DNA from: Trichodesmium erythraeum IMS101 | GTDB lineage: Bacteria > Cyanobacteriota > Cyanobacteriia > Cyanobacteriales > Microcoleaceae | NCBI RefSeq assembly: GCF_000014265.1 | Contig: NC_008312.1 | Coordinates: 2,160,001 to 2,192,000 of the forward strand | Direction: 5' to 3' | DNA: 32,000 nt | Part shown: piece after piece, positions 1 to 32,000 of the stretch | Numbering within the stretch: the stretch's first letter is position 1 | How the letters are laid out: each line of letters opens with the position of its first letter | Program-made: the position numbers and the translations under genes | The notes under the pieces: generated by a model | Databases searched by the model: none | What the model saw: only the letters and a program-made list of their open reading frames with translations | Told to the model about the DNA's origin: nothing

Positions 1-41
1 TTTAATAATTCTTTTTCTCTTAATTGTTGAATTACTTTTCT

Positions 42-473
42 CTAATCTGGGCATTCTGTTGGTCTTTCTGGGTGCTGGTCAGGACGTGAATATTTGTATG
101 GTTGTTGTTTAAAATCATAGAGTTTGTGGAGTAACCAACGTTCTTGATGATAGTCAGATTTTGGTCTAGGAGTTTGAATAGTATTTAGCCAATCTTGGGG
201 AAATTCTTGAATGATAAATTCCCATTGGCGTTTCAAGTTATAAGTGCGAATATCATGGAATATTTCTTCAGTAAAAATTTGTTTATCACCTATTGATTCG
301 TAATGAGTAACAAGTTTACCATAGTCAAATTTAAAGACTCGATTTGCAACAATTACATCACCTAAAAAAGTCTTTTTTTTATTACCTGCACAAACTCCGG
401 TCATTGCTAAACAACGAGGTTTTAATTCTGAAATAAGTCGAGTGACTAGATTATTAGTGTAGTTTTCTCCCAT
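42..473 (-). CDS. Truncated PNP_UDP-like (nucleosidase-fold) protein, 143 aa; possibly a gene remnant
   Basis: The ORF lies 26 nt downstream of the Roc-COR gene on the same strand. LISELKPRCLAMTGVCAGNKKKTFLGDVIVANRVFKFDYGKL aligns by eye with AIAYFKPDVILFVGVAGGIKDVQLGDVVAATKVYGYESGKV of the 6252..7331 product (central strands of the PNP/MTA-nucleosidase fold). The N-terminal strands and the EME and ISD catalytic segments are missing. The stop lies 41 nt from the window edge. Confidence 0.5.
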   Translation of the reverse strand: MGENYTNNLVTRLISELKPRCLAMTGVCAGNKKKTFLGDVIVANRVFKFDYGKLVTHYESIGDKQIFTEEIFHDIRTYNLKRQWEFIIQEFPQDWLNTIQTPRPKSDYHQERWLLHKLYDFKQQPYKYSRPDQHPERPTECPD

Positions 474-499
474 TTCTACAGGACGAGCTGCTGCTATAT

Positions 500-2746
500 T
501 TAATCGCGTACCATATATCTAAGTTTTGATAATAAATCTATATTTATTACATTATCAATTAAACTCTTTATATTAACTTCATTATAAGGATGATTCTCAC
601 AGGTAGTTTTTAGTCTACCATTACGAATCCATTCTTTTAATTTTTCAAGTTTATAAAAATGTGGATTCTGGCTATTTTTACAAGCAGCACAAGTACAAGG
701 AAATAAGTGATTATATTTGAGTCGATTATTATAGGAACTGTGAATTTTATCTAATAGGTAAGTTACGAGAGTCATTAAAGCCCGTTTTTGTCGTCCAGAA
801 ACCCTAATTTTTATTTCTCTTCTGTCGTAATATTCAATTACCTCTGCTCTGGTTTCATTTTGCTTGATAATAACTCCCCTTTTCCAAACATATTTCTGTT
901 GTTCAATATCTCGGTGCATATCTACAATAAACTGAGTGATAATTCCTCTGGGCATAAATTTGTAGGTGTAACGTAAAATCAAATTGTTATTTTCATCCCA
1001 GTCATATTCTGGTTGATTTTCTGTTAAAAGTTGAGGGGCAATATAGGTCTGAGAATTACCAAGAATTTTATAACATAGTTTAAATCTAATCATTAACTGG
1101 AGTAGTTCATCGCGCATATCCACATATTTTTCTTCATTCCAGATATTGGTTAAATCATCTTTGGTGAATTTGCCGAAGTTATTATAAACTGTCGGATTAT
1201 CTAAGATTTTATAAACTGCCGCTATTCCCCATTCTGGTTTGAGAATAACTGTTTTATTTAACAGTGGGTTATCCTGAAAATGAAGACAAATTCCTAAGTC
1301 ATGTAAATAGCGACTTAACTGTAATTTATACTCCAATTTTGTCAAGCCATTTTGTTTACAAATAGATAAATATTCTTCTAGACTAATATAGTTACGGGAG
1401 TCTAATTCTAAGATTTCCCGGACTTGTTTCCAAGTTTTAGGTAAACTACTGCCAATATGGGGTAATTCACTAATATGATGTTCGATTTCTCTGATAATTT
1501 CTTCTAAACCGCGATTAGTTTCAAGGTTGGTAGCTAAGATTTCTTTAATGTTAGTAAATTGCCCTTGCAATCCCCGTTGATTAATTTCTCGTTGCCGTTC
1601 ATGTTTCTCATTTTTCACAATTAATAAGGGGCTATTATCGCTTAATAATTCTACTACATTGAGCCAATAATAAAAGTCTGTATCTTCTTTGCGAGTATCA
1701 ACGACAAGGATATATAGAGAGCGTTTTGTTAAGAAAAATTGGTGGGTAGTGTGATAAATTTCTTGTCCGCCAAAATCCCAAATATTTATTTGAAAGTCAT
1801 TTTGGTTTTTTGTCTTAAAGTTGTACTGATAAACTTCAATTCCTTTGGTTGTATCTTCATCTTTGAGTTGATAGTTTGGGTTGATAATTTTATTAGCTAA
1901 AGCTGTTTTACCAGCTCCAGCTTCTCCAACAATTAGTAATTTAGCTTCACAGATATAATCTATTCCTTTTTCTGGAGGAAACTCTGCCAAAAACTTTTTA
2001 ATAACAGGATGAATTAAGAAAAACTTCTCATTACCTAATTTGACCTCCTCCCCATCTCCAAACTCTTCTTTTAACTCCTCAATTTCCTCCCCTAACCCCT
2101 CCTTTTCATCAACCAATAACTTTGCCAAAACATGAGAATTAAGCACCAAATTTTGATACTCTTTCCATAAATTAGTCTGCTCCAAAGGTTGAGCCAAAAT
2201 CTCCACTAAATAAGGAATTTTTTCTTGACCAGCTAACCCCAAAACCGGATTATCTTCCGGCAAACTTTCAGATAAAAAGCTCTCCATTTCCCGAATTGTC
2301 CTATCGGGATCTAAATAAGCTTGAGCAATCCATTCTTGAACCATTCTTAACTCTCCAGATGGTTTTCTCTCCCCTTGTTTATCCAAATAAAACCACAAAA
2401 ATTCAGCCAATTCAAAAGGTCGTCGCCAACCAAATTTATCCTCCAATTCCTCCAACAAAACTTCCCTCACACAAGGCTCAACCTCATAAACTCCCTCTTG
2501 TAAAGGACGACATAAAGAAGACAACAAAAAATTACTTTCTCCTATCCAAGGAATATTTTCCTCATCCAAAAAATTAATCCGAATTAAATTAACTAATTCA
2601 GGAGTTAAAATCAAAAACAACCCACAATGACAAGCAAGCTTAAAATTTTCTTCTCCAAAACGACGCTCAAATCTTACCACCTCTTCCACGGCATTCTCCG
2701 GAGATAGCCATAGCTTTCTAACAACCGCCTCAATAGTTTTAACCAT
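500..2746 (-). CDS. Roc-COR (Roco-type) GTPase with an uncharacterised ~260-aa N-terminal helical region
   Basis: 748-aa ORF whose start overlaps the vWA stop by 8 nt. It has a Ras-like G domain: G1 LLIVGEAGAGKTAL and G3 IWDFGGQE. The G4 position reads VKNEKHE rather than NKxD. A COR-like region follows (LPKTWKQVREIL ... YLHDLGICLHFQDNPLLNKTVILKPEWGIAAVYKILD). An acidic linker (EEIEELKEEFGDGEE) precedes the G domain, and there is a C-terminal Cys/His cluster CTCAAC...CENH. Confidence 0.85.
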   Translation of the reverse strand: MVKTIEAVVRKLWLSPENAVEEVVRFERRFGEENFKLACHCGLFLILTPELVNLIRINFLDEENIPWIGESNFLLSSLCRPLQEGVYEVEPCVREVLLEELEDKFGWRRPFELAEFLWFYLDKQGERKPSGELRMVQEWIAQAYLDPDRTIREMESFLSESLPEDNPVLGLAGQEKIPYLVEILAQPLEQTNLWKEYQNLVLNSHVLAKLLVDEKEGLGEEIEELKEEFGDGEEVKLGNEKFFLIHPVIKKFLAEFPPEKGIDYICEAKLLIVGEAGAGKTALANKIINPNYQLKDEDTTKGIEVYQYNFKTKNQNDFQINIWDFGGQEIYHTTHQFFLTKRSLYILVVDTRKEDTDFYYWLNVVELLSDNSPLLIVKNEKHERQREINQRGLQGQFTNIKEILATNLETNRGLEEIIREIEHHISELPHIGSSLPKTWKQVREILELDSRNYISLEEYLSICKQNGLTKLEYKLQLSRYLHDLGICLHFQDNPLLNKTVILKPEWGIAAVYKILDNPTVYNNFGKFTKDDLTNIWNEEKYVDMRDELLQLMIRFKLCYKILGNSQTYIAPQLLTENQPEYDWDENNNLILRYTYKFMPRGIITQFIVDMHRDIEQQKYVWKRGVIIKQNETRAEVIEYYDRREIKIRVSGRQKRALMTLVTYLLDKIHSSYNNRLKYNHLFPCTCAACKNSQNPHFYKLEKLKEWIRNGRLKTTCENHPYNEVNIKSLIDNVINIDLLSKLRYMVRD

Positions 2747-3899
2747 GCAAATTAACTCCCATTGGAAAAGGATATCCTAACAATATTTTAACCAAATCAT
2801 TTAATCCTTGTGGATTTAAAGAATACATAGGAATAAACGTAGCAATATCTTCAGCAGTGGTCATCCTCCACTGAAATTCTGGAACAGGGTTTAACCATCC
2901 ATATAAATAAGTTTTATCAGATAATTGCCGTATAAATTCCTTAGTTTGATGGAATCTTTCACTATCATAAGTGCGCCGTGCCGCCCCCCCATCACTAACA
3001 ATAACCACACTATTATTACCAACTTCCTGAGATAAAATTTCCTCAATAGGCAAAGGCTTAGTTAAATTAGGTTTAGTAAATAGATAACCCCTCGGCACAT
3101 TGTGAAAATAAAAAATATTCTTTTGATTTAACAACCCTACTTTTTCAATACTTTCCTGTAAAGTATCAATCAACAATTTAAAAGGAGACATGGAACCTTC
3201 ACAGTCAATTAACAAAACCAACTTAACTTGATTTTTTCTAGAAGGTTGTAAAACCACACCAGAGAAAAAACCCATTTTATAAAATAGATTAATTGTTCCT
3301 TGAACATCTAAATTTTCCGGCGCACCCTCTCGTTTTAACAACCTTAAATTACGCCAAATACTAGTCATTTCTCGGCGAGTTATTGGTAAACGGGGAATCA
3401 AATTATAACTTTGTCTAAATCTCAGTTTTATTGGGGTTATTTCTGACAGAGATTTTCTCGAAAAATCGCGAATTGGGATTGAATTAGTTGGTTGATTAGG
3501 TTGAGGTTTATTTTCCTTTTGAACTTTAGATGAAACTTGAGAAATAGGATTACTATTAATATCTAAATTTTCAGTCTTTTGAGGAGGAGAAGTAGAATCC
3601 TCATCAATTTTAGGCAATGGAGATTTATCAGCTTCTAGTAATTGCTTTTCTAACTCAGGTCTAACTAACTCCTCAAACAATTGATTAAAAATATATTGGT
3701 CTTCTAAAGACTTAACCCATAACAAACATAAAAGTCGTTTTAAACGTTCAATATCCTGCCACGCCCCTCGAGATTGAATCATTTTAATCGCCAGTAAATA
3801 TTCAGAAATTCCCACGGGAATATCCTTTTGCCTCAACCTATTAAATAAAGGCAATAAAATAGTTTCAAATTCAACGATTAATAATTCAAAGTCAACCAT
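2739..3899 (-). CDS. vWA-domain protein, CoxE-like N-terminal region
   Basis: 386-aa ORF. The C-terminal half shows vWA hallmarks: KLVLLIDCEGSMSPF (MIDAS-like, but D-x-E-x-S instead of D-x-S-x-S) and NSVVIVSDGGA. The N-terminal helical part (FNRLRQKDIPVGISEYLLAIKMI...) resembles CoxE-type vWA proteins. A P/S/N/Q-rich linker lies between the two. The gene is paired with a MoxR gene upstream, which is the classic arrangement. Confidence 0.8.
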   Translation of the reverse strand: MVDFELLIVEFETILLPLFNRLRQKDIPVGISEYLLAIKMIQSRGAWQDIERLKRLLCLLWVKSLEDQYIFNQLFEELVRPELEKQLLEADKSPLPKIDEDSTSPPQKTENLDINSNPISQVSSKVQKENKPQPNQPTNSIPIRDFSRKSLSEITPIKLRFRQSYNLIPRLPITRREMTSIWRNLRLLKREGAPENLDVQGTINLFYKMGFFSGVVLQPSRKNQVKLVLLIDCEGSMSPFKLLIDTLQESIEKVGLLNQKNIFYFHNVPRGYLFTKPNLTKPLPIEEILSQEVGNNSVVIVSDGGAARRTYDSERFHQTKEFIRQLSDKTYLYGWLNPVPEFQWRMTTAEDIATFIPMYSLNPQGLNDLVKILLGYPFPMGVNLHG

Positions 3900-4062
3900 T
3901 TATTAATTTTCAGCTTATCTACTGGTTTGGTATTGGATTTTGTTGCTTTATTAGTGTTTAGTTTCGCGAATCAACCAAATCTAAGCTCTTTTACCTCAAC
4001 CTATTAAATAAAGGCAATAAAAGAGCTTCAAATTCAACAATTAATAATTCAAAATCAATCAT
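3831..4062. repeat. Direct duplication of the vWA gene 5' end (69-bp copies at 3831-3899 and 3994-4062, offset 163 bp)
   Basis: The two copies differ at 5 of 69 positions. Copy 2 encodes a relic start, MIDFELLIVEFEALLLPLFNRLR-stop. Its ATG (4062-4060) overlaps the MoxR stop (4057-4055) in an ATGATTGA arrangement. Confidence 0.9.
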
Positions 4063-5092
4063 TTTTTAACTTTTCTATAGTATTTTGGTCACTTTGATTT
4101 TTTACTAAAGTATGGAGAAAAGGAAGTTGATATAATTTAGTCTCCCTTAAAACTTCAGCTTTGATTTCCTGATACTCCTGAGTTGTATTATTTGGCAATC
4201 CTCTTTCTAAAAGTCGCAACCAATTAATAAACTCTCCCGTACTAGGTTTTTTCCGCCAAGAAATATCGTCACGAAGTTCTACAAATTTAGTTAAAGCAAC
4301 TTCAAAAAGAGGAGAAACATCCTGTTGAAAATGATTAATAATAATCTTCCTCAAATCCTCCTTATTCGGAAAGCCAATATAATAAAACAGACAGCGACGT
4401 AAAAAAGCCTTAGGTAATTCTTTCTCTTGATTACTCGTAATAATAATCAAAGGCAAAAAATCCTTTCTGTCTTCCCGCTCCTCTCCTCGAAGAGCATCAT
4501 ATTTCAAGTTTTTTACCTCCTTTACTTCAAACTGTAACCTATCTAAAACCAACAGTAAATCATTAGGAAAATCAATATCAGCCTTATCAACTTCATCAAC
4601 CAAAACCACCGAAGGAATATTATTTTTATCAGAAAGCTCAATAGCCTCTCCTAACTTGCCCAACTCTATATATGTTTCCCGGTCAATAACATTAGTTACT
4701 TGAGGTGAATTATTAATATCTTTCTCCTCTAATTTACCCTGAATCAATCTATATTCTTGAAGGTCATATAAACGGCGAATATTATCATAAGTATAGAGTA
4801 ATTCTTCAGCCCGAATCGTAGAACGAATATAACATTCTTTCAAAGGATAACCCAACTCATAAGCAATAGAATAAGCAAGACGAGTTTTACCACAACCAGG
4901 TTCACCTTCCAACAATAAAGGGCGGCGTAAATAGAGAGCATCATTGACTGCCTCAGCCAAATTTTTAGAAGCAATATAAGGTTCTTTTTTTATGGGTATA
5001 TCTAGAAATTCTTTCCCCTTTTCGTCTTTTAATCGTTCATACTTTTGGTCATTACCTTGACCTTCATATTGTCTATTTGCTAAGTCGTTCAT
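4055..5092 (-). CDS. MoxR-type (AAA_5-like) AAA+ ATPase
   Basis: 345-aa ORF with Walker A LLLEGEPGCGKTRLA, Walker B PSVVLVDEVDKADIDFPNDLL, a sensor-1-like IIITSNQ, and arginines in LPKAFLRRC. It sits directly upstream of a vWA gene. Confidence 0.9.
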   Translation of the reverse strand: MNDLANRQYEGQGNDQKYERLKDEKGKEFLDIPIKKEPYIASKNLAEAVNDALYLRRPLLLEGEPGCGKTRLAYSIAYELGYPLKECYIRSTIRAEELLYTYDNIRRLYDLQEYRLIQGKLEEKDINNSPQVTNVIDRETYIELGKLGEAIELSDKNNIPSVVLVDEVDKADIDFPNDLLLVLDRLQFEVKEVKNLKYDALRGEEREDRKDFLPLIIITSNQEKELPKAFLRRCLFYYIGFPNKEDLRKIIINHFQQDVSPLFEVALTKFVELRDDISWRKKPSTGEFINWLRLLERGLPNNTTQEYQEIKAEVLRETKLYQLPFLHTLVKNQSDQNTIEKLKND

Positions 5093-5107
5093 TTTTTCAA
5101 TATTTTT

Positions 5108-6181
5108 TCAATTAATTGCTCGTAGTTCGTCAATAATTCCTTCAAGAGTATTATAAGTAGAAAGCAAATGACCATCAGCATTTCTTAACTTTCTAAGGCA
5201 TGTATTTATCATATCATCTTGTATCTGTAATTTTTGAAGATAACCCCTAAACCAGTCACATAATTCATTAATTTGAAATGATTTAGGTATGCTCAGGTTA
5301 ATACAACCCTGAATAGATTGTTTTATCTTAACATTAGCAAAAATAATAATTAAACAGCGACTTTTATTTTCTAAATAGCAATTACATTTCGTTTTTATTT
5401 CTGATAAAAAAATATCTGTCATCGAATTTAAATTTTTTTTATTGATATTGTAATTCCAAATTATTAATACAACATCTAAAGGATCAGTCTCAGCTAATAA
5501 ATCAGTTATTTGATTTATGTTGTTATTTTTTAAGTCATCATCAATTGATTTTAAATTCCGACTCAATCTAATCTCACGAGACCAATAATCACGTTGAGTT
5601 TTCTCCTGTAATTCGTGGAGAATTCTCTCAATAATATAATTCTTTAAAATTGTGTACTCTTCCCCAAGACTAAAAGCAAAAACTCCTTGATAATCTAATG
5701 CTTTTCTAAATTTGTAGACTAACTCATCTAAATCATATTTAACAATTATATTGTTATCTTTATTATTATCTTTATTATTATCTTTTATTTTGATAGGTGT
5801 TTTAGATGTCGGTATTTCATGGTTTTGTTGCCTTTTTTTAGACATACGTGAACGATGATCAGGAATTTGGTTTATTCGCGATCGCTTGGGCTTAAGTTTT
5901 TCAATATATCCTTTGATAGTCAATCTTTCATCTGGATCTAATTTATTTTGCAAATATATCAAAAAAGATTCTAAATCTTCTGGTTTCTTTAAAATTAAGC
6001 TATAAAAATTAGTGACTAACTCTTTCACAGGTAACTTGTAATCTATTGTCGTTATATCAATTTGTACCTCACTAATATTTATCATTGCTTTTAAACCTTC
6101 GCTAGGTTTTTCTAGCCCATTAAAATAGTCAGTTAAAATTTCCTCTAACTTAATTTTTTCATCAATACTCAACTTGAACAT
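5108..6181 (-). CDS. Adaptor protein: N-terminal effector-associated-type domain, KDNN repeat linker, C-terminal degenerate NTPase-like domain (function unknown)
   Basis: 357-aa ORF that ends 15 nt upstream of the MoxR start. Residues ~9-80 are about 50% identical to the C-terminus of the 6252..7331 product. The linker contains KDNNKDNNKDNN, encoded by 3 x 12 bp at 5752-5787. The C-terminal part shows strand-helix patterns reminiscent of a P-loop NTPase without a P-loop (GVFAFSLGEEYTILKNYII; DVVLIIWNYN; CLIIIFANV). Confidence 0.7.
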   Translation of the reverse strand: MFKLSIDEKIKLEEILTDYFNGLEKPSEGLKAMINISEVQIDITTIDYKLPVKELVTNFYSLILKKPEDLESFLIYLQNKLDPDERLTIKGYIEKLKPKRSRINQIPDHRSRMSKKRQQNHEIPTSKTPIKIKDNNKDNNKDNNIIVKYDLDELVYKFRKALDYQGVFAFSLGEEYTILKNYIIERILHELQEKTQRDYWSREIRLSRNLKSIDDDLKNNNINQITDLLAETDPLDVVLIIWNYNINKKNLNSMTDIFLSEIKTKCNCYLENKSRCLIIIFANVKIKQSIQGCINLSIPKSFQINELCDWFRGYLQKLQIQDDMINTCLRKLRNADGHLLSTYNTLEGIIDELRAIN

Positions 6182-6251
6182 AAATCAGCTTATACCGGTT
6201 TTACTTTAACTATAATTTACTATTGATATAGAGTGGTAAATATCCCCATCA

Positions 6252-7331
6252 TTACCGAATCATTGCAATGATTTTATTAACAAATAATTGTTCATCAGAA
6301 TCTTTAAGTAAATGACTCCGAAAAACTCTCAGAAAAGATAGAGAATTCTCCCTACTTTTAAAAATTTCAGGATAAAAATTAGGAATTAACTCTCTCACAG
6401 GTAAATTGTAATCTATTGCCGCTGTATCAACCTGTATCTGACTAATATTTACTAATGACTTTAAATGTTGACCAGGTTTCTGCCGAGCATTAAAATAGTC
6501 AATTAAAACCTCTTGTAATTTCATACTTTCCTCAAAATTATCAGCCAAAAAATTAGAAGACTTTGGATGACTTTCCCCATTATATTCTTGATTTCTACTT
6601 AACCAAAACTTCCCTAAAACCTCAAAAGCAAAAGCACTAGCATGACGAGCAGCTATTTCTTGAAAACCCCCTTCATCCGCCCTACTTTTCCCATCAATTA
6701 AATCAGAAATACCCCGAATAATTAAAGCCGAAACCTGTTGATTAGCATGAGCAACTTTTAAAATACCATGACCTTCCATTTCCACTGCTAAAGCATCACC
6801 ATAATTGTGCTGAAGAAACTCAAATAAATCTGATTTCTTATTAGTAACCACCTTTTCTCCCGCAGCAATAGGCTCAACAAATACATTAGGTTGAGCTGAA
6901 TCAGAAAATCTAGCTAACCAATCTCTTTTTCTTGCCTCAGCTTTTGCCCGTTGAATCAAATTATAAGTTGAACGGCCAACATCCGGCCTTGGCCTAAAAG
7001 TCTCAGCCACCTTTCCCGACTCATAACCATAAACCTTAGTAGCAGCAACCACATCTCCCAATTGGACATCCTTAATTCCTCCAGCTACCCCAACAAATAG
7101 AATCACATCAGGCTTAAAATAAGCGATCGCTCTCTCAGCCTCCATCGCTGCAGGAGAATTTCCAGCACCAGTCTGGACAATACCCACTTCCCACTCTTGG
7201 CCACCAACAGAAAATTGGCCCCTCTCATAAATTGTCCCATTAGGGTGTATCTCCTCCCTCAAATCACTAAGATGAGCAGATACCGCCATATATTCGATAC
7301 GAATTGCTGTTAAAATAACCGCACAAACCAT
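6252..7331 (-). CDS. PNP_UDP_1-family nucleosidase/phosphorylase fused to a C-terminal effector-associated-type domain
   Basis: 359-aa ORF and first gene of the cassette. Residues 1-~240 form a complete MTA/SAH-nucleosidase-like fold (VQTGAGNSPAA, ILFVGVAGGI, LAVEMEGHG, IIRGISDLIDG). The EME and ISD motifs match the catalytic Glu and Asp motifs of E. coli MTAN. Residues ~270-359 form a helical domain homologous to the N-terminus of the next gene. Confidence 0.85.
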   Translation of the reverse strand: MVCAVILTAIRIEYMAVSAHLSDLREEIHPNGTIYERGQFSVGGQEWEVGIVQTGAGNSPAAMEAERAIAYFKPDVILFVGVAGGIKDVQLGDVVAATKVYGYESGKVAETFRPRPDVGRSTYNLIQRAKAEARKRDWLARFSDSAQPNVFVEPIAAGEKVVTNKKSDLFEFLQHNYGDALAVEMEGHGILKVAHANQQVSALIIRGISDLIDGKSRADEGGFQEIAARHASAFAFEVLGKFWLSRNQEYNGESHPKSSNFLADNFEESMKLQEVLIDYFNARQKPGQHLKSLVNISQIQVDTAAIDYNLPVRELIPNFYPEIFKSRENSLSFLRVFRSHLLKDSDEQLFVNKIIAMIR

Positions 7332-7469
7332 AGCTTTTACCTAGTTGTAATTGAATTGCTTTGTATTATGGTAATTTATTTTTAAAAGTGTAAAAATAGA
7401 ACAATTTTTCAAGAAACTTTAACTGATTTAAAATATTGCTCAATAGACTCTATTACCAACTTATTAAAG

Positions 7470-7682
7470 GTAAACATTCAGCACTTAAAAAATCAGCTCT
7501 CAGGTTTTGAATTTATGCAAGTAACTACTAAGGTTACCTGATGACCAATTACATAACATACCTAATATACGGATGCTGTCTAAACAAACTTTTTAATTCT
7601 CCTTAGAGACTAATTCCTACTTCCAATATAATCAGTGAATAACTCATAGCTAATAGCTGAATTCTAATCCCTGAATGCTTAC
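7470..7682. mobile_element. MITE-like element, copy A (213 bp)
   Basis: Terminal inverted repeats are GTAAACATTCAG ... CTGAATGCTTAC. The internal sequence (e.g. AACTACTAAGGTTACCTGATGACCAATTACATAACA) is about 75% identical to a second copy at 16512-16769. There is no coding capacity. Confidence 0.65.
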
Positions 7683-7778
7683 TATTAGAGTGAATATTAT
7701 ATTCAGGCGATCGCATAAAATAATATTGCCTAATTGATAATTATATTAACCCAGTAATTTTAGCCGTCAAAAAAATCC

Positions 7779-8330
7779 ATGAACGACAAAAAAACCATAC
7801 TTCAAGCTTTTCTACTCGAATATGAAAAATTGAAAGAAGAGCAACTAAAACGTATTGAATTCCGAGACCAAATGATTTATATAACCCTAGGAATATTTGG
7901 TAGCATTCTCTCCTTTGCTCTATCAAACAAAACTAATTTGTATGCCCTCTTAGTTATTCCTTGGGTTTGCCTAATTCTCGGTTGGACTTATATAGTTAAT
8001 GACGAAAAAATTTCAGCTATCGGAAAATATATTCGACTGACTCTCACTGAAAAAGTCAAAACACAAACAGATTATTCAGATATAGAATCTATATTTAGTT
8101 GGGAAATTGCTCATAGAAGTGATAAAAGAAGAAAAAGGCGCAAAATAGAGCAGTTAATTATTGATGAAATTACCTTTGTTTTCTCTGGTTTAGTAGCTTT
8201 ATTTACTTTCTGGTCTCTAGAGACAAATCTTCCCTTAGTAATTCATATATTTTGTACCTTTGAACTTCTTCTATTAGCAGTTCTAGCCATAGAAATTATC
8301 ATTTATGCCGATCTAGCTAAAGGTCGATAA
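7779..8330 (+). CDS. Hypothetical 4-TM membrane protein with an N-terminal amphipathic/coiled segment
   Basis: 183-aa ORF divergent from the cassette. Hydrophobic segments are IYITLGIFGSILSFAL, LYALLVIPWVCLILGWTYIV, ITFVFSGLVALFTFWSL and VIHIFCTFELLLLAVLAIEIIIYA. A basic loop reads HRSDKRRKRRK. I did not recognise a family. Confidence 0.55.
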   Translation: MNDKKTILQAFLLEYEKLKEEQLKRIEFRDQMIYITLGIFGSILSFALSNKTNLYALLVIPWVCLILGWTYIVNDEKISAIGKYIRLTLTEKVKTQTDYSDIESIFSWEIAHRSDKRRKRRKIEQLIIDEITFVFSGLVALFTFWSLETNLPLVIHIFCTFELLLLAVLAIEIIIYADLAKGR

Positions 8331-8517
8331 ATTGCAATTTTTATTCTTAATAATTAAGATAAACTTAGACGATTATGAGAATATTTGACTATTAGTTAAA
8401 ATCAGGATTAGAATCAAAAAAAATCTAATTTCAAGAAAATGTTTAAAAAATACTTTTAAGGATTGATAAAATCTAAAAACTCACCCCTTCCCCACAAAAA
8501 AAACGGGATTTTCACAC

Positions 8518-8559
8518 CCTCTCTTTTCCATGAAGAGTGGTTTGGAGAGAGGTTTTTTT
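8518..8559 (+). terminator. Possible intrinsic terminator
   Basis: A CCTCTCT (8518-8524) / AGAGAGG (8546-8552) stem is followed by T7 (8553-8559), about 190 nt downstream of the 7779..8330 ORF. The loop is long (21 nt), so the call is weak. Confidence 0.35.
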
Positions 8560-9562
8560 ATGAGTTAACAAACAATTTATAAAAGCAGAATTATTTACTG
8601 AATAATACTTTAATATAGCCATCCGTATTTCTTATGTAAAATCACACGCCTTCAATTAAAATAGCTTTAACTCCTGTGACTTCAACATAAGTGACTCCTG
8701 GGTTAAAATAGCAATTTTTACTTTTCAAATACAAAACTTCTGCCTTCTGCTGTCAAGCCAAAAATATCCCTATTCTAGATTAATGAAAACTGCTATAAAA
8801 CTAGGAAAAAATCTGAGCGATCGCTGCTTTTAGCCACATCAGAAAGTCTAGTTAACCAATCAACAGATATATACTATATACAGTAGATTCTAAGTAATCC
8901 TGTAACCCCACCATAAATGTACCCAAACAAGCTGTCCTCAACCTTCTGAGAAACTTACAATTATCTACATAAATATCTGAAGATCCTCACCCTATATCAA
9001 TTCTATTCAGTGCTTCACTCTGGCAAGGTTTTTTGGTAGTTATTGGGGTGCAATTCAGTTTTGAATTCAAGTAGCATGAATAAAGATAATTACAGACTAT
9101 CATAGAGAATAACAGATTATAGCCAACAGCTTACATGCCCTCAAATACCCAATCAAAGAATATTGTATTCAACTAACCAAAATACTCTTCAAAAAAACCT
9201 ACAATAATCTGAAAAATCTATTATTATCTCTTCTGTGGATATTCGATTATATTTCTCAGAGTTATCCTATTCCTATTCGCTAATTTCAATAGCCTACTCA
9301 ATCTGGTAAATTTTTATCTATAGTATAGACCTATACTTATAAGCGCAGAACATAATATAGGAGCATAGTAATTATTACTCAAAGACATTTATATCATTCT
9401 ATCTATAAACTAGGATAAATTCTATAAATTTGCTTTCCTTGAAATTACCAAACACCTATCATTACTGAAAATTTATTAACTCAAATTAAAATTACAATCG
9501 CCCAGTATATGATAATCTAATTTTTTATACGATAAATTTGCTGTTGTACAGAGGGAAAAAAA

Positions 9563-9763
9563 ATGCTAACGTTTCTAACATTACTATTTCAATTTTTACT
9601 ACTTCTATTAGTAGTCTTATCCTTTATCTTAGTAGTTGGGGTACCTGTTGCCTATGCTTCTCCTCAAATCTGGTCTAAAGGTAAACCTTTAATTTTTATT
9701 GGTTCTGGTTTGTGGTTATTACTGGTAATCTCAGTAGGTGTTCTGAACTTTTTAGTCGTTTAG
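9563..9763 (+). CDS. psbZ: Photosystem II reaction centre protein Z
   Basis: 66-aa two-TM protein. [27 protein letters not shown]...LNFLVV matches the cyanobacterial PsbZ (Ycf9) consensus that I recall ([20 protein letters not shown]...LNFLVV). Confidence 0.9.
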
Positions 9764-10543
9764 TCCAGGTTTAGCTAGAGCATCAAGAAATCTCTAAGCC
9801 ATAATCTGAATTTTGCCTGAAATGAATCGGCTGTAAATTAATGGCCATTAAACCCCATGAATTAATAGATATTGTTTTTTGCACTCTTGGCCAAAAATTG
9901 ACATAATCATAACCCTAATCAAGCTAACCTTTCCATTATGGGCCATCAGACAAAATTCATCAGGTAAAATCAAGGAGTTGGAAATAAGTCTGTTTGAACA
10001 GCTCGAGGAAAACTACAGGCGCGGGTTTAAACCTGTATTCTTTTAGGTTAAACTACTTGGCTTAGTTTAACAAAAGTAATCTGAATAGATTTATACCAGA
10101 CAGACTAGAGGTATTTTTGGCTATGCCATTAAGAGTTAAAATTGCCGTGATTTCAAGTCCGTCGATTATATTCCCCTTAAAAATTCTTGCGACCTTAGTC
10201 CGGGAAGTGTCAATCTTGTCCTTCAAAGCAACATTGTGATGTGTCTGGAACAAAACCCAGCCAGAAATATCAAACATATAGCAATAGGACATTTCCTTCT
10301 TAAAGCATGCCCCAGTCCGATAGAATTCTGGGATGGTATAACCAAAAGTCCATCACTCAACTGGTTAGTCTAGGAGTATGTGAAATTAATCTAAATTGGC
10401 AATATACAAAATGTAAGATAGGAAACAATGAATTTTAAGAGACAGGAGATAGGAAGTTGGTTATTACTTACTATCTCTAGACTCTTAAAACAAATAACTA
10501 TCACCTTTGACCCCAATAATTAACATTAAAAAAAAATTCTGAT

Positions 10544-11125
10544 ATGACAGTTTTCGAGGGAACGTTTACTCAAGTTGACTCTTTACGCTTTGCTATTGTA
10601 ATTGCTCGTTTCAACGACTTAATTACTGGCAAGCTGCTTGAAGGTTGTCAAGATTGTTTGAAACGCCACGGTGTCGATCCAGATCCAGATGGTACTCAAG
10701 TTGATTATGTTTGGATACCAGGCAGTTTTGAAATTCCTCTAGTAGCACGTCAATTGGCTATGAGTAATAGCTATGATGCAGTAATTTGTCTAGGAGCTGT
10801 AATTAAAGGCCAAACTCCTCATTTTGATTATGTAGCTGCTGAAGTCTCTAAAGGAATTGCTGCCGCAGCATTTCAAACAGGAACACCTGTAATCTTTGGA
10901 GTTTTGACCACAGATACTATGCAGCAAGCTTTGGAGAGAGCTGGCATTAAAAGTAATAAAGGTTGGGAATATGCGATGAATGCCCTAGAGATGGGAAGTT
11001 TGATGCGTCAAATTAAGGGTAGTATTAATTCTTCACCAAATAATTATAGTATTACTGGTAAAACTCAAGCACTCCCAATAACTTCAAACGATTTTATAGA
11101 GTCTGATATATCTCCAGAAGTATAA
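10544..11125 (+). CDS. ribH: 6,7-dimethyl-8-ribityllumazine synthase
   Basis: 193-aa ORF. It carries [52 protein letters not shown] and [11 protein letters not shown], which are canonical RibH motifs. A C-terminal tail of about 35 aa is S/N-rich. Confidence 0.95.
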
Positions 11126-11223
11126 CTAAGTTCATCAAAGATTTACTCTCAAAAAAAAAATTTTTGCTTAGAGGTTGACAAATAAAATTATTTATGAAAT
11201 TATATAAGAAGTAGTCAAAAATT

Positions 11224-11295
11224 GCGGGTATAGCTCAGTGGTAGAGCGCAACCTTGCCAAGGTTGATGTCGCGCGTTCGAATCGCGTTACCCGCT
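11224..11295 (+). tRNA. tRNA-Gly (anticodon GCC)
   Basis: It folds by hand into a cloverleaf. The acceptor stem is GCGGGTA/TACCCGC, the D arm GCTC-AGTGGTA-GAGC, and the anticodon arm CAACC-TTGCCAA-GGTTG. The T arm is GCGCG-TTCGAAT-CGCGT. CCA is not encoded. Confidence 0.95.
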
Positions 11296-11749
11296 TAACT
11301 AAAACTATAAAATATTTTATACTATATTTTTGAAAAAATACTATAGGAATATTATGAGTACTATATTTATTTATCAAAAATCATTTATCATCTATCAGTT
11401 AACCATAATATAATTCTACGACTCACAGCAGAAGATTTTGTCATAAAGTATGGCTAGCATAAACTGTTGAGTCAGGTTCTAGTTTAATAGAGGCTTGAAT
11501 TGCAATAATATAATCAATCTCAAGTTTTGGATAATATTTTTTCAAAATACTTTTTCAATAAATACTTTTGGTTACAGTAACATTATTTATTCATTTTTAT
11601 CTAATTGAATTGCTGGCTTTTTCTCTGGGAAACTATAAGCAATTAACCCCGCAATTATATTCACTATAAAATTCGGCACACTTCGATATCAAGAGTGAAC
11701 AAGTTATGAAATATTTTGTAATTTGTCATTGACAGTTTCAATTAATGAA

Positions 11750-12619
11750 GGTTTTCCTACACATTAATTTCTCCCATAAATTTACTAATTTATTTTTCGG
11801 TAGTCTTGCATAATAATGGTAAGATATAAGATGTTTAGAGTAATAAAATTCAGTTTGTACCAGATGAATTGTTCTAAATACCAGTCTACTAAAATTATAA
11901 AGCGTAAACATACTCACTTTGGTAAACGTCGCATCCCTTGTTAGCATTCTGGTCGACAATTTGTGGAACATCCTAGCAAACAGCCTATTAATGAAGCCAA
12001 AAGAATATTGATTGATAAAATGTTGCTAGAGCGATTAGCATTGGCTGCGATAGCTAGAACGACTGGCGTTTCCGCACTTATGGTTACAGATGTACGTCAA
12101 TAATAAACATGAGCAAATTCAACAGGAAATTAATGTTACCCAAAAAAAACAGGCAAATTGACAATTTCCTATAAATGAAATGTGGTCTTATGTCGAGTCT
12201 AAAAGCAATAATCAATAGATTTGGCATGCTTAAGATATTAACGATCGCTCAATTGTAGGAGTATATATTGGCGTAAGGGAGCAAGTGCGACAGCTACATT
12301 GCTCTAAACAATTAGCTCAAGGTTTTTGGGAATCATTACCCTCAGTATATGGTCAATGTGCTATTTGCTATACAGATTTTTGGGGAGCTAGTCTGAGGAA
12401 GTTTTACTTTTAAAGCGACATTGAGCTATTGGTAAGGATATAGGAAAAACTAGCTATATAGAAAGGCTTAACAATATGATGGGAAAGCGTGTTGGAAGGT
12501 TAGTAAGAAAAGCATGATCTTTTTATAAAAAGTTAAGCAATCACATTGGAGCTATATGGAACTTCATATATTATTATAACGACACAATTTGTACTTGATC
12601 ATTACTATGCAGGACTACC
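11750..12619 (+). mobile_element. Decayed IS1-family insertion sequence (transposase pseudogene)
   Basis: Imperfect terminal inverted repeats are GGTTTTCCTACACATTAAT (11750-) and the reverse complement of ATTACTATGCAGGACTACC (-12619). The translated frames give an InsA-like N-terminal segment (NCSKYQSTKIIKRKHTHFGKRRIPC*HSGRQFVEH), in which the first Cys of the expected zinc-finger motif reads Lys, and ...LLERLALAAIARTTGVS. They also give InsB-like NEMWSYVESK, SLPSVYGQCAICYTDFWGA and a terminal YIIITT. Multiple in-frame stops interrupt these. An A8 run near 12145 sits where IS1 elements have their frameshift site. Confidence 0.7.
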
Positions 12620-12940
12620 TATTTTTTATATTTTTCTGATAAGGAGTTACTAACTTTAGATTACTTGCGTTTAATTTCTTAAATAATTTTTGATAGATAT
12701 AGCTTTGATATCCAAATAAACTTACCCATAAATTTTGATATCAAAAGGGAACTGGTTTCCGTTCCTATAGTTTACCTAATGTTACTGTAAAAGCTAAGAT
12801 TTCTCAAATTTCATTAATAATTAAGTGGAGTGAAACATTCAAAATACCAATCTACTGAACTTTTACCCCATCTTGCTAATTCCTTAAAAACTTTATTTCT
12901 TTTTGGTCTTTTATTATGACAAATATATGTTTAAAAAAGA

Positions 12941-12964
12941 CTAAAAAATCGCCCTAGAAGGGCT
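12941..12964 (-). terminator. Possible intrinsic terminator downstream of desC
   Basis: On the minus strand a GCCCT-tct-AGGGC hairpin (12951-12963) is followed by GATTTTTT. The stem is only 5 bp and lies about 240 nt after the desC stop. Confidence 0.3.
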
Positions 12965-13202
12965 AAGTTTTAAATCCAATTTTTTGGTACAAAGTAAAAG
13001 GGTGAACAAGACAATTTACGAAACTACTAAATTGCTCTTCAATGATGGGTTACGACAGAGCCTAAATACCTTACACCTCAAATTTTAGCTATAAATAACT
13101 ACTCTAGAATAGACCTCTCCAAAAATGCCAATTTTAAAATGACGGGGTAAAGTTTAGAGAATCTTTTCTAGAGATATCTCATAACGAACTATTAGCTTAA
13201 AA

Positions 13203-14015
13203 CTATTTTGTTGCTAATTTCACGTTAGTAGCTAAACCAAAAGCTTGCAATAATTGAATCATCATCCAAGTTGTATCAATTTCCCACCATTTCAAACCAT
13301 GACGTGCTGAATACTGAAAAGCATGATGGTTATTGTGCCAACCTTCACCATAAGTTAACACAGCTACCCACCAACAATTAGTCGAAGAATCACCAGAATC
13401 ATAAGTACGATAACCAAACTTATGAGTGGCACTATTAACTAACCAAGTACAGTGAAAAACAGCTACTATCCTTACAAAAATACCCCAAACTACAAAAGAC
13501 CAACCTCCTATAAAGAAAAGCAAAATACCAAAAGCAAATTGAATGAGAATAAAATTAGCTTGCAAAAACTTGTAAACAGGGTCGTTTGCTATATCTTTTG
13601 TGTAGCGAGATATTTCAGACTTCATTGGTAATTTATGGAGCATCCAACCCATATGACTCCACCAAAAACCACGATGAGAGTCATGAGGATCTTGTTCATT
13701 ATCTGAATGCTGGTGATGAATACGGTGTAAGCCTACCCAATCACAAACTCCACCTTCACAGGCAAGTGTACCGCAAAAAATAAAAAAATATTCAAGCCAT
13801 TTAGGAGTTTTAAAGCTGCGGTGTGTAAGCATACGATGAAAGCCTAAGGTAATACCTAGACCACCTGTAACCCAGTGTAAGAGTAGGGCTAGGCCAACTG
13901 CAGTCCAACTAAAGTTACTGGGAAATAGGGCGAACAAGGCTCCAATATGCAGGAACGCCATAAAGCCTATTATACTCCAATCAAGAGAAAGTGTTTTTGA
14001 TGTTGAAATTGTCAT
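13203..14015 (-). CDS. desC: Acyl-lipid Delta9 fatty-acid desaturase
   Basis: 270-aa ORF with the three histidine boxes HRMLTHRSF, HRIHHQHSD and HNNHHAF, plus the hydrophobic stretches typical of membrane Delta9 desaturases. Confidence 0.9.
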   Translation of the reverse strand: MTISTSKTLSLDWSIIGFMAFLHIGALFALFPSNFSWTAVGLALLLHWVTGGLGITLGFHRMLTHRSFKTPKWLEYFFIFCGTLACEGGVCDWVGLHRIHHQHSDNEQDPHDSHRGFWWSHMGWMLHKLPMKSEISRYTKDIANDPVYKFLQANFILIQFAFGILLFFIGGWSFVVWGIFVRIVAVFHCTWLVNSATHKFGYRTYDSGDSSTNCWWVAVLTYGEGWHNNHHAFQYSARHGLKWWEIDTTWMMIQLLQAFGLATNVKLATK

Positions 14016-14745
14016 AAAAAATCTTTAAGTTAATAAGTAGATAGCTCCAAAGAAACTAGCTTAATCAAAGCAGGTGTATATTTTTGCATAGGATATAGAA
14101 AATATTTTTTAAGAAAGTAAAAAATATTTTCTCATACTAGAACCTGGATGTTATTAATAAGCTATCAGCTTTTGGAATTAAGCTAGCTTCCTCAATAGAA
14201 ACTGGCTTAATAGCTTTTATAGATATGGCCTCAAATATCCATTTTGTATAAACCGAATGGTAATGGGGGAGTTAAAGTTTCCTTAAAAGACCTTAAAAAA
14301 GTGATCTTAACTGATGGCTGATTGGTTATTGTTGAATGCTTCTTTAAGTGTTTAAGTCTAAAATTACAAGTTTATAAAACAGGAAATTTTTATAAAAAAA
14401 TAGGACTATAAATATAGTAAATAAATATAGTAAAATTTATAAATTTTGGTAATTAATTGACTCGGAAAATTTGATTAATAAGAAAAGTCAACTATAATGT
14501 TGATACTAAGCTAAACAATGCTTTGTTTTTTAAGATTCTTGATTATTTTCCTCAAAATTGTCATAACCTTTTAATGAAACTTTTTTCTTTATAATTACAA
14601 TCAGCCTTAATATCTATCTAAAATTAATTTTTTTTGTATTTATAAAGAAACTTAGATTTTATTAATAGCAATATTAATAAGATAGATTTTATTTTTTTTT
14701 TTATTATATCACAAATAAAACAAAAACAAATTTAAAAAAATAAAT

Positions 14746-15996
14746 ATGAATAGTATTGAATATCTACAAGCTGGAGAACAAGAGCTATATCCCATATTTT
14801 CGGAAATTGATAGCTTGGTTAAGCAAAATCTCAGGGGGGTAATAGATGCTTTTCGTCATCATCGAGTAGGTGTCCATCATTTTTCTGGAGTTACTGGTTA
14901 TGGCCATGACGATATTGGCCGGGAGACTTTGGACAAGGTTTTTGCAGAGATTATGGGGGCTGAGGCAGCAGCAGTAAGAATCCAATTTGTTTCTGGAACT
15001 CATGCGATCGCCTGTGCTTTATTTGGGACTCTAAGGCCAGGGGATGAAATGTTGTCTGTTGTGGGCCCTCCTTATGATACTTTAGAGGAAGTAATTGGTC
15101 TCAGAGAAGAAGGCCAAGGTTCTCTGAAAGAATTTGGTATTAGTTACCGAGAATTACCCCTGACCGAAACTGGGACAATAAATTGGCAAGGGTTAGAATC
15201 TGCTGTTACTGAAAAAACTCGTCTGGCTTTAATTCAACGTTCTTGTGGTTATTCTTGGCGAGCTAGTTTAGCTATTTCAGAGATTGAGAAAATTGTCAAG
15301 ATAGTTAAGCAAAAAAATTCTGAAACGGTTTGTTTTGTAGACAACTGTTATGGAGAGTTTATTGAAGACCGGGAACCGATCGCAGTGGGAGCAGATTTAG
15401 TAGCGGGGTCTTTAATTAAAAATCCTGGTGGCACAATTGTTATGGCGGGGGGCTATGTAGCAGGTAGAGCAGATTTGGTGGAAGCTGCAACTTGTCGGTT
15501 AACTGCTCCTGGTATTGGTAGTAGTGGGGGAGCAACTTTTGAGCAAAATAGATTATTGTTTCAAGGTTTATTTTTGGCACCACAAATGGTGGGGGAAGCG
15601 ATGAAGGGAAATCATTTGACGGCTTATGTTTTTGATAAGTTGGGTTATGCTGTTAATCCTCTTCCTTTTGAAAAACGACGGGATGTTATTCAGGGGATTA
15701 AGTTGGGTTCCCCGGAAAAGTTAATTGCCTTTTGTCGAGCTATTCAGCAATATTCCCCTGTAGGGTCTTATTTAGATCCGGTACCGGGGCCGATGCCTGG
15801 ATATGACAGTCAGTTGGTTATGGCAGGTGGAACTTTTATTGATGGGTCTACTTCTGAATTTTCGGCAGATGGACCTTTGAGGGAACCTTATGTGGTTTTT
15901 TGTCAGGGGGGGACTCATTGGACTCATGTTGCGATCGCTCTGGAGGCGGCTATTAAGGCAGTAGGGAGTAGTAGAGATATTCTGCAACATCCCTAA
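14746..15996 (+). CDS. YnbB-like PLP-dependent enzyme (Met_gamma_lyase / 'aluminium resistance' family)
   Basis: 416-aa ORF. HHFSGVTGYGHDDIGRETLDKVFAEIMGAEAAAVRIQFVSGTHAI and GSLIKNPGG (presumed PLP-lysine) match my recollection of this family. The assignment is from memory of the family consensus. Confidence 0.8.
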   Translation: MNSIEYLQAGEQELYPIFSEIDSLVKQNLRGVIDAFRHHRVGVHHFSGVTGYGHDDIGRETLDKVFAEIMGAEAAAVRIQFVSGTHAIACALFGTLRPGDEMLSVVGPPYDTLEEVIGLREEGQGSLKEFGISYRELPLTETGTINWQGLESAVTEKTRLALIQRSCGYSWRASLAISEIEKIVKIVKQKNSETVCFVDNCYGEFIEDREPIAVGADLVAGSLIKNPGGTIVMAGGYVAGRADLVEAATCRLTAPGIGSSGGATFEQNRLLFQGLFLAPQMVGEAMKGNHLTAYVFDKLGYAVNPLPFEKRRDVIQGIKLGSPEKLIAFCRAIQQYSPVGSYLDPVPGPMPGYDSQLVMAGGTFIDGSTSEFSADGPLREPYVVFCQGGTHWTHVAIALEAAIKAVGSSRDILQHP

Positions 15997-16232
15997 TTTT
16001 TAGGAACAGGAGCCAACAATTTTTGGGGTAATCATAATTCATCATAATGCATCATGAAACGCGCAAATATCTTAATTTATAGTTTAATTCACGAACGCCG
16101 AACATGGATTATTTCCATAATATTTTCTCAAAATTATTCTAGAATTTAAAGATGTTCAATGATTTTTATAATAGGTTTAGTTTACTGATAGGAATTTATT
16201 CAAATGGGTGATGATAATTTCTAAATTCCAAA

Positions 16233-17635
16233 TATAGTAATCCGTGGGTAGGTCGCGACAGATATAATAGTAAGAATAGCATATCCAGTCAAAATAAAAA
16301 AAATAAGCGTTATGGATGAACTAGATGATTTTATCAATCAAATATGCATAGTCTAAAGAAATAAAAAGAGCCTAAGCGGTCAAAATGATTTTGTCGGGAA
16401 AATCCTAACATGAAGTCAAAGAATTATTAAATGTTTCTCACAGTTTTATTAGGGAATGGAAAAACCAAGCACTATTTCATGGCGTAGAAAGTTTAAGGCT
16501 TCAATATAAAGGTAAGCATTCAGATATTAGCAGTCAGCTCTGAGTTTTTTAGTATATGCAAACAACTACTAAGGCTACCTGATGACTAATTACATAACAA
16601 ACTTTCCTTTCCTTTCTTTTCCTTTCCTAACATACGGAATGCTACTTAACAGGAATTATGTGCAAACATAACTTTTTAATTTTCTTTGGATACTAACTAA
16701 TTCGTCTTTCTAATATAATGAGTTAATGACTCATAGGTGATGGCTGATAGCTGACTGCTAAATGCTTAAATATCAAGTAGTAAAATGTCATTTAAATGCT
16801 GTCGAAAAAGAGCAAATAATTGAGTTATTGAAGGCACAATATTATCTGAAATTATCAATTATATTTACAAATTTACAAATTTACAAAAATATTTAAAGAA
16901 GCAATATAATTTAGTATTTGAGTTCTTAAAAAAATATTATAATTTGCTCAAATAAGCTGAAATAAGTTGAAAAAAAACTCAAAAAAAGAATCTAGCTAAA
17001 AATGATGAATTAGTGAAAGTAAAAAAAGTTAGGGAGGAATTATTGACTAAATAGTAACCATAAATAGAAGCTGAAAACCTAACAGTTTTTGTGATTTACT
17101 AATGCCATATTTTATGAGGTTATCTTTCAGGCTATATTTTGGTAAGAAAAGATAAAACAATATAAATTCCGATTAAAAATGATTGGAAAATACAAGCTTA
17201 TTATAGAGCGTTAGACTATAAAAATAAGGGATTTATTATGCAATAATTAAAGAGTAAAAATACTGAAAATATCATTAAATTTGTTAAATATTTACAAGAG
17301 CAAAAATAAGAAAAAAAAATTTGTAATATTTGGGGGAGGTGCAACTGATCATAACTCTTAATAATTTCGAGAGTATTTGATGTTAATTAATCAAAATTTA
17401 CCAGAAGAAGAATAGTTGATAAATTGTACAAAATTTGCTCCAAATTTCTCTGAACAAAACCCGGTTGAAGATATGTATTTTTCAGGCAAAAATTTAATCA
17501 GAAAATTTCATCATCTTTGCAGTTATTTTAAAGTATTTAAGTTATTAGAAGTTTTTGGTGTTCTGGTCAAATATTTGATTTTCCTAAACTTTTTCAGTAT
17601 AGAATTTTGCCACAAGCAATTATAGGATTGCTATA
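16233..17635 (+). mobile_element. Decayed IS630-family insertion sequence (transposase pseudogene) interrupted by a MITE
   Basis: The ends are TATAGTAATCC (16233-) and GGATTGCTATA (-17635), which form an inverted pair. Frame fragments include KRAKAVKMILSGKS*HEVKELLNVSHSFIREWKNQALFHGVESLRLQYKG, then (after the MITE) LNAVEKEQIIELLK. The C-terminal relic is APNFSEQNPVEDMYFSGKNLIRK, compared with the IS630 consensus PPYSPxLNPIExxW. Many stops are present. Confidence 0.65.
16512..16769. mobile_element. MITE-like element, copy B (258 bp), nested in the IS630 relic
   Basis: The termini are GTAAGCATTCAG ... CTAAATGCTTAA. It is homologous to copy A at 7470-7682 and carries an extra CTTTC-rich insert at about 16592-16628. 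It splits the IS630 transposase reading frame after ...LRLQYKG. Confidence 0.65.
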
Positions 17636-17666
17636 GCTAGATAGTATTCTAGAGAATTAAAACTAG

Positions 17667-19061
17667 TTAATGCAAATAATTTGATATTATATACTGCTTC
17701 AGCACAGCTAAAACAGCAAATAAATTATCTTGTTTTGTTACTAAACAACGTCTTTTTAATGATTGTATTCCTTTCCATAAATCTGAGTGTAAAAGTGGAA
17801 AGTCTGGGGAAGTATTATAAATATCTACTGCTGTTTCTTGACTTGCCATCCATAATATTACTTGCTTTTCTAGCTCTGACAAACGCTGAAAATATTTGTC
17901 TAATATCGGTTCTAAATCTCCTAAATATATACTAGGGCAAGATAAAATTTGAGCTATATTTCCATTAAATAAATCTTCGACCGCATCAGCAATAATATTT
18001 AACCACAAAGGATTTCCGCTATAGAGATTAATCAACTCTAAGGATTGCTCTTCATCTGTTAAGTTTATATCTTTTAAAATTGCTACTGCTGACTTTCCTA
18101 AACCATCAATTTTTAAAGTCTGACAATGATTATTAGTTGATATTATTTTTGGTTTTTCTTGACTCAGAAGTAACAAACAACTTTGATGAGATAATGTAGC
18201 TATTTGTTGGAAAAATTTACCATAATTTTCATGTTCTTGCAGATAAGTACCAGCTAGTTTTCCACTAGCAAAAATTTCTTGTAAATTATCAAAAATAAGT
18301 AAACAACGATATTTCCGGAGGTAATCTATTAATTGATTGTTGATGGTTTGAGACTTAGAAATTTTTTCTTTTTTTTGGGATGTAAAATCTGTTTGAGATA
18401 AAAATTTAAGAATGTTTATTTGTAGAGATTCACAGGAGGAGTAGTTGTCAATATTGCGCCAGATTATATAATCAAATTTATTTTTTATTTGTGCAATTAA
18501 TTCTACAGTGAGAGTACTTTTGCCGATGCCAGTTAATCCTAATATGGTGATGATGCGGCTGTGATTTTGTAGTATCAATTGTTTGAGGGTGGTAACTTCG
18601 GAGTGGCGATCGCACAGGGGATATAAATCAGGAGCTTCAGATAAATCATAATAATTTTCTGGGTTAGTGTTGTCTTGGTTTTGGTCAATGAGAGTGGGGG
18701 AAGATTTGTTTTTAGGGGTGGGAGATTGTTTGTTTTCTCCACAGATATTTATATGATTACTATTAATATTTACGCAGTCATCACCTGTATTTGAAATATG
18801 TGAAAAGTGGATTTTTTCTAATATGGAACGAGCATTAGATTTTTTGATATTTTTTCCTAAAATATCCGAAAGAAGTTTCCATAATTTTGTACCTACCTGT
18901 TTGATATGGTCGGGATGACGTTGACAATCATCTGCTATTTGGGGGTATTTTTTACCATTTAAAGTACCTTTTAATACTTCCTTTTGTAGAGAGGTTAAAT
19001 GTTCTCTAGTTTTGGTGAATATTAAATTGTCTGCTAATTCTACTAATGTGTCAATGTCCAT
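17667..19061 (-). CDS. NB-ARC/STAND ATPase with an N-terminal HTH-like domain and no C-terminal sensor repeats
   Basis: 464-aa ORF. The N-terminus (LTSLQKEVLKGTLNGKKYPQIADDCQ...IKQVGTKLWKLLSDILGKNIKKSNARSILEKI) is the HTH-like module common at the start of cyanobacterial STAND/WD40 proteins. Walker A is ITILGLTGIGKSTL, Walker B is RCLLIFDNLQ, and the GxP motif is YSGNPLWLNIIA. A winged-helix-like tail (LSELEKQVILWMA) follows. The stop lies 31 nt from the IS630 relic end. Confidence 0.85.
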   Translation of the reverse strand: MDIDTLVELADNLIFTKTREHLTSLQKEVLKGTLNGKKYPQIADDCQRHPDHIKQVGTKLWKLLSDILGKNIKKSNARSILEKIHFSHISNTGDDCVNINSNHINICGENKQSPTPKNKSSPTLIDQNQDNTNPENYYDLSEAPDLYPLCDRHSEVTTLKQLILQNHSRIITILGLTGIGKSTLTVELIAQIKNKFDYIIWRNIDNYSSCESLQINILKFLSQTDFTSQKKEKISKSQTINNQLIDYLRKYRCLLIFDNLQEIFASGKLAGTYLQEHENYGKFFQQIATLSHQSCLLLLSQEKPKIISTNNHCQTLKIDGLGKSAVAILKDINLTDEEQSLELINLYSGNPLWLNIIADAVEDLFNGNIAQILSCPSIYLGDLEPILDKYFQRLSELEKQVILWMASQETAVDIYNTSPDFPLLHSDLWKGIQSLKRRCLVTKQDNLFAVLAVLKQYIISNYLH

Positions 19062-19156
19062 AGCTACAGGTAGATTGGTAGTTTAGTTATGCCTCGTATG
19101 ACTTTATCACACTTTTTATCACTGGAAAAATTAAATAGCACTTTTTAACAATAAAT

Positions 19157-19195
19157 TAGTTATAAAAAATAGTTATAAAAAATAGTTATAAAAAA
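19157..19195. repeat. 3 x 13-bp perfect tandem repeat TAGTTATAAAAAA
   Basis: Read directly at 19157-19169, 19170-19182 and 19183-19195, about 100 nt upstream of the NB-ARC start codon. Confidence 0.85.
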
Positions 19196-19544
19196 AATTA
19201 TTTTTTTTCACTAATTCACATTTTTTTAAGTTAGCAAAACAGAGATGTATGTGACTTAATAGAAAATATTATAACCAAATGCTTTACTACCTCATCTCCC
19301 AACTATTCAAAAAGAGCGATCGCAACATTCATATAACAAACCAATTCACAAATGTAACCTCCAAAAAATCCTGATAATTTGACAAATTATTCATTACTAG
19401 AATCAAACCATTAACTTTAGCAACTGCTGAATTTTACCATCAGCAAAAGAAAGCGTTTTACCACTATCTAGCTCTTTCAAGTCCTACAAACACTATATAA
19501 CTTGATATCTTAATATTTTGCATAAGTCTAATTTAATATGAAAT

Positions 19545-21449
19545 CTATAATTTTGACTTCCCATCTCTTTTCCCTGAATTCAAAATCTTCACAGTAGCTC
19601 CATCATTCAACTTCTGTAAACCCGAAACAATCAAATTATCCCCAGGCTCTAAACCAGACATTACCTCAGTCATATCACCCTTAACCAAACCCAACTCAAT
19701 TATTTGACGCCTTGCCTTTTGCTCTTCACCTTCTCCCTCCAACAAATACACAAACCGTGTTTCCCCTTCAAAACCCACTGCTGTCATCGGCACAACTACA
19801 GCTTGACGCTGCTCCCAAATCACATTAGTTTGCACAAACTGACCGTCTTGTAACTTTCCAGAACTATTATCCACATCTACCTTAACCAAAACAGTTTGAG
19901 AATCACTAACAGTAGGAGAAATAAAACTAACCTTACCCATTCCCAAAACCTTACCTTCAGGACTCCTAACCTCCACAGGTAAACCCAACCACAAATCTCC
20001 TAGTCGCTCTAACGGAATTAGTAAATTTACACTCAATACCTGATTTGCCGTCACAGTAGTCATAATGTCACCATCATTAACAAAATCCCCAATCTTCACA
20101 ATCATATCTCCAATCACACCTGCAAAAGGAGCTACAACTACTGTCTCCTCAAACTCAGCCTGCCAACTATCTACCTCTGCTAATGCTGCTGCTACCTCTG
20201 CCAAGCCCTCAGCAATTTCTTCAGGGCGAGTGCCATTTTGCAACTCTTCTAAATTACTACGAGCCTCCGCTACCTCCGCCTCTGCCCTAGCAATTTCTTC
20301 AAGGCGAGTGCCATTTTGCAACTCCTCTAAATTATTGCGAGCCTCCCCTACCTCCGCCTCTACCCTAGTAATTTCTTCAGGGCGAGTACCATTTTTTAGC
20401 CTTCTCAATATCTGGCGTTGTTGTTCTACCGCTGCTTCTAATGTTTGAATTGTAGATTCTCTATTTCTTTGCAATTGCGTCACTCGTCTTTTTGCTTCTT
20501 CTACCCTTGCCTGAGCTGCTTTCTCTTCTTGAAAAATTTCCTGAAAAGTTAACTCAGCGATCGCTCCTTCTGCTCTTAAGTTTTGGTTTCGCTTGACTTG
20601 TTCACTAGCTAATTCTAATTCTGCCTGTTGTACTTTTATTTGCGCTTTTGCTTGGGCAATTTCTTCTAAAAGACCACCGGATCTAGCATTTTCTAATCGT
20701 ACTTTTGCCTCTTGTAATTCTGCTTTTGCTTGAGCAATCTCTTCATCACGAGTACCCGCCCGCAGTTCAGCTAACCTAGCCTGAGATTGCTGGAGACGGG
20801 CTCTGGCTGCTGCAATTTTTTCTGGTCGCGTGCCTCTTTTCATTTCAGCCAACCTAGCCTGAGATTGTTGGAGACGGGCTCTAGCTGCTGCAATTTTTTC
20901 TGGTCTTGCTCCTATTCTCAGTTGTGCTAAACGTGCTTCACTTTGTTGGAGGTTAGCTTTGGCTCTCTTTAAGTTGGCTTCCACATTATCACTTTTGAGT
21001 TTAGCGATCGCCTGCCCTTCAGAGACAAAAGTTCCTTCCTTTACTAAAATTTCTACCACCCTACCATCTATTTCTGGCTTAATTTTAATAGACCGCGTTG
21101 CCTCCATCGTTCCCACAAATTCTGAAGTTTCTTGGAGGGAGATAGTTTTTATTGGCATTACTTTAACCAGAGTACTTCTTCGTCTACTTGGCGGTACTGC
21201 TGATGTTTCGTTTGGTGTTTTATTGCTATGAGATTGCCACCATTGTCCTCCCACGAATCCTACTCCGAGAGTTGTAGTAATTATTGTTGCCAAAAGTAGA
21301 ACAGAAAAATTCTTTTTGTCAGATCGATACCATTGAGGAATCGTATTTTTTTCCTCTTGATATAATTCTGTTTTAGTATTTTCTTGTAAATTTTCTATGG
21401 ATCTAAGTTTTTCTTGAACAGCTGAATTTGATGAATTATGAGTTAGCAT
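19545..21449 (-). CDS. HlyD/MFP-family periplasmic adaptor subunit with an expanded coiled-coil hairpin
   Basis: 634-aa ORF with an N-terminal TM segment (FSVLLLATIITTTLGVGFVGG) and a lipoyl-like IKPEIDGRVVEILVKEGTFVSEGQAIAKL. The C-terminal beta-barrel/MP region reads VVVAPFAGVIGDMIVKIGDFV ... . The central region contains about 7 copies of a 26-aa unit (G-T-R-P-E-E-I-A-x-A-x-A-x-L...), encoded by 78-bp repeats. Confidence 0.85.
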   Translation of the reverse strand: MLTHNSSNSAVQEKLRSIENLQENTKTELYQEEKNTIPQWYRSDKKNFSVLLLATIITTTLGVGFVGGQWWQSHSNKTPNETSAVPPSRRRSTLVKVMPIKTISLQETSEFVGTMEATRSIKIKPEIDGRVVEILVKEGTFVSEGQAIAKLKSDNVEANLKRAKANLQQSEARLAQLRIGARPEKIAAARARLQQSQARLAEMKRGTRPEKIAAARARLQQSQARLAELRAGTRDEEIAQAKAELQEAKVRLENARSGGLLEEIAQAKAQIKVQQAELELASEQVKRNQNLRAEGAIAELTFQEIFQEEKAAQARVEEAKRRVTQLQRNRESTIQTLEAAVEQQRQILRRLKNGTRPEEITRVEAEVGEARNNLEELQNGTRLEEIARAEAEVAEARSNLEELQNGTRPEEIAEGLAEVAAALAEVDSWQAEFEETVVVAPFAGVIGDMIVKIGDFVNDGDIMTTVTANQVLSVNLLIPLERLGDLWLGLPVEVRSPEGKVLGMGKVSFISPTVSDSQTVLVKVDVDNSSGKLQDGQFVQTNVIWEQRQAVVVPMTAVGFEGETRFVYLLEGEGEEQKARRQIIELGLVKGDMTEVMSGLEPGDNLIVSGLQKLNDGATVKILNSGKRDGKSKL

Positions 21450-21909
21450 TTTTTATTTTATTTTGATTTTTTTTAATAATTATTTAGCCAATTAATATTA
21501 GAGTAAAAATGCATTTTTTTCTACTTTCTTAGATGAAAATTTATCATTTATCGCTCTTTCCTAGCCTATTTTATTTGTAAACTTAGGGATTTATTGAGTT
21601 TAATTTTAACTGCAAAAAAGAGGGAGTATGATATGGGGGAAAAGAATTGATAAATAAAAGTAGGATCATTAATTCGATTTTTTATGATCGGAGATGTCTA
21701 CTTCCAAAACCAAGTTTCAGTAGTAGTTACTGATAACTGAAACAGTGATTACTTCATTTTTTACTTATCTGATATATATGGCCAAATAAATATATTAAGA
21801 AATATTAACTTATATTATAAACAAAGTTCTCAGGTTTTATAGTTAAACAATGAATTTGTAAAAAAATTGTCTAAAGTCTAAAAAGTATAACGTTATAGTT
21901 ATAACCGTT

Positions 21910-22204
21910 TTATATCCGAGTAGAACAGAAGCAGCATTTTTACTTAATATCTCAACAGGCAGATTACAATTGCTATTGAATCAAAAGTGAGTCATCCGTG
22001 GGAAAAAAGTTGGCCGACTTTGGGATAATGCCACTCAACGATCGGGGAATACCAGAAATTACACCTGGTCGTCGCGGCCCTGAAGGTACTTGGAACAAAA
22101 ATAATCGTACAGGAAATACTTTTATCAAAAATTTGGGAGAAGACCCGCAATTTTCCGCAGGGGAGTATCGGAATGGATACCAATCAATCTTAGAGTCTCT
22201 TTAA
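21910..22204 (+). pseudogene. Frameshifted excisionase/MerR-like HTH gene remnant
   Basis: Frame A reads ...TEAAFLLNISTGRLQLLLNQK*VIRGKKVGRLW, with an in-frame TGA at 21988-21990 and no canonical start. Homology continues in another frame as IMPLNDRGIPEITPGRRGPEGTW (the tracked ORF 21998..22204). The pattern matches small cyanobacterial HTH proteins that I recall, and is unverified. Confidence 0.3.
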
Positions 22205-22379
22205 AAAGTATGAGAGAGAGTAAAAAAGCTCACATGGGGTAAAGTATGGTTAAGAGAATATACATATAAGAATGAGGAACGTATTAGGGAGTAGCAAAAA
22301 AATAGCTTACCAGTTAGATAGGTCCAATAGTAATAGCCCATTTAGGCAAACATTCATTTAGAAATTATTTAAGTCCTGA

Positions 22380-22789
22380 CTTCAAAACAAATACTAAACT
22401 TTGACTCCCATATATTTTGATTAGTTTCGGTAAATCCTGATAATACTTTATCCATTATAATCTAATACTTTGCGCGATAACATACTTCTTTTTTTTCTGG
22501 TTATTTTCATCTTTTTGATAGCCTTAAAAATTACAGTTATACTTACAGCTAATTTTTCAGCTGTGTGTTTTAATACAGCCTCAGAATTTTCTTGTTAATC
22601 TATTGATAATTCTCTTATATCTAGCGCTTGATGACGATATTTTACCTTTGTTGCTGCTAGTTCATTTCTCTTAAACAATCTGTAGATTTACCCTTTTCCT
22701 ATTCCAAAAACTTGCACCACTTTGGCGATTCTACTAGCATTTTCTATTATTACTATTACTCTTTGTTTTAAATCTAAACCATAAGCCAT
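22380..22789 (-). pseudogene. IS630-family transposase N-terminal fragment
   Basis: The minus-strand reading from ATG at 22789 gives MAYGLDLKQRVIVIIENASRIAKVVQVFGIGKGK..., then shifted frames give AIKKMKITRKKKKY and ...YQDLPKLIKIYGSQSLVFV. The DDE catalytic part is absent and there are many stops. Confidence 0.5.
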
Positions 22790-23388
22790 GATTTCTACTC
22801 CTATACTTTCTCTGTTCAATCTTATACTCTTTTTGTTTTATTCTTAAGTTAAATGATCATATCTGCTACCACCAAATACAGTCATATTTACTTATAAACT
22901 CCAATTTAAACCAGCAATTTTAGGAATTGCACCAAACCAATTTTTTTGAACAAAAACAATCCATTTTTGTTATCTTTAATGCATTTTGAATAGATTATTT
23001 TAAGAGCTAATTACCGACCCTTATATCCTTTTTTTTGTGATATCAATCTAACAAGTAATCAATTCCAATTACCCTAGGTTATAAATCATAAATTCGTTTA
23101 AATAAACTAGCTAAATAACCTCACATCATAGGATTAGGTTCAGATTTTTTTGCTTTTATAATTGACTCATTATCTATTTTTACTAATAACACAGGTCGAA
23201 TATTATTTGTTAAATTTTGATGAGTATATTGACGATAAATAGCTTGTACCAAAAAACCGCCTGTCTGACAAAAATTTCTGCGCCGATAACTGCCAACTAA
23301 TTCCTATTCACACTACTAAAGTAGCAACTTATTTCCAATTAGGAACCAGTTTTTTTAAACTCTTATTTCTTAAACTTGCTAACTGCTA

Positions 23389-25057
23389 CTATACGCAATC
23401 TTGATTAACAATTTTCTGATATTTTTTATTAAAAATAACTAACTTATCTCGTTTTTTAATAACTATCATTGACAACCTAAAATTCATTTGTATGGTGCCA
23501 TTATTAACTTTAATTTCTACCTGTAATAATTTTTTTTGATATGGCCTAAATAATTGATGTGCGAGTAGAATTTTACTGAGTAAATAATGGCGAGTATATT
23601 TTAAATGAGTAGACTGATTTTTATCCTTCCAATCTGTCAAAATATGTTATTTTATCAAACTATCAATATCTAGTTGATTAGTACCTAAAAAATCAATAAT
23701 AATTTTACAAATTTTTTGACTTAAAAAAGGTTGATTACCACTCCTATCAAAAACTTTTTATCAAACAGCTTCTAGTTCATCAACCACTCCTTTTAAAACC
23801 TCAGTTAATTTTTTTCATCTTTAAAAGTTAACTGTCTTAATTCAATCCCATTATTAATATTAAAAGGAGTCTGTTTGCTATCTATAACCAAATCTTCTGG
23901 AGTTGCTGCTCCAAAAAAACAAAAACTAACCATTGTAATTAATTTTATAGCTTCTAATTGATGTAATTCAATATTTTTATTTGGTAAACTTAAAGGTGAA
24001 ATAGCTTTTAATATTTGACTAAAAACTGCTTTAATATTTTTCTGATTAGACAAATTTTTAAATGTGCACTTAAATGTTGTTGATAGATTCCACTTTCAGT
24101 AGTAGTAGTATATTTTAATAGCTCTTCAATTGTTAATTCATCCTCCAACATTTTATACAATTCTAATCTGATTAAATAGGGATGACCTCTTATTATAGAC
24201 ATCAAAGAAACTACTACTGTTATTGGTAATTTATATAAATCTGCTAACTTAGTGACTTGCTCTGGTATAAATTCTTTTAATTCTATAGGTAAACCAACAT
24301 TAAAAGGAGAAAGATGAATATCTAATTTGCCATAATATTCTGTAGAATAAGCAATTACCATTCGTAAATTTTCCAAAATTTCTTTATGGTTGCTCGCCTC
24401 ATACCAACTTTTTAATATGAGAAAAAAGTCTCTAGATATTTCTGGATAGTTAAAAATTTTATCGACTTCATCTAAGATTAAAACTACTACTTTATCTTAA
24501 TGATATAAGAGATCCTCAATTTTTTCAGTTCAAGATATTTTACCATTTTTGTCGTCCCATCTATTCCTGTTAGGAGCATCAGGAAACTGACGTTTAATAT
24601 TTTTACTGAATGCTTTAATAAAATTATTAATATTTTTAATATTTTCTAGTTCAATTAGTTTGTCAAATCTGAGATAAATAGATTTATATTTATTTTTAAT
24701 TGCATGAGCTTCTATCTGCGTTAATAGAGAATTTATACCCATTTGTTTTGGCATTTTAATTTTGATTAAACAATCAGGAACTTCTATATTTTTATAGTAT
24801 TTTTCTTCGATATAACATTTTCTAATTCGATAACTTTCTATATAAAAAGCAGAATCTAGTTTTTCTTGTCTACCAGGAATTACAATTTTGCGAGCACTAG
24901 AAAAATATTTATCTTTCAACTTCTGACAAACTAAGTAGGGTTGATATTTATTGAATATTTCTACTAAAAAATCTTGAGACTATTGAGCATAACTATAGTT
25001 TTTTGAAAAACCAAATTTAACAGCGATCGCCTTTAATTTTTTACTGATATTTGTCAT
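23389..25057 (-). pseudogene. One or two decayed AAA_35-like (PF14516-type) conflict-system NTPase genes
   Basis: The collinear minus-strand fragments are as follows. The P-loop region is IKIKMPKQMGINSLL (24530..24919). Next come SPFNVGLPIELKEF...IIRGHPYLIRLELYKM...ESGIYQQHLSAHL (24008..24376) and FFGAATPEDLVIDSKQTPFNINNGIELRQLTF (23805..24053). The last two are GNQPFLSQKICKII (~23700) and TDWKDKNQSTHLKYTRHYLL (23389..23640). Stops and frameshifts separate them. Confidence 0.5.
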
Positions 25058-25121
25058 CTACTAATTCATATAATCAGATTTTTTTTGTTTTGATAACCAG
25101 CCAAAAATAACTTTAGTACTT

Positions 25122-25939
25122 ATGACTCATTATCTGTTAATTAATAGTATAAAAATATGTTAAAATACTTCTTTATTAATATTTTTTATATCTAAATATA
25201 ACACTGGTATTTTGCCTTTTTCTGAGATGATATTAATAGCTTAGTGGCACAAGAATTTTGCTTATTAATATATTTTTAGTATTTGGGGAATAGAGAGAAA
25301 CAGAAAAGGGATGCAGTAGAAAATTACAATAATTATTGTATAGATGTTTAGATGAATATTCAAAACGTGAATTATATTTTCACCTATCTTCTGGCTTAAT
25401 ACTGAGGTGAAAAAAATGTCATATTTTTTCTAGGTTAATTCTCAGGGGGAAAAAATATCACATTATTATTTTTCAATGGTAGAAACCGGATTTGTATTTA
25501 GACCCCTTACTATACTTACTTTTATTTCCAATGACTCATTATCTGTTAATTAATAGTATAAAAATATGTTAAAATACTTCTTTATTAATATTTTTTATAT
25601 CTAAATATAACACTGGTATTTTGCCTTTTTTTGAGATGATATTAATAGCTTAGTGGCACAAGAATTTTGCTTATTAATATATTTTTAGTATTTGGGGAAT
25701 AGAGAGAAACAGAAAAGGGATGCAGTAGAAAATTACAATAATTATTGTATAGATGTTTAGATGAATATTCAAAACGTGAATTATATTTTCACCTATCTTC
25801 TGGCTTAATACTGAGGTGAAAAAAATGTCATATTTTTTCTAGGTTAATTCTCAGGGGGAAAAAATATCACATTATTATTTTTCAATGGTAGAAACCGGAT
25901 TTGTATTTAGACCCCTTACTATACTTACTTTTCTTTCCA
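25122..25939. repeat. Tandem duplication, 2 x 409 bp, 2 mismatches
   Basis: Copy 1 is 25122-25530 and copy 2 is 25531-25939. The only differences I found are C/T in GCCTTTTT(C/T)TGAG and A/C in CTTTT(A/C)TTTCCA. The unit is AT-rich with no convincing ORF. Confidence 0.9.
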
Positions 25940-26149
25940 AGCAACCCGGTTTCTAATAAAATTGAAGGTGAAAGTTTACTTCACATTTTACCTATTCCCA
26001 AAAACCAAACTATGATTATTTGTAATGAAACAAATTCAAGAGAAAATCATTTTAATTTATCGGTTTTAGGAAACAACATAATTCAATTATCAAAAACAAA
26101 ATAATGCTCAAATTTAGAACCTTAATAGTTAACATTTTCCCTCAAGCAG

Positions 26150-26660
26150 CAAACCGATATGGAGAGGTAATTATTGTTTCATATATCTCTTTTTTGTTGA
26201 TTTTTTATTCCAGTTTTTACAATTTTTTCTTGATTTAATAAATTGCCAACTATTTGTCTAATTACTGCAAAATTTTCTAGAGCATTATTTGTTCTACTTC
26301 TAGAATTATCTTTTTGAAATTGAACATCCAGAACCCAGTTTAATTGATTTTAAATTCCCCAATAGCCACGAATAGCTTCAGCTAAAAGTTCAGAATTATT
26401 ATCTAAACTACTAATGTAATATCTTCGTATCCCTAGTAATTTTCCATCTTTTTGATAACGAAGATAATCCACAAAGCCAATTGACTTGATATTTTTTCAT
26501 TCCCCAAATGGGTCTACTTATTCAGCAATATTACTCACCATATAATAGTATAGATATTCCTGACAACCATGAGATAATTCTAGTTGACAATAATCACTTT
26601 GTGTCCTTTCTTTTCCTTCATTTTTAGATAATTTATTTAGCAATTTTTTTACCTTTTAAT
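26150..26660 (-). pseudogene. ISAs1-family transposase C-terminal fragment
   Basis: The minus-strand translation gives ELSHGCQEY..., then IKSIGFVDYLRYQKDGKLLGIRRYYISSLDNNSELLAEAIRGYWGI*NQLNWVLDVQFQKDNSRSRTNNALENFAVIRQIVGNLLN. This matches the ISAs1 consensus RYYISSL...AIR.HW.IEN.LHWVLDV.F.ED.SR. It contains stops and lacks an N-terminal half. Confidence 0.55.
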
Positions 26661-26939
26661 AAAAATAACCGTGATGTTTTTTGTATCTACTCAATATAAT
26701 GGGGTAGGTAATGATTGATCACTACCCTCACCACAAGAGCAATGGAGTGTATTGGGCGAATCACAAAAAAGAATAAAGGATAAAAAATAACGACAGTGGA
26801 ATACAGTTGGTGATCAAATATGAAATATGAGACAAGCATCTAGAAGTGTCAAAAATTAGTTACTCAGATTCTGCAAACAATCAACTCAAGGGTCATTGAA
26901 GACAAGTCTTTGTCTTAAAAAGTAGAGGTAATATTGAAT

Positions 26940-28489
26940 CTGTGTGAGCGCCTTCTAACACAACTCAAAGAATTACAAGAAAAAAACAATCCCTAAAAGA
27001 CGAAAACAACTTTCTGAAGTGAGAACAACAACAGCCCATTTTCAAAGTTAAAACACCTTGAAGATTTTCTCACAACTATTGAGTACAAAAAGAACGAAAG
27101 CTACCTCAAAACCATTTATCGAGTACTAAAAAATCTCAGCTCAAAATAGATAGAGAACAAATACTAGAGTATTTGATGGAATTACTGCCTATTGATGCAC
27201 AGTTTAAAGATTTAGTTGAAGTAATCATTCAAGATCTTACCAACAGAACAGATAAGGTATTATTCCTTAAAAAGAAATACTACTGACCTCAAAAGGGAAA
27301 AACCCCTAATGGCAAAATTACCACCAGGTAGGCTATCAGAATTTGCTCCTCGAATAAAAAGTTTAATCTAAGGTTTGTACTATGGGGGAAATATGACCCA
27401 AGACCAACTATTAGATTTTCGGAGGGCGGTTTTGGGCATCTCTATATCACCGGGGAAGGGAGTCAATTTTTTTCATCAAAAACCAGTCTTTTTTTGAGAC
27501 TCCAAAAAGCGAAATTTATCATTAAGTAGTTCCTGGCAGCATTTTGACCAAACAGGAGCCGGTATAGGAGCACCCAACTATACTACAAATCTAGTGTGTA
27601 GCCTTCTTTATACCATCTACTTTACTACTCCCAACAAAGAGCAATTAAGTTGACTTCAAAGTTTACGTAAATAGACCAGAACATGAGTTTATTCTCAACT
27701 TTTTTCCGTTCTCACTGTTGGAGACCTTACATCTACCAGATAAATGGCAAAAATCTCTGAAATTATTGCTCCAGTAATGTAATTGAATTCCATAAAGTTT
27801 AATGGGTTACTAGATAGATATTTACCATTATTAGGGTTACTTTTGCCTAAACCTATTTTAGAACTGGCAGGAATAGCTTTTGATCATCAGCTTTCTGACT
27901 CGCAAGTCAGAAAAACTCTCATAAGTGATGATGCGCCTCAGTTTAAGTTACTTTCAGTATAGAGTTTGCTTTGTGTTGGGTACATCAGGAACCACATTAT
28001 CAAAAGTTAACTCCCAAGGTTAATTATCATCAAAAACTCCTCCAACAATTCTTGGATTATTTTTGGTATAATATTAAAAGTTACTAGCCTTTAACAGATG
28101 CTCCCATACTTTCGACTGCCTTAAGACTACCCTCTGAATTTTTAGAACTTTTCACAAATGTGAGTAGGTAATCAGCAGCTTGGTAGAACCAAAACGATTA
28201 ACTGTTACTCTTCATTTGAGAGTTGCTGTTGGTGTTAGAGCATCCCCAATTGCCATTCCATAATAACCAGGTGCAATTAGCTGCTTGAGCTATGTTAGCT
28301 AAAAAGCATATCAGTTATGGAACTCAGACGATGGATGGGACTGCATCTTGGGATACTTTTATGTTCCGGGTTGCTACTACCCGTAAGCTAGGATTAAGCT
28401 TTTTTGAATATGTACACGATCGCATTTCTCAGACCATGAATATTCCTGCTGTGGCAACTATTATTTATGTTCGCGGAGCGTGGCGTTAG
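26940..28489 (+). pseudogene. Heavily decayed transposase-like gene (family not identified)
   Basis: Scattered plus-strand fragments resemble a cyanobacterial transposase family that I cannot name with confidence. They are LLTQLKELQEKNN, WQHFDQTGAGIGAPNYTTNLVC, LISDDAPQFKLL, and the tracked ORF 28292..28489 (GTASWDTFMFRVATTRKLGLSFFEYVHDRIS). There are numerous stops and frameshifts. Confidence 0.4.
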
Positions 28490-28574
28490 CCATATCGCTC
28501 CTTTATTCATTCCTTTGCTTGTTCTTAGCAACTAGAAATCATTGCTTACCCCACCATATTGAGTGGATACTTTT

Positions 28575-28623
28575 TGTCAAAGTAATTACATAATCACTCT
28601 GTTGTTTTGTAATTACTTTGACA
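28575..28623 (+). terminator. Perfect 16-bp inverted repeat hairpin followed by a T-rich run
   Basis: TGTCAAAGTAATTACA (28575-28590) and TGTAATTACTTTGACA (28608-28623) flank a 17-nt loop and are followed by TTTTATTT. The hairpin lies between the transposase relic (+) and the RTX gene (-). It could be a terminator or an element terminus. Confidence 0.45.
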
Positions 28624-28782
28624 TTTTATTTCTGACTTCCCTAAGCATAAATGGTAACTACCACAGAGGGATAAAACTTTGAGAAGTTAGAGAATTGCAG
28701 TGATTTCAACTGCTGTAAAGTTCCTACTATATATGGTGGTGATGAGTAAGTTCTGGGTAAGCTTTTTAATTAAGTCAATGGT

Positions 28783-31536
28783 CTACTTAACAATAGAGAA
28801 ATCAGTTCCTTTTAGGTTCGGTTTCCCTTCCAGAATAGCAAAATTACCGCCACTACCAAAGCCAGCCTCGCTACCATTCTCATTGTAGAACAAATCACCG
28901 GTTTCTTTGCTGTAAACGATAAATGCGTCACTAGTTTCAGCCTCCTCATTGTTAGCAACGGCATCAAATTCAGCGATAACGCTAAAACCTTTACCTAAAG
29001 TGCTTTCTAACTTATCAAAAGTTTTTTGGCTTAAAAGAATAGCATCCTGGCCACTTTTAAAATCAGTTATGGTATCTAGGCCAAAGTCTTCAGGCTTAAA
29101 AGAGCTATTGCTACTAAACTTAAAACGATCTTTACCCTGACCTCCAGTTAAGGTATCATCGTCATTACCTCCCATCAACATGTCATTACCCTTACCCCCA
29201 GTCAGGATGTCATCATCATTACCTCCCATCAACATGTCATTACCCTGACCCCCAGTAAGAGTATCGTTACCATCCAAACCTTTGAGCCGGTTTCGCTTTG
29301 TATTACCAGTAATATTGTTATCTAACTCGTTACCAGTACCATTAATATTGCCCTTACCAATCAATCTCAAATCTACTTCTTCGTCTTTGAGGGTATGGTT
29401 TTTGTTCGACTTGATAGCTTCGGGAGGCTTCTCACCTTGATTATAAAGCACAGAGAATTGATTAGTAGTCTCAGTGGAGAATTGAGCCTGAGCTATATCT
29501 ATGTTGCCATCCTCATTGAAATCTCCCAAAGCAAAATTGTTACTTTGAAGAAAACTTTCACTTTTGGTTTCTAAGGTCTTGGGAGTAGTAGAAAAATTGC
29601 CTTTGCCATTCCCTAAAAATACGGATATTGTTTTAGGGGAGGAATATGGGGAATATGGACCAGGCAAATCTGGGGAATATGGACCAAACGAAAAATTATT
29701 CTTGAACGTTGCTATGTCGAAGTTACCGTCGCCATTAAAATCTCCTACGATGGCATCATCGATCTGCTCTTCCAATTTGACGGTTTTTCCTTCCTTAAAT
29801 TTACCCTTACCTTGACCTAACAACACCTGAATTTTTTGAGATTCGTCAGGATCCATTCCTCCTGTCCGTACCACTAAATCTTGTTTGCCGTCCTTGTTAA
29901 TGTCACCTCCTCCTACAAGGTCAATCAGATTTTCTACTTTAACATCAACAGATTTATCCAATTTGCCGTTTGTCTTGCTCAGGTCAATGCGGATCGAGCT
30001 TTCTCTAGATGTTTCAGTTGAACTGACTGTTATATCGTCTAATCCATCATTGTTGACGTCTTCAATGGAGAGGAAGGGGAAACTATCTTCCTCAAAAGCA
30101 ACTTCTGTATCCAGAGTAAATTTACCTTTACCGTCTCCCAGAAGTAAGGAAATTTTTTGCTTGCTGGGGCCAAGATCAGAATAATCATAATATCCCGAAG
30201 ATCCCGAATATGACAGAATGGCTAGATCGAGGTTGCCATCGCCGTTAAATTCACCTACTCCTACCAGTCCATCATCTTCTAACATAATGCTGGATGTTTT
30301 TAAGGGTTTAAACTTGCCATTTTTCTGCCCCAAGTCTATAGAAATTGTAGTTTTTCCAGAGGAGTAGTTGAAAACGCTCTTCACCCGATCCATCAAACCG
30401 TCACCGTTGAAGTCTCCGAGCGCTACTGGATTAAATTTGGCGTCGAAAGCTGCAAAAGGAGAATTATCAACCGCCTCAAACTTTTGGTTTTTTCTTAATC
30501 GTATCTCGATCTTGCTTGGGGTAGAGAATGAGGATGAGTAATTGCTTAAAGACAAATCATCTAAACCGTCGTTATTAACATCTGCAAAGGATATCAAATC
30601 GGTATTTATGACATTAAGTTGGGTATCGACGGTTAGTTTCCCTGTATCGTCTACCTTTAAAGCCGTAATTTTGCCGAAAGTCTCATTAGTTTTTGTGTTA
30701 TATGCACTGGTAACTGCTACTGCGTCTAGGTTGCCATTTCCGTCGAGTTCTCCTATTTGGATGTCAGTGGGATTACCTAGCAACTCCAGACTTTTGCTAC
30801 GCTTTGGAAATTTGCCTTTTCCATTTCCGAATTCGATGAAGACTGTTGTAATGGGGGATAATGTATCTGGGTCTATAGATCCTTCCAGAACTATGCGGTC
30901 TAATTTTTCATCTTTGTTGAAGTCTCCAAAGGCAAAATAAGCTGGTAGATCTTCGAATTCATAGAAGACTGGAGAGTCTTGGGATGGGATAAATTTTATC
31001 TCCAAAAGTCCCGGGTAGTTGGCGATCGCCTCTGATACAAGTTGATTTTCCCCTATTTGATTTTCCAGTTGAGAAGTTCCACCAAGAGCTATATTTCCCA
31101 CTTTGTCTCTGGATGCAGCTATATTCGCTCCCGTTAACTGCTGGAGGCGGCCTATAAATTCTTCATCTCTGGCAACGCTACAGGCATATAGTTGAATTTC
31201 CTTGACTCCCCATTCCGAGAGTAAGTAGTTGTATTCATCTATGTTGCTAGCTTTAAGCAGCTTGTTGCCAAGATACAAAGTACCAGGCTCGCCGTGACAG
31301 ATAATACTCAGACTTTCTGCATTTGTTTGGGATAGTGCTTCGGAGATTTGAGATATCGCGTCCCTATCTCCATCTAATAAAACTATAGACTTTTGCCCTG
31401 CTATCCCTCTGACTAATTGAGGGTAATGTTCTAGAGATTTATCTATTGCTACTAAAGACTTTTCCGTTCTTACTTCCTTAGTGAATGTTGATATAACTGA
31501 GGAAGCTGTAGCATTATTATTGTGAGCTACTATCAT
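28783..31536 (-). CDS. Large secreted DUF4347 / FG-GAP (VCBS) repeat / RTX calcium-binding repeat protein, probable T1SS substrate
   Basis: 917-aa ORF. The N-terminus is DUF4347-like (LVAIDKSLEHYPQLV...SLSIICHGEPGTLYLGNKLL...IQLYACSVA...GANIAASRDKVGN). There are at least 8 FG-GAP-type units (GDFNGDGNLD, GEFNGDGNLD, GDFNEDGNID, ADVNNDGLDD ...). C-terminal RTX nonapeptides read GLDGNDTLTGGQGNDMLMGGNDDDILTGGKGNDMLMGGNDDDTLTGGQGKDRF. There is no N-terminal signal peptide. Confidence 0.9.
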   Translation of the reverse strand: MIVAHNNNATASSVISTFTKEVRTEKSLVAIDKSLEHYPQLVRGIAGQKSIVLLDGDRDAISQISEALSQTNAESLSIICHGEPGTLYLGNKLLKASNIDEYNYLLSEWGVKEIQLYACSVARDEEFIGRLQQLTGANIAASRDKVGNIALGGTSQLENQIGENQLVSEAIANYPGLLEIKFIPSQDSPVFYEFEDLPAYFAFGDFNKDEKLDRIVLEGSIDPDTLSPITTVFIEFGNGKGKFPKRSKSLELLGNPTDIQIGELDGNGNLDAVAVTSAYNTKTNETFGKITALKVDDTGKLTVDTQLNVINTDLISFADVNNDGLDDLSLSNYSSSFSTPSKIEIRLRKNQKFEAVDNSPFAAFDAKFNPVALGDFNGDGLMDRVKSVFNYSSGKTTISIDLGQKNGKFKPLKTSSIMLEDDGLVGVGEFNGDGNLDLAILSYSGSSGYYDYSDLGPSKQKISLLLGDGKGKFTLDTEVAFEEDSFPFLSIEDVNNDGLDDITVSSTETSRESSIRIDLSKTNGKLDKSVDVKVENLIDLVGGGDINKDGKQDLVVRTGGMDPDESQKIQVLLGQGKGKFKEGKTVKLEEQIDDAIVGDFNGDGNFDIATFKNNFSFGPYSPDLPGPYSPYSSPKTISVFLGNGKGNFSTTPKTLETKSESFLQSNNFALGDFNEDGNIDIAQAQFSTETTNQFSVLYNQGEKPPEAIKSNKNHTLKDEEVDLRLIGKGNINGTGNELDNNITGNTKRNRLKGLDGNDTLTGGQGNDMLMGGNDDDILTGGKGNDMLMGGNDDDTLTGGQGKDRFKFSSNSSFKPEDFGLDTITDFKSGQDAILLSQKTFDKLESTLGKGFSVIAEFDAVANNEEAETSDAFIVYSKETGDLFYNENGSEAGFGSGGNFAILEGKPNLKGTDFSIVK

Positions 31537-31816
31537 TATACACTTAACCTCTAAACTTTATCTCTTTTTTTTTGACTAATTCAATCTAGCATATTTTTTT
31601 GTAGTTAGGGGGTTTTAATAAACTTTAACACTTTCTCATTTTTGGAGTTTAGACTAAATAGTTGTCTAATTTTGTTTCAGATATATTAACGGTCGCAGAA
31701 ACTGAACAAATATCAAAAGAACGACATGAGCATTGACTTAATCAAAAAATATAGGTTAAAAAGTATACTATTAGACCACTTTTCCCATTTATTAAACAAA
31801 TGTCAACAAACCGAAA

Positions 31817-31999
31817 TTATTCTAAACTTGAGTCGTTGAGTATATCACTTACAATGTCTGGGTCATTTTGAGTTAATAGACGGTGCTTAACGGGGTAAAC
31901 CTGATAATCTGCTCCGTCTATTTCTTTTCTCAAGACAGAAATTGTTGTTTTCACAGCCTCATAACCAATCTGAATACTAGACTGCTCAATAATCAACTG
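31817..31999 (-). CDS. 3' end of an unidentified gene running off the window
   Basis: The minus-strand frame is open from the window edge: ...QLIIEQSSIQIGYEAVKTTISVLRKEIDGADYQVYPVKHRLLTQNDPDIVSDILNDSSLE-stop (TAA at 31819-31817). It is not in the ORF track (partial). I did not recognise a family. Confidence 0.3.
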   Translation of the reverse strand, partial: QLIIEQSSIQIGYEAVKTTISVLRKEIDGADYQVYPVKHRLLTQNDPDIVSDILNDSSLE

Positions 32000-32000
32000 T

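Follow-up and report, generated by a model that had tools for sequence, protein, structure and literature searches.

The iSTAND2 systems that Kaur et al. (2021; PMC8195603) defined occur in multicellular cyanobacteria and follow the order EAD plus enzyme, EAD plus iSTAND2, MoxR, vWA and vWA-L plus variable effectors, in which vWA-L and its effector form a separate gene and the EAD-linked enzyme is in most cases trypsin and seldom a cNMP cyclase. The source data of that study list WP_011611104.1 as '??+iSTAND2→MoxR', a row that ends there with the N-terminal domain unnamed, and ABG50724.1 (Tery_1428) as 'vWA-L+AP-GTPase+COR'; the Roc-COR cargo stands in the table without discussion, and strain-level replacement of cargo is not described. 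The iSTAND and VMAP systems (Kaur et al. 2020; PMC7159879) have a MoxR–vWA core, a third sensor or scaffold component, EAD adaptors and hypervariable effectors; among them AP-GTPase+COR is a rare vWA-linked module of cyanobacteria, and iSTAND systems have AIG GTPases 'instead of AP-GTPases'. As the sensing arm, Kaur et al. favour the iSTAND, whereas Doré et al. (2024; PMC10907252) favour the variable arm.

PNP-fold effectors that sit on an immune signalling module and keep the catalytic Asp are represented by Cap17 (CBASS) and DtcC (Detocs), which are triggered by a cyclic oligonucleotide or a phosphorelay (Rousset et al. 2023), and ATP-nucleosidase activity of PNP effector domains has been demonstrated experimentally (bioRxiv 10.1101/2023.01.24.525353). 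The prokaryotic Roco proteins (C. tepidum Roco and M. barkeri Roco2; PDB 4WNR, 3DPU, 6HLU and 8R4B) carry a Roc–COR-A–COR-B tandem, and for CtRoco a switch from dimer to monomer, driven by GTP, has been documented. In the Esr pathway of Actinomycetales (bioRxiv 2026, PMC13622651), MoxR–vWA is required for threat sensing, and the pair carries the signal of a variable sensing protein on to a defensive output; the pathway, with its β-propeller surface sensor, kinase/FHA relay and Esx secretion output and without iSTAND, EAD or PNP, is the sole experimental support for a MoxR–vWA relay logic like the one proposed here.

Results

The cassette studied here belongs to Trichodesmium erythraeum IMS101 (Tery_1428–1432) and lies in a window of 32,000 nucleotides, the whole stretch of DNA analysed, to which all positions refer. 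Its six ORFs, all on the minus strand, occupy 6252-7331, 5108-6181, 4055-5092, 2739-3899, 500-2746 and 42-473, with spacings of 70, 15, 155, −8 and 26 nt, which confirmed the co-directional, operon-like layout of the original prediction. A Pfam check recovered all the domains it had named (PNP_UDP_1, AAA_5/AAA, VWA_CoxE, Roc, COR-A and COR-B), VWA_CoxE at a sub-gathering score. The five intact, tightly coupled genes read PNP–EAD8', EAD8'–iSTAND2, MoxR, vWA and vWA-L–cargo, the same order as in the systems of Kaur et al. (2021), with a PNP nucleosidase as the EAD-linked enzyme. Judged by these comparisons, the cassette is a real iSTAND2-type MoxR–vWA ternary system of an already catalogued type. 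Its earlier placement with the vWA–MoxR conflict systems predicted by the Aravind group was correct; the description of the architecture as uncharacterised holds for experimental work, of which the literature contains none, but the locus was already in the 2021 source data. PADLOC-DB, to which the original prediction had also pointed, returned no complete known system for the cassette proteins. Compared with the systems of Kaur et al. (2020), the cassette lacks VMAP-C, its MoxR lacks the VMAP-type N-terminal motifs, and its third component is only distant kin of Pfam iSTAND.

The surroundings had been called accessory in character, but the nearest upstream neighbours (ycf9, ribH and a desaturase) are all housekeeping genes, and the cassette, flanked by housekeeping genes, lies outside any recognisable defence island. 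It also extends beyond the bounds first given, since an IS605-family TnpB, an EAD8 gene and an EAD8–PNP gene follow past the window edge. The remark on a MITE in the upstream region is supported, as to a MITE-like element, by a short repeat at 7493-7694 with a relative at 16500-16602. The rest of the window has low coding density and contains a split AAA_35 gene.

Co-occurrence across genomes was borne out: the order of third component, MoxR, vWA and vWA-L is kept in about 50 genomes, which span several phyla. vWA lies upstream of and adjoins vWA-L in 53 of 54 genome loci, MoxR is present in 45 of the 47 loci with enough flank, and a third component was found in 41 of 44 (iSTAND2-like in 22, iSTAND-like in 19). 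Overlaps of −4, −8 or −17 nt between genes are typical among the 54 loci.

The predicted effector, P1 (Tery_1432, ABG50728; 6252..7331, minus strand), consists of a PNP-family nucleosidase (residues 5-238, window 6618-7319, minus strand; Pfam PNP_UDP_1, 9e-27) and a C-terminal divergent EAD8 (residues ~264-355, window 6267-6542, minus strand). It matches the PADLOC models for the CBASS 'PN-superfamily' effector (1.4e-18) and PDC-M60C (5e-19), but housekeeping MTA/SAH nucleosidase models outscore the Cap17 model; MTA/SAH nucleosidases are its top curated matches, yet far under the model cut-offs, and by sequence it lies no further from them than from Cap17/DtcC. Alignment to MTA/SAH nucleosidases showed that the motifs VEMEG (183-187) and GISD (207-210) are kept, and the catalytic Asp is kept as in Cap17/DtcC. 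The adaptor domain said to be shared with the second protein was verified (P1 residues 266-351 against P2 residues 6-89, 47 % identity, E = 8e-23), is detectable in the DNA as well (5930-6165 against 6300-6535), and aligns with EAD8 by HHalign (97.1 %, E = 5e-11). Every occurrence of this divergent EAD8 is a PNP/iSTAND2 pair, and one natural PNP::iSTAND2 fusion was found (P0009). By profile comparison, the '??' domain of Kaur et al. is assigned here for the first time, as a divergent EAD8 paired with that of the PNP protein.

P2 (WP_011611104, 357 aa; 5108..6181, minus strand) is the third component that defines the system. Its N-terminal divergent EAD8 (residues 6-93, window 5903-6166, minus strand) is followed by a linker of low complexity that contains KDNN repeats, and the C-terminal part is an inactive STAND domain, iSTAND2 (residues ~141-357, window 5111-5761, minus strand), assigned by HHalign. 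The label 'EAD-adaptor' was apt for the shared EAD, but the rest of the protein, the inactive STAND, had been overlooked. As a single sequence P2 found no match in Pfam, and a profile of 25 relatives aligned with the Pfam-iSTAND clade (HHalign, 95.9 %, E = 5.7e-9, 194 columns); GK[ST] is absent from the P-loop position. Between IMS101 and strain 21-75 the iSTAND2 is 71 % identical while its neighbours are 97-99 % identical, making it, besides the cargo, a second hypervariable spot between conspecific strains.

P3 (Tery_1430; 4055..5092, minus strand) is a MoxR-type AAA+ ATPase (Pfam AAA_5, 6e-11), 99.1 % identical to that of strain 21-75, with the reported Walker A (GEPGCGKT, 63-70) and Walker B (LVDEVD, 164-169) motifs; no VMAP-type Trp motif is present at its N-terminus and no Trp occurs within the first 60 residues. 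P4 (Tery_1429, ABG50725; 2739..3899, minus strand; 100 % identical to the IMS101 protein) is a CoxE-like vWA co-chaperone, matching VWA_CoxE at 4e-5 (23.5 bits, slightly below the gathering score of 26.4) and NCBIfam SAV_2336_NTERM at 5e-10, and PF05762 is present in most of its homologues. Its MIDAS is non-canonical (DCEGSMS, residues 232-238, rather than DxSxS), with the consensus D-x-[E/Q/G]-G-S-M-x-P-F over the 54 loci. The 155-nt gap before it had been ascribed to a duplication that inflated an ancestral 8-nt overlap, and this was upheld: a relic copy of the first ~23 codons of vWA (3988..4073, minus strand; direct repeat D5, 86 nt, 91 % identical to 3825-3910), whose ATG overlaps the MoxR stop codon by 8 nt, together with a 77-nt insert, accounts for the gap. 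Strains 21-75 and MAG_R02 have the same gap, while other genomes typically have an overlap of −8 or −4 nt; the duplication is older than the strain split and an intact vWA gene remains.

P5 (Tery_1428, ABG50724) and vWA share 8 nt, where the start codon of the former overlaps the stop codon of the latter. The claim that a Roc-COR GTPase is coupled to vWA stood as far as this overlap, but the conserved coupled element is the N-terminal vWA-L (residues 1-259, window 1970..2746, minus strand), an α-helical linker domain bearing variable cargo. vWA-L was found in 1,822 representative clusters, nearly always N-terminal; its identity to IMS101 is 94 % in strain 21-75 and 71 % in Okeania, and it is kept in Mastigocoleus, the C-termini being different. 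An AF2 model (pLDDT 79.7, pTM 0.75) had no match in a PDB search. After residue 259, strain 21-75 carries LRR–EAD8 between flanking genes 97–99 % identical, Okeania PNP–EAD8 and Mastigocoleus STAND–TPR, and in most Trichodesmium the arm consists of an LRR and two EAD8 domains. Across the family (47 loci), TIR (13), FGE-sulfatase (11), CHAT (5) and NB-ARC (5) were found, as were TPR, WD40, RelA/SpoT, PNP and lectin domains; such a repertoire is typical of conflict systems. Breakpoints are sharp, homology to strain 21-75 stopping at window 1971. Roc-COR had been proposed as a second core NTPase switch; the replacement of this domain by others elsewhere identifies it instead, at the level of sequence, as a swappable, strain-specific cargo on vWA-L.

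The cargo of IMS101, a putatively captured Roco GTPase module (residues 260-748, window 500..1969, minus strand), comprises Roc (269-380; 5e-26), COR-A (436-574; 4e-46) and COR-B (587-732; 8e-41), the same tandem as in prokaryotic Roco proteins (4WNR, 1.5e-52; CtRoco, ~1e-41). The predicted G1 (GEAGAGKT) and G3 (DFGGQ) motifs are present. Compared with Roco proteins, vWA-L takes the place of the N-terminal LRR, a C-terminal output domain is lacking and G4 is NEKH, not NKxD. Many LRR–Roc–COR proteins are 60-79 % identical to the cargo, and its closest 80 metagenome relatives are all (80/80) stand-alone Roco proteins without vWA-L, which points to stand-alone LRR–Roc–COR proteins as its nearest kin. 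The allele, with strain-specific DNA at about 513-1970 and an in-frame fusion precisely at the vWA-L boundary, is specific to IMS101 and GBRTRLIN201, whose flanks are otherwise identical; its 90 % cluster has 7 members, compared with 135 for MoxR and 127 for PNP.

The sixth ORF (42..473, minus strand), a PNP fragment by Pfam and formerly counted as a sixth gene, is a pseudogene remnant of displaced PNP cargo. The first ~60 residues of the PNP fold are missing and an in-frame stop lies at its end; it shares 75 % identity with the Okeania vWA-L–PNP–EAD8 protein over residues 316-458 of the latter, and a 902-bp stretch aligns at 95 % identity and free of indels with the PNP-coding portion of the downstream EAD8–PNP gene. 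A second fragment, of 129 aa, was called in the same frame past the window edge. With the PADLOC PN-effector model, the downstream EAD8–PNP and this remnant score above P1.

Discussion

Taken together, we consider it probable that this locus of a filamentous cyanobacterium encodes a MoxR–vWA ternary conflict system of the iSTAND2 type, directed against invaders, likely through abortive infection. Speaking against this reading are the failure of PADLOC-DB to return a complete known system, the housekeeping neighbours, the higher scores of P1 with MTA/SAH nucleosidase models than with the Cap17 model, and the non-canonical MIDAS and G4 motifs. In the model of Doré et al. (PMC10907252), signal flow is reversed: the variable vWA-L arm (LRR, TPR, WD40, FGS and here Roc-COR) would be the sensor, MoxR–vWA the relay, the EAD-tethered PNP the sole effector and iSTAND2 a mere scaffold. 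The usual Trichodesmium cargo, LRR, is a classic ligand-binding module, many cargoes elsewhere contain repeat or lectin domains, and PNP is on the iSTAND2 side; this model keeps an appreciable, if minor, chance of being right. Against it, effector-like enzymes are common in the cargo (TIR, CHAT, PNP), the hypervariability between strains that a sensor would show is seen in iSTAND2 too, and Roc-COR lacks ligand-binding repeats. A housekeeping MoxR–vWA chaperone for enzyme maturation (CoxD/CoxE- or RavA/ViaA-like), with an MTA/SAH nucleosidase and an unrelated GTPase adjacent by chance, would suit the CoxE-family vWA, the generic MoxR, the best curated matches of P1 and the neighbouring genes, but is highly improbable: client metalloenzyme genes are absent at the locus, P1 and P2 have an adaptor domain in common and natural fusions exist, an inactive STAND serves as third component, the cargo on the fourth gene changes from strain to strain, with TIR, CHAT and NB-ARC among its forms in the family at large, and the published catalogue places the locus explicitly with conflict systems.

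The IMS101 allele may be impaired, as the EAD8 tethers of the common allele are lost and pseudogene debris and TnpB are present. That Roc-COR capture destroyed the native cargo and its tethers, leaving non-functional or partly functional debris in a pseudogene-rich genome, seems unlikely: none of the five core ORFs is broken, the fusion joins in frame right at the domain boundary, the allele is maintained in two isolates, the P1–P2 tether is unaffected, and the duplicated vWA 5' end predates the strain split and left the gene intact. Such decay would be in keeping with the stop-interrupted PNP remnant directly after the Roc-COR stop codon beside TnpB, the vWA duplication, the degenerate G4, the rarity of the allele, and the sparse coding and split AAA_35 gene in the rest of the window.

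For the favoured conflict system we infer a mechanism in which EAD tethering and MoxR–vWA remodelling take the place of the Cap17/DtcC triggers. The inactive STAND protein would act as scaffold or sensor and hold the PNP nucleosidase through homotypic pairing of the EAD8-like domains, and a MoxR hexamer with its vWA co-chaperone would remodel the STAND–PNP complex with ATP and set the activation threshold, while vWA-L would link vWA to the variable arm. In most Trichodesmium, the arm of LRR and two EAD8 domains may recruit the downstream EAD8–PNP; in IMS101, it was probably overwritten by Roc-COR taken from a stand-alone Roco gene, which may provide a nucleotide-dependent dimer/monomer switch. 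Once triggered, the PNP would cleave an adenine nucleotide, which the parallel with Cap17/DtcC suggests to be ATP/dATP, whereby the infected cell would be arrested and the trichome protected.

Gene content and surroundings of the Tery_1428–1432 cassette

The six minus-strand ORFs placed at window 42-7331 by the original prediction were all found there, with spacings of 70, 15, 155, -8 and 26 nt. The vWA product was 100 % identical to ABG50725, and the remaining products corresponded to ABG50724 (Tery_1428), ABG50726 and ABG50728. Searches with Pfam, NCBIfam and PADLOC recovered the domains that had been named from the sequence (PNP_UDP_1, AAA_5, VWA_CoxE, Roc, COR-A, COR-B and a PNP fragment), and the adaptor domain said to be common to the C-terminus of P1 (PNP–EAD) and the N-terminus of P2 (EAD–iSTAND2) was likewise confirmed (47 % identity, E = 8e-23). 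The 155-nt gap between the MoxR and vWA genes, previously read as inflated by a duplication, does hold an 86-nt duplicate of the vWA 5' end (91 % identical), the ATG of which overlaps the MoxR stop codon by 8 nt, a relic of the ancestral overlap. Promoter and terminator scans returned no more hits than in shuffled sequence.

The MoxR protein (P3) matched Pfam AAA_5/AAA and carried intact Walker A (GEPGCGKT, 63-70) and Walker B (LVDEVD, 164-169) motifs. The vWA protein (P4), encoded directly 3' of MoxR, matched VWA_CoxE slightly under the gathering score (4e-5), and PF05762 was present in most of its homologues; its MIDAS reads D-C-E-G-S, and most of the vWA family has D-x-[E/Q/G]-G-S, not DxSxS. 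In P1, VEMEG and GISD lined up with the motifs that hold the catalytic Glu and Asp in MTA/SAH nucleosidases. The protein resembles Cap17/DtcC-type effectors in its PNP fold (PNP_UDP_1) with catalytic acidic residues; it scored 64.7 bits with the PADLOC model for PN effectors, compared with 85.8 bits for that of MTA/SAH nucleosidases. An EAD8–PNP gene further downstream matched the CBASS PN-effector model much better than P1 did (100.7 bits, 1.7e-29). The suggested DefenseFinder/PADLOC check, made against PADLOC-DB v2, picked up the PNP proteins (PDC-M60C and CBASS effector) and no complete named system; P2 and the vWA protein had no match in this database, and MoxR gave weak generic AAA hits only.

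Several features near the cassette were also recorded. A 183-aa ORF predicted to have four TM segments (window 7779-8330, plus strand) is divergent from the cassette, 100 % conserved in the conspecific T. erythraeum strain 21-75 and present at 88 % nt identity beside Okeania's system, with neither a Pfam nor a PADLOC match; it may be a membrane partner of the system, in view of the SLATT-type pores reported alongside PNP/TIR systems, or it may be unrelated. A short MITE-like repeat occurs in the upstream region of the cassette (window 7493-7694) and at a site 9 kb away (16500-16602), and window 25112-25820 contains a 300-nt direct repeat with copies 98 % identical and 409 nt apart. The two other STAND-like loci mentioned in the original prediction are a separate NB-ARC STAND ORF (window 17667-19061, minus strand, 464 aa) and an AAA_35 gene broken into two ORFs (window 24008-24919, minus strand), likely a pseudogene, and neither is connected to the cassette.

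Assignment to the iSTAND2-type MoxR–vWA class

MoxR–vWA ternary systems, with iSTAND systems and EADs included, were defined by Kaur et al. 2020 (PMC7159879). Kaur et al. 2021 (PMC8195603) described iSTAND2 as a divergent inactive STAND with an N-terminal EAD1, EAD8 or bDLD3 and named the α-helical 'vWA-L' linker bearing effectors, which iSTAND2 systems encode together with those effectors in a separate gene adjoining vWA. The source data of the latter paper list WP_011611104.1 (357 aa, T. erythraeum), which we equate with P2 from its length, genome and neighbour, as '??+iSTAND2→MoxR', and ABG50724.1/Tery_1428 (P5) as 'vWA-L+AP-GTPase+COR'; from this listing, the N-terminal domain of P5 is vWA-L and the C-terminal domain of P2 is iSTAND2. 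MoxR, an adjoining vWA, an iSTAND2 third component, a separate vWA-L gene and paired EADs, which characterize iSTAND2-type ternary systems, are all present in the cassette. It differs from VMAP-type ternary systems: the N-terminal region of P3 contains no Trp, so the WxhapG / PsWRxa motifs were not found, and P2 had no VMAP Pfam match. The locus is thus a catalogued member of the described, computationally predicted iSTAND2 MoxR–vWA class. The general reading as a vWA–MoxR conflict system was right; the novelty attached to it does not hold, since the system is of a known, predicted kind and the locus is partly listed in the 2021 source data, so that this kind of system, and even its proteins, were already in the literature. 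Tery_1428–1432 are not mentioned in any paper we found, and a 2026 preprint on DUF4062/NIR makes no reference to MoxR–vWA systems. The PMC8195603 catalogue gives no assignment for the '??' and no PNP partner, complete operon or population-level behaviour, and its systems have a trypsin or cNMP cyclase as the EAD-linked enzyme, in contrast to the PNP found here.

P2 gave no Pfam match as a single sequence. Another 22 genomes have a relative of it upstream of MoxR, and in 19 more distant genomes the same position is occupied by DUF4062 with Pfam iSTAND. Profiles of the P2 C-domain clade and the Pfam-iSTAND clade aligned with an HHalign probability of 95.9 % (E = 5.7e-9, 194 columns), which is the sole link between them, as a jackhmmer search started from the P2 C-domain stayed separate from that clade. 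Together with a β-α-β layout, the domain lacks the Walker A lysine, and the HHalign link and this absence lead us to read P2 as an EAD plus an inactive STAND; the profile–profile comparison took the place of a fold search because the AF2 model of the C-terminal domain was too poor (pLDDT ~50). The EAD shared by P1 and P2 aligned with EAD8 at 97.1 % probability (HHalign, E = 5.4e-11) in a comparison seeded from local EAD8, a distant Ktedonobacteraceae seed having been uninformative, and the EAD8 profile directly matched the N-termini of P2 homologues in ~10 other loci. Judged by these profiles, the shared EAD is a divergent EAD8 (EAD8').

Comparison of IMS101 with strain 21-75 located the variation in P2. 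Its EAD was 90-100 % identical and the neighbouring genes 97-99 %, and the iSTAND2 part (window 5111-5761) had 33-75 % identity per 30-residue block. Metagenome sequences of this part formed at least two mosaic haplotypes. A linkage between haplotype and cargo (the domains C-terminal to vWA-L) was considered and rejected: one contig, L143, combines the IMS101-type iSTAND2 tail with LRR cargo, and the two are not strictly linked. The IMS101 allele also carries a KDNN×3 expansion in the EAD–iSTAND2 linker (window 5750-5785, P2 residues 133-144), absent from all 18 aligned homologues. A 610-aa metagenome protein, P0009, fuses the PNP domain of P1 to a P2 homologue; it apparently arose when one EAD copy recombined with the other, and provides direct evidence that P1 and P2 belong together.

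Conservation of vWA-L and replacement of its cargo

Residues 1-259 of P5 are mainly helical, 94 % identical in strain 21-75, 71 % identical in Okeania and clearly conserved in Mastigocoleus too. The AF2 model of vWA-L had pLDDT 80, and a fold search with it against PDB found no significant match (best E ≈ 2, partial and winged-helix-like). Beyond residue 259, the C-termini of the four genomes compared are unrelated: Roc-COR in IMS101, LRR + 2×EAD8 in strain 21-75, PNP + EAD8 in Okeania and STAND + TPR in Mastigocoleus. A vWA-L profile search found 1,822 representative clusters, with the domain almost always at the extreme N-terminus. The vWA-L gene lies directly downstream of the vWA gene in 53 of 54 genome loci (in the sole exception the flank is too short to judge), is preceded by MoxR in 45 of the 47 with enough flank and is accompanied by an inactive-STAND third component in 41 of 44, with overlaps of -4, -8 or -17 nt as the usual gene spacing. 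Among 47 vWA-L proteins, the cargo included TIR (13), FGE-sulfatase (11), TPR, CHAT, NB-ARC and WD40; pentapeptide repeats and RelA/SpoT were seen as well. A Ras/Roc-like GTPase is carried by three representatives, none of them with COR. The Mastigocoleus testarum contig (L015, 6952-13228) contains vWA and vWA-L–STAND–TPR with no detectable MoxR, and its upstream gene instead encodes a STAND-like protein of 553 aa that has an EAD8 at its C-terminus.

The switch of cargo within the species is sharp. IMS101 and 21-75 are collinear at 97.5 % nt identity up to window 1971, which is codon 259 of P5, then wholly different (2,281 bp versus 1,160 bp), and then 98.8 % identical. A 902-bp stretch that starts twelve nt before the Roc-COR stop codon aligns at 95 % identity, with no indels, to the region of the downstream EAD8–PNP gene that encodes PNP. 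ORF6, the PNP fragment after P5, is its first piece and terminates at an in-frame stop; it also shares 75 % identity with the vWA-L–PNP–EAD8 protein of Okeania (residues 316-458). Given both matches, we interpret ORF6 as a remnant of displaced cargo, not as the sixth gene that had been proposed. Past the left edge of the window (L004:13910-18349), the locus continues with a second PNP fragment, an IS605-family TnpB (441 aa), an EAD8 protein (321 aa) and the EAD8–PNP protein (493 aa). The EAD8 modules of the 21-75 cargo are 90-94 % identical to the downstream EAD8 and EAD8–PNP genes, which points to shuffling of repeated modules within the locus.

In P5, Pfam identified Roc (5e-26), COR-A (4e-46) and COR-B (8e-41), and PDB 4WNR matched at 1.5e-52, in the Roc, COR-A, COR-B order of Roco GTPases. 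G1 (GEAGAGKT) and G3 (DFGGQ) are present, and G4 is NEKH where 4WNR has NKID, which makes the nucleotide specificity uncertain. The 80 metagenome proteins closest to the Roc-COR segment are all stand-alone Roco proteins (60-79 % identity), 71 of them with N-terminal LRRs and none with vWA-L or a MoxR/vWA neighbour, from which we conclude that the cargo was captured from a Roco gene; the donor search reached 79 % identity at best and found no paralogue within the window. Apart from IMS101 itself, GBRTRLIN201 and IMS101-like contigs carry the Roc-COR allele; the 90 % cluster to which it belongs counts 7 members, that of MoxR 135. The LRR cargo is the common allele (five of five field contigs). 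Four IMS101-like contigs, L004-L007, are nucleotide-identical to the window over ~11.8 kb except for short dense patches in Roc-COR (window 1262-1357, 1400-1412, 1694-1750 and 1816-1831; for example, 12 differences in 96 bp). DGR-type hypermutation was rejected for these patches, as the substitutions are of all types and not adenine-specific; we suspect that they stem from paralogous Roco genes, through either gene conversion or cross-talk in assembly.

Possible function and significance

We favour the reading of the cassette as a PNP-mediated abortive-infection system with Roc-COR as an added nucleotide switch, by analogy with three precedents: broadly similar PNP domains of CBASS and Detocs cleave ATP and dATP, threat responses in Actinomycetales require a MoxR–vWA pathway, and CtRoco switches from dimer to monomer upon GTP binding. 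In such a system, the paired EAD8-like domains would attach the PNP enzyme to iSTAND2 as its scaffold or sensor, MoxR–vWA would provide ATP-dependent remodelling and thresholding, vWA-L would couple the variable arm, and Roc-COR would act as an added nucleotide switch within a PNP-mediated response. The IMS101 allele may be impaired, because its Roc-COR cargo lacks the EAD8 modules of the common allele that would tether the downstream EAD8 and EAD8–PNP proteins. A more far-reaching and, in our estimate, rather unlikely reading is that the vWA-L slot is a natural cassette-exchange site and that the Roco (LRRK2-homologue) module of the IMS101 allele serves as an immune switch; by recombination at the domain boundary, Trichodesmium populations would then equip a single MoxR–vWA–iSTAND2 chassis with whole modules, sensors or switches, drawn from other parts of the genome. 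If true, bacterial Roco proteins would gain their first functional context, and a natural allelic series (Roc-COR versus LRR–EAD8; two iSTAND2 haplotypes) would be at hand for dissecting ternary systems.

Collectively, the EAD8'–PNP pairing, the abrupt exchange of cargo between strains with its capture of a Roco module, the PNP remnant and the iSTAND2 hypervariability are incremental findings, a useful natural experiment that would not surprise a specialist. The locus ties bacterial Roco GTPases to a predicted conflict system, which leaves its classification unchanged. MoxR–vWA ternary systems form a large class of predicted immune or cell-death systems enriched in multicellular bacteria, and this locus provides a complete and compact case from a nitrogen-fixing cyanobacterium that is in culture and ecologically important. 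Its natural alleles differ in nothing but the cargo and the putative sensor domain, the comparison that could decide which arm senses and which executes.

Follow-up and report, generated by a model that had tools for sequence, protein, structure and literature searches.

The 32,000-nucleotide window analyzed here, from Trichodesmium erythraeum IMS101, holds few long ORFs and other gene fragments such as AAA_35 pieces. It also holds an unbroken gene (500..2746, minus strand) for a 748-residue Roc-COR protein, which raises the question of what a relative of LRRK2 is doing in a MoxR-vWA operon, and whether it works there. Positions below are those of the window.

A Roc-COR protein at the end of a MoxR-vWA cassette

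The 748-residue protein is made up of an unannotated, mainly helical N-terminal domain with one beta-hairpin (N-dom, residues 1-215; 2102..2746), an acidic linker (residues 216-261; 1964..2101), a Roc G domain (residues 262-430; 1457..1963), COR-A (residues 436-574; 1025..1441), and COR-B (residues 587-732; 551..988), all on the minus strand. Placed by HMM, the Roc match (residues 269-380) scored 91.7 bits against a Pfam cut-off of 27, and the contiguous COR-A (157 bits, E 3.8e-46) and COR-B (139.6 bits, E 8.2e-41) were likewise above their curated cut-offs. The protein aligned over its full length to 4wnr (phmmer, E 3.3e-52) and also to 3dpu (E 2e-41), with COR-A covered in both, and the original prediction of a true Roc-COR protein, as opposed to another TRAFAC family, is borne out by these domain matches and by the alignment to Roco structures. 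Pfam identified no repeats of any family in it, LRR and WD40 included. The lack of recognizable repeats had been read as a feature of the protein, and it stands as an observation, but the absence is secondary, as sister haplotypes carry LRRs immediately after N-dom. An N-terminal LRR is, to our knowledge, typical of every prokaryotic Roco protein yet described.

The genes directly upstream encode the vWA protein and the MoxR-type AAA+ ATPase, in agreement with the predicted operon. The vWA protein (386 aa; 2739..3899, minus strand) is CoxE-like, with D232-x-E-G-S-M and D303 invariant among orthologues; it scored 23.5 bits with VWA_CoxE, under the cut-off of 26.4, and matched NCBIfam SAV_2336_NTERM at E 5e-10. 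It stops at residue 386 and carries no C-terminal variable module; that module follows N-dom in the adjacent gene. The last 8 nt of the vWA gene, ATGGTTAA, are also the first 8 of the Roc-COR gene. The MoxR protein (345 aa; 4055..5092, minus strand) has Walker A GEPGCGKT and Walker B VDEVD and matched AAA_5 at E 6e-11, and none of the WxhapG or PsWRxa motifs of VMAP-type extensions could be read in its 345 residues.

The third component (357 aa; 5108..6181, minus strand) consists of a helical adaptor (approximately residues 1-100), a low-complexity linker, and an AAA+/STAND-like core. Walker A (GK[ST]) was absent from its family alignment, the protein had no Pfam match at all, and its profile reached a best E of 1.1 against PDB sequences. 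Its low-confidence structural model (pLDDT 62) matched ORC1, Cdc6, TRIP13, RFC, and Apaf-like AAA+ folds at E values down to 4e-4 (Foldseek), and its family was linked by a profile match (E 1.4e-19) to a protein with bDLD1 that a syntenic locus encodes. Beyond it lies a PNP/MTA-nucleosidase-like effector (359 aa; 6252..7331, minus strand) with a C-terminal adaptor. The adaptors of these 2 proteins are related, with third-component residues 6-89 and PNP residues 266-351 sharing 46.5% identity (E 1e-21), and none of the Pfam EAD models matched either copy. The resulting order, namely, adaptor-iSTAND-like protein, MoxR AAA+, CoxE-like vWA, and N-dom followed by a variable module X, recurs as an orthologous cassette in Desulfonema, Nostoc, and Gomphosphaeria and at additional loci. 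Promoter and terminator scans at the locus gave results at chance level, and no PADLOC model of a named defense system matched, the hits being marginal matches to P-loop proteins (mad8, IetA, TRIP13) and PNP effectors.

We searched residues 1-261 for any known domain. No Pfam match was obtained even at E<=10, and the AlphaFold model (pLDDT 84, pTM 0.81), which is mostly helical, matched no PDB fold at E<=0.001; its best hits were ArsR-type winged helices at E 1.8 over approximately 95 residues. The predicted helical N-terminal region of approximately 260 residues is borne out by the model, and a known or housekeeping domain was rejected on these searches. The linker (EGLGEEIEELKEEFGDGEEV...) is poorly ordered in the model. 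N-dom itself defines a family of 1,824 cluster representatives that is without a Pfam model and spans cyanobacteria, Chloroflexi, Desulfobacteraceae, Acidobacteria, Planctomycetes, and Zoogloea/Accumulibacter. Among the genomes recovered with the N-dom alignment, a vWA homologue was found directly upstream of the N-dom gene on the same strand in 53 of 54, MoxR preceded vWA wherever enough sequence was present, and in the conserved cassette the start of the N-dom gene falls at the vWA stop codon or within it. N-dom is N-terminal in proteins with FGE-sulfatase (FGS), TIR, NB-ARC, CHAT, TPR, WD40, or RelA/SpoT domains, and the module behind it swaps freely between genomes, including FGS with DGR, TIR, NB-ARC/TPR, CHAT, PNP, RelA/SpoT, and LRR. 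One representative is a vWA-N-dom fusion, of doubtful sequence quality. No description of N-dom was found in the text of PMC7159879. This unnamed, widespread domain can now be annotated, and its nearly invariant position after the vWA-MoxR pair makes it a testable docking element.

Relation to known MoxR-vWA systems

These features are best matched by the MoxR-vWA ternary conflict systems described by Kaur, Burroughs, Iyer and Aravind (eLife 2020; PMC7159879), and we consider it fairly probable that the operon belongs to their iSTAND type. Like those systems, it combines a MoxR protein of approximately 345 residues free of VMAP-type W/R-motif extensions, a vWA with similarity to CoxE, a third component without Walker A that bears an N-terminal adaptor (and, in one family member, bDLD1), an effector enzyme, here PNP, with a matching adaptor, and a highly variable sensor/effector module, which in the Desulfonema orthologue is FGS with DGR; enrichment in filamentous or aggregating bacteria is also shared. 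bDLD1 sits at the N-termini of iSTAND proteins (Kaur et al. 2020, PMC7159879), and the weak fold match of the model together with the bDLD1 link weakly suggests an iSTAND assignment for the third component. Several features depart from the published class. The variable module is encoded by a separate gene that overlaps vWA and starts with N-dom (approximately 215 aa), and the adaptor of PNP and the third component lies outside the Pfam EAD models. Further, the module here is a Roc-COR protein, that is, an AP-GTPase, and it is atypical because iSTAND systems are reported to use AIG-type GTPases "instead of AP-GTPases" (Kaur et al., PMC7159879).

VMAP-type ternary systems also pair MoxR and vWA with variable sensing modules, and Roc-COR is a rare cargo in the cyanobacterial ones, with AP-GTPase-COR effectors described in Calothrix PCC 6303 (AFZ01290.1; PMC7159879). 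In those systems, however, Roc-COR goes with the vWA component as a C-terminal effector fusion and not with an N-dom gene. We rejected a VMAP-type assignment, as VMAP-C is missing and the gene before MoxR is without a Pfam match and belongs to a family linked to bDLD1/iSTAND-like proteins. The Esr pathway, in which a MoxR-vWA pair is likewise coupled to variable sensing modules, provides experimental support for the relay of threat signals (bioRxiv 10.64898/2026.09.08.750141). The present operon contains neither kinase nor FHA nor beta-propeller components.

On balance, we favor the reading in which the gene for the 748-residue protein serves as the fourth, variable component of a MoxR-vWA conflict (putatively anti-invader) system that is NTP-dependent and of the iSTAND type, with a mechanism that we infer from the published comparative genomics. 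N-dom would dock the cargo onto the vWA/MoxR/iSTAND core, and the conserved acidic stretch after N-dom, G[DE][EK][EQ]xL, may supply a ligand to the vWA metal site (D232/S236/D303). Once a signal is sensed, ATP hydrolysis by MoxR would remodel the complex, and adaptor-adaptor pairing would recruit the PNP effector, which would deplete or convert a nucleotide. Roc-COR, if active, would act as a nucleotide-dependent dimerization switch in the place where other systems put a STAND NTPase. This particular allele may be impaired because it has neither an LRR sensor nor a membrane tail, and the functionality of the chimera is uncertain.

Origin of the Roc-COR fusion and decay of the locus

The history of the gene can be followed in related haplotypes. 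In Okeania (L014), the orthologue is an N-dom-PNP protein, whose residues 303-472 match the window from 512 back to 3 at 75% identity. The corresponding stretch of the window (1..512, minus strand; called ORF 42..473, 143 aa) is an out-of-frame remnant of the PNP module, and the PNP homology starts within the Roc-COR ORF, 12 nt from its 3' end. The 3' junction is thus out of frame with the remnant, and the N-dom/Roc-COR fusion is in frame. Two sister Trichodesmium haplotypes (L007 and L008) have N-dom followed by truncated or degenerate LRRs and are without Roc-COR; their homology to the window breaks off within the linker, at 1971 and 2073, respectively, which places the recombination breakpoints between haplotypes there. 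As judged from these alignments, the Roc-COR core came from the cyanobacterial LRR-Roc-COR-TM family and was inserted, in frame, into the linker region of an N-dom-PNP ancestor; it has lost both the LRR and the membrane tail at the C-terminus that characterize its family. The N-dom/Roc-COR join is a strain-specific rearrangement in a decaying Trichodesmium locus, where we observed PNP fragments, an insertion of IS605 TnpB, and haplotypes that lack Roc-COR. It is recent, though it need not be very recent, because the nearest sampled Roc-COR paralogue is only 84% identical.

The insertion also bears on the 8-nt overlap, which had been taken to argue for stoichiometric production and a physical complex with vWA. 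The overlap is real and the Roc-COR gene is probably translationally coupled to vWA, but the core arrived by insertion into a gene of N-dom-PNP type, so a stable co-evolved Roc-COR/vWA/MoxR complex cannot be taken for granted.

The same history suggests a rival that we regard as rather less probable than a working fourth component but worth weighing, namely, that the ORF is a nonfunctional or barely functional chimera left behind when a Roc-COR paralogue recombined with N-dom-PNP in a locus that Trichodesmium is losing, its intact frame reflecting a recent event and not selection. The ancestral N-dom-PNP-EAD8 gene, intact in Okeania, is interrupted here three times, by insertion of Roc-COR, by a stop within PNP, and by IS605 TnpB, and this reading is further favored by the state of the 2 sister haplotypes, by the scarcity of long ORFs and the AAA_35 and other fragments in the window, and by the joint loss of the LRR and of the membrane tail (approximately 140 aa) that most homologues have. 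dN/dS on the window branch was 0.43-0.65, compared with 0.29-0.30 on the paralogue branches; these values still lie below 1, and they do not separate a functional from a decaying gene for the window Roc-COR. Against decay, the N-dom fusion is in frame, and the 748-codon ORF, in DNA of 32% G+C, is unbroken in 2 assemblies (the independent one, L006, being 99.8% identical). Further, the clade-invariant G1-G5 residues and the 4 cysteines are all kept, and the Roc-COR core departs from the clade at 5 of 181 conserved positions (H for Q, N for D, I for T, R for K, and F for I), where the clade median is 1 and the 90th percentile 6. With 84% identity to the nearest sampled paralogue, the fusion need not be very recent.

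Clade-wide features of the G domain and COR-B

The Roc-COR core was compared with solved structures and with the 119 closest homologues, a cyanobacterial LRR-Roc-COR-TM family from Trichodesmium, Okeania, Nostoc, and Moorena with 48-84% identity over Roc-COR. Like Chlorobium tepidum Roco (3dpu, 6hlu) and Methanosarcina barkeri Roco2 (4wnr), the protein has the order Roc-COR-A-COR-B with an intact G1 (GEAGAGKT), the switch I Thr (T300), and the DxxGQ motif of G3 (DFGGQ), all of which are invariant across the 119 homologues, and the nucleotide-dependent dimerization of prokaryotic Roco proteins is predicted for it. Unlike those Roco proteins, it is without LRR, and its N-terminus is a predicted docking domain associated with MoxR-vWA. 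The absence of LRRs also sets it apart from its own family, most members of which have them at the N-terminus and run approximately 200 residues past the first cysteine of the COR-B cluster; a C-terminal extension with a hydrophobic helix was read directly in 5 members from Trichodesmium, Okeania, and Nostoc.

The G4 site (1598..1612, minus strand) reads N379-E-K-H-E383 in place of NKxD, translated as NEKHE after the LLIV strand. The Pfam Roc match ends at E380, and the structure-sequence alignment puts N-E-K-H opposite N-K-I-D of 4wnr and 3dpu. No canonical [NT]KxD was found elsewhere in the G domain. The original prediction of an atypical G4 with its guanine-specificity Asp replaced was right in substance, Lys and Asp both being missing, but the change is not particular to this gene. 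Essentially all of the 119 homologues carry K-N-E-K-Q/H-[D/N/E]-R at G4, the residue after the motif varying among D, N, and E, and G5 is TNL throughout the clade, compared with SCK in the reference Roco structures. Because these variants are clade-wide, any consequence for nucleotide specificity applies to the clade as a whole. In other groups of the Ras superfamily, GTPase activity is compatible with a deviant G4 motif (PMC4316618), and the missing [NT]KxD does not bar Roco membership, since G4-G5 variation among Roc domains has already been noted (PMC6337361).

The cysteine cluster was similarly found to belong to the clade. The motif C684-x-C686-xx-C689, followed after 26 residues by C716 (599..697, minus strand), is a clade-invariant candidate zinc site. 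It had been described as a Cys/His site in a C-terminal tail; the cysteines are real, but CTCAAC...(26 aa)...C falls within the envelope of the Pfam COR-B match, near the end of that domain and beyond the region that aligns to 3dpu and 4wnr, and the conserved set is the 4 cysteines, with the His of "CENH" (His719) being Ser in 69 of the 119 homologues and His in 2. A sequence search of the segment against the PDB gave a best E of 0.23, to an unrelated protein, and no homologue with a solved structure. In relatives, the Cys4 motif is followed by approximately 140 more residues with a transmembrane helix, whereas the 748-residue protein terminates 32 residues past the fourth cysteine. In the literature searched, we found no description of the cyanobacterial Roc G4 variant or of a COR zinc site.

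It is thus improbable that this Roc has acquired a changed specificity (ATP, XTP, or relaxed) and a Cys/His zinc site as adaptations to a stoichiometric vWA/MoxR complex, as the G4 without Lys and Asp, the TNL at G5, the variable residue after G4, and the 8-nt overlap that speak for it are set against the presence of G4, G5, and Cys4 in essentially all 119 mostly stand-alone LRR-Roc-COR homologues, the absence of MoxR or vWA beside the 2 homologue loci read on both sides (L066 and L067), the unconserved His719, the arrival of Roc-COR by lineage-specific insertion, and the published tolerance of G4 and G4-G5 variation cited above.

Having set this aside in favor of a variable fourth component, we tentatively put forward 2 linked readings, which we hold jointly at well short of even confidence. 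In the first, N-dom is a fourth core component that would define a "quaternary" MoxR-vWA-iSTAND family, by which the MoxR-vWA machine would be fitted with exchangeable NLR-like switches or sensors, possibly through a conserved acidic tail offered to the vWA metal site. In the second, the large cyanobacterial Roc-COR clade would have a remodeled base pocket (NEKQ[D/N/E] at G4 and TNL at G5) and a Cys4 metal site gained in COR-B. If true, these cyanobacterial relatives of LRRK2 are not ordinary guanine-specific switches. If the chimera is active, an LRRK2-type Roc-COR occupies the STAND/NLR NTPase position in a bacterial conflict system, which would favor an origin of Roco proteins as immune-type switches. 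As a truncated cassette within a locus that is decaying, the Trichodesmium gene itself makes a poor model. The G4/G5 changes and Cys4 shared by all 119 closest cyanobacterial homologues offer a cheap and testable lead in Roco biochemistry.

Roc-COR protein and its MoxR-vWA operon

The ORF at window positions 500..2746 (minus strand) encodes 748 residues, within which Pfam identified Roc (residues 269-380), COR-A (436-574), and COR-B (587-732), all far over the curated cut-offs, with no match to any Pfam repeat family. The top phmmer match among all PDB sequences was the Roc-COR-A structure of Methanosarcina barkeri Roco2 (4wnr, E 3e-52), followed by Chlorobium tepidum Roco (3dpu, 6hlu) and LRRK2. 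In these alignments, N-E-K-H follows the LLIV strand and faces N-K-I-D in both bacterial reference structures; NEKHE is the translation of window 1598-1612, and the Pfam Roc match stops at E380. A motif search of the whole G domain identified no [NT]KxD, leaving no canonical NKxD elsewhere in it. The cysteine cluster lies at window 599-697, and the stop of the vWA gene and the start of Roc-COR overlap in ATGGTTAA. As the Pfam domains, PDB alignments, NEKHE translation, cysteine position, and vWA overlap all agree, the original prediction of a repeat-free Roc-COR GTPase that overlaps a vWA gene by 8 nt was an accurate description; both the protein and its MoxR-vWA operon are genuine.

In 5' to 3' order along the minus strand, the operon comprises a PNP/MTA-nucleosidase-like enzyme carrying a helical domain at its C-terminus (6252..7331), a 357-aa third component (5108..6181), a MoxR-type AAA+ protein identified by Pfam (4055..5092), a vWA protein with CoxE-like similarity (2739..3899), and Roc-COR. 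D232-x-E-G-S-M and D303 of the vWA protein are invariant in its orthologues. The third component had no Pfam match, and a Walker A motif was not seen in its family alignment; its profile matches a syntenic 543-aa protein bearing Pfam bDLD1 (E 1.4e-19), and its weak AlphaFold model (pLDDT 62) matched ORC1, Cdc6, TRIP13, RFC, and Apaf-like AAA+ folds at a Foldseek E of about 4e-4. The N-terminus of this protein is 46.5% identical to the helical domain of the PNP protein (E 1e-21), and the adaptor they share appears in the DNA as a 77% identical repeat (window 6002-6165 and 6372-6535). None of the Pfam effector-associated domain (EAD) models match this adaptor, so it may be an undescribed domain of that kind. 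An 86-nt direct repeat (90.7% identical; window 3825-3910 and 3988-4073), covering the MoxR stop and vWA start regions, looks as if the 5' end of the vWA gene had been duplicated locally; the spacer between the 2 genes is 155 nt here, and they abut or overlap in several orthologous loci (L001 of Desulfonema limicola, L003 of Nostoc, and L005).

The operon appears to fit the iSTAND ternary systems of Kaur et al. 2020 (PMC7159879), in which an extension-free MoxR and a vWA protein with a CoxE-type N-terminal domain accompany an inactive STAND protein carrying EADs or bDLD1, with FGS and DGR as cargo, and which are overrepresented among multicellular bacteria. However, the published iSTAND systems carry AIG-type GTPases in place of AP-GTPase-COR, whereas the window operon carries Roc-COR; Roc ("AP-GTPase")-COR cargo is rare and was reported from VMAP-type systems of cyanobacteria and verrucomicrobia (PMC7159879).

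Family and synteny of the N-terminal domain

The N-terminal domain (N-dom, residues 1-215) was modeled confidently by AlphaFold (pLDDT 84, pTM 0.81) as helical with one beta-hairpin, and is followed by an acidic, disordered stretch (residues 216-261); Foldseek found no match to the N-dom fold in PDB at E<=0.001. A word-based search recovered only 21 relatives, fused to LRR, PNP, TIR, FGE-sulfatase, or TPR, or standing alone. By profile search of 1.84 billion representatives, we identified 1,824 N-dom proteins (1,591 at E<=1e-10), with the domain nearly always N-terminal in carriers of 200-1,660 aa. Pfam scans of 54 N-dom proteins returned no family for N-dom itself and a wide range of C-terminal partners, including FGE-sulfatase, NB-ARC, AAA_16, AAA_22, TIR, CHAT, TPR, HEAT, WD40, RelA/SpoT, HATPase, N6_Mtase, and EAD1.

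Every neighborhood read had the cassette third component, MoxR, vWA, and N-dom with its variable module, in that order. A scan of species-representative genomes gave 54 N-dom loci from cyanobacteria, Chloroflexi, Desulfobacteraceae, Nitrospirales, Acidobacteria, Gemmatimonadetes, Planctomycetes, Zoogloea, and Accumulibacter. A vWA homologue lies immediately upstream on the same strand in 53 of the 54 loci and in most cases touches or overlaps the start of N-dom, which makes N-dom a marker of the gene after vWA; in the remaining locus (L039), none was found within ~1 kb upstream. MoxR precedes vWA wherever the sequence is long enough, and the third-component core profile was found in 26 loci, mostly the closer ones. 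We read N-dom, from these sequence comparisons, as a putative docking domain that couples the MoxR-vWA core with a variable module; the variable protein has been proposed as the sensor (sensor variant of the MoxR-vWA model, Doré et al.). In Desulfonema limicola (L001 9571-11066), the orthologous fourth gene encodes N-dom-FGE-sulfatase (FGS); HRDC and reverse-transcriptase genes come next, forming a diversity-generating retroelement that targets the cargo module. A metagenomic representative (P0225) carries a vWA region (residues 100-287) and N-dom (342-462) in one polypeptide, either a real fusion or an artefact of gene calling in a contig of high GC; a real fusion would support N-dom genes as split-off C-terminal arms of vWA proteins.

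We propose a mechanism that builds on the observed cassette and synteny, the PNP/third-component adaptor pairing, the modular cargo, and the intact phosphate-binding and switch motifs, and that takes its further steps from the published MoxR-vWA model (PMC7159879; Doré et al.) and Roco biochemistry (PMC6337361). N-dom would tie the cargo to a vWA/MoxR/iSTAND-like assembly, which MoxR ATP hydrolysis would reshape upon a trigger; Roc-COR, in place of the STAND NTPase of sister systems, would contribute a step of nucleotide-dependent dimerisation, and the output would be the PNP enzyme, brought in via the shared adaptor. An acidic stretch, G[DE][EK][EQ]xL, is conserved after N-dom and, speculatively, may be a peptide held at the vWA metal site. 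Work on Esr gave the first experimental support for a MoxR-vWA module relaying a threat signal, although in a different subtype from the window operon (bioRxiv 10.64898/2026.09.08.750141).

Motifs of the cyanobacterial Roc-COR clade

We compared the 119 closest alignable homologues (48-84% identity over Roc-COR), the majority being LRR-Roc-COR proteins of Trichodesmium, Okeania, Nostoc, and Moorena. Their G4 reads K-N-E-K-Q-[D/N/E]-R, with N379, E380, K381, and R384 nearly invariant, Q (114) or H (4) at position 382, and D (57), N (34), or E (28) at position 383; G5 is T-N-L, against S-C-K in the reference structures, and G1, Thr300, and DFGGQ are canonical across the clade. The atypical G4 is real, but it is not peculiar to this gene. 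C684, C686, and C689 are each kept in 118 homologues and C716 in 117, whereas the His719 position is variable (Ser in 69, His in 2). Of the suggested Cys/His zinc site, the cysteines stand and the histidine does not, which leaves Cys4 as the candidate metal site. The G4, G5, and cysteine motifs are clade traits, and neither the G4 variant nor the Cys4 motif was found described in the searchable literature. Roc domains vary in G4-G5 (PMC6337361), and other prokaryotic groups of Ras-like proteins show that GTPase activity and a deviant G4 can go together (PMC4316618).

The candidate site sits inside the Pfam COR-B envelope; a sequence search of PDB identified no homologue of the Cys4 segment among solved structures, and the Chlorobium tepidum Roco alignments stop short of it. 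Relatives typically extend ~200 residues from the first cysteine to the end, compared with 65 in the protein of the window, and those relatives that were read have a hydrophobic helix in this extension. Cyanobacterial LRR-Roc-COR proteins (P0009, P0010, P0012, P0013, and P0003) usually run ~140 residues past COR-B to a terminal, transmembrane-like helix that is strongly hydrophobic, which suggests membrane anchoring of the clade.

Origin and functionality of the chimera

An independent assembly (L006), 99.8% identical to the window over 8 kb, extends past the window start. Downstream of Roc-COR it harbors PNP fragments of 143 and 129 aa, then an IS605 TnpB, an EAD8 protein, and an EAD8-PNP gene that is intact. 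Compared with the product of this intact gene, the first fragment shows 98% identity to residues 206-348 and the second 92% identity to residues 367-493; these sequences lie at window 1-512 (minus strand) and at L006 12235-13146 and 15715-17196. The 143-aa ORF is a truncated copy of the middle of the EAD8-PNP gene lying a few kb farther. Okeania sp. SIO3B5 (L014) has as its fourth gene a single 924-aa ORF with N-dom, PNP, and an EAD8-like region; the window N-dom corresponds to residues 1 to about 255 of this protein, and window 512..3 to its residues 303-472 (75% identity). Because this protein matches on both sides, we infer that the Roc-COR gene is an ancestral N-dom-PNP gene that took up ~490 Roc-COR codons at the acidic linker. 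The reading frame is kept at the 5' junction but not at the 3' junction, and the last 12 nt of the ORF are PNP-derived. Two other Trichodesmium haplotypes part from the window inside the linker (at window 2073 and 1971) and run on into truncated or degenerate LRRs without Roc-COR, and Roc-COR follows N-dom in none of the 54 species representatives. A Pyrinomonadaceae MAG (L048 5272-9225) encodes N-dom, WD40 repeats, a Roc/Ras-like GTPase (G4 "ARAD"), an unassigned ~350-aa region with a CxxH...CxxC motif, and a C-terminal TIR; this is an independent recruitment, so a Roc-type GTPase was recruited after vWA at least twice.

We consider it rather likely that the Roc-COR protein is a working, or recently working, module of a conflict system. 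That it is a non-functional chimera is less likely. In favor of that reading, the locus around it is decaying, it has lost both LRR and membrane tail, and the window branch has a modestly higher dN/dS (0.43-0.65 vs 0.29-0.30; Nei-Gojobori, 474 codons); against it, Roc-COR is joined to N-dom in frame, the 748-codon ORF, lying in DNA of 32% G+C, is unbroken in 2 assemblies, every clade-invariant motif residue is retained, and only 5 of 181 highly conserved columns deviate (median 1, 90th percentile 6). The general features of the gene belong to larger groups, namely the iSTAND-type conflict systems, already published; the widespread, unannotated N-dom family with its tight synteny; and the cyanobacterial Roc-COR clade, in which G4 and G5 deviate and the Cys4 motif occurs. 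The fusion of N-dom to Roc-COR is a rearrangement specific to its lineage, and its function is uncertain.

Elsewhere in the window, adjacent 122- and 129-aa ORFs (24008-24919, minus strand) each match a different part of a single Pfam AAA_35 domain, indicating a split or pseudogenised gene, and long ORFs are few between 7 and 32 kb; both fit a genome rich in decayed genes. The window also encodes a 464-aa NB-ARC/STAND NTPase protein (17667-19061, minus strand), a 917-aa protein with DUF4347, FG-GAP, and RTX repeats (28783-31536, minus strand), and a tRNA (11224-11295), the sole Rfam match.

Follow-up and report, generated by a model that had tools for sequence, protein, structure and literature searches.

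A gene cluster on the minus strand, arranged as a defence-type operon, was found in the window, which is the whole stretch of 32,000 nucleotides of Trichodesmium erythraeum IMS101 that was analyzed (NC_008312.1, positions 2,160,001 to 2,192,000). The cluster contained the genes of a PNP-family nucleosidase that ends in a small helical domain (PNP-X), a hub protein that begins with a second copy of this domain (X-hub), a MoxR AAA+ protein, a CoxE-like vWA protein and a linker-ROC-COR protein (Table 1). The domain is called X, its copy at the C-terminus of the nucleosidase X1 and its copy at the N-terminus of the hub X2. The hub gene was located 70 nt downstream of the PNP-X gene and was followed after 15 nt by the MoxR gene, whereas the gene of the 748-aa protein overlapped the stop of the vWA gene by 8 nt. 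The reading frames of the two X-bearing proteins agreed in position and length with the preliminary description of this DNA.

Table 1. Genes and domains of the X locus, with positions counted from the first nucleotide of the window.
Feature	Position	Strand	Content and basis
Effector gene, 359 aa	6252..7331	-	PNP/MTAN-like nucleosidase domain and C-terminal X1; ORF list
PNP-family nucleosidase domain, residues 5-238	6618..7319	-	Pfam PNP_UDP_1, E = 9e-27
X1, effector-side five-helix adaptor domain, residues 265-359	6255..6539	-	BLASTP against X2, AF2
Hub/adaptor gene, 357 aa	5108..6181	-	X2, disordered linker and predicted inactive STAND/AAA+-like domain; ORF, AF2, Foldseek
X2, hub-side adaptor copy, residues 1-97	5891..6181	-	BLASTP, tblastn, AF2
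Low-complexity hub linker, predicted disordered, residues 98-150	5732..5890	-	KDNN repeats included; pLDDT <50 for 99-150
iSTAND-like domain, residues 151-357	5111..5731	-	Predicted P-loop NTPase fold without Walker A GK[ST], then three-helix lid; Foldseek, alignment A3
MoxR-type AAA+ ATPase, 345 aa	4055..5092	-	Pfam AAA_5 6e-11, AAA 2e-8
vWA protein, 386 aa	2739..3899	-	Helical N-terminal domain, MIDAS-like motif DCEGSMS; Pfam VWA_CoxE 4e-5
748-aa protein	500..2746	-	Conserved helical N-module of ~260 aa (vWA-L-like) and ROC-COR GTPase; Pfam Roc, COR-A, COR-B
PNP fragment, 143 aa	42..473	-	Match to Pfam PNP_UDP_1 (7e-4) confined to profile positions 60-112

The preliminary description had placed a homologous domain at the C-terminus of the nucleosidase and at the N-terminus of the next protein, and pairwise BLASTP alignment confirmed it. 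The X1 tail and the X2 head were found to share 41 of 95 residues (43%), with 66% positives, one gap of two residues and an E-value of 8e-28 under compositional adjustment. The earlier figure of about 50% identity holds for the 65-residue core that was quoted with it and is too high for the full 95 residues. The Smith-Waterman score of the pair was 211, against 27.9 ± 5.0 (maximum 54) in 2000 shuffles; with this z of 36.7, the similarity is not compositional. The similarity was also visible in the DNA, as had been described, where 137 of 180 nt (76%) were identical between 6357-6535 and 5988-6165 (E = 1e-33), close to the ranges given earlier. When either copy was searched against the whole window by tblastn, only the two copies were found, X1 at 6255-6539 and X2 at 5891-6169.

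X is an all-helical, non-enzymatic domain of about 95 aa, which is terminal on both proteins and joined to them by a linker. The AF2 model of X1 (pLDDT 92, pTM 0.84) contained five helices (7-22, 27-38, 53-64, 68-80 and 87-99), and five helices were also present in X2 within the model of the hub (6-21, 26-36, 52-63, 67-78 and 83-96; pLDDT 75-91). Thus, the two copies share one predicted five-helix fold, which was obtained independently for each. The search of the X1 model by Foldseek gave no significant match, to an enzyme or otherwise, in the PDB (best E = 1.6) or among the viral structures of BFVD. Structures of the Death-like superfamily (Death, CARD, DED, PYD and bDLD1-3) were absent from the top 50 PDB matches, and the nearest hint of a Death fold came from a de novo design that bears the name of 1CY5 (TM 0.49, E = 5). 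The domain had been called death-domain-like in the preliminary description; the term is retained as a functional analogy, but as a structural claim it was rejected, since Foldseek returned no Death-fold match and the helices number five rather than six.

The nucleosidase domain matched the PADLOC profile of the CBASS "PN-superfamily effector" (E = 1.4e-18) and PDC-M60C (5e-19). It also matched the structures of MTA/SAH nucleosidases (E = 3e-13), where its AVEMEG and ISD motifs were aligned with the catalytic Glu and Asp of MTAN. On its fold, its catalytic residues and its matches to defence-effector profiles, the domain fits the Cap17-like class, as predicted from its sequence.

The hub protein had no family match in Pfam, NCBIfam and PADLOC, and its 19 homologues were likewise blank for EAD, VMAP and Death models in Pfam. 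The predicted C-terminal domain (pLDDT 70-92) matched AAA+/STAND NTPases of the PDB in Foldseek with E-values of 6e-5 to 1e-3; all 35 matches at E<=1e-3 were AAA+/STAND proteins, and ORC1, Cdc6, RFC, TRIP13, Apaf-1, Dark and plant NLRs were among the matches. The GK[ST] motif was absent from all 19 aligned homologues (alignment A3). Their P-loop position was occupied by FAFxxxxxxxIL, the loop after strand 166-174 read GEEYT, GGDEK, SGDYK or similar, and the linker varied in length. The hub is, according to its model, a protein of STAND/AAA+-type fold in which Walker A has been lost, encoded beside the MoxR and vWA genes. It is called iSTAND-like on this predicted fold, the lost Walker A and the gene neighbours.

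The MoxR protein contained the Walker A motif GEPGCGKT and the Walker B motif VLVDEVD, both read from the sequence. The VWA_CoxE match of the vWA protein was under the gathering score, whereas the Okeania orthologue was over it with 30.7 bits; the vWA protein also gave a match to NCBIfam SAV_2336 N-terminal-related (5e-10). The 748-aa protein matched Roc (5e-26), COR-A (4e-46) and COR-B (8e-41), and its first 320 residues were 71% identical to the N-terminus of an Okeania protein that bears PNP and EAD8 instead. Other Trichodesmium strains were found to contain LRR, sometimes with EAD8, in place of ROC-COR on the linker module. The 143-aa PNP fragment was 75-79% identical to internal stretches of Okeania EAD8-PNP proteins and is probably what remains of a PNP(-EAD8) effector that was displaced. 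Gene relics were numerous in the Trichodesmium loci, and true EAD8 domains were present on other proteins of the X loci.

In 1.84 billion representatives searched in full by HMMER, the X family comprised 13 clusters at 50% identity, and these all seem to come from Trichodesmium/Okeania-like cyanobacteria. The word-indexed search with the two-copy profile gave eight short close relatives, the profile scan of genome contigs gave only Okeania SIO3B5 and Trichodesmium MAG_R02, and the scan of JGI metagenomes gave one locus. No match to X was found by tblastn in 50,697 phage genomes, so that there is no evidence for X mimics encoded by phages. The operon architecture was kept in 11 further loci and both X copies in 10 further loci. 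PNP-X, X-hub, MoxR, vWA and the linker-effector were found together in L001, L005, L006, L008-L011 and L014, and the MoxR and vWA genes were beside the hub in all loci compared.

Gene conversion takes place between the adjacent copies of X. In the locus L008 and, independently, in the Okeania locus L001, X1 and X2 contained tracts of about 90 nt whose DNA was identical or nearly identical. Both of the X2 tracts were copied from X1, and that of Okeania contained Okeania-specific residues. Two metagenome contigs contained recombinant or chimeric forms, namely a standalone chimeric X (P0003 in L015) and a fused PNP-X-hub (P0017 in L016). Neither the fusion, as a Rosetta stone, nor the standalone X, as a decoy, was counted as evidence, because both junctions lie inside the X1/X2 identical tract, where a short-read assembler would skip or re-traverse a loop. 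Should the standalone X-only gene prove real, it would correspond to the CARD-only proteins as a natural decoy.

The preliminary description had read the shared domain as the signature of effector-associated domains (EADs), and this reading was supported. According to the available portion of the published account (PMC7159879), one EAD copy lies at an end of a core component (VMAP, iSTAND, Ubl or GAP1), and another is joined at an end to an enzymatic effector or a signalling domain, which is often encoded by the next gene; the domain is small, usually all-alpha and without enzymatic features, and copies in adjacent genes are mutually closer or lineage-specific. X shows every one of these sequence-level features. 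X2 forms the first 97 residues of the iSTAND-like hub, directly upstream of MoxR and vWA, and X1 ends the PNP nucleosidase in the adjoining gene. The domain consists of about 95 aa in five helices, and the closeness of adjacent copies is provided by the conversion tracts of L008 and Okeania L001, whereas the two copies of the window are only 43% identical. X was also found fused to Pfam EAD1 (E = 7e-12).

The search of X against the profiles of known EAD families was negative, as no Pfam EAD1-11 model matched X1 or X2. With thresholds as loose as E<=1-10, X1, X2 and the 19 homologues of the hub still gave no EAD match, whereas EAD8 was detected by the same scans in neighbouring proteins. The family assignment of X consequently rests on one profile-profile comparison between shallow profiles. 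In hhalign, a broader EAD8 alignment raised the probability of X against EAD8 from 34% to 73-77% (P = 2-3e-5; Neff of about 2.5 for both profiles), and the match comprised 62 ungapped columns from the N-terminus. Its score was reached by none of 80 column shuffles and by one of 150 shuffles of 15-column blocks. Deepening of the EAD8 profile added only seven close relatives, so that the link between X and EAD8 stays moderate.

We consider it likely, with the mechanism included, that X is a lineage-specific EAD, probably a divergent relative of EAD8, which docks the nucleosidase in a ternary conflict system of the MoxR-vWA-iSTAND type in the filamentous cyanobacterium Trichodesmium. We infer the physical binding of X1 to X2, what triggers and activates the system, and which substrate the enzyme cleaves. 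X1 is predicted from its sequence to bind X2, by which the enzyme would be docked on the hub. The hub would in turn cooperate with the products of the next two genes downstream, the MoxR AAA+ ATPase and the vWA protein. On triggering, assembly or remodelling of the hub would concentrate or release the nucleosidase. The substrate may be a nucleotide, most likely (d)ATP by analogy with the PNP effectors of the Cap17/Detocs type; alternatively, the enzyme may carry out a base-releasing signalling reaction. The infected cell would then stop growing or die.

The two sides of this putative docking pair were found to vary differently between strains. X1 was 97-100% identical across the Trichodesmium loci and 80% identical to that of Okeania, with an omega of 0.24-0.5 that indicates purifying selection. 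X2 was polymorphic between strains, the iSTAND-like domain of the hub was only 57-81% identical among Trichodesmium strains, and dN/dS was raised in the hub and X2. The hub, comprising X2 and the iSTAND-like domain, was thus hypervariable, while the remaining operon was 91-100% conserved. It is conceivable, though doubtful, that the hub side is a hypervariable recognition or arms-race module at the strain level, in which conversion from X1 to X2 repeatedly resets X2 and so preserves docking as the hub diversifies. If this were true, the pair would be a constant plug and a variable socket, and in a colonial cyanobacterium one conserved nucleosidase would work with numerous alleles of the hub.

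If the two copies formed a tightly co-evolving interface, simple co-variation would be expected, which a near-invariant X1 beside a variable X2 does not show. X may, instead of binding itself, be a docking site for a common third partner, such as the MoxR ATPase, the MIDAS face of vWA or a sensed invader protein. A constant X1 beside a drifting X2 is easier to explain if both bind one external ligand than if the two co-evolve strictly as a pair, and raised dN/dS in the hub and X2 is expected of a surface that contacts an invader. The locus L007, where the PNP-X gene was reduced to a relic of 39 aa beside an intact X-hub, points in the same direction and shows that the hub can persist without its nucleosidase partner. 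However, self-association is the simpler explanation of the gene conversion between X1 and X2 and of the general occurrence of same-domain EAD pairs in adjacent genes, as given in the available text of PMC7159879. A candidate for the third partner was not found, and we regard the third-partner explanation as unlikely.

X could also be a module of self-oligomerization or autoinhibition within each protein, for example in an inactive PNP oligomer; the two proteins would then not communicate through it, and their pairing would reflect only a local duplication. PNP-family enzymes function as oligomers, and the terminal, linker-joined position of X in both proteins would suit such a module. On the other hand, one domain on two functionally unrelated proteins 70 nt apart was maintained from Trichodesmium to Okeania and also in more distant relatives, and the combination of X with EAD1 is an architecture typical of adaptors; a self-contained module therefore seems quite improbable. 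That the duplicate has no function and was left behind neutrally by recombination in a genome rich in repeats, to which the chimeric metagenome forms and the many gene relics would lend some colour, is hardly credible in view of the open frames and the confidently predicted fold of both copies, the purifying selection on X1 and its 80% identity to the Okeania copy, and the conservation of both positions in every intact locus.

The locus is a compact and well-behaved test case for EADs, comprising two 95-aa domains of confident predicted fold and a single enzymatic partner, whose nucleotide cleavage is probably assayable. The hub copy provides a natural allelic series, and the natural conversion chimeras predict which residues are exchangeable. 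The locus also places a Cap17-like nucleosidase under a core of the MoxR-vWA-iSTAND type in Trichodesmium, an ecologically important nitrogen fixer with documented programmed cell death.

Among the known systems, the locus resembles the MoxR-vWA-iSTAND/iSTAND2 systems (Kaur et al., 2020, 2021) in the gene order of EAD-third component, MoxR, CoxE-like vWA and separate linker-effector, as far as the available portions of these articles describe it (PMC7159879, PMC8195603). The third component with a predicted STAND/AAA+ fold and a lost P-loop, the multicellular cyanobacterial host and the strain-variable effectors are further likenesses. For the iSTAND/iSTAND2 ternary systems, the same portions describe third components with linked PNPase domains, as well as a separate vWA-L-effector gene. 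The iSTAND2 systems are reported mainly with trypsin or cyclase partners (PMC8195603), whereas the partner in the window is a putative PNP nucleosidase and the linker-borne effector is a ROC-COR GTPase.

Like EAD8 (Pfam PF19961), X is a small helical domain without catalytic features at a protein terminus, it is present on a core component and on the adjacent enzyme with homogenized copies, and it shows a remote colinear profile similarity that includes the D[YF]NLP..E[LF]I motif. Unlike EAD8, it is missed by the Pfam models, its similarity is limited to the first ~62 columns and its family is restricted to the 13 clusters. The proposed logic, a small helical module on hub and effector, is that of the Death-fold adaptors (Death, CARD, DED and PYD, and the bacterial CARD-like domains of gasdermin systems, PMC10312443), and the hub, with a helical N-domain and an NB-ARC-like NTPase, resembles Apaf-1/Dark in its predicted structure (Foldseek, more than 390 columns at high rmsd); however, X has no six-helix Greek-key bundle. 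With the ATP nucleosidase effectors Cap17 and DtcC of Detocs, a class defined by the release of adenine and (deoxy)ribose-5'-triphosphate from ATP/dATP, PNP-X shares a PNP-family domain; it keeps the nucleosidase catalytic motifs and matches the CBASS PN-effector profile, but its activation would use the adaptor and the MoxR-vWA core, not a cyclic oligonucleotide or a phosphorelay. The sponge DDAN protein, which combines a PNP domain with a Death domain as homotypic adaptor (bioRxiv 10.1101/2023.01.24.525353), is a direct architectural parallel to PNP-X.

The homotypic binding of EADs is presented as a computational proposal in the available parts of both articles (PMC7159879, PMC8195603), and a limited search of the literature gave no direct binding test of any EAD. 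According to the EAD principle, bacterial conflict systems recruit interchangeable effectors through small adaptors of the same domain, like the Death and CARD domains of animals. The X pair fits a real new example of this published docking principle rather than a new kind of system.

In our study, X, a five-helix domain of about 95 residues, was found at the C-terminus of the nucleosidase (X1) and at the N-terminus of the hub, the 357-aa protein encoded next to it (X2); no third copy was present in the whole window. The alignment of X1 with X2 covered 95 residues with 43% identity and 66% positives (E=8e-28), and the two copies were 76% identical across 180 nt at the DNA level. The local alignment score was 37 SD above that of 2000 shuffles, which argues against a merely compositional similarity. 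The pairing of X1 and X2 is real and statistically solid; the homology claimed in the preliminary description for both the protein and the DNA was borne out.

Features of the window and of the EAD8 network at the Okeania locus L001, with amino-acid identities between the window and other Trichodesmium loci (L005, L008-L011, L014)
Feature	Coordinates	Strand	Length	Identity	Remarks
PNP fragment ORF	42-473	minus	143 aa		middle of PNP domain only; end near window edge
Linker-effector protein	500-2746	minus	748 aa	91-99% (linker module)	helical N-module of ~260 aa, then Roc, COR-A, COR-B; 8-nt overlap with vWA gene
vWA protein	2739-3899	minus	386 aa		helical N-domain; DCEGSMS MIDAS-like motif
MoxR-type AAA+ ATPase	4055-5092	minus	345 aa	96-99%	AAA_5; start 15 nt downstream of hub gene
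Hub gene	5108-6181	minus	357 aa		ORF; start 70 nt downstream of PNP-X gene
iSTAND-like domain	5111-5731			57-81%	part of hub
X2	5891-6181	minus		72-95%	head of 357-aa protein
PNP-X gene	6252-7331	minus	359 aa	91-97% (PNP)	ORF; co-directional cluster
X1	6255-6539	minus		97-100%	tail of 359-aa protein
Divergent ORF	7779-8330	plus	183 aa		probably transmembrane
psbZ (Ycf9)	9563-9763	plus			syntenic with Okeania
ribH (lumazine synthase)	10544-11125	plus			syntenic with Okeania
tRNA	11224-11295	plus			
NB-ARC STAND NTPase	17667-19061	minus			unassigned 150-aa N-terminus
AAA_35 gene	24008-24919	minus			split into two ORFs; probable pseudogene
DUF4347/FG-GAP/RTX protein	28783-31536	minus			
EAD8x2 + C-domain of ~180 aa	L001 4582-5760				EAD8 network
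C-domain of ~180 aa alone	L001 6177-6725				EAD8 network
EAD8-PNP	L001 7034-8560				EAD8 network
Linker-PNP-EAD8-C-domain	L001 13902-16676				EAD8 network

The 359-aa protein contained PNP_UDP_1 at residues 5-238 (Pfam E=9e-27). It matched the structures of MTA/SAH nucleosidases (E=3e-13), with which the catalytic AVEMEG and ISD motifs aligned, and the PADLOC CBASS 'PN-superfamily effector' profile (E=1.4e-18), which belongs to the Cap17-type class with demonstrated cleavage of ATP and dATP (bioRxiv 10.1101/2023.01.24.525353).

The hub and 18 of its homologues gave no match to any Pfam, NCBIfam or PADLOC family. In an AlphaFold2 model, built from 19 homologues, residues 6-96 form an N-terminal domain of five helices, residues 99-150 a disordered linker, and the C-terminal part an alpha/beta domain with a lid of three helices after it. 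In the PDB, Foldseek matched this model to AAA+/STAND NTPases only (E=6e-5 to 1e-3), including ORC1, Cdc6, RFC, ATAD2, TRIP13, Apaf-1, Dark and the plant NLR resistosomes. The expected Walker A site after the first strand was occupied by GEEYT, GGDEK, SGDYK or similar residues, and GK[ST] was absent from this position in all 19 homologues. These matches, together with the missing GK[ST], mark the hub, as modelled, as an inactive STAND/AAA+-like protein.

Downstream of the hub, the MoxR protein contained intact Walker A and Walker B motifs on direct reading of the sequence. The match of the vWA protein to VWA_CoxE was weak in the window and above threshold in the Okeania orthologue; an NCBIfam model, SAV_2336 N-terminal-related, also matched the window protein. 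The vWA protein was 386, 412 or 438 aa long, depending on how often a unit of about 26 aa (…ETENLELKSNPISQVSSEVKQKN…) was repeated between its helical N-domain and the vWA domain proper (3400-3600 region of the window; compared with L003 10101-11417, L008, L010 and L011). The helical N-module of the protein following vWA was 71-99% identical in other loci, whereas the part after it was swapped: ROC-COR in the window, PNP and EAD8 plus an extra domain in Okeania, and LRR repeats in other Trichodesmium strains (L005 11448-12779), followed by EAD8 in L008 (7004-8815). By its position and behaviour, this N-module probably corresponds to the published vWA-L linker. The 143-aa ORF was 75-79% identical to internal parts of the Okeania EAD8-PNP proteins and appears to be what is left of an effector that was displaced upon acquisition of ROC-COR. 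The divergent 183-aa ORF, on reading of its sequence, contained several hydrophobic stretches and matched no family; a possible component of the system, for instance a membrane effector, it adjoined the system in the window, L001, L003, L005-L009 and L015, and not in L010 or L011. Large stretches of the window were free of ORFs.

The hub is hypervariable within an otherwise conserved operon. The lowest identities of its iSTAND-like domain within Trichodesmium were not above the value between the window and Okeania (67%). By the Nei-Gojobori method, dS was 0.26-0.31 and omega 0.8-1.1 in this domain, compared with dS of 0.005-0.10 and omega mostly of 0.2-0.5 in the flanking genes. The omega of X2 was 1.8-2.5, from few substitutions, and that of vWA was about 1.3-1.5 in two comparisons of very low divergence. 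In the assembly of Trichodesmium sp. MAG_R02 (L003), a run of N was found exactly over the iSTAND-like domain. The pattern, from crude estimates, would fit a diversifying recognition component or one targeted by an antagonist.

Both PNP-X and X-hub genes were found in 10 loci other than the window. A run of about 31 codons of X2 in L008 had the DNA sequence of X1 in all but one codon, and in Okeania L001 about 25 codons of X1 and X2 were nearly identical and carried Okeania-specific residues (PGEH and QID, compared with PGQH and QVD in Trichodesmium). Two lineages have therefore, independently of each other, undergone gene conversion between X1 and X2. Two metagenome contigs contained recombinant structures. 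L015 encoded PNP-X1, a standalone chimeric X of 99 aa (2828-3127; X2 head and X1 tail) and X2-hub, with identical, duplicated spacers of 71 nt, and in L016 (77-1909) one ORF of 610 aa encoded PNP, X and hub as a fusion. In each contig the junction was within the tract identical between X1 and X2. These structures could be real unequal crossovers or, equally, assembly artefacts, because a loop in the assembly graph traversed twice or never yields exactly these products, and they were set aside as evidence. In another, Okeania-like contig (L007 7811-7930), PNP-X was reduced to a C-terminal X1 relic of 39 aa; the X-hub, MoxR and vWA genes were intact, and EAD8-PNP and EAD8 proteins were encoded upstream.

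At the sequence level, X has the published characters of effector-associated domains (EADs), and the earlier interpretation as an EAD-type adaptor pair holds. One copy is at a terminus of the core component and the second on the enzyme encoded next to it. The domain itself is helical, small and without catalytic features; X1 was modelled with pLDDT 92 and pTM 0.84, and its five predicted helices match those of X2 in position. The adjacent copies are homogenised in L008 and L001. In one relative (P0035, decayed locus), a genuine Pfam EAD1 domain (E=7e-12) was followed by X. The decayed EAD1-X locus L017 (209-1288), from another cyanobacterium, contained a PNP gene that breaks off after 95 aa and an EAD1-X protein with a shortened X; the N-terminus of the next gene product appears to resemble Rpn-type recombination-promoting nucleases.

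No Pfam EAD model detected X, whereas the same scans found EAD8 on neighbouring proteins. When 14 X sequences were compared with Okeania EAD8 at the profile level, the probability was 34%; with a broader alignment of 12 EAD8 sequences it was 73-77% (P=2-3e-5), in an ungapped alignment of 62 columns that runs from the N-terminus and includes a common D[YF]NLP..E[LF]I motif. The score was reached by none of 200 and none of 80 column shuffles, and by 7 of 120, then 1 of 150, shuffles of fifteen-column blocks. A remote homology of X to EAD8 is probable but unproven. 'Death-domain-like' is valid as an analogy but not as a fold. Foldseek of the X1 model against the PDB gave nothing significant (best E=1.6), and a Death fold was rejected, as no Death, CARD, DED or PYD entry was among the top 50 matches; the closest hint was a de novo designed protein that takes its name from 1CY5 (TM 0.49, E=5). 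X was also without a match in the viral structure library and in phage genomes.

The X family is very small: of 1.84 billion representatives, 13 clusters (50% identity) belonged to it. The hub family comprised 23 clusters at 90% identity, and Okeania and Trichodesmium were the only named sources. The flanking genes of the window were 96-99% identical to those of MAG_R02. Okeania L001 contained a second adaptor network, built on true EAD8; no EAD8-bearing core component was seen in the stretch examined.

In the best-supported reading, docking of X1 to X2 would hold the nucleosidase at the hub, the inactive STAND protein of a MoxR-vWA system, and activation of the core would switch the nucleosidase on or concentrate it. 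The enzyme may then deplete (d)ATP, as Cap17/DtcC does, or may liberate a base that serves as a signal, the role that Kaur et al. suggested for PNPase domains joined to third components. Domain homology, fold, architecture, synteny and conversion are demonstrated, whereas the docking, its trigger, the activation step and the substrate are inferred. Docking of both copies to a common third partner is unlikely, and independent self-oligomerisation of X within each protein is less likely again. A neutral duplication is very improbable. The pair is of value as a compact experimental test case for the docking of EADs; the hypervariability of the hub and the conversion pattern likewise merit attention.

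MoxR-vWA ternary systems with iSTAND or iSTAND2 as third component are described with a separate gene for the vWA-L linker and its variable effectors, and with N-terminal EADs on the third component that recur on an adjacent enzyme (PMC7159879; PMC8195603). The window cluster has the layout published there. The X pair is not a new principle but a new, lineage-restricted example of the EAD type, probably related to EAD8, in a system type that is already known.

Follow-up and report, generated by a model that had tools for sequence, protein, structure and literature searches.

Does the nucleosidase-like gene carried by this 32,000-nt stretch of the Trichodesmium erythraeum genome (hereafter the window) encode a housekeeping salvage enzyme, or the effector of a conflict system? 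The gene lies on the minus strand at positions 6252-7331, an interval spanned exactly by a single ORF with an ATG start, and its 359-residue product is named here PNP-EAD. The protein contains an N-terminal PNP/nucleosidase domain resembling those of the Cap17 clade (residues 1-250, nt 6582-7331, minus strand) followed, after a short linker, by what appears to be a divergent EAD8 adaptor (residues 262-359, nt 6255-6548, minus strand). The Pfam PNP_UDP_1 profile matches residues 5-238 (E=9.3e-27, 94.4 bits for a cutoff of 25.1) over positions 3-231 of its 233, and the nearest solved structures in a PDB search are MTA/SAH nucleosidases (MTANs), with E ~1e-13. The dN/dS ratio of PNP-EAD is 0.20 relative to Trichodesmium MAG_R02 and 0.30 relative to Okeania, the PNP domain taken alone giving 0.23 in the latter comparison. 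In addition, copies 96-97% identical are carried by independent marine metagenomes and one MAG. PNP-EAD is a real, maintained gene under purifying selection.

An earlier note on this DNA had claimed that the motifs holding the catalytic Glu and Asp of E. coli MTA/SAH nucleosidase (MtnN) are retained, together with the GVAGG strand. All three are indeed present, at residues 81-85 (GVAGG), 183-187 (VEMEG) and 206-210 (RGISD). In our alignments, E186 of VEMEG (codon 6774-6776, minus strand) corresponds to MtnN E174 and Cap17 E449, and D210 of RGISD (codon 6702-6704, minus strand) to the general acid, MtnN D197 and Cap17 D472. An N-terminal catalytic glutamate, overlooked in the earlier note, is conserved too: E13 (codon 7293-7295, minus strand) aligns with the general base, MtnN E12 and Cap17 E253. 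Across 74 homologues these positions are invariant or nearly so, E186 being invariant and E13 near-invariant. The Cap17 used here for D472 is a 505-residue CBASS protein from an E. cloacae plasmid; its D472A substitution abolishes CBASS defence, and the equivalent DtcC residue is D353 (Rousset et al. 2023, bioRxiv 10.1101/2023.01.24.525353). An AlphaFold model of PNP-EAD built on the 74-sequence alignment reached a pLDDT of 67 overall and fell below 50 over residues 85-213. Foldseek with this low-confidence model returned MTANs at E ~1e-9, yet with an rmsd of ~16 Å, and no Cap17 or DtcC structure was among its top 50 matches. Because the PNP domain is poorly modelled, active-site geometry was judged from the alignments only, in which the conservation of E13, E186 and D210 holds with respect to both MtnN and Cap17. 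The nucleosidase is apparently catalytically intact.

Several lines of evidence bear on whether this domain belongs with Cap17 or with MtnN. Percent identity was dropped as a discriminator, the values being 31.6% to Cap17 and 31.1% to E. coli MtnN. Both NCBIfam equivalog cutoffs for MtnN are missed (NF004079, 85.8 versus 169 bits; TIGR01704, 55.5 versus 73.8 bits), whereas the PADLOC profile for CBASS PN effectors matches with E=1e-18. We also built a small neighbour-joining tree (243 columns, 200 bootstrap replicates) with seven MtnN sequences, DeoD and four CBASS-adjacent Cap17 proteins; DtcC was left out, and a mis-extracted Bradyrhizobium plasmid PNP that aligned as gaps was ignored. The seven MtnN sequences form their own clade (85% bootstrap), with the window PNP outside. 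The clade of the window PNP, a Streptomyces PNP-TPR protein, the four Cap17 and Okeania PNP2 are set apart from MtnN with 71.5% bootstrap. The window PNP groups, with moderate support, with Cap17 and not with MtnN in this tree. At the residue level, K87 (Cap17 R331) and R115 (Cap17 R362) are basic in the window PNP and in all four Cap17 but not in MtnN, where the seven sequences carry small, hydrophobic or uncharged residues (A/H/I/D/N and L/V/I/T, respectively). These two positions presumably line the 5'-alkylthio pocket of MtnN. T8, N58, Y103, E159 and G207 are likewise common to the window PNP and the four Cap17 and missing from MtnN.

The company kept by close relatives points in the same direction. 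PNP domains 66-72% identical to that of the window are fused to Cap17-like_N/TPALS, NB-ARC STAND, TIR/SEFIR or FGE-sulfatase domains, and others to iSTAND, EAD1, EAD8 or bDLD1. Published Cap17-clade architectures include NLR (STAND-type) and FGE-sulfatase fusions as well as CBASS Cap17 itself, and PNP domains of this clade are ATP/dATP nucleosidases that release adenine and (deoxy)ribose-5'-triphosphate and are toxic by themselves (Rousset et al. 2023, bioRxiv 10.1101/2023.01.24.525353). The window PNP shares with Cap17 and DtcC the PNP_UDP_1 fold, the conserved Glu/Glu/Asp set and an immune-type architecture, and with Cap17 the motifs ILTA, GN, YES, PRP and RGISD, although its identity to Cap17 is only ~31% and its nucleosidase activity is predicted. 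With E. coli MtnN/Pfs it shares the fold and the positions of the catalytic triad, but MtnN is a stand-alone enzyme without the PRP motif.

The earlier note had proposed that the nucleosidase carries an adaptor instead of standing alone, and this proved correct for the C-terminal domain, which has a homotypic counterpart in the next protein of the operon. Residues 266-351 of PNP-EAD align with residues 6-89 of the next ORF at 47% identity (E=8e-23). At the DNA level, the two coding segments form a repeat on the minus strand (5930-6165 in the iSTAND-like gene, 6300-6535 in the PNP gene), with 70% identity and a spacing of 370 nt; the two copies within the locus share 88% identity in Trichodesmium MAG_R02 and 77% identity in Okeania. 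Such a pair, shared between a core component and the adjacent enzyme, is found in the window, Okeania, Gomphosphaeria and Trichodesmium MAG_R02. Pfam EAD8 (PF19961) matches neither window copy, even at E<10. On the other hand, jackhmmer started from the window domain reaches protein P0159 (E=6e-24), itself a Pfam EAD8 match with 32.1 bits for a cutoff of 27, and reaches the EAD8 of P0048 as well. As judged from these profile intermediates, the window adaptor is a divergent EAD8. The domain is small and all-helical, with five helices, and is modelled with a pLDDT of ~90 in both proteins. Its occurrence once on a platform protein and once on an enzyme implies homotypic recruitment. Animal Death-fold or inflammasome adaptors show the same arrangement of matching small all-helical domains on platform and enzyme, but our searches detected no link in sequence with Death, CARD or Pyrin domains. 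In nature, direct PNP-iSTAND fusions also occur (P0053, P0241 and P0265), and a single-EAD chimera (P0003) is known as well.

The protein that carries the second EAD8 is a 357-residue, iSTAND2-like third component (5108-6181, minus strand). It is composed of the EAD8 (residues 1-97, nt 5891-6181, minus strand), a disordered linker and an inactive STAND/AAA+-like domain (residues 141-357, nt 5111-5761, minus strand). Its model has a pLDDT of 88, and Foldseek matches it to Cdc6/Orc1, TRIP13, NSF, NRC3, Dark and Sir3 at E ~1e-4. An exhaustive HMM search collected a family of 103 members, a word-indexed search having given 23 close relatives. None of the 103 has a Walker A motif (GxxxxGK[ST]), and the Walker B strand ends in W-N, so that one supposed NTPase of the operon is an inactive STAND domain. 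The N-terminal partners across the family are EAD8, TIR, trypsin, EAD1, bDLD1/3, PNP and CHAT. No family member matches Pfam iSTAND (PF19995) at E<=1e-3. In contrast, hhalign of the third component with iSTAND gave E=1.3e-4 (probability 54%), and a custom HMM of the inactive STAND domain matches the Pfam-defined iSTAND of P0053 with E=2e-8. Homology to iSTAND is thus visible only by profile methods, which fits iSTAND2, described as distinct from, yet related to, iSTAND (Kaur et al., PMC7159879, PMC8195603). The EAD-iSTAND gene has a dN/dS of 0.63, compared with 0.23 for the PNP domain; a low value for the enzyme and a high one for the EAD-iSTAND protein are what one would expect if a conserved effector is paired with a fast-evolving sensor. 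An apparent truncation of the third component in Trichodesmium MAG_R02 turned out to be a 100-N scaffold gap and not a deletion.

Three further genes complete the operon. A MoxR-type AAA+ ATPase of 345 residues (4055-5092, minus strand; Pfam AAA_5, best PDB matches Midasin and CbbQ) has intact Walker A (GEPGCGKT) and Walker B (VVLVDEVD) motifs. It is followed by a 386-residue vWA protein (2739-3899, minus strand) with a CoxE-type N-terminal region and weak VWA_CoxE and SAV_2336 N-terminal matches, a position after MoxR that is kept in four loci. The last gene (500-2746, minus strand), which shares 8 nt with the vWA gene, encodes a vWA-L-like N-terminal domain (residues 1-255, nt 1982-2746, minus strand) and a Roc-COR GTPase (residues 269-732) recognized by Pfam Roc, COR-A and COR-B and by Roco and LRRK2 in the PDB. 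Homologues of this N-domain bear LRR, PNP, TIR, FGE-sulfatase or TPR domains instead of Roc-COR. We infer that it is the published vWA-L from its position and behaviour, not from its sequence; the EAD, iSTAND-like and vWA-L-like domains of the window all lack matches in Pfam, NCBIfam and PADLOC. All five ORFs are intact, with dN/dS of 0.2-0.4 for PNP-EAD, MoxR and vWA, and the identical five-gene order is found in four loci, from Trichodesmium, Okeania and Gomphosphaeria. As previously suggested, PNP-EAD heads an operon centred on NTPases, being the first of the five genes of a conflict operon, and methionine or purine salvage genes are absent from that operon.

As judged from domain content and gene order, the operon corresponds to the MoxR-vWA ternary conflict systems of iSTAND/iSTAND2 type described by Kaur et al. 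(PMC7159879, PMC8195603). Comparative genomics had already brought this type of system to light (Kaur et al. 2020, 2021), and the locus is a further member of it; in our literature search, experimental work on iSTAND or iSTAND2 systems did not turn up. The likeness to iSTAND2 systems extends to the order third component, MoxR, vWA, to the combination of an N-terminal EAD with an inactive STAND domain, and to an adjacent gene with a matching EAD on an enzyme. It also includes the CoxE-type N-terminus of the vWA protein, a separate linker-domain gene with variable C-terminal outputs, and a filamentous cyanobacterial host. Unlike the systems of the 2021 paper (PMC8195603), in which the EAD-bearing enzymes are mainly trypsin-like and rarely cNMP cyclases, the enzyme of the window is a PNPase, and its linker output, Roc-COR, was not found named among the effectors of Kaur et al. 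Moreover, the EAD8 and the inactive STAND domain of the window lie below Pfam thresholds, and the latter is likened to iSTAND2 by the published description.

Upstream of the PNP start codon, by ~35 nt, is a promoter-like site, TTTACA-N18-CATAAT (7365-7394, minus strand). It is a joint-top consensus match (10 of 12 positions) and is conserved upstream of the PNP orthologues of Trichodesmium MAG_R02 and Okeania, in promoter and terminator scans whose sites were, overall, no more numerous than in shuffled sequence. Beyond it, divergent from the PNP gene, a plus-strand gene (7779-8330) encodes a four-TM protein of 183 residues with invariant acidic and polar residues within its TM helices. The protein belongs to no named family: it gave no Pfam, NCBIfam or PADLOC match, SLATT models included, and no match in a PDB profile search. 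We considered that it might be a housekeeping neighbour within a psbZ-ribH syntenic block; this idea was rejected, since its pairing with PNP persists without that synteny and in TM-seeded metagenome loci. Of 62 assessable TM-seeded loci, at least 56 (about 90%) have a PNP gene next to the relative of the four-TM protein, and such relatives are present in 19 of 34 PNP-seeded loci, regardless of the other fusion partners of the PNP. The Gomphosphaeria copy of the five-gene cassette does not contain the gene. The four-TM protein is a conserved, unnamed neighbour of the cyanobacterial PNP clade. The four CBASS Cap17 loci that we examined, by contrast, have no such neighbour.

Overall, we favour, with a probability of roughly 0.6, a reading in which PNP-EAD serves as enzymatic effector in a MoxR-vWA ternary conflict system of iSTAND2 type, directed against invaders or towards programmed death, and is recruited through EAD8 and, as a Cap17-clade enzyme, likely to cleave ATP and dATP. 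The inactive STAND domain would act as a sensing and oligomerising platform together with the MoxR AAA+ chaperone and the vWA protein, and the C-terminal EAD8 of PNP-EAD would bind the matching EAD8 of this platform. Upon an invader signal, platform assembly would bring PNP domains together and thereby activate them, MTAN-type active sites being completed across a dimer interface; we infer both this activation by induced proximity and the role in defence. The PNP domain would then cleave an N-glycosidic bond, by analogy with its relatives most likely that of ATP and dATP, and the resulting ATP depletion would arrest or kill the infected cell. The Roc-COR GTPase on the vWA-L-like linker, as a second output, and the four-TM partner would probably take part in the same response. 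The proposed mode of activation differs from those of the characterised enzymes: Cap17 is switched on via its cyclic-oligonucleotide-binding TPALS domain and DtcC via a phosphorylated receiver domain, whereas the window PNP would depend on its EAD8 adaptor and the MoxR-vWA-iSTAND platform.

What counts against this explanation is the near-equal identity to Cap17 and MtnN, the moderate bootstrap, a structure model too poor for a check of the pocket, the signal-generator view of Kaur et al., the four-TM partner and the decaying PNP2 gene described below. The PNP could generate a signal instead, the released base, ribose-phosphate or a local change in nucleotides activating the four-TM partner (as a pore or channel), the Roc-COR protein or both. 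Kaur et al. (PMC7159879, PMC8195603) indeed call the enzymatic domains on the third component signalling domains, read PNPases attached there as signal generators and not as terminal effectors, and report that SLATT 2-TM proteins accompany PNPase and TIR effectors. A conserved four-TM partner, as frequent beside PNP genes as the two sets of seeded loci indicate, would fit such a role. However, the same authors class EAD8 with adaptors that recruit effectors, not with those of signalling enzymes; PNP domains isolated from Cap17, DtcC and eukaryotic proteins need no partner to deplete ATP and cause toxicity; and the four-TM protein matches no SLATT, other Pfam or PADLOC model and is missing from the Gomphosphaeria cassette. 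We regard this role as possible but unlikely. A toxic nucleosidase or phosphorylase depleting or modifying something other than ATP, such as AMP, NAD+, GTP or another nucleotide or nucleoside, seems improbable. The cyanobacterial clade would leave room for it, being only ~31% identical to characterised Cap17, forming its own well-separated branch of the tree and differing from Cap17 at pocket positions including R67, K107, R128 and K215. Against this, all four tested members, from bacteria, a fungus and a sponge, prefer ATP and then dATP, and Cap17 and the window PNP have in common two basic residues that MtnN lacks.

The remaining alternatives concern whether the gene belongs to a working conflict system at all. 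That a housekeeping MTA/SAH nucleosidase (Pfs/MtnN) sits here by chance is hardly tenable: the best PDB and NCBIfam matches are MTANs by name and homologues are publicly annotated as MTA/SAH nucleosidases, but the protein fails both equivalog cutoffs, falls outside the MtnN clade and aligns basic residues with small or hydrophobic ones of MtnN. It is also fused to a conflict-system adaptor within a ternary system, and its paralogues are fused to TIR, STAND, TPALS, Death-like and other domains. Decay is visible elsewhere in the window, where an AAA_35 gene is in fragments and long stretches are non-coding. Next to the operon is a relic of a distinct PNP-type gene, PNP2, resembling PADLOC PDC-M60C (1-473, minus strand); its N-terminus is missing, it has an in-frame TAG in place of the TGG (Trp) of Okeania, and its frame runs on to the window edge. 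These truncated and fragmented genes could suggest that the whole system is decaying in this genome and that PNP-EAD is no longer useful. The intact operon ORFs, the low dN/dS of PNP-EAD, MoxR and vWA, the intact catalytic residues and the nearly identical copies in independent metagenomes and a MAG make this very improbable.

So far, experiments have demonstrated ATP-nucleosidase immunity in CBASS Cap17, Detocs DtcC and two eukaryotic domains only (bioRxiv 10.1101/2023.01.24.525353). If our favoured reading of PNP-EAD as a recruited ATP/dATP-cleaving effector is true, this form of immunity reaches the large MoxR-vWA ternary systems found in multicellular bacteria. With one enzyme, one matching adaptor pair and clear catalytic mutants, the compact locus would lend itself to a test of the adaptor hypothesis; natural fused variants (P0053, possibly P0003) would be useful for the same purpose. 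Trichodesmium is a globally important nitrogen-fixing bloom former known for programmed cell death. It is conceivable, though we hold it rather doubtful, that cyanobacterial immune PNPs form a two-gene effector module with the four-TM protein, the latter being gated by the reaction product or by ATP collapse or else restraining the nucleosidase, and that this module, plugged through a self-matching EAD8 into a MoxR-vWA-iSTAND2 sensor, provides Trichodesmium with a route to the cell death that infection or stress triggers in blooms. The four-TM partner is in any case a concrete new lead, and it could decide whether immune PNPs act as depletion effectors or as signal generators.

The PNP-EAD gene (6252..7331, minus strand) is a single ORF with an ATG start, encoding 359 aa. 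The Pfam PNP_UDP_1 profile covers residues 5-238 (E=9.3e-27), the nearest relatives of known structure are MTA/SAH nucleosidases (E about 1e-13), and the structural matches of the model include PDB entries of the MtnN mutants E12Q and D197N. The three motifs reported in the earlier note are all found, GVAGG at 81-85, VEMEG at 183-187 and RGISD at 206-210. The AlphaFold model is too poor in the middle of the PNP domain for active-site geometry, and the catalytic residues were judged by alignment with E. coli MtnN (100% identical to the annotated mtnN) and with a CBASS Cap17 from an E. cloacae plasmid, whose gene adjoins the CBASS cyclase. In this alignment, E13, E186 and D210 correspond to Cap17 E253, E449 and D472 and to MtnN E12, E174 and D197, respectively, so that the catalytic Glu and Asp proposed earlier are in register with those of MtnN; among 74 homologues, each of the three is invariant or almost so. 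Mutation of Cap17 D472 causes loss of both Cap17-dependent defence and ATP loss (Rousset et al., bioRxiv 10.1101/2023.01.24.525353). The dN/dS of the gene is 0.20 versus a Trichodesmium MAG and 0.30 versus Okeania; the PNP domain taken by itself has 0.23. Given these low values and the conserved catalytic residues, the gene is real and maintained and, at the sequence level, keeps its catalytic residues.

The window PNP domain misses both NCBIfam MtnN equivalog cutoffs; in PADLOC, it hits the CBASS PN-effector profile (E=1e-18) as well as the candidate family PDC-M60C. Percent identity does not discriminate between the two classes (31.6% to Cap17, 31.1% to MtnN). A neighbour-joining tree of PNP domains (243 columns, 200 bootstraps) groups the window clade with a PNP-TPR protein of Streptomyces, four CBASS Cap17 and the Okeania PNP2 type, a second type of PNP; this group stands apart from seven MtnN at 71.5% bootstrap, the MtnN clade itself being recovered at 85%. 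The residues common to the window protein and the four Cap17 and not shared by MtnN include two basic ones, K87 (equivalent to R331) and R115 (equivalent to R362). R115 is part of a PRP motif absent from MtnN, in a loop that we take to be the MTAN segment reaching into the 5'-substituent pocket of the neighbouring subunit. If so, a competent triphosphate site would need dimerisation, which would allow simple activation via adaptor-driven clustering.

PNP domains 66-72% identical to that of the window are fused to a Cap17-like N-terminal domain (TPALS), NB-ARC STAND, TIR/SEFIR, FGE-sulfatase, GUN4, iSTAND, EAD1, EAD8 or bDLD1. The Cap17 clade is known to cover CBASS, NLR/Avs and FGE-S architectures, and ATP/dATP N-glycosidase activity with toxicity was described for Cap17, DtcC and one domain each from a fungus and a sponge (Rousset et al., bioRxiv 10.1101/2023.01.24.525353). 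One homologue, P0059 (in region 4074-7803 of metagenome contig L132), has a TPALS(Cap17-like_N)-PNP architecture with a PNP domain about 70% identical to that of the window, and a SMODS nucleotidyltransferase gene lies about 1 kb upstream; it is a cyanobacterial CBASS-like relative with the same PNP clade. A divergent gene for a 279-aa protein with N-terminal TM segments directly adjoins P0059.

The adaptor domain that the earlier note had placed on the nucleosidase is a divergent EAD8 at its C-terminus, and it recurs in the next ORF (5108..6181), where residues 6-89 share 47% identity with PNP-EAD residues 266-351 (E=8e-23). Neither copy matches a Pfam model. An iterative search starting from the window EAD reaches proteins whose N-termini are above the Pfam EAD8 threshold (P0159, 32.1 bits, and P0048), and five confident helices are present in the EAD region of both structure models. 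The DNA encoding the two copies is a direct repeat of 236 nt (5930-6165 and 6300-6535) with 70% identity; the copies of the sister Trichodesmium MAG are 88% identical and those of Okeania 77%, and the repeat is also seen in the related locus L006 (8797-8958 and 9167-9328). This lineage-varying similarity suggests gene conversion between the EAD8-coding segments. The layout agrees with the definition of effector-associated domains by Kaur et al. (PMC7159879), in which one copy is carried by a core component and a close relative by an enzyme encoded next to it. In the locus of Okeania sp. SIO3B5 (L002, 5722-9721), the TM gene and the PNP-EAD gene are separated by three additional genes, encoding an EAD8 protein, a 182-aa protein and an EAD8-PNP2 protein. 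Canonical EAD8 recurs on a 924-aa vWA-L protein, and this single locus therefore holds two distinct EAD8 variants.

As proposed earlier, PNP-EAD heads an operon of signalling NTPases: the third component, MoxR, vWA and Roc-COR genes follow on the same strand. A promoter-like site, TTTACA-N18-CATAAT, lies about 35 nt 5' of the PNP start and is kept in Okeania, which is consistent with this predicted position. The third component (5108..6181, 357 aa) joins the EAD8 copy through a disordered linker to an alpha/beta domain modelled with confidence (pLDDT 88), whose best structural matches are AAA+/STAND proteins (Cdc6/Orc1, TRIP13, NSF, the plant NLR NRC3, Dark and the Sir3 AAA+ domain). An exhaustive profile search retrieved 142 relatives of this domain, with EAD8, TIR, trypsin, EAD1, bDLD1, bDLD3, PNP, EAD2, EAD10 or CHAT as N-terminal partners. 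All 103 relatives examined lack a Walker A motif, and in this family the Walker B strand terminates in W-N. No Pfam iSTAND match was found among the family members examined; the family is linked to the Pfam-defined iSTAND of the homologue P0053 by hhalign (E=1.3e-4) and by the family HMM (E=2e-8). In P0053, a PNP is joined directly to the iSTAND domain, and a MoxR-like AAA+ gene followed by one for a vWA-FGE-sulfatase protein lies downstream. Two third-component family members also begin with a PNP. Moreover, the 610-aa homologue P0003 joins a PNP, a single chimeric EAD (crossover between ...LPVREL and VTNF...) and an inactive STAND domain, as would be expected of recombination between two EAD repeats; it comes from one 2-kb metagenome contig and could be an assembly artefact. 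Such fusions are evidence that enzyme and platform may act together.

Downstream of the third component are a MoxR-type AAA+ ATPase with intact Walker motifs, a vWA protein with weak CoxE-type matches and, overlapping the vWA gene by 8 nt, a gene for a 748-aa protein (500..2746, minus strand) in which residues 269-732 form Roc, COR-A and COR-B. The N-terminal 255 aa of the latter (vWA-L-like) recur elsewhere on other outputs and come after the vWA gene in all four cassette-bearing loci. Three other Trichodesmium proteins (P0284, P0286 and P0290) are 94-98% identical to it up to residue about 258 and continue with leucine-rich repeats, where the window protein passes straight into Roc; thus, the output module varies even within the genus. 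The Okeania homologue is fused to the second PNP type and EAD8, and homologues in other genomes occur with PNP, TIR, FGE-sulfatase or TPR. The operon agrees in its whole layout with the description of iSTAND2 systems (Kaur et al. 2021, PMC8195603) and may be of the iSTAND2 or of the iSTAND type. At the edge of the window, 1-473 (minus strand) is a truncated relic of PNP2 with a large insert, PDC-M60C-like in PADLOC, which corresponds to about residues 315-458 of the 924-aa vWA-L-PNP2-EAD8 protein of Okeania; a TAG replaces the Okeania TGG, and the frame runs on past this stop. In the window lineage, a Roc-COR module seems to have taken the place of the front part of the PNP2 gene.

The closest genome match is Trichodesmium sp. 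MAG_R02 (96%). Cyanobacteria, for the most part filamentous, account for all 34 related genome loci, and the cassette of five genes is present with different flanks in Trichodesmium, Okeania sp. SIO3B5 and Gomphosphaeria aponina. Amino-acid identity of the window to Okeania and Gomphosphaeria, respectively, is 87% and 76% for the PNP domain, 84% and 75% for MoxR, 86% and 71% for the vWA-L-like domain, 80% and 69% for vWA, and 67% and 44% for the inactive STAND domain; dN/dS of the EAD-iSTAND gene is 0.63. Together with the PNP values, these figures match what is expected of a conserved effector beside a fast-evolving sensor.

The window has a G+C content of about 32%, long non-coding stretches and a HIP1 site. 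An AAA_35-family gene (23389-24919, minus strand), now split between two or more ORFs (24530-24919 and 24008-24376) with TTG 'starts', is likely a pseudogene inside a 7-kb stretch devoid of long ORFs. A 464-aa NB-ARC-type STAND NTPase (17667-19061, minus strand), after which neither repeats nor a sensor domain can be recognised, may represent a further conflict-system gene or one that has been truncated. Also present are a 917-aa protein that combines DUF4347 with FG-GAP and RTX calcium-binding repeats (28783-31536, minus strand), an HlyD-family membrane-fusion protein containing a long stretch of Ala/Glu/Arg-rich repeats (19545-21449), reported as adjoining it, and tRNA-Gly(GCC) (11224-11295, plus strand) just downstream of ribH, the only Rfam match within the window.

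Divergent from the PNP gene, 7779..8330 (plus strand; 7271-7864 in the related locus L051) encodes a 183-aa protein with four predicted TM segments. Nine aligned homologues are 60-84% identical, with the polar residues P61, W62, N74, D75, D129, E162, E172 and D178 invariant in or beside the TM helices. This highly conserved family has no relatives in Pfam, PADLOC or PDB. Homologues occur in 19 of the 34 PNP-seeded genome loci (directly upstream and divergent in 15), including genera outside the psbZ-ribH synteny of Trichodesmium and Okeania, and upstream of the P0053 PNP-iSTAND system (E=1e-95). A search seeded with the TM protein itself gave 80 metagenome loci, of which 31 have a divergent PNP within 1.5 kb and 24 have one elsewhere in the locus, mostly immediately adjacent as judged from coordinates; the flank was too short to judge in 18, and the HMM found no PNP in seven. 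One of these seven has a Pfam-detectable PNP just downstream, one a SEFIR/TIR-NB-ARC protein and one a MoxR-like AAA+. The TM protein is paired with a PNP gene in at least 56 of the 62 assessable loci, whatever the fusion partner of the PNP. It is missing from the Gomphosphaeria cassette and from the four CBASS Cap17 loci examined.

Overall, the observation of a nucleosidase with its catalytic motifs is confirmed, and sequence analysis, as far as it goes, bears out its interpretation: we estimate at roughly 60% the probability that PNP-EAD would act as an ATP nucleosidase and recruited effector. The conserved pairing with the four-TM protein would fit a different role, in which the PNP domain generates a signal; with this pairing, the earlier idea of PNPase products as signals to a membrane effector (Kaur et al., PMC7159879) stays in play, a reading we hold to be rather unlikely. 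We give smaller weight to another substrate of the PNP domain, to decay of the system, beside which stand the signs of maintenance, and to a housekeeping function of this domain, which groups with Cap17 and apart from MtnN. Returning to the recruited ATP nucleosidase, publications already cover this class of system, the principle of the adaptor and the clade of immune PNP domains (Kaur et al., PMC7159879, PMC8195603; Rousset et al., bioRxiv 10.1101/2023.01.24.525353), and the PNP-EAD system therefore belongs to a known kind. To this kind, it adds a PNPase carried on EAD8 with an iSTAND2-like platform, a Roc-COR module on the linker and a TM partner.
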